64,000 nucleotides of DNA. Origin: a virus. Below, piece by piece: positions 1 to 64,000 of the stretch. Below the pieces are notes generated by a model. It saw only the letters and a list, made by a program, of their open reading frames with translations, ran no database searches and was not told where the DNA came from. Numbering within the stretch: the first letter of the stretch is position 1; each line of letters begins with the position of its first letter. The position numbers were made by a program, and so were the translations under genes. The DNA lies in IMG/VR virus record IMGVR_UViG_3300035211_000097, positions 31,703 to 95,702 of that record; one strand, given 5' to 3'.

Positions 1-1056
1 AATCCGCCTCCGGGAGCTGATGGTTATAATGAGATCACAGATTCGGAAACACGTATAGCTATTATTCCTGAAAGAACACAATATTATTTTGTAGATGACA
101 GTGGTGACGAAACACATTATTATAAAACGGCTTACTACAATTCAGTTACTCAAGCGCAGAGTAATACAAGCGATCCTATACAGGGATCAGTGGAACCGGG
201 TAAACTGGGGTACACTTTTGGTAATTATACACCGCCTCCCGGAGAGTGGGGCGAAGTCCTTACGCCTGATGATATCAGATACACCTATATGTTTGGTATA
301 GATGCTATTGCCAACGATCAGAATGAAACAGAATTTACAGATGATCAATTTCGGTATTTTGTAGAAAGTGCTGTGGCTGATTTTGAAGCATTTCTGACTA
401 TTGATATTAAGAAAAGGGTTTATGTGACAAGTCCTGATGATGAATTGGTTCAGTCTGTTGACTGGCGTGAGGGTGTGGATTACACAAATGAAGAAGACCC
501 GTACCCGTTTATTCCCGAACACTGGAAAGAATATGGCTTTATTCAGCTTAGGCACTGTCCTGTTTTGTCAGTAGAACGGGCAATTATGTATTCACCAGTA
601 AAAGGTGAAATTCTTGATCTCATGGAATGGATACGTTATCGAAAGGCTGTAGGTCAGCTGAATTTTTACCCAAAACAGGGATCAGGATACGGGCCGTACA
701 ATATTTACGGTATGCCATGGCATCTTCAGGGTAGACAATATCCTGAGGGTTTTGAGATAGACTACTCTACCGGTTTCAAGACATCTGATTTTGTACCGAA
801 AAATCTGAGAAATGTAATTGGCATGTGGGCTACAATAAAAGCATTGGATACTATTGGTGACGGTTTACTTGCCGGTTTTAGTTCACAGAGTGTTTCATTA
901 GATGGCTTAAGTGAAAGTTTTTCCAGCACACAATCGGCTACTTCTGCTTATTTCGGTGCAAGGATCAAAAGTTATATCGATCAAATACAGGATTACCTGA
1001 AGAGAAACCGGTATAAGTGGGGTGCTATCCCTATATCTTTTGTCGGAGTTAATTAG
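1..1056 (+). CDS. Head-completion/neck protein (5'-truncated at window edge)
   Basis: Frame is open from base 1 (NPPPGADGYNE...) into ORF 190..1056. C-terminal SQSVSLDGLSESFSSTQSATSAYFGARI resembles SPO1-like head-tail connectors; lies upstream of the sheath. Confidence 0.6.
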   Translation, partial: NPPPGADGYNEITDSETRIAIIPERTQYYFVDDSGDETHYYKTAYYNSVTQAQSNTSDPIQGSVEPGKLGYTFGNYTPPPGEWGEVLTPDDIRYTYMFGIDAIANDQNETEFTDDQFRYFVESAVADFEAFLTIDIKKRVYVTSPDDELVQSVDWREGVDYTNEEDPYPFIPEHWKEYGFIQLRHCPVLSVERAIMYSPVKGEILDLMEWIRYRKAVGQLNFYPKQGSGYGPYNIYGMPWHLQGRQYPEGFEIDYSTGFKTSDFVPKNLRNVIGMWATIKALDTIGDGLLAGFSSQSVSLDGLSESFSSTQSATSAYFGARIKSYIDQIQDYLKRNRYKWGAIPISFVGVN

Positions 1057-2168
1057 TGGCAGCCGGTTTTCAGACGTTTCAAACAGTAAAAAACTATGAC
1101 GATGCTCTGGGTAGACATGGTCAGTGGGTGCGCTGGCTGAAAGGGTCGAAATGCGCTTGTGTGCATGGTATACAAAAGCAGCCTGACCCACAATGTAATT
1201 TGTGTGATGGTAAAGGGTTTGTATACAGGAATCCTGATGAATTTACAGTCTTACAGGAAAATTTAAAATATGGCGGTTCCGGGATTTATTATCCATTACA
1301 GACACCTGTGGTTAGTATACAGTCGATAACACATCAGGGAGTCGATCTTACTTTATCAGGATCACAGCCAGCAGACGGTAGTTATATAGCTATCGATTTT
1401 CCATATTTGAAACCATACAATCGGGTGAAATGTGATTACACTTATAGCTCAAAAACATCGGTGACTGATGAAAACAGTGAAGTAATTGCTGATAACATTT
1501 TAAGGACAGTGGCTACCCGGTTTACGGAAAAAGGGAAAACATTTGAGGGTTCTGTGTTTTCTGTATCCAAGGTTTACAATGCTACCAAGGATGAGAATTA
1601 CACGGTATCTTCTTTTTCAAAAGAATTTATTTATCTGGTAGACATGGGGACATGGGCCTCCGGGGATGTTTTGGAAGTGAGCTATACATATATTCATCCA
1701 TTTTACTTTATGATGCATACCGTTTCTGAAAAAATGAGATATGAAAAATCTTATATTTTGGAAAGTGCTGATGCCATATTAGTAGCACCGAGTTGGTTCA
1801 CTCTCTCCGCAGATGATCTTTTTACAGCACTGGCGCAGGAAGCAGTAGGCCGGATAATTATTAACCCGACAGCTCGTACAGGGAATGATATTATAGAGAA
1901 TGTTTTTGATCTGGCGAGTGTTCCTTATGTGATGGACAAGAATGGAGTATCGTATAAAGAAGGGACTAATTTTGTTGTTACAAATAGGAACGAACTGAAA
2001 TGGATAACAAGTAAACCGACAGTTAATTACAGCGTAGAGTATCTGCATCATCCTACTTTTCGGGGACTGGGTGAAATGTCTACAGTCAGGAATGCAGAGA
2101 ACAAAGTGTTTGCAAACAGGATAAACGTGAAACTCTGGCAGGGAGCTTCTGAGGGAATGATGTTTTGA
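1056..2168 (+). CDS. Neck/head-closure structural protein
   Basis: N-terminal CxC...CxxC motif (KCAC...PQCNLCDGKG) typical of SPO1-like neck proteins; synteny. Confidence 0.55.
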   Translation: MAAGFQTFQTVKNYDDALGRHGQWVRWLKGSKCACVHGIQKQPDPQCNLCDGKGFVYRNPDEFTVLQENLKYGGSGIYYPLQTPVVSIQSITHQGVDLTLSGSQPADGSYIAIDFPYLKPYNRVKCDYTYSSKTSVTDENSEVIADNILRTVATRFTEKGKTFEGSVFSVSKVYNATKDENYTVSSFSKEFIYLVDMGTWASGDVLEVSYTYIHPFYFMMHTVSEKMRYEKSYILESADAILVAPSWFTLSADDLFTALAQEAVGRIIINPTARTGNDIIENVFDLASVPYVMDKNGVSYKEGTNFVVTNRNELKWITSKPTVNYSVEYLHHPTFRGLGEMSTVRNAENKVFANRINVKLWQGASEGMMF

Positions 2169-3031
2169 GTACAATAAATGTCAAAATAACAGACTTTGTC
2201 CCTGAATTTATGTCTTTAATGCAGAAAGGTTATGGGGATAGAGTGTTCACAAATTCTCTGGCAGCAATGCGTACAATAGGTAGGATGTATCAGAAAGTTT
2301 GGCGACAATTTGCCAGTGGTGAAAAAGTTGTTCCGGGCAGCCCTCCTATATTTTCAAAAGGGCCTTATACTCGGTCAATACAAATAGACGAGTCCACATC
2401 GAATGTTATTTCTGTGTATACTGATTATTATGGCCATGAATACATAGAAAAAGGGCATCCTCAGATTGATTTAAAGCCGGGCCTGTTAAGTGGCCCTAAA
2501 GCACGGCAGGGAAAGAAAGGCCCTTATAATATTGTACATTTCAGGCACGGTGTTCCGGGTAGTGATCCCCACAGGAATAATCCTATGCCTGTCAGCATAT
2601 ACGATGAAATACGCAGGCTTACTAAGGAAGCTGATGAAAAGAAACAGGCCGGTTTGGACTCTAAACCCGGAGGTTCACGGGTTACTGGAAATATTCGTGT
2701 TTGGGAATACGGGAAAGACAGGCGATTCCGTTCTTACTTGTGGGGACAAAGTATCAGTAAAACAGATACTACCGGAGGGAAACCGAAAAAACCTACAGGT
2801 TACCAGTGGAAATCCGGGAAATATGCAGGCATGTACCAGATGCAGACATCTACAGGAAGAGCTAAACGGTCGAGTTACATTACTTTTCGGGTCGTGTCAT
2901 ACAGAAGTGATCCGACATCATGGATTGTACCGGCCAGACCAGCAATACCTATAAGACAGGCAACAGTTGATTTGGTACGACCTATTGCACAGAATATGAT
3001 CAGGCAAGCAATAGAGAAGGATATAGCATGA
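2165..3031 (+). CDS. Putative neck/tail-completion protein
   Basis: 288 aa, basic, translationally coupled within the neck cluster. Confidence 0.45.
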   Translation: MSTINVKITDFVPEFMSLMQKGYGDRVFTNSLAAMRTIGRMYQKVWRQFASGEKVVPGSPPIFSKGPYTRSIQIDESTSNVISVYTDYYGHEYIEKGHPQIDLKPGLLSGPKARQGKKGPYNIVHFRHGVPGSDPHRNNPMPVSIYDEIRRLTKEADEKKQAGLDSKPGGSRVTGNIRVWEYGKDRRFRSYLWGQSISKTDTTGGKPKKPTGYQWKSGKYAGMYQMQTSTGRAKRSSYITFRVVSYRSDPTSWIVPARPAIPIRQATVDLVRPIAQNMIRQAIEKDIA

Positions 3032-3813
3032 GTGATACAGGCGAAAACTACTTATTTTCAGATGCTCATATACGGCAGAGTGCTTCTGCAAAACCGGTAA
3101 TCATTTTAAGTCAGTTTGATATTGAGACTGAGGTTATTAAAATCGTTCAAAAGTTTTTTCAGGAACTGGAATTTGACAGTATTTATGCAAACTTTGGAAA
3201 TATAAATTTAAGTACAGATCACCCGTTTGCTCTTCTTTTATTTGCTGAGAATGTAGGGGAAGACGTGAAACCAGCTACTTTATTTCCTTCTGTTACAGTG
3301 TGTGACAGTGCGGATTCAGAAGACAGGGAAGAGCTGGGTGGTACTTATGCTGAATTTGTTTTTGATTATGATGATCTTAAGGAAATAGAAAATAAAGTAT
3401 CCACAGATTTAATCAGTATATCTGAGAGTAGTCTGGCTCGGTTAAAACAGCATTTTCAAACAAACAGTTCAGCGGTAGCCTACAAGCGAAAGATCAATAT
3501 AAGAACGACTGTTGATTTTAATGTATGGACTCAGAATAAATTGGTAACAAATTTTATTTATGATTCTTTGAAGCAGTGTATTCGATTATATAATAATGAA
3601 TTTAAACAGGCAGGAATGGACATTCATGCAGGAGGTATGACTGGCAGGAAGTCCGGGGATTATAATGTAGACTTTGGTATTTTATTATATGGTGCAAATA
3701 TTTCTGTGCCGGTAGATTATTATATCAGCAGTCTCTATATAGATGTAAATTTGGGCGAGATCAATGATATCGTGGTTGATCCTACTTATCACCATACCGG
3801 GGAGGATGTATAA
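3028..3813 (+). CDS. Putative tail terminator/completion protein
   Basis: 261 aa, two genes before the sheath; synteny only. Confidence 0.4.
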   Translation: MSDTGENYLFSDAHIRQSASAKPVIILSQFDIETEVIKIVQKFFQELEFDSIYANFGNINLSTDHPFALLLFAENVGEDVKPATLFPSVTVCDSADSEDREELGGTYAEFVFDYDDLKEIENKVSTDLISISESSLARLKQHFQTNSSAVAYKRKINIRTTVDFNVWTQNKLVTNFIYDSLKQCIRLYNNEFKQAGMDIHAGGMTGRKSGDYNVDFGILLYGANISVPVDYYISSLYIDVNLGEINDIVVDPTYHHTGEDV

Positions 3814-4017
3814 ATGGCTGAAGAAGCTAAAAAAGAAGAAACAAAGAAACCGGCAAAAAAGAAAAAAGATGATTCCATGCTGGTAAGCACGTACTTGACC
3901 CAAAAAGGGATCAAGGAAAAATATCTCGTAGCAAGTCTTCGATTTCAGTATCGTGGTATAATAAAAACAAAGAGTGAATGGGACAACGAATTGAAAGACA
4001 GGATTAAAACAAACTAA
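3814..4017 (+). CDS. Small basic hypothetical virion-module protein
   Basis: SD GGAGG upstream, 67 aa, Lys-rich, immediately before the sheath. Confidence 0.55.
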   Translation: MAEEAKKEETKKPAKKKKDDSMLVSTYLTQKGIKEKYLVASLRFQYRGIIKTKSEWDNELKDRIKTN

Positions 4018-4031
4018 ATAGGAGCTTAAAA

Positions 4032-5732
4032 ATGAGTATAAGCAGTCGTACTTTTCAATCAGCCGGTAAGCTCTCACAGCATTATATTCCGGGTGCATAT
4101 TCCCGAATAGACTCTGTGAAGGGTACTGGCGGTCTGGTATCGGCAAATAATTTAGTTATTATGGGGAAGAGTACGGGTGGTAAACCGACTGAGCTTCTTC
4201 AGTTTAACAAATTAACCGATGCTGTAGCGGTGTTAAAAGGCGGTGATCTGATGGAAGCCATGAGATTGGCTTTTAATCCGGGTGCCGGTTTAATACCCAC
4301 AAGAATTTATGCAATGCGTGTAAATTCCGCAGTGCAGTCAAGTTATGATCTGGTAGATGGCAGCTCGAATGACATGATTCTTCTGGAATCGAGGGATTAT
4401 GGTCTTCAGCAGAACCAGATAACTCTTTTGATGGTCGCTGGTACAACTCAAGGTAAAAAGATTACCATAGGGTTTAAAACCAATGAAGAGGAATTTGATG
4501 ACGTGTATCGGTCATCTTTAACCATCACACATGCCACAGATACAGTGACAATCGTGAATAACAGCACCACACAGACACTTACTCTGGTGTCAGCAGCTGT
4601 TACCATTGATCTGAATACATATCCTACTATTGGAGAATTGGCTGCATATATCAATGCGCAGTCTGGCTTTACTGCTGTAGTTACAGCTGGGGAAGAAGAT
4701 GCCAGTTCTCTGGAATTGGATGCAGTAACCGGACAATCCTTAACTGGTGGTTATGTCTGTCAGTCTACCTTTCAGGCTATTATTGACACGATAAATGCAG
4801 GATCGGTTTATGTAGAGGCTTCAGCAAACAATGGAGTGAATGACAGAGTAATTCCTGTCAATGTTGCTTCTCTTGCTTATTTTACAGGTGGTTCAGAGGG
4901 TTCTTATACTTCGACTGAGTGGACAAATGCTTTGAGTGCGTTGGAAGCTGAAGATATTCAGCTGATTGCTACTCCTGACACTACAGAAGCCAATCACGCT
5001 CTAATAAAAGCTCATTGTGAATCGATGAGTTCTGTGACAGGACGTAAGGAAAGGCAGTTTCTTGTGGGCGGTGACTGGGGAGATACAGAAACAGCTGCGA
5101 TTACAAATGCCAAAGCATTGAATTCCAAGTATGGATTATATGTGTTTAATGGTGGTACTCAATACAATGTGAACGGTGTTTTGACAAACTATAATTCCGG
5201 GTTTGCAGGATGTATGCTTGCCGGTATGAAGTCAGCACTGGCAATAAACGCACCGCTCACATTTAAGACGCTAAACTTCATTTCTCTGGAAGCGAAACTG
5301 AAAGACAGCTCTTTGGAAAATCTCATTAAAGATGGGGTGGCCCCGATTGCTTATAATAGCAATGAAATTGCTCACTGTGTAAGGCAGGTGAATACTTACC
5401 AAACAGATGATCTGAAATGGAATGAATTCTCTATGGTTACGATTATGAATTTTGTTTCCCGTGACCTCAGGAACTTTCTGGAAAGCAGATATGTTGGTAA
5501 GGCTTCCACGACATTTTCGTTGTCTGCCCTCAGAGCGCAGATCGCCGGTAGACTTAATCTCTATGTAGATTTAGGTCTGTTTATTTCCGATGGCGAACAG
5601 GCGTGGTGGGGTCTGAATTTATCAATAAACGGTGATACCGTGACGGTTGATTATGATGCGTACATTACAGCACCGATAAACTTCATTTTCATAACCAACC
5701 ACTTCCACGAAGTATCAGCGACAGCAGCTTAA
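4032..5732 (+). CDS. Contractile tail sheath protein
   Basis: 566 aa; N-terminal IPGAYSRID, GKSTGGKP and C-terminal APINFIFIT motifs typical of myovirus sheaths. Confidence 0.9.
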   Translation: MSISSRTFQSAGKLSQHYIPGAYSRIDSVKGTGGLVSANNLVIMGKSTGGKPTELLQFNKLTDAVAVLKGGDLMEAMRLAFNPGAGLIPTRIYAMRVNSAVQSSYDLVDGSSNDMILLESRDYGLQQNQITLLMVAGTTQGKKITIGFKTNEEEFDDVYRSSLTITHATDTVTIVNNSTTQTLTLVSAAVTIDLNTYPTIGELAAYINAQSGFTAVVTAGEEDASSLELDAVTGQSLTGGYVCQSTFQAIIDTINAGSVYVEASANNGVNDRVIPVNVASLAYFTGGSEGSYTSTEWTNALSALEAEDIQLIATPDTTEANHALIKAHCESMSSVTGRKERQFLVGGDWGDTETAAITNAKALNSKYGLYVFNGGTQYNVNGVLTNYNSGFAGCMLAGMKSALAINAPLTFKTLNFISLEAKLKDSSLENLIKDGVAPIAYNSNEIAHCVRQVNTYQTDDLKWNEFSMVTIMNFVSRDLRNFLESRYVGKASTTFSLSALRAQIAGRLNLYVDLGLFISDGEQAWWGLNLSINGDTVTVDYDAYITAPINFIFITNHFHEVSATAA

Positions 5733-5743
5733 GGAGGAAACAA

Positions 5744-6208
5744 ATGGCTGATAAATTGATAGCAGGTGGCGCATGGGTAAAAATTCTTGCCGATGGACAA
5801 CCTATTGGTCTGGCTACCGGTGTTTCCTATGATGAGGACTGGGCGGTAAACCCGGCAAACGTAATTGGTTTTTTAGGGCCGATAGATTATGATTCACAGG
5901 GTTATTCCTGTAGTATCAGTATGCAGGCGTTCATCCCTGAAAAAATTGCGCAGAACCCCGGAGGCAGGACATTACCGGATGGCAGTATCACTACCATCTC
6001 TGATTTAATTCCTACCAGAACCGAAATCCAAAATCAGGGTGGAAAACCGAGACAGCTGGATGATTTATCTCTGGTAAATGTATCCAATGGTGAAGTACTG
6101 GCTTCATTCAGAAATGTAATGATTGCCAGCAATGGTGTGCAAGTTACACCGAACAGTTACGTGACATCGAATGTCAGGATGCTTGCAGTCGAAAGGTACG
6201 TAGCGTAA
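5744..6208 (+). CDS. Tail tube protein
   Basis: 154 aa directly after the sheath, strong SD AGGAGG, beta-rich with IGLATGVSYDED motif. Confidence 0.8.
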   Translation: MADKLIAGGAWVKILADGQPIGLATGVSYDEDWAVNPANVIGFLGPIDYDSQGYSCSISMQAFIPEKIAQNPGGRTLPDGSITTISDLIPTRTEIQNQGGKPRQLDDLSLVNVSNGEVLASFRNVMIASNGVQVTPNSYVTSNVRMLAVERYVA

Positions 6209-6225
6209 ATAGCAGATGTATTTTC

Positions 6226-6260
6226 AGAAAGGGGTGGGATAAGTCTGCCCCTTTCTTATA
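6226..6260 (+). terminator. Putative intrinsic terminator/attenuator after tail tube
   Basis: AGAAAGGGGTGG...CTGCCCCTTTCT hairpin with a short U/A tail. Confidence 0.55.
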
Positions 6261-6276
6261 AAAGGGAGAGATTATA

Positions 6277-6663
6277 ATGGAAAAAAAGACAGCAGAACAC
6301 AGAATTGGTAAACAGGTACTCACAGAGGACGATCTGAAAATAGAGGTGCCCTATAAAGATGAACTTTTTGTAATGAAGTACCCTACACCGTGGGAAAAAG
6401 CACAGATTGAAAGAGTAATTGCCGGTCATCTTAATGGGATGCCGAGAGCTTCATTTCCCGAAGGTGAACTTTTTCGTATACAGGCCATGTGCTATGTAGA
6501 TGGCTTGATGATCCCGGACTTATGCCCTGACTGGTTTGTTAATCCATGGCAGTGCTACGATGAACAGCTTGTCTTGGAACTTTTCTCAGGGTACTTATCC
6601 TTTCGTGACGAATTTGTCAAAAACGTTAACAACGGACGTTATCGAAAAGGAAGTACAGGATAG
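6277..6663 (+). CDS. Tail assembly chaperone
   Basis: 128 aa between tube and tape measure; contains slippery TCC TTT CGT near its 3' end. Confidence 0.75.
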   Translation: MEKKTAEHRIGKQVLTEDDLKIEVPYKDELFVMKYPTPWEKAQIERVIAGHLNGMPRASFPEGELFRIQAMCYVDGLMIPDLCPDWFVNPWQCYDEQLVLELFSGYLSFRDEFVKNVNNGRYRKGSTG

Positions 6664-6952
6664 TTTTGATTTAAAATTAGATGTCTGGATTTGTGAGCAT
6701 TTTAAGGTATTGCCTACAGAACAGAGATTTAAGGATTTATCAGGTAGACAGAAACTGATTTTGTGGTTTGGTTGCTTATATACACCGAGTAGGGAAGTGA
6801 TGCAAAGAAGTTTCTTACTTTCAAAAAAGAATGAAGAGAGGTTTGGTGTTGATGAGGTAACAGCTGATGCTCTTAAACAGAGTGGTTACAGCAAAGAACA
6901 AATAGAGGCCATACAAGATCAGCTGAAAAAGTTTACAGAGAAAGGTGAGTAA
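6602..6952 (+). CDS. Frameshift extension of tail assembly chaperone (+1 frame)
   Basis: Overlapping +1-frame ORF without an obvious SD/start; HFKVLPTEQRFKDL resembles SPO1-like chaperone extensions; ends directly before the tape measure ATG. Confidence 0.65.
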   Translation, partial: FVTNLSKTLTTDVIEKEVQDSFDLKLDVWICEHFKVLPTEQRFKDLSGRQKLILWFGCLYTPSREVMQRSFLLSKKNEERFGVDEVTADALKQSGYSKEQIEAIQDQLKKFTEKGE

Positions 6953-8980
6953 ATGTCTGATATTATGAGTCGTATAAAATTACAGGTAGAGGGAGCTGAT
7001 CAATCTGTACGGGAAATTCAGAAACTTAAAGGTGCTTATGACGAGGTTTCTGATTCTGCAAAAGGCATATCAGGTGGTGTTTCTGCCGATCCGTTTGAAA
7101 AAGCGGTGTCTTCTGCCCCTGCTGGCGGTGCCGGTACTGCCGGTCGCTCAGAACATAATGATTTAATGGACAGGGCCAATGATCGATTGGCCTCTCACTA
7201 TAATACAGCTGGGGCCATGGGTTCACAGGTACCCGGTGCAATAAATACAGCTTCCAGTGCAATATCTCAGATAGGTTCCGGGCAAGGTGCCAGTGGAGCC
7301 GGTTCTGCCATGGGGGGTTTGGCCCGTATGATCGGAGCCGGTACTACAGGTGGTTTGATTGCCATGGCAGGGTCAGCTGTACTGGGCGGTATTGGTGCGT
7401 TATCCGGGGAAGAAAAAGAACTGGTACAGCAGTTACACGGGACAGGATTATCTACCCGATTAGATGCTGGCTATTCTAATATGCGTAATTCTATGATAGG
7501 TTTCGGGCAAGCCGGGGTAGCTTCTCAGAGACTGTCTACTTTGATGCAGTCGCTGGCTTCTTCAGGGGGACAGTTTACAGCTGGTACATGGAATACAGTA
7601 AAGGAAGCTACTCAGTATATGGAATATTTGGGGCTTCCTCCTGAAACAATAGGACAGTTTCTCGGTACTCAGCAGCAGGCAGGTTATACTGGTACCGTAA
7701 ACAAGCAGATATATGCTACTGCATATCAGACATTCGGTCGTGGTATGGCTGATTCTTATATGAGTGAGCTTACCAGAATGCAGAACCAGTCGTTATCATT
7801 GACACAGAAAAGAGGTGTCGGAGCCGAACAGGATATTCTATTATCTAATGCAAATTTACTAGGTACACTGGCTACCGGTGGTGGTATGTCTGCGCAGGGT
7901 GCTGTTGCTGTTATGCAACAGGCTGAAAGTGCAGGCCGGGCCTCTGCTACATTAAGCAGACCTGAAGATGTTGTGGCTTATCAGGCCATGAAAAAATTAT
8001 ATCCGAATAAATCCATGACAGAATTGATGATGTATATGGAGTCTCACCCGATAGAGGTATCCAATGCTGTTGCCGGTTATATCAGCGATACTTCAGGAAA
8101 TGCGGATGTAGCCCGGCTACGTATGAAGCAATATTTGGGTGGCAATGTCAGTCAGGCTGATGCTTATATGAAAGCTAATGCGCAGATGGAAAGAGAGGGT
8201 GTTGTTCCGGGGTCAGCACGGGCCACTGAAATTCTCGCAGAAGCAGGGGCGGTCGCTCAGGAAGGTATGCAGGCTACAGCGATTGATCAGTCTAAACTTT
8301 TCGAGGGATTACAGAAAGCAGCTTATGATATTTCACAGATGTTTATAAAATTGTTTAAGGGTGATGAAGTCACTATAGAGGGTCTTGAATTTGGAATGAC
8401 CCCGAAACAGTTTGAAGAACAGCAGTTCTGGAATGAAAAATATATTGATCAGTTCAGAAACCCTGAAAGAATAACCGCAAGTGAATTGTGGATAGATAAA
8501 ATGATCACAAGTGCCAGGGTATCTGAGTCAGGCAAACAAGAAATTACAGATATCTGGGCTAAAGTTCTTCCGCAGCTACCTTCTGGTGCTTCACTTACTG
8601 ACTTTGCTGATTCTAATTATGAGTTTAATGCAGGCGCACCGGGGACTATAAACAATCTACCTGGATTGTACCAAGCTATTTATACAAACTTGTCTGACTG
8701 GGAAAGTAATTCGCAGGAGAGATTTAACGAGATTGTAAAAGAGAAATTTGCACCGTACATCGATCTTAAAACCAGAGGAAATCTTGATGCTTCTTATGAT
8801 ATCATACAGTTAATAGATAAGAAGTTCGGCGGTGAAATGGATTTAGCGACTGAGAAGGAAATGTTTTTAGTTCTGATGAGGTTATTAGTAGACTCTTTTG
8901 ATCAGCTGAAAGGCGAGATGGAAAAAAGTAACCAGATACTTTTTATGGATGAAGAACCTCAGTTTCAGTCATTTAAGTAG
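6953..8980 (+). CDS. Tape measure protein
   Basis: 675 aa, Ala/Gly/Gln-rich and helical, follows the chaperone pair. Confidence 0.75.
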   Translation: MSDIMSRIKLQVEGADQSVREIQKLKGAYDEVSDSAKGISGGVSADPFEKAVSSAPAGGAGTAGRSEHNDLMDRANDRLASHYNTAGAMGSQVPGAINTASSAISQIGSGQGASGAGSAMGGLARMIGAGTTGGLIAMAGSAVLGGIGALSGEEKELVQQLHGTGLSTRLDAGYSNMRNSMIGFGQAGVASQRLSTLMQSLASSGGQFTAGTWNTVKEATQYMEYLGLPPETIGQFLGTQQQAGYTGTVNKQIYATAYQTFGRGMADSYMSELTRMQNQSLSLTQKRGVGAEQDILLSNANLLGTLATGGGMSAQGAVAVMQQAESAGRASATLSRPEDVVAYQAMKKLYPNKSMTELMMYMESHPIEVSNAVAGYISDTSGNADVARLRMKQYLGGNVSQADAYMKANAQMEREGVVPGSARATEILAEAGAVAQEGMQATAIDQSKLFEGLQKAAYDISQMFIKLFKGDEVTIEGLEFGMTPKQFEEQQFWNEKYIDQFRNPERITASELWIDKMITSARVSESGKQEITDIWAKVLPQLPSGASLTDFADSNYEFNAGAPGTINNLPGLYQAIYTNLSDWESNSQERFNEIVKEKFAPYIDLKTRGNLDASYDIIQLIDKKFGGEMDLATEKEMFLVLMRLLVDSFDQLKGEMEKSNQILFMDEEPQFQSFK

Positions 8981-8986
8981 GGGATC

Positions 8987-10402
8987 ATGAATATAAAAGA
9001 AAGCGGAGTAATAGAAGACAGAACCCCGAAGATTACAGTCGAGATAGATACATGGAACTGGGACACCGGCAAAAAGGTACGTGTTTACGATATAACCAAA
9101 CAGGTTATTCGCTACCAATTTCAGAAAACTATTAAGTCTACAGGCGGTTCCTGTACGGTAGTCATAACTCCGATAGTGGAGAGTGATAATGCCATGAACC
9201 TGTTTAATACTATGGATGTGGTGAGGATTAAAGAATATGATATCACCAAATTTATAGGTATTATACAGACTATAAATTACACTGCCACGGCAAGTAATGA
9301 CGGCAAGGTAACCACTGGTATTAATATAGGGGCCATCGGCATTAGCAGTATTTTATCATCAGCATCTATCGGTTTACAGATGGGTGCTTTGCTGGATGAA
9401 TTTGATGCTCTGGTGACTGCGATAAATGAATTACAGGTAAACTTAGGAAAAATTCTTGACGGTTTAAATACGCCCACTTATGCAGATATTGTGAAGGTTC
9501 TCTTTGAGAACTTTTTTGGTGTAGTGGACAAACTGGGAGTTACCGGGTATCGAAATTTTATAAACACATATTTTGATTTGACCACTGCTTTAGAGTCAGT
9601 GTATTCACCTACTCTGCCGAGGACATACACACCTTATTCCGGGACTGATGAAAATATAAACTTGTGGGATATTCTTTCACAATTTATAGAAGCACCACTC
9701 ATGGAAATGTGGTGTGATTGTGGCAAGCGTTCTGTAAATATTAATGGTAAGAATATTACGCTGGCAGATGGAAAAATGTACCTTATTCTTCGATCTACTC
9801 CCTATAACGATACTGCATATGGAGACAAATCAACCACAGCTTTTGATGATTTACCAGAGTATAAAATACCGGCGAGCGTAGGCACACAGCTGAGTATTGG
9901 CAGGAGTGCTTCAGAGGCGTATTCTACGTTTACAGCTATTCCTTCAGCTTTTGACTTAGGGAGTACACTGCGGAATTTAGTTGGCTCTGCGAAATATTCT
10001 GAAAAGAACTTGAATAAATATTTGTACAAACCTATAAATCTTACTCTTTATTTTCTGAGAAAAGAAAGTCTGGATGACAATTCTGAAAGGATTAACACAT
10101 CAGAAATAAATGGTACTGTAGAGGACATTTCTACTACTTTGAAAAATTGGTTTGAGGATAATGATTTTTATTTAAACGGTTCACATAAAATAATAGTTAC
10201 CGAGGATCATGATTATTTTATTGGTACCAGAGTTTTGTTAGAAATTACGAATGGTTATTTCTATTGTGAGTCTGTAAATCACAGTTTTACATATGGGGGG
10301 CAGATAACCTCTGATTTATTATTAACCAGAGGTGTGGGAAAATCCAATGAAAATAAAAGACTGCGGTTACGTGGACGGCTGTTTGAGTCTGGGAGTGAGT
10401 AA
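8987..10402 (+). CDS. Baseplate hub protein
   Basis: 471 aa; C-terminal FYCESVNHSF...LTRG motif typical of hub (gp27/gp44-like) proteins. Confidence 0.7.
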   Translation: MNIKESGVIEDRTPKITVEIDTWNWDTGKKVRVYDITKQVIRYQFQKTIKSTGGSCTVVITPIVESDNAMNLFNTMDVVRIKEYDITKFIGIIQTINYTATASNDGKVTTGINIGAIGISSILSSASIGLQMGALLDEFDALVTAINELQVNLGKILDGLNTPTYADIVKVLFENFFGVVDKLGVTGYRNFINTYFDLTTALESVYSPTLPRTYTPYSGTDENINLWDILSQFIEAPLMEMWCDCGKRSVNINGKNITLADGKMYLILRSTPYNDTAYGDKSTTAFDDLPEYKIPASVGTQLSIGRSASEAYSTFTAIPSAFDLGSTLRNLVGSAKYSEKNLNKYLYKPINLTLYFLRKESLDDNSERINTSEINGTVEDISTTLKNWFEDNDFYLNGSHKIIVTEDHDYFIGTRVLLEITNGYFYCESVNHSFTYGGQITSDLLLTRGVGKSNENKRLRLRGRLFESGSE

Positions 10403-11245
10403 ATGAAAAAACGGCATGTAGGTTTTCAGACGGTACCACAAAATAGCATGAAGAACCTGAACAAGAAGCGGATAGTCAGAGAGATGGTTCTGGCTACTGT
10501 GAAAAAGGTTCATCCCGATAGATACACTTGTGATGTTACTACCGAAAACGGCAGTGTAATGAAAAACGTTCCGGTCATGGCTGAGTGTGGTTTAATTGGT
10601 GATACTCAGGAGATATACGGAACTTTTGATATGCCAGAAGTAGAATCTTCTGTAATAATTATATTTGTTGGAGGCACTGCCGATAAACCCTTAATTATTA
10701 ACGCTTCCTTTTTTCCTTATTTGTACGATGCATACGGTAAAAGTCAGACAGCAGTAAATTCTTCCAGTAAAGCAGAGACAAAAAAACTTTTGGAAGAGGG
10801 AAAAGAACGTTATTACCGTAAGATTTTCAAGAGTGGTACGACCGTGGAGGTCACGGATGATGGTACAATTAAAGTAGAGGTACCGAGTGGTTCCATTGTT
10901 ACTGTGGATGAGAGTAGTGACCTTATATCTATAAAGCATAATAACGGGTCTGAAATACTCGTTGATGTCAATATGTCTGTTAAGCATAATAATGGTTCCG
11001 AGATCGTCATAAACGGTTCTGAGCTGTCTGTTACACATAATAATGGGTCTAAAGTTACGATTGATGGTATCGGGATATCAGTGAAACATACCAGTGGGCC
11101 TGAGGTATATGTGGATGTTACTGGTATTACCTTGAAATCAGGGGACGCTACTATATGGCAACCGAACACATTACCCGCATGTTTGTTTTCAGGTGCGCCT
11201 CATGGTGGTGTTTCTGGTGGTATTTCGAAACTAAAGGGCGGTTGA
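10403..11245 (+). CDS. Baseplate central spike (gpV/gp5-like)
   Basis: N-terminal OB-like segment, beta-helix repeats (KHNNGSEI, KHNNGSEI, THNNGSKV, KHTSGPEV), C-terminal CLFSGAPH apex. Confidence 0.75.
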   Translation: MKKRHVGFQTVPQNSMKNLNKKRIVREMVLATVKKVHPDRYTCDVTTENGSVMKNVPVMAECGLIGDTQEIYGTFDMPEVESSVIIIFVGGTADKPLIINASFFPYLYDAYGKSQTAVNSSSKAETKKLLEEGKERYYRKIFKSGTTVEVTDDGTIKVEVPSGSIVTVDESSDLISIKHNNGSEILVDVNMSVKHNNGSEIVINGSELSVTHNNGSKVTIDGIGISVKHTSGPEVYVDVTGITLKSGDATIWQPNTLPACLFSGAPHGGVSGGISKLKGG

Positions 11246-11246
11246 T

Positions 11247-12029
11247 TTGGGAACTGATGTTTTAGGTATAAACATTCTTAATGCTATAGACGCTCTCTCG
11301 TCTCCGAATAAATTAGTTCGTGCTGAGTTGATGAAAGCTCTGGGTAATGCTATAGAGGATTATTATTATCCATTACTTCCAGTTAGTATAACAGGACACG
11401 TAATAGATTATCCCGGAAGTTCAGCCCCGACTGGGTATTTAAAATGTGATGGATCATCGGTAAGCAGAACAACATATGCTACATTATTTTCTGTGATAGG
11501 GACTACTTTTGGTTCCGGGGACGGCTCTACTACATTTAATCTGCCGAATTTAACTGTTCCTTTATCAAGGTTATCACATGTCAGGGTAGAAAAAAATGCA
11601 GCACAAACAGTGGCTAATACTGCGGAAAAACTTATATATGGTTCTACTATTTATGATGTATACAGCGAATGGGATTCTACAAATAATCGCTTTGTGGCAT
11701 CTCAAGATGGATATTATATGTTTACATCCATGGTACAGAGTCAAAATTATTCAGAAACTACCGGCGATTATATGCACATGGAAATATATATAAATGGAAC
11801 AAAAGCAGTTCGTATGAACAAGCATGCTGTTCAATATGGGGGTACTCGTTACTGGGCATTTATCGGGGCGACTCCCTTATTTATGAATAAGGATGACTAT
11901 GCAGAAAATTGGTGGTTCGGCACAGGTTTGGGTGCGATGAATATTAGTGCTACTGGGGAGCATAATTATTTTACGATTGATCAGCAGGTGTCCGCAGATC
12001 CTAATTTGACACGTATAATTAAAACATAA
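11247..12029 (+). CDS. Tail-collar-domain fibre protein with C-terminal beta-sandwich (C1q-like)
   Basis: APTGYLKCDGSSVSRTTYATLFSVIGTTFGSGDGSTTFNLPNL is the phage tail collar motif; FVASQDGYYMF is C1q-like. Confidence 0.8.
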   Translation: MGTDVLGINILNAIDALSSPNKLVRAELMKALGNAIEDYYYPLLPVSITGHVIDYPGSSAPTGYLKCDGSSVSRTTYATLFSVIGTTFGSGDGSTTFNLPNLTVPLSRLSHVRVEKNAAQTVANTAEKLIYGSTIYDVYSEWDSTNNRFVASQDGYYMFTSMVQSQNYSETTGDYMHMEIYINGTKAVRMNKHAVQYGGTRYWAFIGATPLFMNKDDYAENWWFGTGLGAMNISATGEHNYFTIDQQVSADPNLTRIIKT

Positions 12030-12038
12030 GAGGGGAAG

Positions 12039-13763
12039 ATGAACGTTTTAGAAAAGAGTTGGCTTTTTGAAGTCGTAGATAGAAAGACAAACTTGATACA
12101 GGAATCTTTTACTCTGGTACTCCCTCCGAAAGCTGTTACTGTAAAGGAAGGGCAACGTGTCAGTATCACAAAGACTTTTGGTGAACCACACATAGACGAT
12201 TATGGGGCTGATAATATCCAGTTGACTATAAAAGCAGAGTCTGGTACAGCGAATAAATTACCGACATTTAAGACTTCAGGGGTGTCCGGGGCTACTTCTT
12301 CGTTTGCTGCCAGTTCACAGACATATACAGGTCGGGAGGCTTTTCAGGAATTTAGAGACAATATAATGCGGTATCGTACAAAGCATAAAAATAAATATGA
12401 CAGATATGATTTGCACGTATACGATTTTGAGGATGAGTCTGCTTATGTTTGTTCTCTACTTGATTTTTCTCTGGAAAGGGTTGCCAGTACTCCATTAAGG
12501 TATCCTTTTACCATTTCTCTTTTTGTAAAGAAATTGATGAATGCTGCGTTGCGATGGAATGCTGCTGACAAAATATTAGGACAAAAATATGGTATTGATG
12601 ATGCCATCAAAGCGATAAACACAGCAATAGAAGCAGTGGACAACGTAGGTAGTTTATTGGACAAAATATCTGTGGAAGCAGTTTTTAACGCTGACAATCC
12701 TGTACTGAGGGCCTTAAACGCTCTGTCCAGTTTGAATGCTGCCGGTCAGCGATTTATCGGGAAAACAAAACAGCTTGGATTACAGCTTGATTTAATAAAA
12801 TCACGAGCGCAGAGTTATGTAGACGATGTGCAGGGAATTGTACAGTTTCCTGCCGATCTCATTAAGTCAGCAGCTGATCTGGCTTTTGAGATTGCTGTGA
12901 TTCCATCAGAAATAGTTGACTCAGCCGTGAACTCTTTTAACGATACGGTAGAGGCTTATGCAGAGATTGTGGATCATTTTAAAAGGATAGGTAATTCTAT
13001 CAGCAGGGCGTATATAGCATCGTTCAATATCGACTCAAAGAAGACAGAGGCTTCCGTGTATCCTACTGATGACGGAGACCCGGCACCACCTACTGAATCT
13101 CAGTTGCTGGGGAATTCTACTTTACTTGCTGGTACTTCTGATCTTGCTTTTTTAACAGATACAGAAACCAGTGAAATTGTTAAGTATAACAGTGAAACTA
13201 CTGTCATTGTCCGGGAGGGTATGACATTAGAGAATATTGCGAATGATGTCGGTTTGGATGACTGGGTAGCCATGGCTTCACATATGGGTATTACAAACAA
13301 TGACTTATATCCCGGAATGGAGCTTACAGTTCCTATCATAATTCCTGAATCTTCTATCGCTCAGAATGAATCTTTCATTTTAAGTGAGGGAGGCATAGAA
13401 GTTTACGGTAGGGATTTACAGGTTGATGATGACGGTGATCTGGTGGTACTGGAAAGTGGTTTATTAGGAACCATAGAAGGTGTTGAGAATGTAAAACTGG
13501 CAATAGATCGCAGATTAAAAACAGGAATAGGTAGCCTTGTCAAAAATACCGCTTATGGATTGTCGATTACAGTCGGTAATGCTGGTACAGTTATGGCTAT
13601 TAAATATTTGAAAATGGCTGTGGAATCTACCATTTTGGCTGATCCACGAATTTCTTCTGTATCAAACATCGATGTGTATACTGAAGGGGACACTTTTAAA
13701 GTGAGCTGTACCTTGCAGTTGACTGCGTTGGTTACTACAGAATATGTAGGGAGTTTAATCTAA
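12039..13763 (+). CDS. Baseplate protein with LysM-like and C-terminal gp25-like wedge domain
   Basis: VREGMTLENIA...LYPGMELTVP (LysM-like); C-terminal ILADPRISSV (gp25/DUF2634-like). Confidence 0.65.
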   Translation: MNVLEKSWLFEVVDRKTNLIQESFTLVLPPKAVTVKEGQRVSITKTFGEPHIDDYGADNIQLTIKAESGTANKLPTFKTSGVSGATSSFAASSQTYTGREAFQEFRDNIMRYRTKHKNKYDRYDLHVYDFEDESAYVCSLLDFSLERVASTPLRYPFTISLFVKKLMNAALRWNAADKILGQKYGIDDAIKAINTAIEAVDNVGSLLDKISVEAVFNADNPVLRALNALSSLNAAGQRFIGKTKQLGLQLDLIKSRAQSYVDDVQGIVQFPADLIKSAADLAFEIAVIPSEIVDSAVNSFNDTVEAYAEIVDHFKRIGNSISRAYIASFNIDSKKTEASVYPTDDGDPAPPTESQLLGNSTLLAGTSDLAFLTDTETSEIVKYNSETTVIVREGMTLENIANDVGLDDWVAMASHMGITNNDLYPGMELTVPIIIPESSIAQNESFILSEGGIEVYGRDLQVDDDGDLVVLESGLLGTIEGVENVKLAIDRRLKTGIGSLVKNTAYGLSITVGNAGTVMAIKYLKMAVESTILADPRISSVSNIDVYTEGDTFKVSCTLQLTALVTTEYVGSLI

Positions 13764-14845
13764 TGGCTTTCGGAATAAAGAGTTTTAATACAATCGTAAG
13801 TGACATGGTCGCTTATATTACGCTTCATTCTTCCAAGATAACTGATTTCAGTCCGGGGAGTATTATGCGGTCAATGCTGGAAGGTGTTGGTATTGCTCTG
13901 GAAGATTTTTATTTTGCTACATATGTAGGGTTTAAAAATTATCTTCAGAACATACAAAAATATGTCTTTGATTTTCCACGAAAGGAGGGGCAGAAAGCTA
14001 CTGTAAATGTGGTTTTCAGCAGGACAGATACATCTTCGAGCGCAACGATCCCGGCAGGTACTGAGGTGCAGACAGCTACGGGCTTGAAATTTTATACTAC
14101 AACTCTGGTAACCATTAATGTAGGGGTTACTGATTCTGTGGCTACTGAAGTGGAAGCGGAGATTGTCGGTAAGGATTATAATGTAGGTGCTGGGACTATT
14201 AATTTGATTTCTTCAGCAGTGCCTCATGTGGACACGGTTACTAATGCAGCTTCAGCAGCAGGCGGTATCGATCAGGAAAGTGATATCTCGTACAAGGCTC
14301 GGTTCCAGCTGTATATTGAAGGATTGGGCCGATGTAATGTTGCCGGTTTACGAGCAGCTGCATTAGGTGTTGAGGGTGTAACTTCAGCTTATGTGGAAGA
14401 GCATTTTCCTCCGATCAGTGATGTGAATGCTACAATGTACATTGACGATGGTTCAGCTGGCGGTGCCAGTGCTGCGTTGGTTCAGGAAATTCAGGATTTA
14501 ATAGATGGGGACGGGACAGAAGACAATCCCGGATACAGAGCTGCCGGGGTACAGATAATAGTTGTGGCCCCTACAGTAATTCTACAGAATGTCACGGCTA
14601 CTATCGAATTGCTTACTGATATCGATCCAGCGAATGTAGACACTCAGATTAAAGAAGCCATCACTTTTTATATGGCCTCTCTGGGAGTGGATCAGGAAAT
14701 TGTCAGGGAAGAAATAGATTATGCTATAATGAATGTACACGGTGTTTATAATTGCGAGGTCACAATACCAGCAACAGATGTGGCTATCGGTGCTAATCAG
14801 GTAGGGCGTGTGGGTACCTTCAGTTTTACTTATATTGAGGTGTAA
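13763..14845 (+). CDS. Baseplate J-like protein
   Basis: TDFSPGSIMRSMLE, IPAGTEV and GGIDQESDISYKARF motifs. Confidence 0.88.
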   Translation: MAFGIKSFNTIVSDMVAYITLHSSKITDFSPGSIMRSMLEGVGIALEDFYFATYVGFKNYLQNIQKYVFDFPRKEGQKATVNVVFSRTDTSSSATIPAGTEVQTATGLKFYTTTLVTINVGVTDSVATEVEAEIVGKDYNVGAGTINLISSAVPHVDTVTNAASAAGGIDQESDISYKARFQLYIEGLGRCNVAGLRAAALGVEGVTSAYVEEHFPPISDVNATMYIDDGSAGGASAALVQEIQDLIDGDGTEDNPGYRAAGVQIIVVAPTVILQNVTATIELLTDIDPANVDTQIKEAITFYMASLGVDQEIVREEIDYAIMNVHGVYNCEVTIPATDVAIGANQVGRVGTFSFTYIEV

Positions 14846-14848
14846 ACA

Positions 14849-15631
14849 GTGAATGCTATTGATCTGTGTAATAAATCAGTAAACAAAAAAGCAGTTAACA
14901 TTTACGGTGAGAACTATGAAGCAGTTGTCGGGCAGGTAGAATTTACTCCTGAGCTGGTAATAGATGAATCGAAAGATTATAACTGCGGTGCTTTTTGTAA
15001 TGAGCTGGAATATGCCCGACTGGTCGCTACTTCCTACACAGAATCTATATCTATTGACGGAGCAGAGAACGGTGAGCTTGATTTGCTCGTAGACTCTTTT
15101 GTTAAACTGGAAAGGTTGATTTTGTACGAGAATGATGATGATTACCGGAACCGGTTTAAAGCTCTGGTTGTACAGAACAATATACCAGCATGGACAACAC
15201 GTACTGCTATTATGAACGCTCTGGGCTACTTTTTGCCGATAGAAAATATCTTTATCTGGGAGCCTTTCGATACACATGATTATTATTTTGAAGTACGGCT
15301 GAAGGGCTTGGAAGTTTTTGACGCTGATACTGCTTTTGTGGATCAGAATTATTTTGATAATTGTTTCATAGGCGGTGCCGGGGTTGGTAAAGCTAAAATA
15401 TTTGCTGATGATATTTTACCACGGATCAGAGCTGCTGGTATCCAGCATAATGTTGTGATTGTGGATAATTCATCTGAAACTATTTTCTCAGATGCATTCT
15501 TGTTGTCTACAAGAATACCTATATTGTCTGATGCAAATATTTTATGTATCAGCACAGACACAATCCTGTCAGACGCTGTGGTAATCGCTCTGGGAACAGA
15601 TACTATTACATCGGATGCAACGATAACATAA
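14849..15631 (+). CDS. Baseplate wedge protein (gpI/gp48-like)
   Basis: ENDDDYRNRF and RIRAAGI motifs; four C-terminal xIxSDA repeats. Confidence 0.6.
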   Translation: MNAIDLCNKSVNKKAVNIYGENYEAVVGQVEFTPELVIDESKDYNCGAFCNELEYARLVATSYTESISIDGAENGELDLLVDSFVKLERLILYENDDDYRNRFKALVVQNNIPAWTTRTAIMNALGYFLPIENIFIWEPFDTHDYYFEVRLKGLEVFDADTAFVDQNYFDNCFIGGAGVGKAKIFADDILPRIRAAGIQHNVVIVDNSSETIFSDAFLLSTRIPILSDANILCISTDTILSDAVVIALGTDTITSDATIT

Positions 15632-15640
15632 GGATTTTAT

Positions 15641-17464
15641 ATGAAGTTTAACGAGGGAAAAGGGTTATATACATTAAATGTTCTGACAGATGAACAGGTG
15701 ACCAAGAAGGACTTGGACGGCTTTGTGGTGTCAAAGTATAAAAATGCCAACTTTCACCTCACAGCGATAGCACAGCGAGGGCTCGTGGCGAATTACAGGC
15801 AGGAGAGGATTACCGGGGTATGCTTCACCGGGGTACATTGTGTACCGTACATATCCGGGCTTACTATTACCATATCTGCCGGGTGTGTAATGAGCTTTCT
15901 GGGTAGATATGTGACAAGCGATTACTGGGGATATTTGAACGCACCCGGTGAGAGCTTTTTCGTTATTCTTACCGACACGACTGCTTCTTTTGCTACTGCT
16001 GATCTTACATCTGACAGATATGATACCGTACAGGTTCGTCCGGTAATCACTTCTTCAATAGCTAAAGAGCGTGACTTTTTAAATCCGTTCGATCTGTCTA
16101 TCTCTCCGACAACAATCGACACAAAAAGAAGCGTTACTTTCGAGGTGAGTGTAATTACAGGTACGCCGGGTGCAGGTGTGGCTCCGGCTACAGTAGAGGG
16201 GTATATCAAGATCGCTGAGGTTAAGATACCAGCGAATGCTACCGGTTTGACGGCTACTGAAGTGTTCGGAATACGTGATTGTAACTTGTGGACTACAGAA
16301 GAAAACAGCATGCACTATCTGAATGATTTTCTTTTGAATGAACACTCAAAAAGTTCATATCAGGCCAGATATAATCAACAGAGATTTTTGACTATACCGA
16401 GTGCTTCAGCACCTACAGGTATGGATATTCGTGCAGGTGTTCCACGGAAAAACATAGCATATTCCAAGCAGCTGGGAATTTATTTATTTCCTTATGTCAG
16501 TACAGTTTCTAATCAGGGAATTCTTAAATCACCGAATATGCTGTATTGGAGAACAGATCACACGAATACACCTACTCCGGGGTCTGATACTTACGGCACG
16601 GTATTCTGGGATGATAGCCTTGAATTATTTATAGCTGCTGGTATTAATGGTACCACAGGATATATACATACTTCTCCGGGAGGGACTATATGGACACAGA
16701 GATTGTCAATTACAGTAGACTCTGGGTCTACTCCGAGCGAGATTATCCGGGTACATAAAGAGGGTGTTGTAGCCTGTGGCTTTGTTGTGAGTGGAGGCGT
16801 TAATCTGTACTCATCTATTAACGGAACTTCGTGGAGTCTGGAAGCCTCTGCAATTGTTAACTCAGACGGACATTGCAGGCTGATAAGTAATGAAAGAACA
16901 GGGACAGTAATATGCCTTGGCCGAAAAAGCACAGGTGGTGATTATCTGGCCATTTGTTATACCACTATTGATGCATGGCAGAATATATCAAGTAATTTGC
17001 CGTTGTATTCAGTGTTTAGTGGATCGGCTACTTACGTGAGATACTGTGATATTGCTTACAATAAATATCTGGATTTGTATGTGATTGCTGGATATTATGA
17101 TGTAGGTGGTAATGTTTATCCGTGTATGATTTATTCACATGATGGTGAATTCTGGGGAATTTCTAATATGGAGAATTCACCTTCTGCGTTTACTTCATTA
17201 GAAATGATTGTGGTATCTATTGACGGAGGTTTTGTCTGTTATTCTATATCCAATTTAACTGTCATGGGCGGTATTTGGAAATCAGCTACAGGTATTGACT
17301 GGGAAAATGTGGACGATGAAATGACCACAAGGCTGGAAGGAATAAAAGACTCTACATATACTTTTGGAGTTGATGATATTTTAATCTGTGAATGCAATCA
17401 CAATGAAGTAACCGGGGTGTTTATGATTGACTCTGGTACAATGCAGGAAGCATGGTTTATATAG
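15641..17464 (+). CDS. Receptor-binding/tail fibre protein 1 (beta-propeller C-terminus)
   Basis: Shares N-terminal domain (APATVEGYIKIAEV) with the next two genes; Asp-box-like S-x-D/N-G-x-x-W repeats. Confidence 0.65.
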   Translation: MKFNEGKGLYTLNVLTDEQVTKKDLDGFVVSKYKNANFHLTAIAQRGLVANYRQERITGVCFTGVHCVPYISGLTITISAGCVMSFLGRYVTSDYWGYLNAPGESFFVILTDTTASFATADLTSDRYDTVQVRPVITSSIAKERDFLNPFDLSISPTTIDTKRSVTFEVSVITGTPGAGVAPATVEGYIKIAEVKIPANATGLTATEVFGIRDCNLWTTEENSMHYLNDFLLNEHSKSSYQARYNQQRFLTIPSASAPTGMDIRAGVPRKNIAYSKQLGIYLFPYVSTVSNQGILKSPNMLYWRTDHTNTPTPGSDTYGTVFWDDSLELFIAAGINGTTGYIHTSPGGTIWTQRLSITVDSGSTPSEIIRVHKEGVVACGFVVSGGVNLYSSINGTSWSLEASAIVNSDGHCRLISNERTGTVICLGRKSTGGDYLAICYTTIDAWQNISSNLPLYSVFSGSATYVRYCDIAYNKYLDLYVIAGYYDVGGNVYPCMIYSHDGEFWGISNMENSPSAFTSLEMIVVSIDGGFVCYSISNLTVMGGIWKSATGIDWENVDDEMTTRLEGIKDSTYTFGVDDILICECNHNEVTGVFMIDSGTMQEAWFI

Positions 17465-17473
17465 AGGTGGTGT

Positions 17474-19306
17474 ATGAGATTAAATGACGGCAGAGGTTTG
17501 ATGAGTCACAGATACAATACTGATGAAATTGTGTCTGTAGAAGATTTTAAAAACATGTCGATAGTGGAACAGAGAAACCTGACTAATTTTTTGGCATTGT
17601 ATGTCATGAACACTTTTTCTACTGAAGAGCTTATAACCAATGATCTTTTTAATGTTTGTCTGGGAGGTGTTACTATACAGCAGACAGACTGGGATAATAG
17701 TTTAGGAATGACTATAAATATATTACCGGGTGTCATTTTGTCTTTTAATGGGTATTTGAACAGTGCAGACTGGTCGTTGGTTCCCGGAGATGGTGAAGTG
17801 ACTGCTGTATGTGTACCTGATGATATGGAACTTGTATGTTCTCCCATGGCTCTGAATTACAGGGGTAATGTAGAAATACGATGTATCAGGGATACGCTTG
17901 AAGAGAGTAATCGCAAATTTAGAAATCCTTCCACTCTGGCTGTTACTGAGTCTGATATAGATACTCGTGCACATTTCACGATACAAGCACAGTTTGTGGC
18001 TGGTACTTCTATTACAGCCCCAGCGGTAACAGCAGGATGGATAAAAATTGCAGAGGTAGAAACTAATTCCGGTGATCAGGCCGTTATGTCTCTGTATGAA
18101 ATAGATCAATGGACAAGTGGAGCAGACACCGTTAAGCATATAAACTCAGTGGAGCGTAATGCTTTAACTGAACATCTTCCTATGTTCAAGGCCGGGGTAC
18201 AAGGCGCAGAGTCTACACAGTTTGTGCATGCTACTTATGATAGAGTACAGGGAAAAGCGTTGTGGTCGGCTGAAAAAGACAGTTACTATTTAGCCTCAGA
18301 ATTGGACGGAACTTCATCTTATTGGAGCTTTGGATATTCTCAGAATGGCAAGGACTGGACTTTTAACGATATTTCAGGTGATCTTGCTACTGTATATGAC
18401 TTGGCCTACAGTCCTGTCTTAGACAGATTTGTTGTTGCTGGTTTGAATGCTTCTGGGGGTATTGTCTTCTTTTATTCAGATGTAGGTAGTGTGACTACTT
18501 TTACTTTTGTAGCTACAGCATATACTTCCAATGCGCACATAAAAAATATTATATGGAGTGAAAAATTACAGCAATTTGTAGCGGTCGGGGGTGAAACAAC
18601 TATTGGCACTTCTTTCTGTTTTATATCGTCTGACGGAATTTCATGGTCAGTAAATAATATATCTGCAATACAAAGATATGTGTCACAGATTACATATTCA
18701 GAAGCGTTTGGTTATTTTTGTGTTTTAGTTGGACACACGTCTAATGTTTACAGTTATACTTCTGAGGACTGTGTGACATGGACAGTAGGAACTAAAATAA
18801 ATGCGACGACAGCGACAGCGCATGATATAGATGATCCAAACGGCATTATACTGATGTATAATGAGTCACTGAATTTATGGGTTGCTGTTCTTAAAAGCAA
18901 TGTTACTGTAGATTATCTTGAGTCCAGTTATTCCCGTGATGGAGTAAATTGGAGCGGTGGTGTTTATGTCTGTCCTTTCGGAGCAATTGGTGATTATTAT
19001 GAAAGCGGTGCCTTGCATATACACGGATCAGAGTCTTTAGACTCCATAGGTGTCTTCATGATTGCCGGGTGGGAGGGAATTTCCTATTACACTAAAGACG
19101 GTGTGTCGTGGTATTCTTTAAGATCATCGATAATGAAATCAAGGTCATTAGATGGTCGTATAGGTTATGTCGCTGGGGCAGGGCAGGACAACAGGATATA
19201 TTCTCTGGTATGGAATTCATTACGTGCTGAGTTATTGGTTGTGAAAAAGCAGTCATTTTTTAATGGCGGTACTCCAAGCCCTCAGGTTATCGTGGAGGTT
19301 TGTTAA
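17474..19306 (+). CDS. Receptor-binding/tail fibre protein 2
   Basis: APAVTAGWIKIAEV; repeats SQNGKDW, SSDGISW, SRDGVNW, TKDGVSW. Confidence 0.65.
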   Translation: MRLNDGRGLMSHRYNTDEIVSVEDFKNMSIVEQRNLTNFLALYVMNTFSTEELITNDLFNVCLGGVTIQQTDWDNSLGMTINILPGVILSFNGYLNSADWSLVPGDGEVTAVCVPDDMELVCSPMALNYRGNVEIRCIRDTLEESNRKFRNPSTLAVTESDIDTRAHFTIQAQFVAGTSITAPAVTAGWIKIAEVETNSGDQAVMSLYEIDQWTSGADTVKHINSVERNALTEHLPMFKAGVQGAESTQFVHATYDRVQGKALWSAEKDSYYLASELDGTSSYWSFGYSQNGKDWTFNDISGDLATVYDLAYSPVLDRFVVAGLNASGGIVFFYSDVGSVTTFTFVATAYTSNAHIKNIIWSEKLQQFVAVGGETTIGTSFCFISSDGISWSVNNISAIQRYVSQITYSEAFGYFCVLVGHTSNVYSYTSEDCVTWTVGTKINATTATAHDIDDPNGIILMYNESLNLWVAVLKSNVTVDYLESSYSRDGVNWSGGVYVCPFGAIGDYYESGALHIHGSESLDSIGVFMIAGWEGISYYTKDGVSWYSLRSSIMKSRSLDGRIGYVAGAGQDNRIYSLVWNSLRAELLVVKKQSFFNGGTPSPQVIVEVC

Positions 19307-19308
19307 TT

Positions 19309-21219
19309 ATGGTTTTCGCAGACAGTGGGAAAATAAGTTCACCATTATGGTACATCAATGAAAAATTTATGTCTGAAGACATAGCGCAAATGACTCTGTT
19401 TGAATACGTAAATATGTGTAATATCCTGTCAGTGGCTTCTTTGGGATGCTATGGAGCTATTCGTCCCAAAGATGCAGAGCTTCCGGCAATATGCATGGGC
19501 GGTCTTGGTATAGAACACTATACCAGTATGACCCTTGTAGTACACACGGGATCAGTGGTCAGTTTTACCGGGTCATATGTTTATAACGAATTGTGGCAAT
19601 GGCATGCTGGGGCCGGGGAATCTTTTTTTGCCAGTGTAGCTAAAGCAGAAAGCCTTACCATTTCGGACGGAGATGCCAGTGATCGTATTGATATTATAGA
19701 AATACGTCCTGTAATGACTCCGTTTAAAGTCGATGCTCGTGATTATTACGGAGGAAGCACTGTTTATGATAATGTACTCACAGAGTTTGGTGTGGAAATA
19801 CAGGTAGTTGAAGGTACGCCGGGTACAGGAGCAGCCCCGTCCTCTACTGCTGGCTGGATAAAAATTGCTGAGGTGTACGTTCCTGCTTCAGCAACCAGTA
19901 TTACATCTGATGAGGTATTGGGAATAGGTGACTCTGATTTATGGACAACAGACACCAGACGAGTCAGGAACTTTACTAATATATTACAGAAAGACTCAGC
20001 ACAAATATTAAACAAAAAAAATATTCGTGGAAAGTTAAATTCTTTGATGATTAATCAGACCGATGATGATTGTACTGTGAATACGTCAATATTTTATTTA
20101 TCGGGAACCGGAGTACAGAATGGTCCTATTGAAGTAGTGGAGCGTGGAGAGGGTGATGACGGGTATGCTAATCAGCATTATGCACAAGCTATACTTAATG
20201 ATTCTGTTTTACCCTCTACTGCTTATAAAGAAGTTGCTTTTTATTCGTTCTGGTTTTACCCTAACAGCAATAGATATCAATGGGCTACTGCCACCCTTAT
20301 TGTCACATACACAGGATCAACACGAATACCGAATACAAGGTATACATACTTTCTGTCTAATCGTGATAATTTAACATCCGCAGTGGATCGACTGAGAGGG
20401 TCTACGAGTGGAGACAGGACAATAGTGGTCGTTCACACGTTTACAAATGCAGGCGGTCTGTTTGACATTTTGTATGATGATGTTCATGACAGGTTGGTTA
20501 CAGTGGGTGGTTACTCATCTACCAAACATGCTATCGTGTCTGCTGTTTGTTATGATACCGTAAACCTCACTGGTTTTACTTCTCAGGAACAGGCATACCC
20601 AAACATTCCTTATGATCAGTTTACTATTTTAAAAGGGGTTACTTTGTGTAGAGTAGACAACAAATTATGGGCGTGTGCTTCGTGTGATACTTCTCCGACA
20701 CGAGCTTTAATTTTTTCATCTCCTGACGGCCTTAACTGGACTTTTGAAAGCGAGATTTATCACACTACTATTAATATAGAGCCTCACAAAATCCTGTGGA
20801 GTATACAGTTTGAAAAGTTCTTTTTAACTGTTTCAGATGACAGCTCGAAAACACTTAAGATATACACATCTCCTGACGGTGTGGCATGGACATTATCATA
20901 TCAAGGAATTTCTGATACCAATGATTATACCCCGAACAGAATGAAAGAAATTACCGAGCTTGGCGGTGTGTTTATATTGGCCCCGTCTGCTGATTATGGT
21001 ATGGCATTTATATTTACTCTGGACGGTGTCGAATGGCACAGAGTTGATGATATTATAAAAGTTCCGAATGATACTGTGTCCGCAAGCACTGTTTCTTTAA
21101 TATCAAATGATTATCCGCAGTACAATGATTTTGCATATATTCCTCTGCGCCATGGTTTTTTCATAGGGGGACAGATGGAAGGGTCTACCCGTACTTTTGC
21201 GGTGGCAATGGGAGGATAA
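19309..21219 (+). CDS. Receptor-binding/tail fibre protein 3
   Basis: APSSTAGWIKIAEV; repeats SPDGLNW, SPDGVAW, TLDGVEW; ATG 19309 follows GGAGG. Confidence 0.65.
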   Translation: MVFADSGKISSPLWYINEKFMSEDIAQMTLFEYVNMCNILSVASLGCYGAIRPKDAELPAICMGGLGIEHYTSMTLVVHTGSVVSFTGSYVYNELWQWHAGAGESFFASVAKAESLTISDGDASDRIDIIEIRPVMTPFKVDARDYYGGSTVYDNVLTEFGVEIQVVEGTPGTGAAPSSTAGWIKIAEVYVPASATSITSDEVLGIGDSDLWTTDTRRVRNFTNILQKDSAQILNKKNIRGKLNSLMINQTDDDCTVNTSIFYLSGTGVQNGPIEVVERGEGDDGYANQHYAQAILNDSVLPSTAYKEVAFYSFWFYPNSNRYQWATATLIVTYTGSTRIPNTRYTYFLSNRDNLTSAVDRLRGSTSGDRTIVVVHTFTNAGGLFDILYDDVHDRLVTVGGYSSTKHAIVSAVCYDTVNLTGFTSQEQAYPNIPYDQFTILKGVTLCRVDNKLWACASCDTSPTRALIFSSPDGLNWTFESEIYHTTINIEPHKILWSIQFEKFFLTVSDDSSKTLKIYTSPDGVAWTLSYQGISDTNDYTPNRMKEITELGGVFILAPSADYGMAFIFTLDGVEWHRVDDIIKVPNDTVSASTVSLISNDYPQYNDFAYIPLRHGFFIGGQMEGSTRTFAVAMGG

Positions 21220-21220
21220 A

Positions 21221-21604
21221 TTGACTAAGAAAGAAAAAGTACAGAGAGGGATTAAATGGATTGTTGCTATAATTATTATAGTAACTGTCGGGATTTTTGC
21301 GATAGTTGCTGGTATAAACATCGGAGGGCTTATTAATAAACTTCTGGATCGTAAGAAAGAAAAAAAGGCTTTCCTGTCTGTAGACGGAAAAGTTATTGGT
21401 TCTCCGGTGAAAATAATCGGTAGGAAAAATCCATTCAGGGACAAGTCACTGTTAAAAACATCAGACGGTGAATTCATAAAACTTCCCTCAGGAATGGAAG
21501 ATACTGATGTGGAAAACCTGATAAAAGTTAAAATAGAAATGAAGGATGGTGAGTATGCGGTCACTAAAAAGCACGATACTGTTACTGATATTTTTGATAA
21601 GTAG
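21221..21604 (+). CDS. Membrane protein with N-terminal TM helix (possible lysis accessory)
   Basis: TTG start after GGAGG; hydrophobic WIVAIIIIVTVGIFAIVAGINIGG. Confidence 0.55.
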   Translation: MTKKEKVQRGIKWIVAIIIIVTVGIFAIVAGINIGGLINKLLDRKKEKKAFLSVDGKVIGSPVKIIGRKNPFRDKSLLKTSDGEFIKLPSGMEDTDVENLIKVKIEMKDGEYAVTKKHDTVTDIFDK

Positions 21605-22031
21605 TCATGTAGTTTTTTCGGACGATCTTGAATATCCTACAGATGTCGAGGTTATGAAAATGATAGAGGAACATCCGGATTTGGTCGTTCCTATCGTTCA
21701 AAAGTGCTGGGTTCTGGAACATGCCACGCCGATTTTAATACTTCCAGATTTAATTTTTCTGGAAGTCAATGAAAACTTTAGTCAAGTTAATGGTAACTTT
21801 AGTCAAGGTAACACTAACTTTACTATAGTTATGTTTGAGGATAAACCGGCAACTTTAAAAATAGGAACTGAAGAGTTTAATTTGTTTTATGATATAGATT
21901 TAGATGTAGCTAAGGTTGTCTATACACAGCCTGAAGAAAGTTCTGATGGCATACCGATCTGGGCGGTAGTGGTAATTGGTGCCGGTTGTTTTGGTGTAGG
22001 TTTTTTCGTGGGGTACTTAGTATTCCACTGA
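21546..22031 (+). CDS. Exported protein with signal peptide and C-terminal TM anchor (possible spanin-like)
   Basis: N-terminal signal-like segment and C-terminal IPIWAVVVIGAGCFGVGFFVGYLVF. Confidence 0.5.
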   Translation: MVSMRSLKSTILLLIFLISSHVVFSDDLEYPTDVEVMKMIEEHPDLVVPIVQKCWVLEHATPILILPDLIFLEVNENFSQVNGNFSQGNTNFTIVMFEDKPATLKIGTEEFNLFYDIDLDVAKVVYTQPEESSDGIPIWAVVVIGAGCFGVGFFVGYLVFH

Positions 22032-22055
22032 GAAATTATAGTCTCTTTTATCCCT

Positions 22056-22096
22056 GCCGTGAGTGATGATCTGCCGTTACTCACGGCTCTTTTTTT
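22056..22096 (+). terminator. Intrinsic terminator ending the structural operon
   Basis: GCCGTGAGTGATG-loop-CGTTACTCACGGC followed by TCTTTTTTT. Confidence 0.85.
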
Positions 22097-22101
22097 GATG
22101 C

Positions 22102-22130
22102 TTGACAAAGATAAATAACTGTAGTAAAGT
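22102..22130 (+). promoter_or_regulatory. Sigma70-type promoter upstream of the phage sigma gene
   Basis: TTGACA-17 nt-TAAAGT. Confidence 0.6.
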
Positions 22131-22163
22131 TACTATAACATTAGTAAAATTAAAGGAAGGGAT

Positions 22164-22739
22164 ATGTTTGAAGAGATTTTAGGCAGAGAAAAAACACAAG
22201 CATTTATAGGATATTACGGTAGAAAAATATCAAAATGCTTCCCCGTTCTCTACACGTATGAAGACGGGAAACAAGAACTGACATTAGGATTATTGTCAGA
22301 GTTTGATCGTGGAGCCTTTAAAGGGCTGAGTGAATTACACATCCAGAATAAAGTACTTTCTGTGATTAAGTGGAAATTCATAGATTTGATCAGGTCTTCC
22401 AGAAAAGCTGGTATTCAGAAATATTTAAACGAAAACACTGAAACGATCGATGAGTTTCGGACAAGTTGTGATTATGATCGAAAGGTTTATCAGTATACGG
22501 ATGATTATGGAGTGACCAGATATCTTAGACGTAGCCAGCTGGATACTGCTTACGTAGAAGTGGCTGGCCGGTTTTTAAATTCCGAGTTGGCTTCTTTGAA
22601 AAATGCCGGTAAAATTTTGACGATGATTGCTGAAGGTTATCAACACTCTGAGATCGCAGATGAGCTTGGAGTGACAGCAATGTATGTCAGAAAACTGAGA
22701 AATGATCACGTAGTGCCAGCACTGCAAATGGAGTTATAA
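22164..22739 (+). CDS. Phage RNA polymerase sigma-like factor (ECF-sized)
   Basis: Region-2-like D..QEL.LGL and IKWKFIDLIR; region-4 HTH EGYQHSEIADELGVT. Confidence 0.7.
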   Translation: MFEEILGREKTQAFIGYYGRKISKCFPVLYTYEDGKQELTLGLLSEFDRGAFKGLSELHIQNKVLSVIKWKFIDLIRSSRKAGIQKYLNENTETIDEFRTSCDYDRKVYQYTDDYGVTRYLRRSQLDTAYVEVAGRFLNSELASLKNAGKILTMIAEGYQHSEIADELGVTAMYVRKLRNDHVVPALQMEL

Positions 22740-22740
22740 G

Positions 22741-23025
22741 ATGGCTGTAAGCTATGAGGAAAAGAAAAAATTTATTCTTGAATGTTATAATGAAAAACAC
22801 ATGACCCGGCCTGAGATTTGCGATGCCTTATCCGAACGTTTTGGGCTGAAGATAGGCACGGCATATCAGGCAGTATACCGGGTGCTTCATGGTGAAGAGT
22901 TTCAGGTTCCTGCTGGAAAACGTAGAGCAAGGGGTTCTGTTCCGGTAGATAAGCGGACATGGAACAATCGATACAGCAACAGGTCAAGTATTGATGATGA
23001 TGTGGACTTATCAGCTCTGTCATAG
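22741..23025 (+). CDS. Small HTH DNA-binding protein
   Basis: MTRPEICDALSERFGLKIGTAYQAVYR is HTH-like. Confidence 0.5.
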   Translation: MAVSYEEKKKFILECYNEKHMTRPEICDALSERFGLKIGTAYQAVYRVLHGEEFQVPAGKRRARGSVPVDKRTWNNRYSNRSSIDDDVDLSALS

Positions 23026-23036
23026 AATAAATTTAC

Positions 23037-23064
23037 TTGACAGGGACTGATACACCATGATAAT
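23037..23064 (+). promoter_or_regulatory. Possible sigma70 promoter upstream of replication genes
   Basis: TTGACA-16 nt-GATAAT. Confidence 0.4.
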
Positions 23065-23088
23065 TTATTCGAGCGTCTAAAAATAATT

Positions 23089-23916
23089 GTGGGGAAAATA
23101 TTGGGAAAATACGATTATACAACAGCGGTGTTGCTTGTCATGTGCCAACATGGATATGCTACACCATCAACGATGACTGTCTGGGCGTACTTGCAGCTGC
23201 TTGAAGGCAGTCACATAAAAATTGAAGATTTTAAATTACACACAGGGCTATCCAAGAAAGCTGTTAATGCAGCTTTGAAGGTTTTGATTGGTATTTCTGT
23301 GGTTAGTCGAGAGCGTGAGAGTGTGACCACGCCGTATGCTTATCGCCTACATCCGCTGAAAGCACCGAAAACCCTGAAGGTTCCTCAGGAGTCGGCACCG
23401 TTCTACTACTATACTAACATATTAGAATTTAACGATATTAATATATTAATACCTTGTAATGTTATTAATATTAATAACTTACACAGTATAGGTAGTAAGG
23501 GGGTTCCTCAGGAGTCTACAGGTAAACCACGAAGGGTAACTGTGAAAAGTATTCTTGCTGATTCTGACTGGAAAACTATTACTGATCTACTCAGTGAATA
23601 CTTTCCGAAACATAGTATACGGCCTACTGATTTGGTATACAGGAACCGCTGGAACAGACTGTGTATTTTGCTTTATGATGATAGTTTTAATTTACATACC
23701 TATGCCGAATGGTATCGGCAGGAAAAGTTTGATAGGTTGGGTCTACAGTGGGGATTATTTGTAAGTAAATCTATGTGTGAAGAGTTCATAGATGCGGAAG
23801 ACAGGTTTATTTCTAAGAAAAAACGTATCAGTAGTAAAATGCATACTACGAAAAAATGGGAGGGCAAAGAGGCTGACATTTCGTGGTTGGAAAAATTGGA
23901 GGATGTTGATGATTGA
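23089..23916 (+). CDS. Putative replication initiator (N-terminal wHTH)
   Basis: HTH (HTGLSKKAVNAALKVL), low-complexity AT-rich central region, directly upstream of DnaC- and DnaB-like genes. Confidence 0.6.
   Translation: MGKILGKYDYTTAVLLVMCQHGYATPSTMTVWAYLQLLEGSHIKIEDFKLHTGLSKKAVNAALKVLIGISVVSRERESVTTPYAYRLHPLKAPKTLKVPQESAPFYYYTNILEFNDINILIPCNVININNLHSIGSKGVPQESTGKPRRVTVKSILADSDWKTITDLLSEYFPKHSIRPTDLVYRNRWNRLCILLYDDSFNLHTYAEWYRQEKFDRLGLQWGLFVSKSMCEEFIDAEDRFISKKKRISSKMHTTKKWEGKEADISWLEKLEDVDD
23379..23516. repeat. Ori-like element: 15-bp direct repeats flanking AT-rich palindromes
   Basis: GGTTCCTCAGGAGTC at 23379 and 23502; perfect palindromes TATTAATATATTAATA (23436-23451) and GTTATTAATATTAATAAC (23461-23478). 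Confidence 0.6.
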
Positions 23917-24727
23917 GTTGAACGGTCGGCAAATGCGCAGACTGGAAACTATTAAAAAAACACTGGTAGGGTCTTGTGAAAACTGTGGGGGTAACGGTTA
24001 TCGGGAAGATGGTTCCATGTGTGATTGCATGATTATTTTTCAGTATATTTTAAATCTTGTGAAAGCTAATATTCCAGAAAATTACTGGGAGTTGTCATTA
24101 AAAACTTTGAAAGTTAAAGATGCTTATAAAAAGTTTGTCAGGTTTTTCATTAACAAACTGGACAATGCAGTATATCGAAGTTTGGGTGTTATTTTTCTGG
24201 GGCCGAATGGTGTAGGTAAAACCAGTATACTTTGTGAAATTGGAAAACGAGCTGTCGTGAGTGGTTATCAAGGGCAGGTGCTTTATCTGACAGTGCAGCA
24301 GTTCATGAATGCTCATTACGATAAACAGGAAAGTCGGGAAAATGAGCATTGTTCTCTGGACATGATTAACAATTCGACAATTTTGCTTTTGGATGAGCTG
24401 GACAAAGTTTATATCAAAAAAGAATCGGATTATGTTTTACGTACTTTGGAAGATTTTTTTAGAGAGTCTGTTGCCAGAGGCAGAGTCCTTGTCATGGCAA
24501 CTAATTGGACACTTGAGGATATCGGGGACAATTTTGGGGAATCGTTTGTGTCCTTGATAAATCGTAACTTACGTGTTATGGAATTTTTAGGGAGTGATTA
24601 CAGTATTCAGCGACAAAGTCAGTGGCTTCAGTTGCTGGAAAACGATGTTGATTTTTATGCAGATGATATTGTGAATATGGCTAATCGTTTGAATGACTTT
24701 AAGGATATTGAGGCAGTCAATGAGTAA
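23909..24727 (+). CDS. DnaC/IstB-like AAA+ helicase loader
   Basis: CxxC...CxC zinc motif, Walker A GPNGVGKT, Walker B LLLDELD, ATN. Confidence 0.85.
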   Translation: MIELNGRQMRRLETIKKTLVGSCENCGGNGYREDGSMCDCMIIFQYILNLVKANIPENYWELSLKTLKVKDAYKKFVRFFINKLDNAVYRSLGVIFLGPNGVGKTSILCEIGKRAVVSGYQGQVLYLTVQQFMNAHYDKQESRENEHCSLDMINNSTILLLDELDKVYIKKESDYVLRTLEDFFRESVARGRVLVMATNWTLEDIGDNFGESFVSLINRNLRVMEFLGSDYSIQRQSQWLQLLENDVDFYADDIVNMANRLNDFKDIEAVNE

Positions 24728-26174
24728 AGAAAATTTACAAGAAACAATTCAGAATAAAGCTGAAGAAAAATTCAGGAATTATTACATTGAAAATGAGATC
24801 GTTGCCTATATTGCTCGGAAGTCACCAAAGCAGGCCATGGCAGTTAATCCTGAGTGGTTTTCCACAGAGGTGTTTGTTCATGTGATTCGAGTGTTGAAGG
24901 AAAAGCGGACGTATATGTCTCAGGATTTGCTTACACTTGAAATCAAAGATTTAGGGATTACTGGGGATGAGTTTGAGGTTTTAAGTGAAACTTTGGATGA
25001 TGTATACAATCTTGATCTGGAAAAATATACGGATCAGACGTTCAAGGAATTGGTTACACAGCTGGTAAATATGTATGATTCTCGGAGAGTTTTTACAGCA
25101 ATGGCTGGTGTAGTCACGAAGATGAATTCATTCAGCTTGGAACGTGACCGGAAAAGTTTGGCAGAAGCGATTATTCCTACTGTCCTCAGAGACGAAAAGC
25201 ATGGTGGTTTTTATGTGGATGATTACGAGGAACGTGTCGAGATTATACAAGAACGGGCCAGACAACGAGTTGAGAATGATGTTGATCACATAGGAATTCC
25301 TTCTGGTATTAAACAATTTGATGCTGCTATTGGTGGGGTTATGTCTGGTGAGTTTATGGTGATTGGAGGTCGTACAGGTATAGGTAAGACGGCAGCCTTG
25401 ATACATCATGCGATTACTTCATGGAAATTTAAAAACAATACCTTGCTTGTTTCCGGGGAAATGACGAAGCATGCAATGGAATTCAGGATTGATTCAAATG
25501 TGACAGCAATTCCATCTACCCTTTTCAGATTATCAGAACTTGAACAAAACGATTATGCTCTTTGGGAAAATACTATGAGTAATTTACGTGATATGCATAA
25601 TGATAGTTTTTTGTATGTACGTAGTTATCCGAAAGGGTTTTCAGCTGAAGACATTGAGCGTGATATTCACTGGTTACAGGATGAGACTGGGGAAAAGGTT
25701 GATACGTTGTGTATGGATTATCTTAATATTATGAGACCGAGACGGGGCAGGGGCAAGACGCAGGAATGGTCTTCACAGGCTGAGGCTGTTTGGGATTTTA
25801 AGGAGTTGATTCTTGATTTTGATATGGCTGGATTTACAGCTAACCAGATCAAGGATGAGGCGTATAACAAGCGGTTTTTGGATTCCAGTGATATGAAATA
25901 TGCCAGAGCTATCTCAGAGGCAGCCCCGATTATTGTAGGCTTGACACAATGTGATGAAGACAGGCTTATGAATCGGATGGTGTATCAGCCGATAAAAACA
26001 CGAGAGGCTACACCGCCGAAGCCAATTTACTTAAATCCCCGAATGGATATTATGCGTATAAATAATGAGTTGATTCATTCTGTAAGTTCGTTGTCTGATA
26101 TAAAATCAGCAGTGGTTGATGTGGATAAGGAAAAAAGTAAAAAGAAAAAACGGAAGATTGTCAAGGAATTATGA
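24720..26174 (+). CDS. dnaB: DnaB-like replicative helicase
   Basis: GIPSG, Walker A GGRTGIGKT, SGEM, MDYL and ANQ motifs. Confidence 0.9.
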   Translation: MSKENLQETIQNKAEEKFRNYYIENEIVAYIARKSPKQAMAVNPEWFSTEVFVHVIRVLKEKRTYMSQDLLTLEIKDLGITGDEFEVLSETLDDVYNLDLEKYTDQTFKELVTQLVNMYDSRRVFTAMAGVVTKMNSFSLERDRKSLAEAIIPTVLRDEKHGGFYVDDYEERVEIIQERARQRVENDVDHIGIPSGIKQFDAAIGGVMSGEFMVIGGRTGIGKTAALIHHAITSWKFKNNTLLVSGEMTKHAMEFRIDSNVTAIPSTLFRLSELEQNDYALWENTMSNLRDMHNDSFLYVRSYPKGFSAEDIERDIHWLQDETGEKVDTLCMDYLNIMRPRRGRGKTQEWSSQAEAVWDFKELILDFDMAGFTANQIKDEAYNKRFLDSSDMKYARAISEAAPIIVGLTQCDEDRLMNRMVYQPIKTREATPPKPIYLNPRMDIMRINNELIHSVSSLSDIKSAVVDVDKEKSKKKKRKIVKEL

Positions 26175-27103
26175 TCGATTATATGTTACAGCTGGAAACA
26201 AGAGGTGTTGAGATCACACAGACCGGTGTTAATTATGCCATGATGTGCTGTCCTTTTCATGGGGAGTCAGAACCATCACTTTCACTGTCTCTTACGACAG
26301 GACGATATAATTGTTTTAGTTGTCACGAGAAAGGGGATTTTGCGAACCTTATAGCACAGATTGACGAGATTGATTTGCTTACTGCTTATGGTCGAGTGAA
26401 AAACATGATAAATCCTACTGGTGTGGTAAAACTTTTGGAGAAACAATTCTTTGAAGATGAATTGGAACAGAAAAAGAATGTAAGGTTTATCAAGTGGTCA
26501 TATTTTAAACAGAAATATGCCTCTGCTTTGGAATATGATGATGCCCGTGGTTATTTGTATAAGCGAGGGATCACAGAGCAGAGTATTCGGGATTACAGGA
26601 TACGTTTTTGTGATGCAGATACAGCATATTATAATCGGGTTATTATTCCTATTTTTCAAGAGAGGAAATTGGTTTCATGGGTGGGGCGTTTAATTTATGA
26701 CAGTCCTACTCGTTCAAAAACTCGGAAGACAGGGACTCCGTATTATACCTTATTTGGAATTCCACAATTAGGTTTAAAACTTGGTGAACGTTTAGATTAT
26801 TTGATACTTGTCGAGGGGGAATTCGATGCGATTTATTTGAGGCAGTTCGGTTTGAATGTTGTGGCTGTTATGGGTTCAGGTGAGTTAAATAAATATCGTT
26901 TAAGTCTTTTGAGAAAATTGACAAACAGGGTAGTGTTGGCTTTTGACGGAGATCAGGCAGGCCGGGACGGTATGTATAAAAATTATCAGAAAATTCGTAA
27001 GGTTTTGCCGGTAGAAAGATGTGTTTTACCGTGGGGAAAAGACCCTAATACTTTGAACACGGCAGAAGTAAACAATAATTTTTCAAAATATTTAGTAGCG
27101 TAA
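26171..27103 (+). CDS. dnaG: DnaG-type primase
   Basis: CHC2 zinc finger (CPFH...CFSC), RVIIPI, Toprim VEGEFD and FDGDQAG. Confidence 0.9.
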   Translation: MIDYMLQLETRGVEITQTGVNYAMMCCPFHGESEPSLSLSLTTGRYNCFSCHEKGDFANLIAQIDEIDLLTAYGRVKNMINPTGVVKLLEKQFFEDELEQKKNVRFIKWSYFKQKYASALEYDDARGYLYKRGITEQSIRDYRIRFCDADTAYYNRVIIPIFQERKLVSWVGRLIYDSPTRSKTRKTGTPYYTLFGIPQLGLKLGERLDYLILVEGEFDAIYLRQFGLNVVAVMGSGELNKYRLSLLRKLTNRVVLAFDGDQAGRDGMYKNYQKIRKVLPVERCVLPWGKDPNTLNTAEVNNNFSKYLVA

Positions 27104-27123
27104 TTTTGGTATTTGCCGTATAG
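27093..27123 (+). promoter_or_regulatory. Putative phage-sigma promoter, copy 1
   Basis: TAGTAGCG-N13-TGCCGTATAG, upstream of the tubulin gene. Confidence 0.65.
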
Positions 27124-27139
27124 GTAGATAGGAAACAGT

Positions 27140-28198
27140 ATGATTGATTTGATTGTAGGAATAGGTCAGGGCGGTTGCCGTCTGGCAAAAGAGTTTTCAC
27201 AGGGTTTGGATGCACAAGCTGTTTATTGTAATCTCACAAACACGGATTTTTCAAAATTGGACGTATCAAGAAAAGATAAATTTGTGATTGAGGTGGGTGG
27301 TACGGGTAAAGACCCGGAATATGGTGAACATATTGTCAGAAAACACATTGCTAATTATAAGAAGTTCTTGGGGAACTACGAAGCTGAAACGGTTATGGTT
27401 GTGGTCGGTGGTGGCGGTGGTTCTGGGGCCGGTTTTCTTCCGCATACATTGAAATATTTTACAGGAAGAAAACGGGTTATTCTGGTATTCATTTTACCTG
27501 AAGAAAATGAAGGGATTCCTACTAAGCCGAATGCTTTGAAAACATTGAACAAGGTTATTACTGAGTACAGGCAGAAAATAAGTATATGTTTGGTAGATAA
27601 TGAATATCTGGGTAAAGTTCATGGACATTCAGGATCAAATTCGTACTGGGAGTCAGTGAATCGGGCAATTGTGGGATCATTTAAAAAGATTTATTTACTT
27701 ACCAATTTGGAAAAGAATAAAAATTATATTGATGTTTCCAGTGGTTTTAAGGCTTTGGATGAAAAGGATGTCCAGAGGGTTCTGTTTACTGAGAATGGAT
27801 ATGTGGATATTCGGGAGCTGGTACTTCCTGCTACTCGATCAAAGGCAGGAGATTGTATCAAACGAGAATTTGGCAGGTCGAGCATGTTTATGCCTGATTT
27901 AGACAGTAGATCGGCAGGAAGGTGCTTTATCGCTCTGGGTATTCCCGGAGTATATAAAGATCACAAAGAGCATGTGATGAAATATGTCAGTGGCATATTT
28001 TCAGATATGTCTGCTGTGATCAGAACCCCGGACGTTGTCCGGTGTAACTATTATAATAACAAACTTGCAGAGATAAAACTTTTGGTAGGTATGGCTGGTA
28101 TTACTGCAAATTCCAGAATGAAAAAACTGGTAGCTTCAGTGAACCGTGACCTTGAGAAGATGGAAAGCTGTGAGGGGTTATCTGTAATAGATTTTTAA
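27140..28198 (+). CDS. Tubulin/FtsZ-family GTPase (PhuZ/TubZ-like)
   Basis: GIGQGGCRLA (T1), GGTGKD (T3), GGGGGSGAG signature (T4), VDN, and LDEKD (T7-like). Confidence 0.85.
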   Translation: MIDLIVGIGQGGCRLAKEFSQGLDAQAVYCNLTNTDFSKLDVSRKDKFVIEVGGTGKDPEYGEHIVRKHIANYKKFLGNYEAETVMVVVGGGGGSGAGFLPHTLKYFTGRKRVILVFILPEENEGIPTKPNALKTLNKVITEYRQKISICLVDNEYLGKVHGHSGSNSYWESVNRAIVGSFKKIYLLTNLEKNKNYIDVSSGFKALDEKDVQRVLFTENGYVDIRELVLPATRSKAGDCIKREFGRSSMFMPDLDSRSAGRCFIALGIPGVYKDHKEHVMKYVSGIFSDMSAVIRTPDVVRCNYYNNKLAEIKLLVGMAGITANSRMKKLVASVNRDLEKMESCEGLSVIDF

Positions 28199-28215
28199 GT
28201 GGAGGTTACTAAACG

Positions 28216-28719
28216 ATGAGTGACGAACAGACCAATGAAAAGCAGGAAACCAAAGTAATCCGGTTTACTCTTGCAGGTAAACGGTTCAGAGTTCGTATCG
28301 AAGGTGACTTGGAGCTTACCAGTAAAACCAATGCGGATTTGATAGATCAGTTAAATGTCATTCCGGGACGGCTGGCTTACTGGGGTGCAAAAAGAGCGCA
28401 GGTAGAGTCTGCCGTTGACAAGGCTATGCTTGCGTTTAATCAGTGGATGGCTTCTATGTACTTTAAAGTCAAAGATGCTCTGGTTAAAGAAGGCGAAAAG
28501 AAACCTACTGAAACGCTTATCGGCAATAAAATACTTGTCGATAACGTGGACAAACACATGGAATTGAAAGCGGATATTCGTGAACTGAACGAGTCACTTG
28601 CAATTATCAAAGGTGTGCTTAAGGCATATGAACAGCAGGTGTGGACATTACGTGCAATTGTACAGATGCGAACACATGAACTGGGTTCTATGTCGGACGG
28701 CAATCTCTCGCAGCTATAA
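28216..28719 (+). CDS. Helical recombination mediator (UvsY-like)
   Basis: All-helical/coiled-coil 167 aa next to SSB and RecA. Confidence 0.45.
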   Translation: MSDEQTNEKQETKVIRFTLAGKRFRVRIEGDLELTSKTNADLIDQLNVIPGRLAYWGAKRAQVESAVDKAMLAFNQWMASMYFKVKDALVKEGEKKPTETLIGNKILVDNVDKHMELKADIRELNESLAIIKGVLKAYEQQVWTLRAIVQMRTHELGSMSDGNLSQL

Positions 28720-28730
28720 GGAGTAGTTTT

Positions 28731-29822
28731 ATGCAGAGTTTAAGCAAAAAAGAAGACATTGACAGTACCCTATCGCTATTTGAGCAGCGTACTCAGAATG
28801 TCACAATTCCGAAAGAAAAAACCCCGTGGTATATTCTTTCTCCTGAATTTAAAACAGGATTCAGGCACTGGATTCAGTTGTCGAACGGGAACAAAATTCC
28901 TGTTCCGTGTAAGGGCGGTAATGATGGTAAAGGGTTTGCCCCGGATGTCTGTCCGTTCTGTAAAAAATCTCTGGAATATTACCAGAAAGCCAAAATGCTG
29001 TTACAGCGTGGCAGGGAAAAACAGTCTGAGAAATTGAAAGAGGCAGGGAATTCCATTCGGTCTACTTTTTCAGCACTTTTTCACGCTGTCAGAGGTGTTA
29101 AGGTTTTGGAAATGCAGACTACGAAAACCGGCAAAAAGAAGGTGCTGGTTCCCTACTTTGAAGATATTGATGAAGACGATGAAAACAGTGTCGAAGTAGG
29201 AATTCTGTCTCTTAGTCAGGCACAGTTTGAAAACTTTACTGGGATGATCGGCTCTGAAGAATATCCGTTTATCAAGTCAGGTGATGATCTGACAAACAGG
29301 GTAATCTGGACACAGAAGAAAAAGACATCCAAAAAGAAGAGGTTCCCGGAAGTTGTTTTCTCAGCAGCCAAGCATACATCAGAGAAACCTGATGTTGTGA
29401 TACCTGAAGAACAGCAGAACCTTGAAGACCAGTTTAATATTACAGATGAAGAATTTGAAAACATCTGGAAAGATTTTGCCGGTGACATCGGTGAAGAACT
29501 GGAAAAGCGTGATAAAAAACGCAGCAAAAAGAAACCGCCCGTAGAAGAAGTCGATGAAGACGATGATGATGATGACGAAGAAGCGGACGAGGAAGAAGTC
29601 GAAGTCGAGGACGATGATGATTACGAAGAAGAAGATGAAGACGATGACGACTACGAAGAAGCGGACGAGGATGACACTGATGATCTTCCAGATGATGCCT
29701 ACCTTGATGACGATGAGGACGATTTTGAAGATGACGACCCGGACGATCTGCCCCCGCCTCCGAAAAAGACAAAAGCAAAAACTGGAGGAAAAAAGGGCGG
29801 TAAAGGGAGTGCCAAGCTGTGA
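28731..29822 (+). CDS. Putative ssDNA-binding protein with long acidic tail
   Basis: His/Cys zinc-like motif (RHW...C...CPFC) as in gp32-like SSBs; ~70-residue Asp/Glu tract. Confidence 0.6.
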   Translation: MQSLSKKEDIDSTLSLFEQRTQNVTIPKEKTPWYILSPEFKTGFRHWIQLSNGNKIPVPCKGGNDGKGFAPDVCPFCKKSLEYYQKAKMLLQRGREKQSEKLKEAGNSIRSTFSALFHAVRGVKVLEMQTTKTGKKKVLVPYFEDIDEDDENSVEVGILSLSQAQFENFTGMIGSEEYPFIKSGDDLTNRVIWTQKKKTSKKKRFPEVVFSAAKHTSEKPDVVIPEEQQNLEDQFNITDEEFENIWKDFAGDIGEELEKRDKKRSKKKPPVEEVDEDDDDDDEEADEEEVEVEDDDDYEEEDEDDDDYEEADEDDTDDLPDDAYLDDDEDDFEDDDPDDLPPPPKKTKAKTGGKKGGKGSAKL

Positions 29823-30856
29823 GCAAAAAAGAGCAAGAATCTTTTTTAGCCGGGCTTAATAAAGCCATGGGTAACGATGAGGCATTTATGCGTCTCTCCA
29901 CCCGTGATAAAAAGATAGTTACCGGTCTAAGTACCGGTAGCTATCTGCTTAATTATAAAATGTCGGGTAACCCTTTTGTGGGGTGGCAATATGGAAGGAT
30001 TGCTGAAGTTTACGGCCCTGAACAGTCAGGTAAAACTACGCTGACACTGCATACAATCGCAGAGGCGCATAAGCTGGATGCAATGAAAGGGAATAAACAA
30101 GTGATAAATCCTGTTTTCATTGATGCAGAACACACACTCGATCCAGATTATGCTTCAGCTATTGGTGTAGACATGGACAGGCTTTATGTAATGCAACCAG
30201 ACAGCGGTGAGCAGGCATTGACTGGTGTGGAGAAAGCTATAGACACGGGAAGTAAGCTGATAGTGATTGACTCAGTGGCTTCTCTTACTCCACAGGCAGA
30301 GCTTGACGGGGATATGGGTGATTCTCATATGGGTTTACAGGCCCGGCTTATGGGTCAGGCTCTCAGGAAACTGGTAGGAAAAATCAGTAAAAATCAGGCT
30401 CTGGTTATTTTTATAAATCAGCTTAGGATGAAAATAGGGGTTATGTTTGGTAATCCAGAAACTACTCCGGGCGGTAAAGCTTTGAAGTTTTATTCTTCCT
30501 ACAGGCTGGATGTCCGGGCTGCCCGTGGTGATGCTATAAAAGGCAAACAAAGCCTATCAAATATAAAAGCGGACAAGGATGAAAATGAGATAGGTATAAA
30601 AACGAAAATAAAGATCGTTAAAAATAAATTGTACCCTCCGTATAAAAGAGCGTTGCTTCCTATTATTTACGGACGGGGTTTTGACAAGGAAAAAGACATT
30701 GTGAAATTTTTGGAGTTGTGTGGTTATCTTGATGACGGTTTTGAACTTCCATCTTTAGGTAAGACTTATCAGAAACCGATGTTTAAAAAGGTATTAAGCA
30801 AACCAGAAGTGCAGGGAGATGTCTTAGCATTTTTGAAAAGGGAGTTTGTAGAATGA
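29819..30856 (+). CDS. recA: RecA recombinase
   Basis: GPEQSGKTT, FIDAEH, QARLMGQALRK, FGNPETTPGGKALKFY. Confidence 0.97.
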   Translation: MSKKEQESFLAGLNKAMGNDEAFMRLSTRDKKIVTGLSTGSYLLNYKMSGNPFVGWQYGRIAEVYGPEQSGKTTLTLHTIAEAHKLDAMKGNKQVINPVFIDAEHTLDPDYASAIGVDMDRLYVMQPDSGEQALTGVEKAIDTGSKLIVIDSVASLTPQAELDGDMGDSHMGLQARLMGQALRKLVGKISKNQALVIFINQLRMKIGVMFGNPETTPGGKALKFYSSYRLDVRAARGDAIKGKQSLSNIKADKDENEIGIKTKIKIVKNKLYPPYKRALLPIIYGRGFDKEKDIVKFLELCGYLDDGFELPSLGKTYQKPMFKKVLSKPEVQGDVLAFLKREFVE

Positions 30857-31974
30857 TAGATGTGTGTGATCCCCATTTCGGGAGAAAGCAGGATACTATT
30901 ATGGTAAAAAACGATATTTTACCTGAATGTGGTTTACCTGAATTGAATTCCAGAACATATGATTTGGTAAATCGTATGAATTATGCTTCTGAGTTTGCAC
31001 AGAAAAATAATCACAGTCTTGTGATTGCTGGTGATGTTTTTAATATTGTATCTCCGAGTACTCGAACTATTTCTATTTTTAATGCATGGTTGGGCCGTAC
31101 ATTAAAAATGGGTGTAGTGGTCTACATTATGCCGGGGAACCATGACAGTACAGTTACATGGGTAAATTCTGGTATGCTCATGGGTTTGGAGTCAGTCATA
31201 ACCAATTTTTATATTATAGACAGGGTTTCTATATGGGAAATAGACGGTATGCGAGTACTGATGATCCCGCATATACCAAGAGATTTAATTACACCGGATA
31301 GCTTTTCTATTTTGAAGGAAGCTGACAAGTATGATCTTGTGGTGGGCCATGGTCAGATTGTAGGAAGCAGTTATGATAACGATTGTTTTTATGAAGCTGG
31401 TAAGGCTGTTGAATTTACGTATGGTATGTTCCCGGAAAACACACAAGTAGTGCTGGGTCATGAGCATGCCTATAAGGTGTACAAAGGCGAGGGTAATGTT
31501 AGAGTTTATTATCCCGGATCAGTAGTTGAAAATAATTTTGGGGAAGCTGGGGATGAAAAGCGGTTCGCTGTGGTGACTAATGGAGTTATCAGTTTTGAAA
31601 ATTATCCTGATTTGAAATACCCGTATATGAACATTGACATCGATCTCACTGAAAAGGATTTCAGCTATACCCCGGATGACATCAGAGATATTTGTCAGGG
31701 AAAAGTGATCAAGGTGAGAGCTACAGCCAAGGATGCTTTAGCTGTAAATCAGGTCAAGATATCACAGGTGATTACCGAGGCTGGTGGTTATGTTGTCCGG
31801 TTTGAAACTATACTTCTGGAAAGTGAAGAAAGGACAGATGTATCTATGATCACAAATCATGATCATCGGGCATTACTTAAAAAATATCTGGCGGGACAAG
31901 ATGATTTAACAAAGGCCGAACGTGATGAAGCGTATTTGATTGGGGAAAAAGTAATTGAGGGAGGTGCTGAATGA
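30853..31974 (+). CDS. sbcD: SbcD/Mre11-like metallophosphoesterase nuclease
   Basis: DPH, AGDVF, GNHD, GHEH and YPGS motifs. Confidence 0.88.
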   Translation: MIDVCDPHFGRKQDTIMVKNDILPECGLPELNSRTYDLVNRMNYASEFAQKNNHSLVIAGDVFNIVSPSTRTISIFNAWLGRTLKMGVVVYIMPGNHDSTVTWVNSGMLMGLESVITNFYIIDRVSIWEIDGMRVLMIPHIPRDLITPDSFSILKEADKYDLVVGHGQIVGSSYDNDCFYEAGKAVEFTYGMFPENTQVVLGHEHAYKVYKGEGNVRVYYPGSVVENNFGEAGDEKRFAVVTNGVISFENYPDLKYPYMNIDIDLTEKDFSYTPDDIRDICQGKVIKVRATAKDALAVNQVKISQVITEAGGYVVRFETILLESEERTDVSMITNHDHRALLKKYLAGQDDLTKAERDEAYLIGEKVIEGGAE

Positions 31975-33974
31975 TCTGTAGAATACAAGGGACTAATTTC
32001 ATGGGGTATGAAAAGGTCGATGTGGATATCAGCGGTTATTCTTCTATTGAAGTTGTGGGGCGTAACGGTTCCGGTAAATCAGCACTGTTGGAAATGGTTA
32101 TTTATGCGTTGTACGGGATTACCCGGCTGGCTACCAAGGAAATATCCAGAAAGCAGGGGGATGGTACACACGAGGTAATCATTTCTTTTGATAATGTGGC
32201 TGGTAATAAGGGAATTCTGGAAATAACCAGAGGATTAAACGCTAAAGGGAACGGGTACGCTTCTGCTACTTTTAATGGGGAGCCGGTGGCTGATGGTTCT
32301 ACCGAGTTGGCTACTTACATAGATAATACGATACAGATGGATTCTGTGATGTATCTTTCCAGTGTATTTTTTGGTCTGTCTGATGAGAAGAAAGGGGATA
32401 AGATGATCAGTGTGACTCCGGCTACTCGTTTGGAAAACCATCAAATACTGGCAAATATCGCTATGTATAAACCGTGGAAAAAGAAGGTCGATATTGAGAA
32501 GAAAAAAGCAGAGAGCGAGTATGATGTTGTGTCCGGGAACGTGGAAGCGTATGAAAAAATACTGGCTGACATCGATGTTACTGAAATAAATAAACAGATC
32601 GAGGATGATCGTAAGGAAGTCGAAAAGATACAGGAGAAAATTGACGGGTTCAAGCTTAATGATCTCCGGGCTAAAATTGAACGAGAAAAAACTTTGGCCG
32701 ATAATATTGAAGAGCTTAAGAGATCGATTAAGGAAAAGAAGGAATTTCTGAGTAAAAAAGTAAAGTCCATAGAGGAATATAAAGAGGATATGGACGAAGC
32801 TGTGGAAAATATTAAGACATATACGTCTGAATTGAAGGAATTGAATACGCAGCGAGAAGAACAGGGTGATCTGCCTGCGTTTGAAAATAAAAAAGTAAAT
32901 ATAACACAAGCTATTGCTGTGATGGAAAGTGATTTGGAATTGCGAGAGGCTGCCGTGCAGGTAGAGCATGATAGCTGTGATTGTCCTCTTTGTAAAAGTA
33001 AAGTGTCTGAGACTGTTGTGAAAAAGTGGAGAGAGGAAATACAAACTTTGCTGGATAAGGTTGCGGCACATAATAATCAGTTGAAGGGCATTGAAACAAA
33101 GATTGCCCTGATAAATACCACAGACGCAAAGATCACACGTAAAACATCGGCTATTGATAATGCAAAGACTGAACGTGATTCTGCTAAAAAAAGTATTGAG
33201 GGTTTTGAGGTAGAGCGAAAAGAGATTGAAGCGAAAATCAGGGACAAGGAAAACCAGTTGAAATCTCAGGAAGCTAAATTTGATGCTGAAGCATATCAGA
33301 AAAGGTATGATGAGGTTAAGCGCATTGAAAGAGAAATTGAAATTCTCAATGATCAGAAATCAGATAAGAATGAAAATATCGCTGTGTTAAATGAAAAGTT
33401 GAAGTCGAAAAAGACTACTGAGGAAAAATTGACAAAGGCTAAAAAGAAAAGAAAGGCTTTACGTATTACTATAAAATTACACGGTGTGGTCTCCAAGGCT
33501 TTTTCAAAGCAAGGGATTCCGATGGATTTGTTACGCTGGTTTAATGCAGAGCTGGAAAAAATAGCTTCCAATGTTTACAAGAAATTTGGAAATGGCTTTA
33601 TTACTATAGAAGAGGTTCCGGGAAAACAGCCGGGTCTGATTTATTATCTGGTTGATGCTTCAGGAAAGAAACACCTGAATGGTTTATCAAAAGGGCAGAA
33701 AATGATGGTGTTTGTATCGCTCAGAGTTGCACTTACTCAGTTGATGCAGAGGATTTCCGGGGTGTATGTGGACTATTTGATATTGGATGAAATCGTGGCC
33801 AATCTGGACGAGGAAAACCGTAGTACGTTGATGAGCCTTATAAATGGAGTTTTGAGCCAGTTTTACAAACAGGTGATTGTTGTTTCACATGCGTCTATGC
33901 GAAACATTTTTAATAAAACGGTCAGCGTGGAGTTGGGTACCGATGGAGTGTCCAGAATCGTTGATCCTGCATGA
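31971..33974 (+). CDS. sbcC: SbcC/Rad50-like SMC ATPase
   Basis: GRNGSGKS, coiled coil with CPLC zinc hook, LSKGQ, ILDE, VSH. Confidence 0.92.
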   Translation: MICRIQGTNFMGYEKVDVDISGYSSIEVVGRNGSGKSALLEMVIYALYGITRLATKEISRKQGDGTHEVIISFDNVAGNKGILEITRGLNAKGNGYASATFNGEPVADGSTELATYIDNTIQMDSVMYLSSVFFGLSDEKKGDKMISVTPATRLENHQILANIAMYKPWKKKVDIEKKKAESEYDVVSGNVEAYEKILADIDVTEINKQIEDDRKEVEKIQEKIDGFKLNDLRAKIEREKTLADNIEELKRSIKEKKEFLSKKVKSIEEYKEDMDEAVENIKTYTSELKELNTQREEQGDLPAFENKKVNITQAIAVMESDLELREAAVQVEHDSCDCPLCKSKVSETVVKKWREEIQTLLDKVAAHNNQLKGIETKIALINTTDAKITRKTSAIDNAKTERDSAKKSIEGFEVERKEIEAKIRDKENQLKSQEAKFDAEAYQKRYDEVKRIEREIEILNDQKSDKNENIAVLNEKLKSKKTTEEKLTKAKKKRKALRITIKLHGVVSKAFSKQGIPMDLLRWFNAELEKIASNVYKKFGNGFITIEEVPGKQPGLIYYLVDASGKKHLNGLSKGQKMMVFVSLRVALTQLMQRISGVYVDYLILDEIVANLDEENRSTLMSLINGVLSQFYKQVIVVSHASMRNIFNKTVSVELGTDGVSRIVDPA

Positions 33975-34335
33975 AGCTAAAAGTATTGATGACTGGAATA
34001 AGAGGGTTTTACAGCGAGACCGCTATTGTAGGCTTTGTACTGGTGCTGTACCGGCTACTGATCCTCACCATCTGATTTTCAGACGGTATAAGAAAACGTG
34101 GCTAATTTTAGAAAACGGAGTGGGATTATGTCGGAAACATCATACATGGATACACAAGAAGGGAGGGTTGAGGCTGTGGAAGATAATAACGTGGCTGATA
34201 AGGGAAGACCTATATTTGAAACTGATAAACCTGTCAGGAGCTACTTTCCGGGACAAGAGTTCCGGGATGGTCAGGCCGAAGCCATTGAAGCCATTGAAAA
34301 TGCCTACAAGCAGGGATATAAATTCGTTATTTTAG
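33943..34335 (+). CDS. HNH endonuclease-like protein
   Basis: RDRYCRLC...DPHH...NGVGLCRKHH; 3' part overlaps the helicase gene in another frame. Confidence 0.7.
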   Translation: MECPESLILHEAKSIDDWNKRVLQRDRYCRLCTGAVPATDPHHLIFRRYKKTWLILENGVGLCRKHHTWIHKKGGLRLWKIITWLIREDLYLKLINLSGATFRDKSSGMVRPKPLKPLKMPTSRDINSLF

Positions 34336-35756
34336 AGGCCCCGACAGGAAGTGGTAAATCTTTTATTGCCGGGGCGTTTGCAAATGCTGTGAAAGATACA
34401 CATATGCTGACTATTCAGAAAATTCTTCAGGATCAGTACCAGAGGGATTTTCCTGATTATTATGTGATGAAAGGCAGAAACGCTTATAACTGTTTGATGG
34501 AAGTAGGTGAGACCTGTGCGAAAGGGCCGTGTCAGAGGGATAAGAGAATTTCCTGTTCTGATTGTCCATATAAGATTGCCAGAAGGCAGGCTCTGGAAGC
34601 CAAGGTTACTATTAATAATTTTGATAGTTTTTATTATCAGAATCGTCTGTCTATTGGGTATCCTCCCCGGACATTGATGATTGTAGATGAGGCTCATAAC
34701 ATTGAAAGGAAATATTTGGATTTCATCTCTTTTACGATTTCATCAAAAGAAGATATGACTGGTATTCATATTCCTGAATATGACAAGCTGAGTGAGTATG
34801 CTGAGTTTATGCAAGATTATGAAGTTGAAGTTACTAAGCAGTTGGGATGGCTCACTGAATTATATGAAAATGGTACCTTACCAAAAGATCAGGTGGCGGT
34901 CATGCGTAAACTTCAGATTTTACAACGGAAGATCAGGATTTTTCTGAGGAAGCATGAAACGGTAGAATATGTTTTTGACTATGAAGATAGAGGCATGGTT
35001 CAGAAACTCACGCTGAGGCCTGTTATGGTAGACGATGAAATACCAAATGATCTTTTTGTACATTCCGATTTTGTTCTCATGATGTCTGCTACAATACTGG
35101 ATAAGGAATTATTCTGTGAAGGTATCGGGCTTGATCCTGAAGAGGTGCGGATGATTCAGATGGGTAGTCAGTTTCCTAAAAAGAATAGGCCTATTTTTAA
35201 GAAGTATGCCGGGTATATGTCTTATAAGCATATTCACAAAACAAAGCCGTTGATGCTCAGTCTGGTAGAGATGATTTTGGAACAGTACCCGGAAAGGAAA
35301 GGTATTATTCAGACACATACAGAAAATATTGCTGAGTATATCAGGACAAATATTGACGATGCTTTTTATGATCGGCTTACCTTTAATAAGGATTATTTGA
35401 CTCCCATGGATATGTTGGAGGCGCATAAAAATAAACCGGGGTCTTTTATTGTTGCCAGTGGTCTTCGGGAAGGACTGGACTTGAAAGGCGATCTTTCACA
35501 GATACAGATTTTCTGTAAGGTTCCTTACCCATCATTGGCAGATAAGCAGGTGAAAAGACGAGCGGAAATATCTCAGGAATGGTATGGGTACATTACAGCG
35601 CATATGCTGGTACAGGCTCTGGGCCGATCCATCAGATCGAAAAAGGATAAGGCACTTACTTTTATTCTGGATCGAAGTTTTGATCAGTTTATGTTTCGTA
35701 ATGGGTATTTTATCCCGGATTATATTAAGGAGGCCATCGTTGGCAAATCTAAATGA
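34146..35756 (+). CDS. DinG/XPD-family SF2 helicase
   Basis: Q motif RDGQ, APTGSGKS, Cys cluster, DEAH, SAT, QALGRSIR; start uncertain. Confidence 0.88.
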   Translation: MDTQEGRVEAVEDNNVADKGRPIFETDKPVRSYFPGQEFRDGQAEAIEAIENAYKQGYKFVILEAPTGSGKSFIAGAFANAVKDTHMLTIQKILQDQYQRDFPDYYVMKGRNAYNCLMEVGETCAKGPCQRDKRISCSDCPYKIARRQALEAKVTINNFDSFYYQNRLSIGYPPRTLMIVDEAHNIERKYLDFISFTISSKEDMTGIHIPEYDKLSEYAEFMQDYEVEVTKQLGWLTELYENGTLPKDQVAVMRKLQILQRKIRIFLRKHETVEYVFDYEDRGMVQKLTLRPVMVDDEIPNDLFVHSDFVLMMSATILDKELFCEGIGLDPEEVRMIQMGSQFPKKNRPIFKKYAGYMSYKHIHKTKPLMLSLVEMILEQYPERKGIIQTHTENIAEYIRTNIDDAFYDRLTFNKDYLTPMDMLEAHKNKPGSFIVASGLREGLDLKGDLSQIQIFCKVPYPSLADKQVKRRAEISQEWYGYITAHMLVQALGRSIRSKKDKALTFILDRSFDQFMFRNGYFIPDYIKEAIVGKSK

Positions 35757-35952
35757 TTATCAGGATGATAAGCAGGATTATTTGAAAAGGATTGATGATC
35801 TTGAGACTGATGCAAGGATAAGTATCTGGGAAGAGGGATTTTTAATAAGCATACGGCAACGTCTGGAAAGAGGTCGAGATTTGACAGATGATCAGATATT
35901 AAAACTGGAAGAAATAGAGAAAGAGGTGGAGGAAAGGGAGTATTATGGTTGA
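35740..35952 (+). CDS. Hypothetical protein
   Basis: TTG start after AGGAGG; coupled to neighbours. Confidence 0.5.
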   Translation: MANLNDYQDDKQDYLKRIDDLETDARISIWEEGFLISIRQRLERGRDLTDDQILKLEEIEKEVEEREYYG

Positions 35953-36862
35953 TACATTATCCGGGATGAAACCGAACAAGGTTTATGAGTATGTGATTAT
36001 TGATGGGATGAATTTCGCTTATAGAAATCATTATGGTAATCATCTGACTCATGAAATCATGGTAGACGGTGAAAGGCAGATACTTCGTACGGGTATGCTA
36101 TATGGATTTGCTAATCTTTTGCTTGCCAGACACAATAAATATCCTAATGCTGAGTTTATAGTACTCTGGGAGGGTGAAAATTCATGGAGGCGCAAGAAGT
36201 ATCCTTTTTATAAATCCAATAGAAAAACACGCCGGTCGTTATCTTTATCCTCTGCTGAGGATTCTGAAAAAAGGGAATTTTATGAGTGTGTGGATCAGTT
36301 ACAGGAATTTTTATCACAGATAAATGTTAAGCAGGTTTCACACGATACTCTGGAAGCAGATGATCTTGCCGGGTACTTTGTCGAGCTTTACGGTGAAGAT
36401 GTTCTTTTGGTATCCAATGACCATGACTGGCAGATGTTGGCTGATACAGCTGATGTCATGGTCGAGGGTACCATTTTAAAAAAATCACCTCCGGGATTAT
36501 TCTGGCATAAGGTTATTCGAGGGGATTCTTCCGATAAGATACCTCCGGGTCTTCCCCGGATACGATCGGAAATATTAAGCAAGCTGTTGCCACAGATACA
36601 CTGCACAGAGGATATTCCTCTACTGCTTAAAAGTATGGATCAGGAATCGTGGGCTAAACGTGCTGAAGAGCGTATGCGGGAATTGAAAATAAATGTGGAG
36701 CTGATTACTTTGCATGCTGAAATGGTTGATGAGAGCAAGCTGGAATGGATACCGGTTATAAATGATCCGGGGCAGGCTGAGGCTATTTTGAAGTATACCG
36801 GTATGAAAAGTACAGTAACTAAATTCCGGGAGTTGTCGTACATTATAGGCAGGAAGGGCTAA
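35945..36862 (+). CDS. 5'-3' exonuclease/flap endonuclease (PolI N-terminal/T4 RNase H-like)
   Basis: IIDG, YKSNR, EADD, SNDHD, GDSSDKIP motifs. Confidence 0.88.
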   Translation: MVDTLSGMKPNKVYEYVIIDGMNFAYRNHYGNHLTHEIMVDGERQILRTGMLYGFANLLLARHNKYPNAEFIVLWEGENSWRRKKYPFYKSNRKTRRSLSLSSAEDSEKREFYECVDQLQEFLSQINVKQVSHDTLEADDLAGYFVELYGEDVLLVSNDHDWQMLADTADVMVEGTILKKSPPGLFWHKVIRGDSSDKIPPGLPRIRSEILSKLLPQIHCTEDIPLLLKSMDQESWAKRAEERMRELKINVELITLHAEMVDESKLEWIPVINDPGQAEAILKYTGMKSTVTKFRELSYIIGRKG

Positions 36863-37225
36863 GTGAAACAGGAATTGATTGATCTGTATGATAAAGCCAC
36901 AGACATACAAAAAGAGTTTATTGATTGTATTCTGAAGGGACATCCGGTGATGGGTGCGGTTGGGAAGAAAGAACGGGTAGAGGTTGACCATGATATTTTA
37001 TATGCCATAAATGGCGAACTGGGAGATATAAATTTATTACGGGCGTGTCTTATTTCTGCTGATATCAGTTTGAATAATGACAATGCTTTTCAGGCCAGCA
37101 TCTTTGTGTTTTCTTTGATATTGAAGTGGAGAGGATTCACCGCTGACTGGTTGAAGGATCAGGTTTTCAAAATAATTGAAGAGGTAGATAAAAACTTTGG
37201 TGATTCAGAACGAAAATTGCATTAA
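36863..37225 (+). CDS. Hypothetical helical protein
   Basis: 120-aa ORF filling the gap before the polymerase. Confidence 0.5.
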   Translation: MKQELIDLYDKATDIQKEFIDCILKGHPVMGAVGKKERVEVDHDILYAINGELGDINLLRACLISADISLNNDNAFQASIFVFSLILKWRGFTADWLKDQVFKIIEEVDKNFGDSERKLH

Positions 37226-39671
37226 TTGTACAGCAAAAAAGAATTGTAAAAATCCGAACATCGAGGGCAATGGGTACACGTCTGCCGATATCATGATTAT
37301 AGGTAGCCATCCAGAAAAAGACGATGACAGAAACGGGGAGGCTTTTTCTGGGATCACCGGTCAGTACCTTGTCGAAGATGTATTTCCTTACGTGGGTCTT
37401 GAGTCTGAAGAGGTGTATTTTACATATGCTGTGAAGTGTATGCCGAAAGTAAAAAAGAATGGAACACTGGATTCTGTTTCTGCGGTAAGTGTAGACCGAT
37501 GCAGGGATGCACTGGTAGCTGAGATTAAAAAGGTAAAACCAAAGGTTATTTTCTCACTGGGAGATGCTGCTTGTGCTTCCCTACTCCAAAGCTATATTGA
37601 AAAGAGTGATGAGGATGCCAAGAAGATAGCCGGGGCTTCTAAGTGGCGAGGTAAAAAGGTATGGTCACGGGAGTTTGAATGCTGGATTTTCTTTGAAATA
37701 AGTGTAGTGAAATTACTTTCCATGGATAAGGGCCGAGGGAGTACTTACCACGAAGAGTTATTTCAAAATACGCTTGAAGAGGCAGTACAGCATATTTCAA
37801 GAAAACCATACAAACAGAAAAAGGTTGTTTCCAGAGTGATTACCAGAGTCAGTGAGGCTCTGGATTTTTTGAAGACAGAGATTATGCCAAGCTCTTATCA
37901 TGGTTTCGATATTGAGACCGGAGGTTCCGGGCATGATTTTAATGATCGGTATATTATTGGTGCTTCTTTCAGTGCCAGTACAAAGCTGGGAGCGTATTTC
38001 AGCTGGGACTTAGTGAAATCCAGTACAGAGCTTTATAATTTGGTGAAGAGTCTGCTTACTGATAGGAATAGATTAACTATTATTCACAATGTTGGTTTTG
38101 AGTATAAGGTACTTAAGATCAGCGAAGGAATTGAGATCAGAAATTATTTCTGTACTATGATATCTGCCGGTCTTTATGATGAGAACTTTTATAAAGGGTT
38201 GAAACCGCTGGCGTGGTTACATACTGATTTCGGTGGTTATGAAACTGAACTGGAACGATACAAGGTAAATCATAAAGTAAAAGATGATTATTCAGAAATT
38301 CCTTTTGATACACTGGCCCCGTACGGTGGTTATGATTCTATAGTCCCGGTTATTCTTTATAAGAAATTTGTCAAGGCAAGCAAAGAACTGGGATATTCTA
38401 CTTTACAGAATAAAATATTATTCCCTGTACGCCGGGTAATGTCTGAAGCTGAGATTACCGGTTTCAAGCTGGATAAACAGAGAGCATTACAGTTGAAGGA
38501 AGTTGCTGGTAAGGCATCACATATTTTACAGGAAAAAATATATGAGTATGTGGGCCGGGAATTTAATATTGGATCAAATAAACAGTTGTCACAAATTCTG
38601 TACAAAGAGATGAAGCTAAAGCCCTTGATAAAAACAAAGACCGGTTACTCAGTTAACAAAGACAGTATTAAATTTATTTGTACACAGGAAGAAGGAAAGG
38701 AAATAGGAAGCCTTTTGAGTGGGTATAATTATCTGTCTACTATGGTTGATTCACACGTTAATCAGGCTTTGAATTATGTGTGGGCTGATGGTCGAGTACA
38801 CACTACTTTTAATATGACCGCAGCAGTTACCGGGAGAAGTTCAGCGAGTAGACCATCGTTACAAAATGTGCCGAGTGATGGGCTTGTAAAATCTATGTAT
38901 ACGGCCAGTGATGGATGTTACCTGTTGGATTCTGATTTGAAAGCAGCTGAGTATGTTTACTTGGCAGCTGCGTCTGGGGAACGAGCATTTATAGAGGCGT
39001 TTCGTCAAGGATATGATGTACACGCCATGACTGCTTCTATGATCTTTGGTATTCCTATTGAGAGGGTTGATCCTGAGCGCAGGCGTATTGCGAAAAGCAT
39101 AAACTTTGGTTTGGTATACGGTATGACAATAATAGGGCTTGTTGTTAGATTAGGTATCACAGAGGAAGAGGCAGAGGCGTTTATAGATTTATATTTTGAG
39201 AAGTTGCCCCGGATACAGCAGTATTTGGAAGTAGTTGAAAAATTGATTGTGGCGAAAGGTTGGGTGCAGTCTCTGTTTGGCAGGATACGTAGAATTCCTA
39301 ATGGTATGAGTGATGTCTGGTTTGAAGTTTCCAGAGCAAAAAGGCAGGCCAGAAACTCCCCGGTACAGGGTGGTGCTGCTGATTATGCTTATCTGGGTTT
39401 GGTGCGAGCAGCAAATAACTTGCGTAAAGTTAAATTACGTACTAAACTAATACACACAGTTCATGATTGTGGTATTGCTGATTCACCGGAAAATGAAGTA
39501 GAGCAGGCTACTGAGTTGATACGGAAAGGTTTTGAGGAACCGGTGAAGGTACTTCCGGTCAAGATGCGTGTAGATTGTGAAGTGACAAAGAGGTGGGGTG
39601 AAAATAATAAGTCTCATCTGAAAGAAATATTTGAAGTATGTGGAGTATGGGAGGCAGACAAGTGGTTATAA
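37197..39671 (+). CDS. Family A DNA polymerase with N-terminal family-4 UDG-like domain and 3'-5' exonuclease
   Basis: CxxC...GSHP...GEAFSG...AVKC (UDG-like); DIET and HN exonuclease motifs; TGRSS..PSLQN, DLKAAE, RRIAKSINFGLVYG, VHD. Confidence 0.92.
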   Translation: MVIQNENCINCTAKKNCKNPNIEGNGYTSADIMIIGSHPEKDDDRNGEAFSGITGQYLVEDVFPYVGLESEEVYFTYAVKCMPKVKKNGTLDSVSAVSVDRCRDALVAEIKKVKPKVIFSLGDAACASLLQSYIEKSDEDAKKIAGASKWRGKKVWSREFECWIFFEISVVKLLSMDKGRGSTYHEELFQNTLEEAVQHISRKPYKQKKVVSRVITRVSEALDFLKTEIMPSSYHGFDIETGGSGHDFNDRYIIGASFSASTKLGAYFSWDLVKSSTELYNLVKSLLTDRNRLTIIHNVGFEYKVLKISEGIEIRNYFCTMISAGLYDENFYKGLKPLAWLHTDFGGYETELERYKVNHKVKDDYSEIPFDTLAPYGGYDSIVPVILYKKFVKASKELGYSTLQNKILFPVRRVMSEAEITGFKLDKQRALQLKEVAGKASHILQEKIYEYVGREFNIGSNKQLSQILYKEMKLKPLIKTKTGYSVNKDSIKFICTQEEGKEIGSLLSGYNYLSTMVDSHVNQALNYVWADGRVHTTFNMTAAVTGRSSASRPSLQNVPSDGLVKSMYTASDGCYLLDSDLKAAEYVYLAAASGERAFIEAFRQGYDVHAMTASMIFGIPIERVDPERRRIAKSINFGLVYGMTIIGLVVRLGITEEEAEAFIDLYFEKLPRIQQYLEVVEKLIVAKGWVQSLFGRIRRIPNGMSDVWFEVSRAKRQARNSPVQGGAADYAYLGLVRAANNLRKVKLRTKLIHTVHDCGIADSPENEVEQATELIRKGFEEPVKVLPVKMRVDCEVTKRWGENNKSHLKEIFEVCGVWEADKWL

Positions 39672-40315
39672 TTCACGGAAGAGATGTAAAACATTTCGTA
39701 AGTTCTATAGGTGAAGGGACATGGGATCAGGTAGAGGCTAATGAAGATGGTTCATTTTCATTGAGGGTTGCTTCACTGAAAATTATGGAAAGCGGTGTAG
39801 AATTGGGTTTTAATCCTCAGACACGGGATACAGATGTTATGGGTAGAATGTATTCGCCTCCATCACATACGAGGCCGTACAAATTACATAACGGTATGGG
39901 TGTGAAATTTCTTACTCAGTTGAAAATTAGTAAGGATATTTTTGCGTATACGAGATATCGTCTGGGGTACATGCTGGTAGATGTTCTTGGAAAGACTGAA
40001 GGGGTCGGTCTCATTTTTCCGAAACAGATTATGATGCTTGATCCTAATAATATGAATATTGAAGTGCCAGCGGTAACAGGCAGGCGGTTGGCTATTCAGC
40101 CCTATGCTGAATTTGCCAGAATGTATTTTGTGGCCTTTTCAGAAGGTATTCCAGTGGATGCTTTATATCCTGTCCCTGAGAAAAGTGTTTTATCTGTTGA
40201 GGTTCCTGATGATATAGACGATGTGCTTAATAAGGGCATACCAATTATCAAGGATGTGGTTTTTGATGGAGAAGAGCATATACCGGATAATGTGGAGATA
40301 GAAGACGATGAGTAA
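39638..40315 (+). CDS. Degenerate dCTP deaminase/dUTPase-fold protein
   Basis: Weak resemblance only (SFSLRV; RYRLG in place of RSSL; EFARMYF); catalytic motifs not intact. Confidence 0.3.
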   Translation: MWSMGGRQVVIIHGRDVKHFVSSIGEGTWDQVEANEDGSFSLRVASLKIMESGVELGFNPQTRDTDVMGRMYSPPSHTRPYKLHNGMGVKFLTQLKISKDIFAYTRYRLGYMLVDVLGKTEGVGLIFPKQIMMLDPNNMNIEVPAVTGRRLAIQPYAEFARMYFVAFSEGIPVDALYPVPEKSVLSVEVPDDIDDVLNKGIPIIKDVVFDGEEHIPDNVEIEDDE

Positions 40316-40727
40316 AACACACTGTAAAGGATGTGCTTTTCTTTTTGTTTTACAGGCGAAGAAAAGTAGCAGCTATACAATAAGGTGTTTGGCTGATGCT
40401 GATTTTGTAGACAGTCCTCTGCGCAAATGTGTGGATGTGAAGGGTATGGAGCTTGCTTTAGAAAAAAATAAGTCGTTTGATTGTCAGGATAAAAAGATAT
40501 TTTCTTTTAAAGCTGTTCTGATGAAAAAATGGTTGATGGATAATCTGGGGGATATGGATGTCAGAAAAGTCAGACTCGAAGAAGTCAAAACAGAATACGA
40601 ACGAAGTCTCACTGAAAGTACAGGGGGAAGTGGCCGAAAAGATGAAGGAAAAAAAGCCACAGAAAAAATCTCCGCTGGCAAAGGAAAGTCCACGAAAAAA
40701 GCCACCAAAGGATCGAAAGACTCTTAA
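40308..40727 (+). CDS. Hypothetical protein (Cys-containing, basic tail)
   Basis: ORF coupled to the upstream gene. Confidence 0.5.
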   Translation: MSKTHCKGCAFLFVLQAKKSSSYTIRCLADADFVDSPLRKCVDVKGMELALEKNKSFDCQDKKIFSFKAVLMKKWLMDNLGDMDVRKVRLEEVKTEYERSLTESTGGSGRKDEGKKATEKISAGKGKSTKKATKGSKDS

Positions 40728-41043
40728 GAGTTTTACTATTAAGGGTGAAATCGAGCTGCGCACTGAACAAGTAGAATTTTTATCTGTTGGTAGAGAGCCG
40801 TTCGTGGAAAACCCGGATACTGTGATAGACTCTTTTTATCAGAAGTTTACCGGGTGTGTTCTGGATATTACTGACATTAAAAGGAATAAGACAATTTCAT
40901 TGATGCTTGACGCTATACAGGTTGAGATGCTTTTAAAAATAATGTGTTTATGTGATGGGGGTTATAGTGCAGACGAGCGAGAAGTCATCGAAGCAGAACG
41001 AAAAGAGCTTGCAGAGAAAGTCGCTTCTAAAAAGAGTAAATGA
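40558..41043 (+). CDS. Hypothetical protein
   Basis: ORF overlapping both neighbours; start uncertain. Confidence 0.45.
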   Translation: MSEKSDSKKSKQNTNEVSLKVQGEVAEKMKEKKPQKKSPLAKESPRKKPPKDRKTLKSFTIKGEIELRTEQVEFLSVGREPFVENPDTVIDSFYQKFTGCVLDITDIKRNKTISLMLDAIQVEMLLKIMCLCDGGYSADEREVIEAERKELAEKVASKKSK

Positions 41044-41674
41044 CTACCGTACATATCAAAAACCACAGACTGTTGATACTGCCAAGTATACGGATAAACA
41101 GGCGCAGGCGATAACCGGTTTTTATAATCCTGAAGAGGTTGTAGATTTATTTGAGCGGTTTTCTTTTGATAGTAGGCAAATAGCCTTTTGTTTGGAAACT
41201 GCTTTAGGCTATCCCTCTGTTTCAAAGTTGATAAAAAAATTGGGGATATCAGACTGGACATATTATAAGTGGAAGCATGATCCTAAAATAATACAGTGCG
41301 TTGATGCATTGAAAAGAAATCGTAGATTGTTTGAAATGGCTACTTATGACAATTTGCGTAATAGGATGTATCAGTCTCTCCATGAGTTGCTGGATTATAA
41401 AGTTACCTCTGCTAATTTTGCTTCCAAGAAAGAACTTCTGGTGTTTATCCATAAATTATTGGAAGGAGGTCAGCCTACAAAGAAGACATTACGGGTGGCT
41501 TATCAGGAAGAGCCGGTTGATCCTTATGGCGTAGAAAGTGCGACAGAGAGAGATGTCACGCCGTCTGATAGATTGCGTCCTGAGGATATAACCCCGGATA
41601 CTTTAAATGATTTACGAAAACAGTTGGTAGAAAAAATAGACACTCTTGAGGTATTGCATGACGACAGCGTCTGA
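40952..41674 (+). CDS. Putative terminase small subunit (HTH)
   Basis: LIKKLGISDWTYYKWK HTH directly upstream of TerL; start uncertain. Confidence 0.55.
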   Translation: MMGVIVQTSEKSSKQNEKSLQRKSLLKRVNDYRTYQKPQTVDTAKYTDKQAQAITGFYNPEEVVDLFERFSFDSRQIAFCLETALGYPSVSKLIKKLGISDWTYYKWKHDPKIIQCVDALKRNRRLFEMATYDNLRNRMYQSLHELLDYKVTSANFASKKELLVFIHKLLEGGQPTKKTLRVAYQEEPVDPYGVESATERDVTPSDRLRPEDITPDTLNDLRKQLVEKIDTLEVLHDDSV

Positions 41675-43679
41675 CAGGATGTCTGAGTATATTGAGTTGA
41701 AAAAGTTATTGCGCAGGTATGCAGTTGCTGAGAAAAAGATTAGTATTGGCTACCCTGCATATAATTGGGCCTTGAATCATCACCGGAATTCTAAGCTGGA
41801 ACCAATGACTTTTGAAGATGCGTGGTTTTTGCTGCCATTATATAAAAATATAGGAAAGTGGGAGCAGTTTGTAGTTCAGAAGTCTGTTCAGTGTGGGCTC
41901 TCTGAACTTTTTATTATTCAGTCACATTATGAAGCATCTTTGGGAATGTCGGTTATGTATGTTCTGCCTAAATATGAATTGCGTAACCGTTTTGTAAATA
42001 ATCGAATATATAAGCTACATAAGAAAGTACCATGGTATACAAAGCTGGTAGCGCAGGCTGGTACTTCTGTACACAGAACTTCGTTGATGCATTTTGGCAG
42101 GGGTACTTTGATTTATGTCGGGTCGAATGTTGAAGATGAATTTATTGAAGTGCCTGTGGATTCTGCCTATGTTGATGAGAAAGACAGGTGCAATCATAAG
42201 AATTTATTGATGCTGCCCGACAGGTATAGTGCATCCAAGCATAAGTTTCATAGGGAAATTTCTAATCCTACTGTAGATAAGTATGGGATCAATGCCCGAT
42301 ATCGTGAAAGCTCACAGGGTCTGTGGAATTATAAATGTGATCATTGTGGTCATTATTTTACACCTGATTTTTTTAAGCACGTTGTTCGGGAGGTTGGTGA
42401 TCGACAATTTGAAGTTATCGATCCTGCTTTTGATCTTGACTTGTACCGTAAGAAAGACAGAAACACGGATGTTCGGGTGATCTGTGATAAATGTGAAAGG
42501 CCAGTTAATCGTTTAATGAAAGGTGAGTGGGTACATGGCTATCCTACTCGTGAGTGGATAGGTGTTCTGGTTAGTAAAATATTTTCCCGGAATAATACTC
42601 TGTATGATTTGGTAGTAAAATGGGAAGATGGGAAAGATAACGAGTATAAACGGCAGGTGTTTTTTAACAGTGATCTGGGTCTTACTTATTCGGGAGAAGG
42701 TAATCAGATTACTGAAGGAATGATGGCTGAGTGTGCTGTCAGATATTCTTTTCCCGTACGACAGGTAGACTCTGTTGATACTTTGCTGATGGGTGTGGAT
42801 GTGGGTGCTGTTCTTAATTATGTGATTCGCAGGCGGGTTAAGGTTGATACAAAAGTGAAATTACAGTTGATCGAGTTGGGTACAGTTCCCTCTTTTACTG
42901 CTCTGGGAGATGTAATCAGGAAGTGGAAGCCGAAACGGGTTGTGGTAGATGCGCAGCCTGAAATCCATAAGATCATGGAGCTTAAGGCAGATTTTCCCGG
43001 TAAGGTTTTCAGTGCGAGGTTTGCACAGGGTACTACAGCCTTGTCTTATAATAAACAACGGCGTGAGTATTCCATGGATAGGACAGCTTCTCTTGATTAC
43101 GTTCTGGAATACTTTACAACAAAAACATACTTGTTACCGTTGAATTTTCGGGACATTTCGGGAGGTACATATAAGTCGCAGATGATTGCCAGCAGCCGTA
43201 TTTTAGATACAAATGAAGAGCATCCTGAGAAGTCCCGGTTTGACTGGGTACATACTGATCCCGATCATTATTTTTTGGCCGAGGCTTATTTGGTTATGGC
43301 ACATCTTAGTCTACCGATGCATGATCTTTTTGAATTTTTTGAAAAAGAGGTTGAAGTTCAGAGGCAGACAAATGCATATGACAAGGCTAAATTTATAGAC
43401 GCTGCGGATCGGGAAGCTGTAGCAGAAGCAATGCGCATAACTCCACAGGTTTTTTTGGATGGTGTCAGGAGACAGGATGCTGTTAAGAAAGATACCTTGA
43501 AGCCGAGAGTTGATGAAAGGGAAATTCGTCGGGCTATTGATTTCTTTTATAAACAGCAAGGTTATGTGGATTTAAAATTGTGTGCTAATATGTGTCATGA
43601 ACATGAAGACGATGTGAAACGATGGTTGAAAATAAAGGGATTCAGTGAAAGTAACATCAAAGGCCAGTATATCAAGTGA
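41646..43679 (+). CDS. Terminase large subunit (GpA-type)
   Basis: KSVQCGLSE Walker A, VDE, ISNPT, Cys clusters, GVDVG nuclease motif, PDHY. Confidence 0.88.
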   Translation: MRYCMTTASDRMSEYIELKKLLRRYAVAEKKISIGYPAYNWALNHHRNSKLEPMTFEDAWFLLPLYKNIGKWEQFVVQKSVQCGLSELFIIQSHYEASLGMSVMYVLPKYELRNRFVNNRIYKLHKKVPWYTKLVAQAGTSVHRTSLMHFGRGTLIYVGSNVEDEFIEVPVDSAYVDEKDRCNHKNLLMLPDRYSASKHKFHREISNPTVDKYGINARYRESSQGLWNYKCDHCGHYFTPDFFKHVVREVGDRQFEVIDPAFDLDLYRKKDRNTDVRVICDKCERPVNRLMKGEWVHGYPTREWIGVLVSKIFSRNNTLYDLVVKWEDGKDNEYKRQVFFNSDLGLTYSGEGNQITEGMMAECAVRYSFPVRQVDSVDTLLMGVDVGAVLNYVIRRRVKVDTKVKLQLIELGTVPSFTALGDVIRKWKPKRVVVDAQPEIHKIMELKADFPGKVFSARFAQGTTALSYNKQRREYSMDRTASLDYVLEYFTTKTYLLPLNFRDISGGTYKSQMIASSRILDTNEEHPEKSRFDWVHTDPDHYFLAEAYLVMAHLSLPMHDLFEFFEKEVEVQRQTNAYDKAKFIDAADREAVAEAMRITPQVFLDGVRRQDAVKKDTLKPRVDEREIRRAIDFFYKQQGYVDLKLCANMCHEHEDDVKRWLKIKGFSESNIKGQYIK

Positions 43680-43977
43680 TCTTCTCTTTTGTTCTTACTG
43701 TGAATCGTGGCTCAAGAAGTCGGCTTTCAGTAACGGGTCACCTATCTGCAAAGTTTGTACCGATGTTTATTTACAAGTGGACAGTTATCGGGAACCTACT
43801 TATTCTACTATTTTAAATGGATATGTAAATTTATTTTTGGCTATCAGGGATCGGGCCATACTGGATCATGCGCAGGAAGATTTTGACAGTTATTGGATAT
43901 GGCAATTCTCTGATGTTTGGGATTCTCTCAGTTCTCTCTTCCGGTCTGACAATTCATATAAAATTTCTGATATTTAA
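43645..43977 (+). CDS. Hypothetical zinc-finger protein
   Basis: CxxC...CxxC; start uncertain. Confidence 0.4.
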   Translation: MKVTSKASISSDLLFCSYCESWLKKSAFSNGSPICKVCTDVYLQVDSYREPTYSTILNGYVNLFLAIRDRAILDHAQEDFDSYWIWQFSDVWDSLSSLFRSDNSYKISDI

Positions 43978-44048
43978 ATTTAGGGACGATAAAGTAACAA
44001 TTTGACATATAACTTGACTCATGTTATAATTAAGTATAAGTAAGGGAA
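43976..44048 (+). promoter_or_regulatory. Early sigma70 promoter, copy A (perfect consensus)
   Basis: TTGACA (44002-44007)-17 nt-TATAAT (44025-44030); the 73-bp block is repeated at 45613 with 4 mismatches. Confidence 0.9.
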
Positions 44049-44213
44049 GGATATTTGACAGAGCAGGGAAAGGGAGTTCAGGGAACTGACTAAAGGATTG
44101 TCGGACTGAATGGATCGAGTACTGAAGTAGAGAAGGATGCATACCCTCCTATCTGATAACTTGATTGAAGTTATGAGACGGGAGAAACCCGAAGCAATAT
44201 TTTGGAGGTAGGC
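44037..44213 (+). ncRNA. Structured 5' leader RNA, copy A
   Basis: Shares GGAGTTCAGGGAACTGACTA, TGTCGGACTGAATGGAT and GAAGGATGCATACCCTCCT, plus two similarly placed hairpins, with copy B. Confidence 0.55.
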
Positions 44214-44215
44214 AA

Positions 44216-44401
44216 ATGCATAAAGGAAGACTTGAGATGGCCAGAGAATATGGACGGAAAGCTTTTAAAGCAGGGAAGAAAAGAGTACCGGCATTGGACA
44301 ATAATTTGCCGAGATTTATGAAATATGATAATGCTAAATACGCCGTGGCTCTTCTGAAAGAATGGTTTACTGGATGGGATGAAATGAACATGGCTGATTA
44401 A
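44216..44401 (+). CDS. Early hypothetical protein
   Basis: SD GGAGG; first gene after promoter A. Confidence 0.65.
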   Translation: MHKGRLEMAREYGRKAFKAGKKRVPALDNNLPRFMKYDNAKYAVALLKEWFTGWDEMNMAD

Positions 44402-44463
44402 AGACTTTGTGGGTAGTTCTACGGAGCTACTTGCTGACTCTTTATACTTTGGAGGTATGTAAG

Positions 44464-44775
44464 ATGAAGAAAGACTTTTTTAAGGATTTCAGGTACGAAG
44501 ACAAAATTACAGACGTTGTCTCTGTTAAGATGAATACGGTTGTGGTTATGGTTGATGATCTTGAGATTACAGTACAGCTGGTTCCGGGTGGCGTAGGCCA
44601 TTACGATATCTGGGTTTCGTTCGGAAAGGGATATATCAGAAAGACTTATTACAGAAGAACGATGACGGAAGCCGATAGAGAATGGTTTATGGAATTCCGG
44701 GAAGTGTCTCTGGAAATACGTGATGAGAAAGCGACACATTTTTTCGATGACATTGAAAAACGGTTGTATGGGTAA
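44464..44775 (+). CDS. Early hypothetical protein
   Basis: SD TTGGAGGT, ATG 44464. Confidence 0.65.
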   Translation: MKKDFFKDFRYEDKITDVVSVKMNTVVVMVDDLEITVQLVPGGVGHYDIWVSFGKGYIRKTYYRRTMTEADREWFMEFREVSLEIRDEKATHFFDDIEKRLYG

Positions 44776-44833
44776 AGGCTTTGTGGACAGCTCTTCGGAG
44801 CTGCCTGCTGATTCTTTACTTGGAGGTATTGAT

Positions 44834-45049
44834 ATGCAAACACAAACGGAATTTATAAATGACACTGGTTCCTCTGTGATTATGACAGTCACAGAGCGTG
44901 GAAAATACAGTACCCTTACTGTTGAGCATGAAGATTATGACGGACAGGGTGGGCCAGTACACGAGCAGGACGTACCTGCTGACGAGATAGATAAAGTCTG
45001 TCGGGAGTGGGTACGGGATTTGCTCGGCTTAAAGTTCAGACCAGTGTAA
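44834..45049 (+). CDS. Early hypothetical protein
   Basis: SD TTGGAGGT, ATG 44834. Confidence 0.6.
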   Translation: MQTQTEFINDTGSSVIMTVTERGKYSTLTVEHEDYDGQGGPVHEQDVPADEIDKVCREWVRDLLGLKFRPV

Positions 45050-45126
45050 AAGTTTTGTGGACAGTCCTACGGGGCTGCCTGCTGAATCTTTATACTTTAT
45101 ATTATAAGAGATTGAGGAGGTCAGCG

Positions 45127-45357
45127 GTGATAGAATATTGGGATAATATTGATATAAAACTTATAAAAAAACCTAATATGTATGGATTGATATTTGAGGT
45201 AAACTCATTGGCTTATGATGAATTGGAGTTATACATCGGGGAGCTTATTGAGTTTGAAGGTCAAAAATATATGGTTAAAACAGTGAATCATCTTTCTTCA
45301 GAAAAAAGAGAAAGCAGGGTCTATATCGGTTCAAAACTTATATCTAAATCTCTTTGA
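45127..45357 (+). CDS. Early hypothetical protein
   Basis: SD GAGGAGG, GTG 45127. Confidence 0.55.
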   Translation: MIEYWDNIDIKLIKKPNMYGLIFEVNSLAYDELELYIGELIEFEGQKYMVKTVNHLSSEKRESRVYIGSKLISKSL

Positions 45358-45461
45358 ACGGAACACGGTATTTGAGTGTGGATCACTGCGAATATCTGGA
45401 TTAAAGATTTTGTGGGTCGTCTATTGGACGGCTTGCTGAACCTTTAACGATGGAGGGTTTT

Positions 45462-45581
45462 ATGATTGGTGTATGCATTGGTGTAGTATTTGTGGGATTG
45501 TTGATAACAGCTTTCCTACTGTACCGGAAAGATTTAAAAGAGTGTCAGGTGTATTTTGGAATCTACAAGTATAGAAAGTAA
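45462..45581 (+). CDS. 39-aa single-TM membrane peptide (not in ORF track)
   Basis: SD GGAGG; MIGVCIGVVFVGLLITAFLLYRKDLK... Confidence 0.55.
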   Translation: MIGVCIGVVFVGLLITAFLLYRKDLKECQVYFGIYKYRK

Positions 45582-45590
45582 GAAGTAAAA

Positions 45591-45612
45591 TGCAGGGCGT
45601 TCCTGCCCTGCA
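45591..45612. terminator. GC-rich hairpin before promoter B
   Basis: TGCAGGGC-GTTCCT-GCCCTGCA flanked by A-tracts. Confidence 0.45.
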
Positions 45613-45685
45613 AAATTTAGGGACGATAAAGTAACAATTTTACATATAACTTGACTCATGTCATAATAGAGTATAAGTAAGGGAA
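45613..45685 (+). promoter_or_regulatory. Early sigma70 promoter, copy B
   Basis: TTTACA-17 nt-CATAAT within a near-identical duplicate of 43976-44048. Confidence 0.8.
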
Positions 45686-45873
45686 AGGGAGATCAAACCT
45701 GAAGTACTTAAGGTCTTTGAAAGATGAAGGGGGAAGGAGTTCAGGGAACTGACTATGATGTCGGACTGAATGGATAAACCCCGGATAAGCGAAGGATGCA
45801 TACCCTCCTTTCAGAGAGTTTAGAAATGAACTTTCCGATGGGAGTAATCCCAAAAAAACCTTGGAGGTATGCT
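45674..45873 (+). ncRNA. Structured 5' leader RNA, copy B
   Basis: Same conserved blocks as copy A; TGGGA-GTAA-TCCCA GNRA hairpin before the SD. Confidence 0.55.
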
Positions 45874-46770
45874 ATGAAAGCTACTAAATCAAATCCCTTT
45901 TTTACAGTATCAAGAGAAGAACTTTACAGGAAGAACACTACAAACAAACCGGAAAACGGAAAGATGATCTATACAGGTTATGACAGCCTTTACCGGAAAG
46001 ACAACGGCAGACAGCTGGCAGTAGTTAGCAAACAGTATGAGGTTATTACTCATCGAGAAGCCGTTGACACAGCACACCACGCTCTGCGTGATGTGGGGAT
46101 AATGAACTTTAAATTTGAAAGTGAAGTATCCTATAGTGGTGCGCAGCTGTTTCACAAGATACAGTTTCCTGAATACAAGTTTAATCTTGATGACAACAAT
46201 GGTAAGTCACTGAGAGGTACCGCACTGGACTCTGGCAGTAAACTGGGTGAAGGTGCTGTTCCGCAGATCGTGGTCAAGAACACTTACGATGGAACATCCA
46301 GCTTGAATTTTACTTATGGTATTTTCAGATTGGTCTGTTCAAACGGCATGATGGTCGGCACACAGGTTGACAAGATTGCAGTTACCCATTCAGGTGAAAT
46401 TGATTTTGAGAGTATTGGTGATCGTATCATTGAAAATCTGGAAGCAACAATCGAAGGTGCTAAACGCAGTTACCAAAAGCTGAATGCTGAAGACGGTTTT
46501 GATCTGTTCAAACAGATCATGATTACAGATGCATGGCTCAGTAACCGCTACAATAACCTTGTGTTTGATATGCTTGAAAAACAGGTAACTGTAGAGTGGG
46601 ATAAAGACGAAGAAACCGACAAGCTCGTTCCTGTCGATGCTCGTCTTAAACAAGAGTTTTCAAAGTATGCACTGTGGTGTGTATTAACTGAAGTGGTAAC
46701 ACACAGAATCCACTCGGCACAGCACAGGGACAGGTTAAGTCGAAAGATTGCAAAGTCTTTCACTGCCTGA
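45874..46770 (+). CDS. DUF932-family protein
   Basis: VVSKQYEVI, NTYDGTSS and FRLVCSNGM motifs. Confidence 0.8.
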   Translation: MKATKSNPFFTVSREELYRKNTTNKPENGKMIYTGYDSLYRKDNGRQLAVVSKQYEVITHREAVDTAHHALRDVGIMNFKFESEVSYSGAQLFHKIQFPEYKFNLDDNNGKSLRGTALDSGSKLGEGAVPQIVVKNTYDGTSSLNFTYGIFRLVCSNGMMVGTQVDKIAVTHSGEIDFESIGDRIIENLEATIEGAKRSYQKLNAEDGFDLFKQIMITDAWLSNRYNNLVFDMLEKQVTVEWDKDEETDKLVPVDARLKQEFSKYALWCVLTEVVTHRIHSAQHRDRLSRKIAKSFTA

Positions 46771-46844
46771 TGGCTTTGTGGGCGGTTCCACGGAACCGCT
46801 TGCTGAACTCATCAGGGTTCTAAAAATACTTGGAGGTATGCCAG

Positions 46845-47153
46845 ATGAAAATTGAGAAAGGAACAATATTGAACTTTAGAGGATCATGGGGATCGGGAAT
46901 CGGATATCTTGTAATTCAGAAAGAAGGCGAGAGAGAAGAGATATCGGTACCATGTGAAAACGGTGCTACAGTCAGAGCGTTATCCAATTACGTAGACTGT
47001 ATTACTACTGGTCACGGCGTGGATGTGGACAAGATAAAAGGCATGGAAATATTCTACGCAATGGAAGGCTGGGGAACAATGGCCGGGCTCGTTCCTACCG
47101 AACATGCAACTCCTGAGATGTGGGATTTGTATGAGTCTGGTTACGAAGACTAA
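46845..47153 (+). CDS. Early hypothetical protein
   Basis: SD TTGGAGGT, ATG 46845. Confidence 0.65.
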   Translation: MKIEKGTILNFRGSWGSGIGYLVIQKEGEREEISVPCENGATVRALSNYVDCITTGHGVDVDKIKGMEIFYAMEGWGTMAGLVPTEHATPEMWDLYESGYED

Positions 47154-47215
47154 GGGCTTTGTGGGTGGTTCCACTGGAACCACTTGCTGAACTTTTAGTT
47201 CAGGAGGTATGACAG

Positions 47216-47545
47216 ATGGTACTTTTAACACAGGAAATTCTTAAAAGGATTCCGAGCATTGACGAGGATCGTGCGGTTGAACCGGACAGTGAAAAAAGAA
47301 TGGCGCATGCCAAGCTATTCACTCCCGATGCAAACTGGACATGGTACTTGATTGCTTATGATCCTGAAGAGGAACTGGCGTACGGTCTGGTAAAAGGATT
47401 CGAGGTAGAATTCGGTTACATCAGTATGGCAGAGATCAAGAATCTCAGGGGGCCGATGGGTCTGGCTGTTGAGCGTGACAGGAGCTTTACCAAGATGAAC
47501 GTGAAAGAGCTGTACGACAAAATCAAAGCTGGAAAGCATGTGTAG
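47216..47545 (+). CDS. DUF2958-family protein
   Basis: KLFTPDANWTWY...GFEVEFGYIS...VERD motif. Confidence 0.8.
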   Translation: MVLLTQEILKRIPSIDEDRAVEPDSEKRMAHAKLFTPDANWTWYLIAYDPEEELAYGLVKGFEVEFGYISMAEIKNLRGPMGLAVERDRSFTKMNVKELYDKIKAGKHV

Positions 47546-47631
47546 CTTAAAACCTTGGGGATGAGATTACGGTCTCATTCCTTGGGTGGTAAGACACTGA
47601 AAAATCTGAAATAACCTTGGAGGTATGTGAG

Positions 47632-47976
47632 ATGGGAATATTAAGAACAAATGATTGGGAGATGTTCAGGTATTCGTTATTCTGCGATATTCTTGAACAG
47701 CTCGGTGGATCAGAACCTACAGACGAAGATATTTGGGAACAGATGCGAGAGTCTGTAGAGGTACCATTGGCTGAGAATTACTATTATGATGAGGTGTTAG
47801 GCCGTATCAAAGCAAAGCTTGATGAGGAAGGCATTGAGTCAAGTTATTATGTTAATTCTCGGGATACTCATTTACACATCTATATTGATGGTTGTTCAGA
47901 AGAAGTTACCAGCATGTCAGAATTTGATGATATGTATGAACGGGCTAAAGCTGAACTTGACGATGTTGATGAGTAG
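47632..47976 (+). CDS. Early acidic hypothetical protein
   Basis: SD TTGGAGGT, ATG 47632. Confidence 0.65.
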   Translation: MGILRTNDWEMFRYSLFCDILEQLGGSEPTDEDIWEQMRESVEVPLAENYYYDEVLGRIKAKLDEEGIESSYYVNSRDTHLHIYIDGCSEEVTSMSEFDDMYERAKAELDDVDE

Positions 47977-48034
47977 GTTTTCTGAGCTGTCTATAGGGCA
48001 GCTTGGTGAATTTTAATGCTTGGAGGTATGTGAT

Positions 48035-48409
48035 ATGAAGAAAAGAAAAACAGCTGATGTGTATTATCAGACACCGCTACAATGGAAAGATTTACTGGGG
48101 GTATCAGTACGACAGCGTGAGAATCTTCAGTATGTGGTCAAGCTAAATGAAGTTGAACAGAAAGGCCGTTATAAGTTTGTCAGGTCGATAGATTATAGCT
48201 GGCTACCACAGACTAAACAAGAGGCTGATACTTTGGATGAAGTTTATCGGTTGATGCAGGGCGAGGTCTGGTCACCTAATGGGGAGGCCAGAGAGTTGAT
48301 TGAGTCTTTGAGACTTCACCATACATCTATGAGTGTAGGTGATGTGGTGAAACTTGCAGATGGTACTTTCTGGATACTTAATAGTATCGGCTGGGGGCGG
48401 TTGAGCTGA
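48035..48409 (+). CDS. YodL-like protein
   Basis: HTSMSVGDVV motif. Confidence 0.6.
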   Translation: MKKRKTADVYYQTPLQWKDLLGVSVRQRENLQYVVKLNEVEQKGRYKFVRSIDYSWLPQTKQEADTLDEVYRLMQGEVWSPNGEARELIESLRLHHTSMSVGDVVKLADGTFWILNSIGWGRLS

Positions 48410-48483
48410 AGCATAGGCTTTGTGGGTAGCCTATTGGGTTACCTGCTGAACCTTATGGTTCGAGAAAATTTTGGAGGTATGCC

Positions 48484-48864
48484 ATGGAATTAACAAGCAA
48501 GAATGTAGATGCTTTATTCAAAAAGTGTTTATATACCGAAGGTGAAGTTGTTGAAGGTCATATTCCGGTAGAAGGGGTTATAACAAGGGTCGGGTTTCAT
48601 CCGGGGCGTATTGAGGAAAACAAAGTTGAAATTGAAAACTTGTTAAATCAGCTTCCTGACAGTTTCAGTAAAAGCATGGGAGGTGGACATTCATTTCTTC
48701 AGGCATGTGTGGATAACAAAGGTAGACAGTGGGGTGAACATCGGAACATTGATCAGTTGCTGATGTTGGGTCTGGCAATAGGCAAGGCACACTACTGTAT
48801 AGAAAACCGGCAGGCATGGAGAGTCATGCCGGGAGGAATGCCTTATTTCTACATCGATGATTAA
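48484..48864 (+). CDS. Conserved phage hypothetical protein
   Basis: GGGHSFLQAC.D..G.QW and PGGMPY motifs; SD. Confidence 0.65.
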   Translation: MELTSKNVDALFKKCLYTEGEVVEGHIPVEGVITRVGFHPGRIEENKVEIENLLNQLPDSFSKSMGGGHSFLQACVDNKGRQWGEHRNIDQLLMLGLAIGKAHYCIENRQAWRVMPGGMPYFYIDD

Positions 48865-48938
48865 CGGCTTTGTGGGTGGCCTGCTGGGTCACCTGCTGAA
48901 CTGTTAACCAGTTCAAAAAAATCTATGGAGGTATGCCT

Positions 48939-49139
48939 ATGAGTGAAAAGGTGAAACCCACAATTTACATTGAGGAAGGTGAAAACGTATTCGGTATCTT
49001 TGGAAGGTTCCAGAGAGAGGCCCGGAAAAACGGCTGGTCGCAGGAAGATATTGACGAGGTTCTGGATAAGGCGAAAGCCGGGGACTATGAAAATGCTGTT
49101 GCTGTGATCAAGAAAAATGTGGAGGTCGAAGAGTTATGA
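48939..49139 (+). CDS. Early hypothetical protein
   Basis: SD GGAGG; N.F.I.G...ARKNGW...GDY motif. Confidence 0.6.
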   Translation: MSEKVKPTIYIEEGENVFGIFGRFQREARKNGWSQEDIDEVLDKAKAGDYENAVAVIKKNVEVEEL

Positions 49140-49447
49140 GAGTAGATATTGATTTCACAGATGTCGGGTACGGTATCCCGGATGTCGGGGAAACGTTCAG
49201 ACGTAAACGTGGTTACACGCTGTACTTACGTGTCGATACTCGGTACATAGAGGATTTGGAATTTGAAGACAAAAGAGGTCGGGGTGGTAAGGTCAGCATG
49301 GCAAAAACATTCGATATGGATCGCTATTTTTTTGGAGTACGGGTAGATACAGGTATTATCCATTACTTCAAAAAAGAGGACGCTTACAATTGTGTTGTAA
49401 TGCCTACCAAAGTGGTCATGGATATGGAGGCTATCGATGAAGGGTGA
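49136..49447 (+). CDS. Hypothetical protein
   Basis: ATGA overlap with the upstream gene. Confidence 0.55.
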   Translation: MRVDIDFTDVGYGIPDVGETFRRKRGYTLYLRVDTRYIEDLEFEDKRGRGGKVSMAKTFDMDRYFFGVRVDTGIIHYFKKEDAYNCVVMPTKVVMDMEAIDEG

Positions 49448-49583
49448 CACACTTGAAAGAATTCAGGCAGACCTGAAGGGCCTGAAAGAAAAAGTAAGGT
49501 TGGGCCAGCTGACTTATGAGGCTTACTGTATTCAAAAGGCGAAGGTCAAAAAACGACTGAGGGAATTTCAGGGTAAAGCCTAA
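49437..49583 (+). CDS. 48-aa hypothetical protein (not in ORF track)
   Basis: SD GGAGG; MKGDTLERIQ...; its TAA begins the hairpin copy at 49581. Confidence 0.55.
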   Translation: MKGDTLERIQADLKGLKEKVRLGQLTYEAYCIQKAKVKKRLREFQGKA

Positions 49584-49654
49584 AGGCTTTGTGGGCTATC
49601 TGCTGGGTGGCCTGCTGAATCTTTATGGTTCAATATTAAATCTTGGAGGTATGT

Positions 49655-50221
49655 ATGAGTTTAAATTGGAACAGTGAAAACTGTGTGGGATGGGAAGAAC
49701 TGCAAGAGAGTGCAAAGGAACGGAGCATTACTGATGCGATTATCTGGGCTTCTTGTGTGGTTGGTATTCCTGAGATCAAGGCAGATAACATAGTGGAATT
49801 CCACTATCGGAGTAATCTGTATGATGCGATTGCCGGGGCAAGAATGCATGACTTATTGCCTATGTCGAGCGATAATAAAAGTGATTGGGCTGTACCACGT
49901 CCGATTAAGGTAGATGATTTGCAAAAGAGGATCGGATTGATGACCAATGCGCCTGAGTTTACTACTCCACAGTTCTTTAAGAACTTACGGAAGATGTATG
50001 ATCGGGAAGTTGAGAAAAGTGATTTTCATCTCCGTGGTATACTTCGGGGAGACGAGCAGGCTGAGTTTCATAAGAAACAGGGTTGTCCCGGATGCTTTTA
50101 TGCTGATGAGAAAGCGATAGCGAGAAAGATGCCTTGTTGTACTTTCGGGCAAACGTGTACCAGTCCCCCACAATTTGACAAGGATGGAAAGTGTCTCACA
50201 AGGAAAGCGAGGGGCGTATGA
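49655..50221 (+). CDS. Hypothetical protein with Cys-rich C-terminus
   Basis: SD TTGGAGGT, ATG 49655. Confidence 0.6.
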   Translation: MSLNWNSENCVGWEELQESAKERSITDAIIWASCVVGIPEIKADNIVEFHYRSNLYDAIAGARMHDLLPMSSDNKSDWAVPRPIKVDDLQKRIGLMTNAPEFTTPQFFKNLRKMYDREVEKSDFHLRGILRGDEQAEFHKKQGCPGCFYADEKAIARKMPCCTFGQTCTSPPQFDKDGKCLTRKARGV

Positions 50222-50385
50222 CTATCAAGGAAAAATGCCAGAGGGCATGTATGGCGATTGAGTACGTGAAAGAGTGGTTGGAGATTGTTGAAGAAGATGC
50301 TGGTAAAGACTTACTGCGTGTTGATGATGATAAAATGCTTGCAAATATTGAGGCTTATTTGACAAGCAGACCAACTACGAAGTAA
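50218..50385 (+). CDS. Hypothetical protein
   Basis: ATGA coupling. Confidence 0.5.
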   Translation: MTIKEKCQRACMAIEYVKEWLEIVEEDAGKDLLRVDDDKMLANIEAYLTSRPTTK

Positions 50386-50446
50386 CAGCTTTGTGGGCTA
50401 TCCTCTGGGTAGCCTGCTGATCTGTTAAAGATCAATGGAGGTGTTT

Positions 50447-50719
50447 ATGGGATTATTGCAACATGCAATAGAAATGGAGACGGGACACCTGAGAAGTATA
50501 GGTGTCCAGCAATATGGATTACACACAATGCTTATGTATGAATGTGTGACTTGCGGTTCTACGTTTCCTGCGATATTTTCTGAAGACATGAAGGTATCAG
50601 GATCAGAACACATGGATGCTGAGGATATTGTGAAGTTGGCCCCGGAAATGGTGCCGAGTTGTAACGGTGAAAAAGTAAAGCAGTGTCCATGGTGCAGAAA
50701 AAAAGCAGCGATAAATTAG
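50447..50719 (+). CDS. Hypothetical zinc-ribbon protein
   Basis: CxxC...CPWC; SD GGAGG. Confidence 0.55.
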   Translation: MGLLQHAIEMETGHLRSIGVQQYGLHTMLMYECVTCGSTFPAIFSEDMKVSGSEHMDAEDIVKLAPEMVPSCNGEKVKQCPWCRKKAAIN

Positions 50720-50747
50720 TATCGTTATTATACATTCTGCCGTATAG
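50717..50747 (+). promoter_or_regulatory. Putative phage-sigma promoter, copy 2
   Basis: TAGTATCG-N13-TGCCGTATAG. Confidence 0.65.
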
Positions 50748-50810
50748 TATAGTGAGTAATTCGATGTAAACTTTATCCGGGTCAGCCTGAGAAAGAGTTC
50801 ACTTTCATCT

Positions 50811-51052
50811 TAACCTGCCCTATGGTTCGGATCAAAGATTTGCATATCTCCAAAAAGGCACAGAAAGTGTATTCAGGTTTAAGGGCAGGTTATTTATTTT
50901 GGTTAATATCCGGGAGTTGGAGTAGGTGATGAGGGTTCGTCTTATACAGTATTGATCCCTACGGGGATGACGTAGACAGGCAGCCACCTTTTATGCTTGA
51001 CGCTTCCCTTGGTGTCTTCGCAGTGATGGGAAGATGCCCCTCCCTCCCGGAT
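50811..51052 (+). ncRNA. Candidate structured ncRNA(s)
   Basis: ORF-free; closing helices TAACCTGCCCT/AGGGCAGGTTA and ATCCGGGAG/CTCCCGGAT; internal cUACGg hairpin. Confidence 0.5.
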
Positions 51053-51072
51053 TCATATATAAAGAGGTGTAC

Positions 51073-51261
51073 ATGGAAATTGGTGACTATAAGATTGAGA
51101 AGATCAGGGATCACGGAATGTCAGTGATACAGAAAGGTGTTACAAAATATACAGCGTTTTGTGATCTGAAATTAAAAAGTAGAATACTTCGGGACATGGA
51201 TATGTTGCGAAAGTGTATGCATTTTATTTGTGATGAAATAATGGTGGGGGTAAATTCATGA
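51073..51261 (+). CDS. Hypothetical protein
   Basis: SD GAGGT. Confidence 0.5.
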   Translation: MEIGDYKIEKIRDHGMSVIQKGVTKYTAFCDLKLKSRILRDMDMLRKCMHFICDEIMVGVNS

Positions 51262-51944
51262 GTCAAGGTAAAGCATATCACAATAGGAAACCAAAGGTAG
51301 AGAGAAAAGCGAATGATGGTTATTCTACTCCGAGAAGTCTGGTCTGGGAATTACATAAACAATATCCGGGGGTTATAGATTCATGTGATATACTTGAACC
51401 TTGCTGTGGTAGGGATCAGAATATCATGAATGCATTGGGAGATATAGGAATATCCTGTACAGGTTTTGATTTATATTATGGTCAGAACCGGCAGGATATT
51501 TTTGCGTATGATGGCGAACACGATATGATTCTGACTAATGTTCCATTCACAAACTGGGACGATTTTATATTTGCCTGTAAGTCCATAGCAAGAAGGGTTG
51601 TGGTGATAGGCAGGACAAATTATTTCGGTACTTATCAGAGATATGACTCTGGGATATGGAAAGGGTTACGGCAGACACTTGTGTTTAACAGAATGGTTGA
51701 TTATGAAACTCCGGCAAGGAAGGACGGACATTTTCATGTGGGTGGTCTGGTCACGGCGTGGATGGTATTTGATCGGGATTACCGGGGTAAGGCGTATCTG
51801 GATCATGTGGATGTACAGAAGTATGCAACACTGGGCCAGTATCCACGGAAAATATGTAAAGAGTGTGGAAAGAAAATAACAAAAGGTGATTTATGTAAAA
51901 AGTGTGTTATTAAAATACAGGATGTATTTTATGGCCGTGTTTGA
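51258..51944 (+). CDS. DNA adenine methyltransferase-like protein
   Basis: YSTP, ILEPCCG (motif I) and ILTNVPF (motif IV variant). Confidence 0.7.
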   Translation: MSQGKAYHNRKPKVERKANDGYSTPRSLVWELHKQYPGVIDSCDILEPCCGRDQNIMNALGDIGISCTGFDLYYGQNRQDIFAYDGEHDMILTNVPFTNWDDFIFACKSIARRVVVIGRTNYFGTYQRYDSGIWKGLRQTLVFNRMVDYETPARKDGHFHVGGLVTAWMVFDRDYRGKAYLDHVDVQKYATLGQYPRKICKECGKKITKGDLCKKCVIKIQDVFYGRV

Positions 51945-52179
51945 AAAGAAGCATGGGACAAAATGCAGCCGATGTGGTCAGTCTATCTGGGCCAGATATC
52001 GGATAATAAAACTGAGGTATGCTGCCTATAATCGAGTGGAGCTGTCAAGAATATATTGCAAGAACTGTGATTCTACTTGGAACTGGATGCAAGAAACGGG
52101 AGTATGGAACCGGGTGAAACTGGGGCTTATTGTTGCTGGTGTGATTATTCTTGTGGTCGTGGTAAAATTAAGTATATAA
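51931..52179 (+). CDS. Zinc-ribbon protein with C-terminal TM
   Basis: CxxC...CxxC plus hydrophobic tail. Confidence 0.5.
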   Translation: MAVFEKKHGTKCSRCGQSIWARYRIIKLRYAAYNRVELSRIYCKNCDSTWNWMQETGVWNRVKLGLIVAGVIILVVVVKLSI

Positions 52180-52196
52180 TTTACGGAGGTGTTTTC

Positions 52197-52916
52197 ATGG
52201 GTGATGATATCCGGGGAATCGAAAACGGTAATAATAGTTCTATACGATACTCGCAAGATAAAAACGCAAACGAGTGTATTATCAGAAAAGCCAAAACAGA
52301 GATGGCTAAAGAAATTGAAACTAAGATCAGGAAAGAAATCAAAGGTGTCTCTGAATCGGTAATTAAAAAAATAATTAAGATTGTTTTCAGTAGGGTGAGG
52401 TATCTGGAAAATTGTGGGGTGTCAGCGTTCTCTACTCTGATGGAAGGTATCGGAGTGCTGGGGCCGTTAAACTATGCACATGTAAACCGTGAGTCTATCC
52501 AGATGGATGATTTTTTTTCGGATTATCTGAATGATCCTAAAAAGGATAATATATTCAGTGCAGGTGATGTTTTTGATAATCGATCAATGGGAAATTATGT
52601 CAGGCTGGTAAAAATATTTTTCCCGGAAGTGGATGTGGTTTACAAGAAATTTACATGGGAAGAGATCACTGAGAAAATTTATAATGGCTGGGGCGCACAG
52701 ATGTGTCTGAGGACTCCGGGTCATTATGTGGCAGGTACCAAGTACAACAAAACAAAGAAGTTGATCCTGTATTCTGACTCATGGTCAGGAAACAAGATGC
52801 AGTGGGAAGGACAGAAACTACTTCGGCATGGTGGCTGGGATGAAGAAATGAACAGGAAGATGTATGAAAAAAATACAGTTGGTTACGCAATCATCTATAG
52901 AAAGAAAACTACCTAA
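52197..52916 (+). CDS. Papain-fold (C39-like) peptidase, possible endolysin
   Basis: Cys (NCGVSA), His (GHYV) and Asp (YSDSW) in catalytic-triad order. Confidence 0.55.
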   Translation: MGDDIRGIENGNNSSIRYSQDKNANECIIRKAKTEMAKEIETKIRKEIKGVSESVIKKIIKIVFSRVRYLENCGVSAFSTLMEGIGVLGPLNYAHVNRESIQMDDFFSDYLNDPKKDNIFSAGDVFDNRSMGNYVRLVKIFFPEVDVVYKKFTWEEITEKIYNGWGAQMCLRTPGHYVAGTKYNKTKKLILYSDSWSGNKMQWEGQKLLRHGGWDEEMNRKMYEKNTVGYAIIYRKKTT

Positions 52917-53029
52917 GTATTGTGGACAGTGTGACAATTTTAAATCGTTTCGCTGTCCACATGACGGTAAGACTATAGGAAACGGAGTTCGTTACTATGA
53001 TATAGCAAAGGAATGCTTCAGGGAGTGTT

Positions 53030-53452
53030 ATGACTGAGAAAAAATTTGGTAGGTTAAATGGATTTGTACGGGCAATCATTCCGTTAGTAATTGTGTTGGT
53101 TATCGGGGCATGTCTTATAGTCGGGATCATTCTACTGATTGGTGAAGTAGATCAGCTTGACAGATACACAACATTGCAGTGGATAACTCAGCAGATGCCG
53201 TGGGTGGTTCGAGATATCATCTATGGGTTTATAATGTTGATCACAATATTTGCTTCATTTTTTGGTGCGCTTAAATACTTTAAAAAACATCTTATCTTAT
53301 GGGTGAAGGGTGAAACTTATATGAAGTTCAAAACGTATGAACTGGAAATAAAATATTTGAAGCGTGAGAAAGTAGAGGTCACAAAAGAGCGTGACGAATA
53401 TAGAACAAAATGTAAAGCGTTTGAAAGTAGTATAAATATAACTACGAAGTGA
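53030..53452 (+). CDS. Two-TM membrane protein with coiled-coil tail (holin-like)
   Basis: Two hydrophobic helices; adjacent to the peptidase. Confidence 0.45.
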   Translation: MTEKKFGRLNGFVRAIIPLVIVLVIGACLIVGIILLIGEVDQLDRYTTLQWITQQMPWVVRDIIYGFIMLITIFASFFGALKYFKKHLILWVKGETYMKFKTYELEIKYLKREKVEVTKERDEYRTKCKAFESSINITTK

Positions 53453-53697
53453 GGGAGCCATGGTATTATTTTGGTTAATAGTTTTAGGTGTTGTATGTCC
53501 GATGATATCCGGGGGACTGGTTACTCTGGGGTTACTGGGAATTGATCGGGCAATAGTGAAACTGCAAAAAGCAGGTGTTTAGGTACCATTTTTGCAGAAA
53601 GTCGTTCAGAGGGCCACCAGCAAAGGCAGGTGAGAGAATTCAGGCAGTCCGGGAGGTTGGTTTGTCAACGTGGAAATCTGATTTACGTGAGGTTTGG

Positions 53698-54171
53698 ATG
53701 CATACAGACATTGAAGTCTGGCACCAAGTAATTTTAGACGGGATCACGTATCCATATCTGGTAAGCAGTAATGGGGATGTGATGAATATGAATGGTAAGG
53801 TTTTAAGCAAGATTAAAAGAGGACAGCGGAAAGGGACTTATCATTATGTGAATTTGTATTTGCAGGATGGGAGTGGTAAGCATATCAGAAAAGATGTACA
53901 GAGGATAGTTGCGGAAATCTTTATAGATAATCCTGATAATAAACCGGAAGTAAATCATCTCTGGGGAGACCATTTTGATAACAGAGCCAGAAATCTTGAG
54001 TGGTGTACCCGGTCAGAGAATGAACAGCATAAAAGATTTATGATGGCGCACAGGGAATTCGAGGATGAACCGGAGTCGGTAATAGTGACAGAGGAAGAGC
54101 TGGAGCAGGAACGCCGGGAGTATGAGGAAAAGATCGGGGCCAGTAATTATGAAGAGGTGGTTTGCGGATAA
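53698..54171 (+). CDS. NUMOD4/HNH homing endonuclease-like protein
   Basis: YLVSSNG, RIVAEIF, VNHLWGDHFDNRARNLEWCT. Confidence 0.8.
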   Translation: MHTDIEVWHQVILDGITYPYLVSSNGDVMNMNGKVLSKIKRGQRKGTYHYVNLYLQDGSGKHIRKDVQRIVAEIFIDNPDNKPEVNHLWGDHFDNRARNLEWCTRSENEQHKRFMMAHREFEDEPESVIVTEEELEQERREYEEKIGASNYEEVVCG

Positions 54172-54871
54172 TTTTATTGTGGGGTTTGGTGTGAAAGAAT
54201 TTGTGGTGACTATGGAAGATTTACAGGAAGCATCTCGATGTCTGTGTCATGATAAAATAGAGCGGACAAGGAACGGACTATTCCGGGGAGTTGTTTTCTG
54301 CTTATTGTCTATCGGGCAATTATACAAAAGCCAATTGAACACATATCGAAGTTTACTGACACATGAATTGTGCAGCCCGGAGGCTGTTCGGGACAAATTG
54401 GGTCTTGCTAAACTTATAACCAGTACGGCCCGGTTCCCATCCGCTACGTTTGATTATCTGATGTGCTTGGCAATGACATGGGATGAACACGAAAAATTTT
54501 TTGTTGAGACTTTTATCAATAATTTTCCTAATGACAGTCAGGTGATTGAAGTGCGGGAAGAGCTTATAAAACGGGTTAAGGGATTTGGTTATAAGGTTGC
54601 TTCCCTTTTTATGTGTCTGCTGGGTTTGAATGTCCCGGCAATAGATATTTGGCTGTTGCGATTTTTGAAGGAACAGGGGTATCCGGTAAGTTATAATTAC
54701 GAGAGAGATGGTGGTATAGATCGTAAACAATATTTGAAGTATGAAAAGTATTTGAAGGATTTTGCAAATAAATATGGTTTGCCTGTTGGAGTATTTCAGG
54801 TGATAGTCTGGGTAAAGATGTCATCATGGAATAAACAGGCAGACTTAAAACAATTGGAGTTATTCGGATGA
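54122..54871 (+). CDS. HhH DNA glycosylase (8-oxoguanine glycosylase Ogg-like)
   Basis: REELIKRVKGFGYKVASLF HhH with catalytic Lys, AID Asp, YLKYE; start uncertain. Confidence 0.75.
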   Translation: MRKRSGPVIMKRWFADNFIVGFGVKEFVVTMEDLQEASRCLCHDKIERTRNGLFRGVVFCLLSIGQLYKSQLNTYRSLLTHELCSPEAVRDKLGLAKLITSTARFPSATFDYLMCLAMTWDEHEKFFVETFINNFPNDSQVIEVREELIKRVKGFGYKVASLFMCLLGLNVPAIDIWLLRFLKEQGYPVSYNYERDGGIDRKQYLKYEKYLKDFANKYGLPVGVFQVIVWVKMSSWNKQADLKQLELFG

Positions 54872-55101
54872 ATACATTAAATATTATTCGGGAATTGGAA
54901 AGAACAAAGGAAGTGTCTACTGATGCAGTGCGTAAGGCCCGGAATAGACTTCAGGAATTGGAAGAAGAATTGAAGGTTGCTATTGATGCATTGGAGAGTG
55001 TTGTTATAAATGAGCATATAAGGTCAGCGAGTGTAGTAAGGCCCGTGGCTGAAAATGCTCTGAAGAGAATTTATCAGATGCAGAAGGAAAGGAAGGTGTA
55101 A
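54868..55101 (+). CDS. Hypothetical coiled-coil protein
   Basis: Coupled ORF. Confidence 0.5.
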   Translation: MNTLNIIRELERTKEVSTDAVRKARNRLQELEEELKVAIDALESVVINEHIRSASVVRPVAENALKRIYQMQKERKV

Positions 55102-55102
55102 G

Positions 55103-55648
55103 GTGAGTGATTATATGGCTCAGAAAGCGGACGATCAGATAGAAGCAGGTTTACAAGCACAACAGCGGGCGTATGAACTTCTTCAGGAAGTAAAAAGAAG
55201 AAAGGATAAACCCGGTAAAGATGATTATGTCATAGCTTCACGTTGGGGTGACGTTGATCCTAATGATCCATGGTTTATCGGATTTGTGGAAGATATGGAC
55301 AGTAGCGGTCGTTATTTGGTTCATGGTCGGTGGTATCGTCATGCTTATAGATTACTTAATAACGAGGAAGGGGTTACTCTTTTAAGATTTTTACAGAGTG
55401 TTGAGGGTAAATCTTTCCCGGTTATTTCTGAGGATGCTATGACGATTATATATCAGGATAAAAAAATGGTGCTTGAGGCATACCCTCATCGATGGCTGTT
55501 ATTATTTAGGGATACCGGGGAGATTAGAGGCACTGAACAGATGAGATATCAGAGCAAGGAACCACGGGCAGCTGATTTGAATAAATTGTATGCGATGAGG
55601 CGTATGATAAATATGATGATCAAGGAAGTGAAAAGAAATGATAGATGA
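55103..55648 (+). CDS. Hypothetical protein
   Basis: ORF with SD. Confidence 0.55.
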   Translation: MSDYMAQKADDQIEAGLQAQQRAYELLQEVKRRKDKPGKDDYVIASRWGDVDPNDPWFIGFVEDMDSSGRYLVHGRWYRHAYRLLNNEEGVTLLRFLQSVEGKSFPVISEDAMTIIYQDKKMVLEAYPHRWLLLFRDTGEIRGTEQMRYQSKEPRAADLNKLYAMRRMINMMIKEVKRNDR

Positions 55649-55937
55649 TTTTGCGTGTGATCATACATACAAATGGAATACCGGTTATTCGTGTTCCTTG
55701 TATGAGACCTGTTGCTACTCGAAAGAAAATAATCCAAATAAAACTGTGAGGTCATCCAGTGAATTCGGGTGGAGGCAAGACCGGGTATGTCAGGGTTATG
55801 AGGATATGAAGATACCGTCTGCTTGTGATGATTGTTATAAAAGGCTGGTGTACCCAAAATGCAGTTTATTTGCTTTGAGCTGGGAACGGGATCATCCGCA
55901 TAGCGCACCAAAGGAGTGTCCAAGTAAAAATGTTTAA
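55638..55937 (+). CDS. Cys-rich hypothetical protein
   Basis: Coupled ORF. Confidence 0.45.
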   Translation: MIDDFACDHTYKWNTGYSCSLYETCCYSKENNPNKTVRSSSEFGWRQDRVCQGYEDMKIPSACDDCYKRLVYPKCSLFALSWERDHPHSAPKECPSKNV

Positions 55938-56220
55938 GCTGTCAAAGAAAATGAACATCCGAAAGGGTGATGTTATTTATATAAACGGGATACCAGCAAC
56001 AATCAGTGAAGTAGAACCGGGGAAATGTTTGGTCACAGCAGAGACTACCGGGGTGAAGTTTATAAGGTACGGGGATAGAACGCCTGTACAATCAAATAAG
56101 TACCAACCAAGTAAGCGTTGTCGGGATTGCGCACGAAGAAATCAACACGATTGTGAGAGGCGTGAAAGTGGAACGACTGACGATGCATATATCTGTTGGA
56201 AATTTGTGGAGTGGTTATGA
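55930..56220 (+). CDS. Hypothetical protein
   Basis: Coupled ORF with SD AGGAG. Confidence 0.5.
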   Translation: MFKLSKKMNIRKGDVIYINGIPATISEVEPGKCLVTAETTGVKFIRYGDRTPVQSNKYQPSKRCRDCARRNQHDCERRESGTTDDAYICWKFVEWL

Positions 56221-56606
56221 ATGAAATAGTAATGAATGGCAGGCCAGTAAAGGTCTATTCGAGAAGTTTTGTATTACAGGATGGTATGGCAACGGAAAAA
56301 ATTGAGAGCGTGGGTACCGGGATATTCAGAAAATGGGGATGTGATTATCAGGAGTTCGAGTCCGGGCCGGGTAATTATTCTACTGCCATAGTTGAAATGG
56401 AAGACGGGAGTGTTTTGAATGTATCGGCAGATTTAATTGAATTTCAGGACAGGTTATTTTCGCAGGTACATGAGGTCGGAAAAGAGCGGAAAGCCTTGTC
56501 AGAGGCTCTCAGCAAAGGCTCAGGAGAATTTTGGAACTGTCCTACATGTGGGAGTAATTGCAGCAATGTTTGGATTTATTGTCCTTACTGTGGTGAACGA
56601 AAATGA
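56217..56606 (+). CDS. Hypothetical protein with C-terminal zinc ribbon
   Basis: ESGPGNYSTAIVEMEDG; CPTCG...CPYCG. Confidence 0.6.
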   Translation: MNEIVMNGRPVKVYSRSFVLQDGMATEKIESVGTGIFRKWGCDYQEFESGPGNYSTAIVEMEDGSVLNVSADLIEFQDRLFSQVHEVGKERKALSEALSKGSGEFWNCPTCGSNCSNVWIYCPYCGERK

Positions 56607-56854
56607 GCTGGACTATTACCGAGTGGGCGCAGGCCAGATTAAGAGAAAGATACCGCCTATCACCACGAGGGATAATGATACTTGAACATTTATTGAATAC
56701 TGGTGATTTTATTATTCTGCATGGTAGTAAGAAAGGGACTATCGAAATTGCTGAGGTTATTTACGGTGGCGAGAAGATGCATCTTGTGATCCACAGAAAA
56801 GATAAAAAGGTTATGACGGCAATACCTGTTGATATAAAAAATCCGGGGAGGTAG
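56603..56854 (+). CDS. Hypothetical protein
   Basis: TEWAQARLRER; coupled ORF. Confidence 0.5.
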   Translation: MSWTITEWAQARLRERYRLSPRGIMILEHLLNTGDFIILHGSKKGTIEIAEVIYGGEKMHLVIHRKDKKVMTAIPVDIKNPGR

Positions 56855-56859
56855 ATACA

Positions 56860-57252
56860 ATGAATACTGCTGAGAAACAGGCTACATACAAGGTATTGAA
56901 TACCAGATTGAAAAAGACATTCATTGAAATTGATGGCCTGAAGAGAAGACAGCAGACAGTGACCAGTGAGTTGAAAGAAAAGATGAAACAGGTGCAAAGC
57001 ATATCTGACCAGATGAATGCTTTGAGAGAAAAGGAAATTGTCATAACAGAACATGCGGTACTGAGATATCTGGAAAGGGTGAAAGGTATTGACATCGAGT
57101 CGATTAAAAAAGAAATGTTGCCGGTTAAGGTTAAAGAACAAATTGAAACGTTAGGTGGTGAGGGTAAGTATCCTATAGGTTTGGATAATCCGGGCCAGTT
57201 GATACTCAAGAATAATGTTGTGGTGTCTGTGTATGTGAGGGAGAAGAAATAA
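56860..57252 (+). CDS. Conserved phage hypothetical protein
   Basis: Coiled coil plus ITEHAVLRYLERVKG motif. Confidence 0.6.
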   Translation: MNTAEKQATYKVLNTRLKKTFIEIDGLKRRQQTVTSELKEKMKQVQSISDQMNALREKEIVITEHAVLRYLERVKGIDIESIKKEMLPVKVKEQIETLGGEGKYPIGLDNPGQLILKNNVVVSVYVREKK

Positions 57253-57427
57253 TGTTTTATGGTAGGCTAAGATTGATGTTGGAGTGTGGGATTGTGATTG
57301 AAGTTGATACTTATTCAATATTCGAGAGATTGGCTGAGTATGCCGGTTTTCTTGTGGAGGTGTAGGCATATACCGTTGGATCGGGTAAGGAAGTGAAGAC
57401 AGAGAACATCCGGGGAGGTTGGTGATT

Positions 57428-57643
57428 ATGAATGATGAACTGATTAAATTTGCCAGAGATTATTTGAAAGAGAATTTAAAAAAGTGTACTGAGGCACAGA
57501 GGGGTATGTTTAATCGAATGTATCAGGGTGAGGGTGTTCCGGGTGATGTGGACAGTGTGGTTGATGCAATGCCTGAAAGTAAGCTGGATTGGGCTATGGA
57601 ACAGGTGAGGCAGACTTTACAGAAAAATGATATTTCCGGTTAG
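57428..57643 (+). CDS. Hypothetical protein
   Basis: SD GGAGG. Confidence 0.55.
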   Translation: MNDELIKFARDYLKENLKKCTEAQRGMFNRMYQGEGVPGDVDSVVDAMPESKLDWAMEQVRQTLQKNDISG

Positions 57644-57654
57644 AGAGGTAAAAT

Positions 57655-57825
57655 ATGTATGTCGATAAAAACGGCAAGGAATATGAACACATCTATTGTT
57701 TAACGGAAGAAAATGATGGGTATCTTCCCGGATGGTATTTTTCGGATGAGATCGGTGAAATGCATGGGCCGTTTCAAACATTGGAAGAGACGGAAGAATG
57801 TTTGAAGAATTATTGCAAGTATTAA
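57655..57825 (+). CDS. 56-aa hypothetical protein (not in ORF track)
   Basis: SD GAGGT; GWYFSDE..GPF motif. Confidence 0.55.
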   Translation: MYVDKNGKEYEHIYCLTEENDGYLPGWYFSDEIGEMHGPFQTLEETEECLKNYCKY

Positions 57826-57862
57826 TGGAATTCAGTTACGAAAGAAAACATAGGGGGCGGTA

Positions 57863-58165
57863 ATGAATAAGAAATCGAAGGTAACATGGACATATGATGA
57901 CGGGGAAGCTGTTGACTGTGGGGTAGCTACGGTTGTGAAAATGTGGCTGCCTGTCTTATTTAAGCAGCGTAAAAAGAAAATGCAGTGTGTGGTATATGCC
58001 AGTACGAGAAAGGATTACAATTATATCTGTAAGGAATTTGATGATGAAAGTGAGCCTTTCTTCATGGATACGACAGTCAAGTTGGTATCACAGAAAAAGT
58101 TTGACCGATTAGCACTGAAGCATAACAATCATGCGTTCGATGAAGCAAGTAAGAAAGTGATATAG
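57863..58165 (+). CDS. Hypothetical protein
   Basis: ORF with SD. Confidence 0.5.
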   Translation: MNKKSKVTWTYDDGEAVDCGVATVVKMWLPVLFKQRKKKMQCVVYASTRKDYNYICKEFDDESEPFFMDTTVKLVSQKKFDRLALKHNNHAFDEASKKVI

Positions 58166-58253
58166 GTTACTATAAGTCGGGAAAAGGGCAGTACAAAATA
58201 TCCGGGGTTCATGGTACAATGTATTTAAGAACAGATTTAAAGAGGTTACCGAT

Positions 58254-58739
58254 ATGCGTGTATGTATTATGAAGGGTAAAGGCTCTGATAAGATAGTTGA
58301 AGCACTGAAGGATTCCGGGATATCGAAGAATGATCCTGACAGTAAGTTTAATAAAAGGGAGCTTGCGATTGGTGCCAAGATTGAGCTGGAACATGTTGAT
58401 GATATTGAGGCAGCCAAGGAGATTGCAAAGGATCATCTGATTGAGGATAAAAATTATTACAAAAAAGACTTGTTCGCAGAAGAAAGAGCCAAGGCAGTGA
58501 AAACATTGCAGAAATCAAAAATAAAACTGACAATGGAAGCGGTTATGGATTTCCTGCTGGACAATCCGAACCCGGAAGACTATGTGTTGCATGAGTGGGC
58601 CGAGAGTAAAGGCTTTAATGTGCATGCAGTGGAAGAGTTGGTCTACCAGATGGCGACAGTTCACGCACAGAAGCACATGGGTAAATCATTGATCATCTTA
58701 CCGGCGAGTGAGTACAGAGAGCTGTGCAAAGCTGACTAA
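58254..58739 (+). CDS. DUF5661-like protein
   Basis: ELAIGAKIELEH...AKEIAKDHL.ED.NYY motif; upstream of the portal. Confidence 0.65.
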   Translation: MRVCIMKGKGSDKIVEALKDSGISKNDPDSKFNKRELAIGAKIELEHVDDIEAAKEIAKDHLIEDKNYYKKDLFAEERAKAVKTLQKSKIKLTMEAVMDFLLDNPNPEDYVLHEWAESKGFNVHAVEELVYQMATVHAQKHMGKSLIILPASEYRELCKAD

Positions 58740-58765
58740 ATAAGTAATATATAGAGAGGAACATA

Positions 58766-60310
58766 ATGGCAAGGAATCGAAACAAGTCAAAAGCAAAGCG
58801 ACAGAACACAATGGCTAATTATGAAGCTACGTTGAGAAAGGTGAACAGTGTACTGCTTGATCCGAGGTGGCACGCACAGCAGTGGCGTGGAGTATCCGGG
58901 GTCAGGGAAAAGTTACTGAGTATAGACTTTGAAGTGCTGCGCAATGTGGTTGACAAGGTGCCTCTGATATCGGCAATCATAAATACAAGGCAGGATCAAA
59001 TATTACCTTTTTGCTCATATACAGAGGATGAAAGTAAGCAGGGGTACAAGTTTGAGTTGTCACCGGGAGAGAAAGGGGACATCAAAGACGATGAGGTAAT
59101 GCAGCTGGCCTTATTCTTTGATCAGACCGGGTTTAATGAAGACATGGAGAGGGAAGACGATCTGGCTGACTACATTCAGATGTTTATAAGGGACACGTAT
59201 ACCATTGATCAGGTGGCTACAGAGATACAGTATAATCGCATGGGTGAGGCTGTGGGGTTCTGGGCGTTGGACGGCGCAACGATCAAGAGGACGGATAATT
59301 CCGGGGAATTTCTCAGGGGTGTTCGGTTTGTTCAGGAGATAGAACAGCAAATTTATAACAAATATACTGCTGACAACATGATTTTTGATTATAAGAATAA
59401 GCGGAGTGATATCAGGTACAGAGGATACGGGTACAGTTTCGTGGAGCAGTGCGTTGATATCATTACCACGCTGCTTTTTGGATACAAATATATGCAGGAT
59501 CAGCTGGTCAAGGATAAGATGCCGAAGGGCTTTATTCAGGTCATGGGTGACGTGGGTCAGACGCAGCTTGACAGTATTCGGGCCTACTGGTATTCAGCCA
59601 TGGCAGGTGCAGGCGGTCAGTGGAACATTCCGATCTTGCCGAGTGGTAAAGATGGGGTGGGTATTGACTTTAAAACTCTCAGTCAGAGTAATAAGGATTT
59701 GGAATATCATAAACTCATGATGTTTATATCAAGTATTGTGGGTGCGGTGTTCGGGATTGATCTGGCAGAAATGGGTATGAAGTCAGACAATTCACAGACG
59801 GTTATTGCGGAGAACACAGCACCGAGGCTGGAATACTCGAAGAGTCGGGGCGTGGCTTCCATGCTGGCTTTTATACAGCAGCATCTGAATAAGATTCTCA
59901 GGAAGGTTACTACAAAATACCGATTTAAGTTTGTCGGTATTGAGCCTGAAGATGAACAGAAAAAAGCTGAGATTGATATCAAGCTGGTACAGACGAGGCT
60001 GACAGTAAACGAGATCAGGGAAAGGGAAGGGCTGGAAAAGCTGTCTGACAAATACGCTGATCTTATTCTGAACCCTCAGGCTATACAGGTTTATTTGGCA
60101 GAGCAGGGAGGTGGTTCTGGTGAAGATGACGGTTTCGGTGGTGGTGGATTCGATGATTACGGTGACGAGGATACAGGAGACAATGCCGATGAGAAAGATA
60201 CCGATACAGGAAATAAAAAAGATCAAGGAAAAGCTGAAGAGATGGAAAAGAGCTTATCCAGCTTCAGGAAGCTTACAGACAAAAAGGAAGTCACGGTTAC
60301 TATCAGATGA
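58766..60310 (+). CDS. Portal protein
   Basis: 514 aa; ALDGATI, YGYSFVE, PKGFI, LTVNEIREREGL; acidic C-terminal tail. Confidence 0.88.
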   Translation: MARNRNKSKAKRQNTMANYEATLRKVNSVLLDPRWHAQQWRGVSGVREKLLSIDFEVLRNVVDKVPLISAIINTRQDQILPFCSYTEDESKQGYKFELSPGEKGDIKDDEVMQLALFFDQTGFNEDMEREDDLADYIQMFIRDTYTIDQVATEIQYNRMGEAVGFWALDGATIKRTDNSGEFLRGVRFVQEIEQQIYNKYTADNMIFDYKNKRSDIRYRGYGYSFVEQCVDIITTLLFGYKYMQDQLVKDKMPKGFIQVMGDVGQTQLDSIRAYWYSAMAGAGGQWNIPILPSGKDGVGIDFKTLSQSNKDLEYHKLMMFISSIVGAVFGIDLAEMGMKSDNSQTVIAENTAPRLEYSKSRGVASMLAFIQQHLNKILRKVTTKYRFKFVGIEPEDEQKKAEIDIKLVQTRLTVNEIREREGLEKLSDKYADLILNPQAIQVYLAEQGGGSGEDDGFGGGGFDDYGDEDTGDNADEKDTDTGNKKDQGKAEEMEKSLSSFRKLTDKKEVTVTIR

Positions 60311-60348
60311 TATGTACCTTGATTAAATAAATCTCATGGAGGGATAAT

Positions 60349-60900
60349 ATGAGAGCAAAGTTTATATGTGAAAAAGTCATGAGGGTGGACGACACACAAG
60401 ACGTGAAACTGTCTGGTGAACTGGACATGATGGCCAGTAACCCGGCAGCTTCTGACTTCTTTAAAGAGGGCCAGTGTTATTATCTTGATTTTACACCTGC
60501 TGATGGTGAAGATGAACACAGTCAGTATGTAAAAGTACAACCGGAAGTAGGCGGTGAAATCAGGACAGGTAGAGACCCGGAAAAAGAGCCGTGCAGGACA
60601 TGTTTACATGTGTATGCTAAAGGAATACCTGATCCGTGTACTGATTGCATTGCCCCGGAGTTTGAGTATTATGAACCGGCTATGCCGGAAGCAGAAGCGG
60701 TTAATATAGCTGTAGAGGATGAGGGTGAAGTGGAGCCGGGCGGGGAGTTTACCTTGTCTGATGAAGAGCGGGCAGAGCTGAAAAAAGAATTCCCGGATGC
60801 AGAGCCTATGTGTGAATCTGACGGGGCCGAGGAAGAAAAGTGGCCTCAGTCGAAAGAAGATGATGAAGAAGAAACAAAAGAAGCGGAGTCCCTTGACTAA
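60349..60900 (+). CDS. Acidic hypothetical protein
   Basis: MRAKF..., NPAA...GQCYYLDFTP motif. Confidence 0.55.
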   Translation: MRAKFICEKVMRVDDTQDVKLSGELDMMASNPAASDFFKEGQCYYLDFTPADGEDEHSQYVKVQPEVGGEIRTGRDPEKEPCRTCLHVYAKGIPDPCTDCIAPEFEYYEPAMPEAEAVNIAVEDEGEVEPGGEFTLSDEERAELKKEFPDAEPMCESDGAEEEKWPQSKEDDEEETKEAESLD

Positions 60901-60950
60901 AGTTTGTATACTTTTACTCAAGGTATGGTATCTTGAGTAAAGGTATAAAG

Positions 60951-60981
60951 TAGTAACGCTTTTTATAGTCTTGTCGTATAG
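60951..60981 (+). promoter_or_regulatory. Putative phage-sigma promoter, copy 3
   Basis: TAGTAACG-N13-TGTCGTATAG. Confidence 0.6.
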
Positions 60982-61021
60982 TAATATGACAAGACTTTTT
61001 TATTGTGTGGAGGAAATTACA

Positions 61022-61399
61022 GTGGCACTTAAAAGAAATCAAACAGCATATGACAGGGTCATGGACAGTACAGATACAGAATATATCCGGGACATGGCCT
61101 GTCGGTATATTGAAAGGGAAGAGAGGGAACATAAAAGGACACAGATGCTTAAGTCTCTACTGGATCATGTGCTGTCAATGTTTGTGGATGCCGGGGCAGA
61201 GATTATGCAGACAGAGGATAACAGTCAGGGGATGCTGGACACTGTGCGCATGTTCTCAGAGATGCAAAAGGATGCAAACGATATAATGAGCATGCCACCG
61301 GATGAGTTTGCCAAACAGAAGATTAATTATATACGGACAAACTACCCTGAAAAATTCAGAAAGTATATGATGGATGCGTTCGGAGGTAAACAATCATGA
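61022..61399 (+). CDS. Hypothetical protein
   Basis: In-frame GTG 8 nt after GGAGG. Confidence 0.55.
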   Translation: MALKRNQTAYDRVMDSTDTEYIRDMACRYIEREEREHKRTQMLKSLLDHVLSMFVDAGAEIMQTEDNSQGMLDTVRMFSEMQKDANDIMSMPPDEFAKQKINYIRTNYPEKFRKYMMDAFGGKQS

Positions 61400-61866
61400 G
61401 TGATTATAAAGCAGGTCTTCAAAAACAGTTTGCAAACAGTCGGGAATATGCACAGAAGTCTGAAGAAATGTTTCAGCGACTCGACAAGATAAGCAGTGGT
61501 GCTACATATCAAGTACTGGAAGTGTTTGTTAATGAATGGATCAGGGGCAGGGCGTGTATAATTCCTTCTGGTGAATATTATAACAGGTATGGAAGAATTA
61601 CTTCTGCCATACTGGATGTTGAACACAGATTGGTGAACTCTGCTCATGTGTCGAACTTGAGAATTTTGGTATTGATACAGCCGTATGATTTGAAAAAGAA
61701 GGACGGGACGGTACTCTGGGATAGGGATGATGCTCGGAGGTATTACGATTTGAAGAAATGTTATAAGACACTTACTGATGAGTCAGTGGTTATTCGTACA
61801 TTGCAGAGGGTATCTGAGAAAGCAGATAATAATTATCTTGATCTGGATTCCAGTTGTGGTGAATAA
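61396..61866 (+). CDS. Hypothetical protein
   Basis: SD GGAGG, coupled. Confidence 0.55.
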   Translation: MSDYKAGLQKQFANSREYAQKSEEMFQRLDKISSGATYQVLEVFVNEWIRGRACIIPSGEYYNRYGRITSAILDVEHRLVNSAHVSNLRILVLIQPYDLKKKDGTVLWDRDDARRYYDLKKCYKTLTDESVVIRTLQRVSEKADNNYLDLDSSCGE

Positions 61867-61873
61867 TATTAGA

Positions 61874-61979
61874 GATAGAAGTGCCGGAGTGGTTAAACGG
61901 GCGTCCAGTTAAGTCTGGGTCGAGTAAACGGGGCAGGAGTGGAGACCTGTAGCGTGGGTTCGAATCCCACCTTCTGTCA
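61874..61979 (+). tRNA. Atypical class II tRNA-like element (anticodon not assignable)
   Basis: Acceptor GATAGAAG/CTTCTGTC, D-arm CCG-GAGTGGTTAAA-CGG, T-arm GTGGG-TTCGAAT-CCCAC, variable arm CAGG...CCTG; enlarged anticodon region; no encoded CCA. Confidence 0.6.
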
Positions 61980-62022
61980 AATCTTAATGTGAATGTGGTG
62001 AACAAATAGATTTGGAGGGAGT

Positions 62023-62394
62023 ATGAGTAAATGCAAATATTGTGGGTTTGTCGGAACAAACGATGAAATGATGCAACATGCTGGTGAATGTGAAATAATG
62101 TTAAAAGATTATCAGCCGTTATCGACGGAAGAAAAGAGAGAACACATGAAAGATAAACTTTTACCTGCGGACATTGAGAAATTATTTCGAGAAGAAACCG
62201 GAAACGATCTTATTTGTCCCGGAATAGATATTTATAGAGTGAATTTTATAGACTGGCTTAAAACAAATCTTTGCAAAGCATGGAACACCCGCCAGCCTGA
62301 GAAGGTGAAGCCAAATCTTAAAAAAATAACTTGTAATTCATGTAATGGCGAAGGCGGACATACTAATTGTCCAGATTGTAATAAGGATGGATGA
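62023..62394 (+). CDS. Hypothetical Cys-containing protein
   Basis: SD GGAGG. Confidence 0.55.
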   Translation: MSKCKYCGFVGTNDEMMQHAGECEIMLKDYQPLSTEEKREHMKDKLLPADIEKLFREETGNDLICPGIDIYRVNFIDWLKTNLCKAWNTRQPEKVKPNLKKITCNSCNGEGGHTNCPDCNKDG

Positions 62395-62639
62395 TTATGT
62401 ATTTGCAAGGAATTCATTTATCAATAAACACAAAGGATTTGAAAAATAGTTTGGGTCGGACGGTTAAGTATTTGTGTAAGAATGATATTGATAGATCAGG
62501 CCGGGGTTATATTTTTCCACGGATGGGAGTGATTACAGATGTTTATAAAAGGCACGTAGAGTTTGATCATTCTCAGGATTATATACATTTCAGTGATATG
62601 GAAGAAATAACGATCAGTGAGAAGGGAGGGGGAAAATGA
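62391..62639 (+). CDS. Hypothetical protein
   Basis: Coupled ORF. Confidence 0.5.
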   Translation: MIMYLQGIHLSINTKDLKNSLGRTVKYLCKNDIDRSGRGYIFPRMGVITDVYKRHVEFDHSQDYIHFSDMEEITISEKGGGK

Positions 62640-62881
62640 AGTGGGAAAGGATTGCAGGTAAAGAGTGTGGACAGCTGGGAGAGTTCACAGCTTTTCAGAT
62701 TTTTTACAATGGTATTGATGGAAGTAAGCCGGGTCGGAGGTATAATCTGGTGTGTAATCTACCGGGGGTACGACTATTAAATCCCTACAGTGATGATGAA
62801 GAAATCTTAAAGGGTTTAGCTGAACGTACGTGTCAGCGTTGGCTGGATTATGCTAATTTAAAGGAAGGTGATAATGGCTGA
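62636..62881 (+). CDS. Hypothetical protein
   Basis: SD GGAGG, coupled. Confidence 0.5.
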   Translation: MKWERIAGKECGQLGEFTAFQIFYNGIDGSKPGRRYNLVCNLPGVRLLNPYSDDEEILKGLAERTCQRWLDYANLKEGDNG

Positions 62882-63071
62882 GAAAAGATGCGGTAAACCA
62901 GCAAAGTTTCGGTATACATGGCCCGGTAATAATGAGGCTGTTGTTTGTGAAGATTGCGCTTTAAAAGTAAAAACGGTTGCTAATACATTGGGCTTTTACT
63001 TACAGATGATTGAGTTGAGTGAAGCAGACCAGCAGGTAGGATTCACCTGTACACAATTTATTGGGGAATAG
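62874..63071 (+). CDS. Hypothetical zinc-binding protein
   Basis: C...RYTWPG...CxxC. Confidence 0.5.
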   Translation: MAEKRCGKPAKFRYTWPGNNEAVVCEDCALKVKTVANTLGFYLQMIELSEADQQVGFTCTQFIGE

Positions 63072-63092
63072 AGCATGGGAAAGTGTAAAGCA

Positions 63093-63123
63093 TAGTAACG
63101 TTTTTCCTGTTATTGCCGTATAG
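63093..63123 (+). promoter_or_regulatory. Putative phage-sigma promoter, copy 4
   Basis: TAGTAACG-N13-TGCCGTATAG. Confidence 0.65.
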
Positions 63124-63141
63124 TATTTGTGAGGTGAATTT

Positions 63142-63702
63142 ATGTTGAGTATCGAACGAGACCAGACCAGAAAAATAAATCCAGTGTGTCCTATATGCGG
63201 TCATATAATATGGAGGGTAGATAAAGTGAAATATGATTATAATAACTTGCTGGCTGAAGCTATTGCTATTGTCAGTCATGAATATTCGTATGTGATGGAT
63301 AAGGGAGGAAAGCCATATATTTTGCATTGTCTCGCTGTGATGTATGGCGTAGAACATTTGGGGTCAAAGGCAATGATTACGGCTGTTCTGCATGATCTTA
63401 TAGAGGACTTCCCTGATAAGTGGTCTGTACAACGGTTAGCGTCGCATGGCTTTCCATTAGGTGTCACAGATGATCTGGATATTCTCTGTCATAAGAAAAT
63501 GAACAGTTATAAAGCGTATATAGATCGGGTTGCCTGTTTTCGGTTGCCTACTGAAATAAAGCTGGCAGATTTGAGACATAACATGCGACCGGAGAGGTTG
63601 CAGAGTTTGAACAAGAAGGACTTGGACAGGCAGGTAAAATATCACAAGGCGTATCAGAAATTACTGGAAGCCAAAAAAAAATTTGATGAAAGGGGATACT
63701 GA
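63142..63702 (+). CDS. HD-domain RelA/SpoT-type small alarmone hydrolase (Mesh1-like)
   Basis: DKGGKPYILH, LHDLIED and IKLADLRHN motifs. Confidence 0.8.
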   Translation: MLSIERDQTRKINPVCPICGHIIWRVDKVKYDYNNLLAEAIAIVSHEYSYVMDKGGKPYILHCLAVMYGVEHLGSKAMITAVLHDLIEDFPDKWSVQRLASHGFPLGVTDDLDILCHKKMNSYKAYIDRVACFRLPTEIKLADLRHNMRPERLQSLNKKDLDRQVKYHKAYQKLLEAKKKFDERGY

Positions 63703-63941
63703 TGAATACTGAGTATACAGCAGATGATTACACACATCGTTTAATGTGTAGACATTGTTTTGGTAAGAGTGTGAAACACTATTACATGAAGTGTATCAAG
63801 CTGGGTGAAACAAAATCGGGTAAGGTAAAGGTTCTTGTTTTTGGAGATCGTTACTGGGGCCGTCTGGAAGAACAGCGGATCAGATATGTATCTCCTGACA
63901 GGTTGTTGGCACGGCGTTCAGGTAGTCCGGTGGCTGAATAA
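63702..63941 (+). CDS. Hypothetical protein
   Basis: TGATG coupling. Confidence 0.5.
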   Translation: MNTEYTADDYTHRLMCRHCFGKSVKHYYMKCIKLGETKSGKVKVLVFGDRYWGRLEEQRIRYVSPDRLLARRSGSPVAE

Positions 63942-64000
63942 TCCAAGGTGAGAGTTGATGACTGATTATCTAAAGTACCGGGGCAAGTGCAAAGAGATGT

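Follow-up and report, generated by a model that had tools for sequence, protein, structure and literature searches.

In the early transcript of phage T7, Dunn and Studier are said to have described in 1983 the RNase III processing signals R0.3, R0.5, R1, R1.1 and R1.3. Sites for Bs-RNase III in the early mRNA of Bacillus phage SP82 were reportedly described by Panganiban and Whiteley in 1983, who are said to have mapped three of them, and by Mitra and Bechhofer in 1994. Between the cistrons of bacterial operons, REP elements act as exonuclease barriers and insulators. Substrates from T7 and SP82 that contain an internal loop receive a single cut, on the downstream side (PMC1935012), and SP82 mRNA is stabilised by ribosome-binding sites according to a passage in PMC7509114, citing Hue et al. 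1995.

The array considered here is carried by a 96-kb wetland phage (complete genome 95.7 kb) and lies in a window of 64,000 nucleotides, the whole stretch of DNA that was analysed. The T7 sites R0.3, R0.5, R1.1 and R1.3 were folded alongside its elements, and display a variable lower stem, a conserved ACUC/UAUGA interruption and an upper stem of 9-10 bp whose base is conserved. Likewise, folding of the SPO1 host-takeover module revealed a five-copy hairpin family on a comparable plan, with stop codons within the lower stems followed by strong Shine-Dalgarno sequences; these hairpins presumably correspond to the mapped SP82 sites. The array elements share the plan of both, and the first-pass annotation was thus right to name the RNase III signals of T7 and SPO1/SP82 as analogues, the likeness being one of design. 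As in T7, the elements are intercistronic in polycistronic early mRNA, are repeated within one genome and combine a lower stem and a top that vary with a conserved interruption and a conserved base of the 9-11-bp upper stem, and the letters UGA stand 3' of the interruption in both. The other conserved letters differ, with ACUC/UAUGA and AAGGUC..GGCCUU in T7 as against YUUU/UGAN and GUGGG..CYUGC in the array phage. Moreover, the T7 sites have no invariant tandem wobble whereas the array elements have one, and cleavage is proven for T7 while the array elements are compared by sequence and fold.

The hairpins of SPO1, similarly, lie 3' of small early genes of unknown function, hold a stop codon in the lower stem with a polypurine Shine-Dalgarno immediately 3', and carry a variable 10-11-bp upper stem above a conserved asymmetric interruption, although their conserved letters, GGUUGCUAG...AUGGAGCC, are unlike those of the array elements. 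Against the reported three mapped sites of SP82, the array phage has 11 or 12. REP/BIME elements are also repeated imperfect palindromes just 3' of stop codons and stabilise upstream mRNA, but the array elements lack the GTAG head and are interrupted hairpins whose stems covary, where REP/BIME copies are near-identical; nor does the array phage have the Y1 (RAYT) transposase.

Structure and covariation of the hairpin family

The 11 sense-strand hairpins, of 46-54 nt each, span about 44399-50431 on the + strand of the window, all of them where the first-pass annotation had placed its 11 copies. A twelfth hairpin has the same geometry and another sequence:

44399..44444, + strand: hairpin e1; 6 + 2 + 11 bp, UACG loop, -18.5 kcal/mol, z -4.8, 67.2 bits with covariance model R1; g0 stop codon (44399-44401) starts the lower stem; GGAGG at 44451
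44770..44821, + strand: hairpin e2; UUCG loop, position 5 of the upper stem mismatched (A.C), z -3.7; stop codon 44773-44775 in the lower stem; GGAGG at 44822
45043..45096, + strand: hairpin e3; position 5 of the upper stem mismatched (A.C), z -5.0; stop codon 45047-45049 in the lower stem; GGAGG at 45116
45400..45447, + strand: hairpin e4; z -4.6; TAA 45402-45404 in the usual register, closing a frame of merely 18 codons (g3 ends at 45357); GGAGG at 45452
46766..46816, + strand: hairpin e5; z -6.3, -28.2 kcal/mol; lower stem of 8 bp holding the TGA (46768-46770) that ends the DUF932 gene; GGAGG at 46832
47149..47197, + strand: hairpin e6; 12-bp upper stem, z -4.1; stop codon 47151-47153 in the lower stem; GGAGG at 47203
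47547..47593, + strand: twelfth, variant hairpin; z -4.7, unmatched by covariance model R1; immediately 3' of the stop codon of g7 (47543-47545); a U.U mismatch closes the 11-bp upper stem and is followed by 4 bp, a 2x2 loop and 3 bp
47973..48015, + strand: hairpin e7, the most diverged copy; basal G-C replaced by C-G, A-U at position 4, z -4.5; stop codon 47974-47976, 2 nt nearer the interruption than in other copies; GGAGG at 48022
48412..48457, + strand: hairpin e8; z -4.0; stop codon 48407-48409 just 5' of, not inside, the lower stem; GGAGG at 48473
48861..48907, + strand: hairpin e9; lower-stem A-U to C-G double change, z -4.9; stop codon 48862-48864 in the lower stem; GGAGG at 48927
49581..49626, + strand: hairpin e10; z -4.0; stop codon 49581-49583 starts the lower stem; GGAGG at 49645
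50383..50428, + strand: hairpin e11; z -5.3; stop codon 50383-50385 starts the lower stem; GGAGG at 50437

All 11 copies adopt a common fold (z-scores -3.7 to -6.3 against dinucleotide shuffles), consisting of a variable lower stem of 6-9 bp, the conserved YUUU/UGAN interruption and an upper stem of 11 bp, a length kept exactly in nine copies. The base of the upper stem reads G-C, U.G, G.U, G-Y, G-C and its interior covaries: positions 2-3 (U.G, G.U) are invariant, positions 6-10 show 3-5 pair types each, and position 5 is an A.C mismatch in two copies (44772 and 45044). Paired cells amount to 92.6% as compared to 83.5% in shuffles, with 0/500 shuffles reaching the observed value; slid controls gave 32-61%, and both-sided changes were found in 8 of 16 pairs. 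The covariation claimed for the stems is thereby borne out, as are, by folding, the 11-bp GUGG...YUGC upper stem, the lower stems, the YUUU/UGAH motif, the cUACGg/cUUCGg loops and, for the 47974 copy, the replacement of G-C by C-G. The proposed 4x4 internal loop survives as a conserved interruption but not as a fully open one, as U11-A43 and U12.G42 are able to pair in 11/11 copies. The mean folding energy is -20.8 kcal/mol for the sense and -10.9 kcal/mol for the antisense strand, the complementary strand being 10 kcal/mol weaker because of the 2-5 G.U pairs in each stem. In combination with covariation above controls, this agrees with the earlier claim of a sense-strand structure maintained at the RNA level.

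The family is confined to the array. Covariance model R1, built from the 11 copies, scored these at 56-67 bits, and in the complete 95.7-kb genome it detected no further copies, the next-best match reaching 14.9 bits. The pattern TTTGTGG-N12-24-YTGCTGA, which had 0 matches in dinucleotide shuffles, recovered 10 of the 11 copies and one non-hairpin coding match at 29975, the missed copy being the 47974 variant with C-G at the stem base. The hairpin matched no Rfam family, a comparison that the first-pass annotation had itself proposed and that leaves its description of the element as unrecognised standing; likewise, a ribozyme family search of the element found none, which leaves self-cleavage unsupported, and searches of 185,579 prokaryote genomes and of IMG/VR revealed no such array.

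In 6/11 copies an alternative 3' hairpin is formed by the conserved UGAAC with a GUUCA farther downstream; its first base is the U or the G of UGA, and shuffles fold less well:

46805..46820, + strand: alternative 3' hairpin of e5 (GAACUC/GGGUUC); -6.2 kcal/mol, 1% of shuffles equal
47188..47202, + strand: that of e6 (UGAAC/GUUCA); -3.3 kcal/mol, 0/300 shuffles equal
48447..48462, + strand: that of e8; -7.0 kcal/mol, 0.3% of shuffles equal
48897..48915, + strand: that of e9 (UGAACUG/CAGUUCA); -7.4 kcal/mol, 0.3% of shuffles equal
49616..49632, + strand: that of e10; -5.0 kcal/mol, 2.3% of shuffles equal
50418..50434, + strand: that of e11 (UGAUC/GAUCA); -6.2 kcal/mol, 0/300 shuffles equal

The e5 version excludes the lower stem because it uses the conserved UGAAC and the lower-stem 3' arm, and the e6 version adjoins the Shine-Dalgarno. 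In e11 the conserved motif has U in place of A, with a corresponding A in place of U downstream. Four copies are without the alternative hairpin, and copies of this kind lead directly into a strong Shine-Dalgarno.

Transcription units and relatives

The stop codon of the upstream gene usually falls inside the variable lower stem, in eight copies exactly 6 nt 5' of YUUU, and GGAGG follows each hairpin within 0-19 nt, in line with the strong Shine-Dalgarno claimed after every element. The 17 array proteins have no detectable mutual similarity, as expected from the earlier description of the intervening genes as unrelated; the view that each early gene is a self-contained module needs correction, since g11-g13 share one module and g14-g15 another. 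Within 43600-51300, two strong + strand promoters only and no U-tract terminators were found:

44002..44030, + strand: early promoter P1, TTGACA-17-TATAAT with TG; 12/12 consensus positions
44031..44215, + strand: conserved leader RNA, copy 1; repeat families D4, D18 and D19; aligns with two leaders of the relative L119
45639..45667, + strand: early promoter P2 with TG; 10/12 consensus positions
45668..45873, + strand: conserved leader RNA, copy 2; same repeat families; aligns with the same two leaders

P1 heads a first unit (g0, e1-e4 and g1-g4), and P2, part of a repeat (family D4) that is 95% identical to the P1 region, heads a second (g5-g16 and e5-e11).

The terminase matches Herelleviridae at ~22% identity, which makes the array phage distantly SPO1-like. 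In L119, a distant relative (terminase 44% identical, GC 56% vs 41% in the array phage), the early region contains four hairpins of related form, each after a stop codon. Their 11-bp stem has the base G-C, U.G or C-G, G.U, G.U or G-C, G-C, and GGAGC...GCUCC directly 3' of the upper stems is equivalent to the UGAAC...GUUCA hairpin; the stop-codon register is loose (10-16 nt). In other relatives the corresponding region contains intergenic hairpins unrelated to these. Only g9 and g6 have homologues in the relatives' arrays, g9 being the sole array protein matched in L119 by tblastn; a DUF932-like gene was read there by inspection, with no tblastn match.

Processing signal, barrier, docking site or switch

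On the analogy with T7 and SPO1/SP82, we give an even chance to the elements being intercistronic mRNA processing and stability signals cut once by host RNase III. The enzyme is not deducible from the sequence, because the conserved letters differ from those of the T7 and SPO1 sites. The invariant tandem U.G/G.U is not known to be an RNase III determinant and could be the mark of another protein instead. A generic hairpin may also suffice, given the unrelated hairpins of the other relatives, and the uniform family could reflect local duplication rather than recognition.

It is rather unlikely, in our estimate, that the hairpins are never cut and serve as REP-like 3'-exonuclease barriers and cistron insulators, made uniform by local duplication or gene conversion. 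Such a role would suit their high stability, the stable but unrelated hairpins at similar positions in relatives and the resemblance of adjacent copies, which is above random order (73.8% vs 67.9%, p = 0.001). However, a plain barrier needs neither the invariant interruption nor the invariant wobble pairs, both retained between two phages with 44% terminase identity and a 15-point difference in GC; the conserved alternative hairpin starting at UGA is left unexplained, and the phage genome has no Y1 transposase.

The interruption and tandem U.G/G.U might instead form a docking site for a dedicated phage- or host-encoded RNA-binding protein, or for an endoribonuclease other than RNase III, jointly regulating translation or decay of all early messages. 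The invariant letters do cluster on one helix face while the remainder covaries freely, and a novel binder could be among the array proteins, since most belong to no known family. Nevertheless, no recognisable phage-encoded RNase III, dsRBD, Cas6, Csy4 or RegB was present among the families tested, g9 alone was matched in the hairpin-bearing L119, and the variant hairpin at 47547 retains the geometry but not the letters, so that we regard such a site as decidedly unlikely.

A two-state element, in which a terminating ribosome opens the lower stem and the alternative hairpin then changes the fate of the downstream cistron, is improbable. The fixed stop-codon register of eight copies would fit, as would six alternative hairpins that exclude the lower stem and have an L119 counterpart. 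In most copies, though, the alternative hairpin leaves the Shine-Dalgarno uncovered, and thus no switch output is evident; it is missing from four copies, L119 keeps no tight register, and refolding after cleavage fits the same features.

Finally, DNA-level sites that move gene cassettes, with RNA structure as a by-product, are very hard to credit: the elements resemble attC in bounding promoterless cassettes of unrelated genes and in their plan of stem, unpaired centre, stem and variable tip, they carry their own stop codon, gene content is almost wholly different from that of relatives and the likeness of adjacent copies is the sole DNA-level hint, but the R'/R'' cores (GTTRRRY/RYYYAAC) and an integrase are absent, the genome has neither a tyrosine recombinase nor a Y1 transposase, the wobble pairs and the weaker complementary strand favour RNA, no such array turned up in the prokaryote genomes and IMG/VR searched, and no promoter-like site stands beside the elements, against the PeSL analogy drawn at first.

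A putative processing pathway for early mRNA

Returning to host RNase III as the preferred reading, we infer the following about enzyme, cleavage position and stabilising roles. The phage, lytic and myovirus-like, would make two long early transcripts, each beginning at a strong sigma-70-type promoter, and the hairpins would act on them in cis. Each hairpin would present an irregular helix of about two turns, made up of the 6-9-bp lower stem, the weak YUUU/UGAN interruption and the 11-bp upper stem, to which host RNase III would bind, making one cut 3' of the interruption, either at the conserved UGA or immediately ahead of it. This would leave the upstream message ending in the stable 11-bp hairpin, which would block 3' exonucleases. 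The downstream message would start either with a re-formed UGAAC...GUUCA hairpin, which could cap it after the putative cleavage, or straight at the strong GGAGGU ribosome-binding site, and either may protect the new 5' end. Because they are built like the RNase III signals of T7 and SPO1/SP82, the hairpins most probably form a new sequence family within a familiar class of phage early-mRNA signal, one that would turn a long transcript into separately stable messages of 1-3 genes each.

Structure and covariation of the hairpin family

The eleven elements placed by the first-pass annotation between small genes (e1-e11, window 44399-50431) were all confirmed, and the pattern TTTGTGG-N12-24-YTGCTGA matched 10 of them as against 0 in 100 shuffles. 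A common fold was obtained for 11/11 copies. Above a lower stem of 6-9 bp the helix is interrupted, by YUUU on the 5' strand and by UGA with one or two further bases on the 3' strand, and it continues as an 11-bp upper stem (12 bp in e6) that closes a loop of 3-4 nt. Free energies are -17 to -28 kcal/mol and z-scores -3.7 to -6.3. The interruption is conserved, as that annotation had stated, but the 4x4 internal loop that it had described is not fully open. In every copy a U-A and a U.G inside the interruption can pair. Next to these pairs stand a U.U and a C/U-N mismatch, which leaves the helix weak at this point rather than open. Like the RNase III signals of phage early mRNAs, all 11 copies form a helix of about two turns that an internal loop interrupts.

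Covariation was counted over the fixed-register part of the alignment, comprising 16 pairs in 11 copies. Here 92.6% of the cells were paired, compared with 83.5% with shuffled partners (the observed value was reached in 0/500 shuffles), 8 of the 16 pairs had changed on both sides, and sliding the partner by 1-3 columns lowered the pairing to 32-61%. When the pairs of the upper stem were tallied by position, following registration by hand, position 1 was G-C in ten copies and C-G in one, positions 2 and 3 were U.G and G.U without exception, position 4 was G-C, G.U or A-U, position 5 was G-C in nine copies and A.C in two, and positions 6-10 displayed 3-5 different pair types each. The lower stem compensates as well, e.g. 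UAAAGG/UCUUUA versus UAACGG/CUGUUA. On average, the sense strand folded 10 kcal/mol more stably than the complementary strand. In combination, the covariation and the sense-strand stability show that an RNA structure on the + strand is under selection, in agreement with the original proposal of a covarying RNA hairpin. Conserved letters around the interruption, together with a variable but compensating distal stem, are the pattern expected of an RNase III signal, and the same pattern is found in T7 and SPO1.

The hairpin structure is real, selected and unannotated. The description of the element as unrecognised held, as no gathering-level match to Rfam 15 was obtained in the whole genome, self-cleaving ribozymes included, and matches within the array were at chance level only (E above 0.2). 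A search of the whole genome with R1, the covariance model made from e1-e11, returned no further copy. Two stray matches to the conserved letters lie in coding sequence and are probably due to chance: one at window 29975-30006, which lacks a hairpin, and one at genome 28580-28627 (L121 8680-8727), which scored only 14.9 bits with R1. No match was obtained by blastn against the phage collection, and pattern scans of IMG/VR gave only single chance matches without arrays. Among 185,579 prokaryote genomes, a pattern scan detected 88 single matches, all attributable to chance, and no array. The best R1 score among these 88 was 27 bits, and the top two fell inside a sugar-kinase-like coding motif.

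Several other kinds of element were considered and rejected. The conserved motifs have no + strand complement elsewhere in the genome, which argues against the target of a trans-cleaving ribozyme or guide RNA. Integron attC sites were dismissed on the absence of R''/R' cores (RYYYAAC / GTTRRRY) from most copies and of any PF00589 match, and REP/RAYT elements on the absence of a PF01797 match and on the 52-85% identity of the copies, REP/RAYT being near-identical palindromes. Unlike intrinsic terminators, the stems have no U-tract directly behind them but UGA and then the lower stem's 3' arm; the terminator scan flagged e7 only, via AUUUU inside its own lower stem. Stoperator-like dsDNA operators were rejected because the palindromic interior covaries and the wobble pairs are specific to one strand, both of which point to RNA. 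CsrA sites were rejected because GGA occurs in no loop, and K-turn or loop E motifs because tandem G.A pairs are absent. The suggested analogy to T4-type PeSL (promoter-early stem-loop) cassettes also fails: no promoter-like site matching at least 9/12 positions accompanies any element, and the elements are consequently not PeSL-like.

Setting of the hairpins within the gene array

The source record is a complete virus genome of 95,702 bp with direct terminal repeats, assembled from a wetland metagenome, of which the window covers bases 31703-95702. Every gene of the window is on the + strand. The genome encodes a tail sheath, a portal, a gpA-type large terminase, PolA, a DnaB-like helicase and SbcCD-like proteins. 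The large terminase is only ~22% identical to those of Herelleviridae (SPO1-, K- and P100-like phages) and at most 67% identical to those of uncultivated relatives. The terminases of several relatives are ~1,040 aa long and contain Hint/LAGLIDADG domains (inteins). Among the homologues, some are listed in MAGs of Patescibacteria or Peregrinibacteria, which could be either a host clue or a binning artefact. The array starts ~700 nt 3' of the terminase gene, and its two promoters are the only strong ones on the + strand within 43600-51300. The terminator scan detected no U-tract terminator on the + strand inside the array.

Features of the array and its upstream flank (window positions)
41646-43679, + strand: gene for the gpA-type large terminase
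44002-44030, + strand: strong promoter, followed by a conserved leader
45639-45667, + strand: strong promoter, followed by a conserved leader
45874-46770, + strand: array gene g5, encoding a DUF932 protein
47216-47545, + strand: array gene g7, encoding a DUF2958 protein

We infer that the array genes (g0-g16) are early, given the sigma-70-type promoters and what the genes encode. Their 17 proteins are unrelated to one another and mostly unassigned to families, the assigned ones being g5 (DUF932), g7 (DUF2958) and g10 (PHROG 26039). Proteins of the DUF932 and DUF2958 families are often encoded in the leading regions of conjugative plasmids, beside anti-restriction genes, and their presence is consistent with an anti-defence role of the array. 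The Cys-rich g16 protein (window 50447-50719) gave a match to the restriction-alleviation protein Lar that lies below the Pfam cut-off (E 0.0028). The ~350 nt directly 3' of this last hairpin module (window 50720-51075) hold no convincing ORF, and contain promoter-like and hairpin-forming segments. Between the two early units, a GC-rich hairpin at window 45591-45612, with an A-run 5' and a T-run 3', scored as a terminator on the - strand only, though the genes are all on the + strand.

Members of the family occupy the junctions g0/g1, g1/g2, g2/g3, g3/g4, g5/g6, g6/g7, g8/g9, g9/g10, g10/g11, g13/g14 and g15/g16. At g7/g8 a hairpin of different sequence has the same geometry, a U.U mismatch closing its 11-bp upper stem, while no hairpin separates the genes of g11-g13 and g14-g15. 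All copies are intercistronic and on the sense strand, preceded by stop codons and followed by Shine-Dalgarno sequences. In 8 copies the upstream gene has its stop codon exactly 6 nt 5' of YUUU, and in e4 a TAA stands at this place although g3 ends 44 nt earlier. GGAGG follows every hairpin within 0-19 nt, in line with the strong Shine-Dalgarno sequences noted earlier.

In e5, e6, e8, e9, e10 and e11 a competing hairpin can form, in which the conserved UGAAC and the lower stem's 3' arm pair with a downstream GUUCA-like segment. Its first base is the U or the G of UGA, and 97.7-100% of shuffles fold less well; in e11 the motif is UGAUC and its partner GAUCA, a compensating change. A weaker version is present in e3, and none in e1, e2, e4 and e7, the copies with a Shine-Dalgarno sequence 0-6 nt after the hairpin.

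Comparison with phage RNase III signals and with relatives

The kind to which e1-e11 are assigned, hairpins between cistrons that serve the processing and stability of phage early mRNAs, has been known since T7 and SP82. For comparison, the T7 intergenic regions with R0.3, R0.5, R1, R1.1 and R1.3 were folded; the RefSeq record used does not annotate R sites, and the positions are those that we take Dunn and Studier (1983) to have reported. R0.3, R0.5, R1.1 and R1.3 form one family, in which the lower stem varies, the interruption (ACUC / UAUGA) is conserved, and the upper stem of 9-10 bp is conserved at its base (AAGGUC...GGCCUU) and variable at its top. Similarly, the host-takeover module of SPO1 contains five intergenic hairpins with GGUUGCUAG...AUGGAGCC around a variable 10-11-bp stem and stop codons in the lower stems, followed by AAAGGAGAGGU. 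The upstream UAG is inside the lower stem in 3/5 copies, and the family is absent from the RefSeq annotation.

The five-copy hairpin family of SPO1 (locus L187)
7113-7212: SPO1 hairpin
11776-11852: SPO1 hairpin
12193-12273: SPO1 hairpin
12380-12527: SPO1 hairpin
12697-12794: SPO1 hairpin

A single cut, on the downstream side, is made in T7 substrates that contain an internal bubble and in SP82 substrates that contain internal loops (PMC1935012), and the ribosome-binding site stabilises SP82 mRNA (PMC7509114). Judged from sequence and folding, e1-e11 match the plan of the T7, SPO1 and SP82 signals point by point, except for the conserved letters, and the analogy drawn initially is one of shared design.

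Among ~60 loci of terminase relatives, R1 found no copy, apart from partial upper-stem matches in L119 (IMGVR_UViG_3300037796_000222), a distant relative with a 44% identical terminase and 56% GC, as against 41% in the phage studied. The layout 3' of its terminase gene matches: two promoters are present, their leaders are homologous to those here, the ribosome-binding sites (UUGGAGGUGUG) are strong, and hairpins stand behind stop codons. In four of these hairpins the upper stem has 11 bp and its base reads G-C, U.G (or C-G), G.U, G.U (or G-C), G-C; they have loops of 3-4 nt, a 1x1 mismatch and a short lower helix, and a competing hairpin (GGAGC...GCUCC) begins directly after the upper stem. 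The base and length of the stem and the two-hairpin logic have therefore been kept over a large evolutionary distance, whereas the letters of the interruption differ. L119 carries further hairpin types besides these four, and other relatives have unrelated intergenic hairpins ahead of strong Shine-Dalgarno sequences. In tblastn searches with the array genes, only g9 was found in L119 and only g6 in the locus L180; on our own reading of its sequence, L119 also carries a putative DUF932-like gene. On the phage contig L135, which has a g9 homologue, positions 500-3300 contain a repeated intergenic unit of its own (GC-rich hairpin, GUGCGGUGCAUGUUCGCACC, then AAGGAGUC), occurring at least seven times ahead of small genes.

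The promoter and its ~180-250-nt leader occur twice in the window (43976-44215 and 45613-45873) and twice in L119 (12862-13152 and 15672-15947). Common to the leaders of both phages are a 5' polypurine block GGGAAGGGAG, GGUCUUUGACAGAG and an anti-Shine-Dalgarno-like ACCCUCC/CACCUCC. No Rfam family matches the leader RNA, whose possible roles are 5' stabilisation and antitermination.

Proposed processing of the early message

For e1-e11 we put at about even chances a model of RNase III processing and end protection, in which the structure and position of the hairpins are observed, and the enzyme, cut site and stabilisation are proposed. Host RNase III would cut at or just before UGA. The 11-bp hairpin would then shield the new 3' end of the upstream message, and the new 5' end of the downstream message would be shielded either by the re-formed UGAAC/GUUCA hairpin or by a ribosome on the adjacent Shine-Dalgarno sequence. 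Nearly all bacteria possess RNase III; the phage genome itself encodes no RNase III, dsRBD, Csy4, Cas6 or RegB.

That the hairpins act uncut, as barriers, is rather unlikely, and recognition by a dedicated binding protein or another nuclease is less likely again. It is a speculative and improbable reading that the hairpin is a conserved two-state device, in which a ribosome at the lower-stem stop codon decides between the full, cleavable hairpin and the alternative 3' hairpin, with the logic kept and the letters different in two distantly related phages. A switch coupled to translation termination appears very improbable. Neighbouring copies are more alike than in random copy order (73.8% versus 67.9%, permutation p = 0.001; 52-85% identity among all copies), which is consistent with local duplication, gene conversion or insertion beside an existing copy and does not demonstrate cassette exchange, and DNA-level cassette sites are the least likely reading, as neither a tyrosine recombinase nor a Y1 transposase was found.

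Elements of this kind have been known since T7, and the practical gain is therefore modest. A well-defined covarying RNA family joins the small set of phage intercistronic processing signals as a probable member; its source is an uncultivated lineage from a wetland, which is no more than a remote relation of the SPO1-like phages. With its invariant tandem wobble and its stop-codon register, the family provides a precise and cheap in vitro handle on what bacterial RNase III, or another factor, reads. If the two-state reading were true, the processing and stability of a downstream early message would be coupled to translation of the preceding gene. The combination of a strong promoter, a hairpin, a strong ribosome-binding site and a built-in stop codon is a compact natural expression design, by which many unrelated genes can be expressed at set levels from one transcript.
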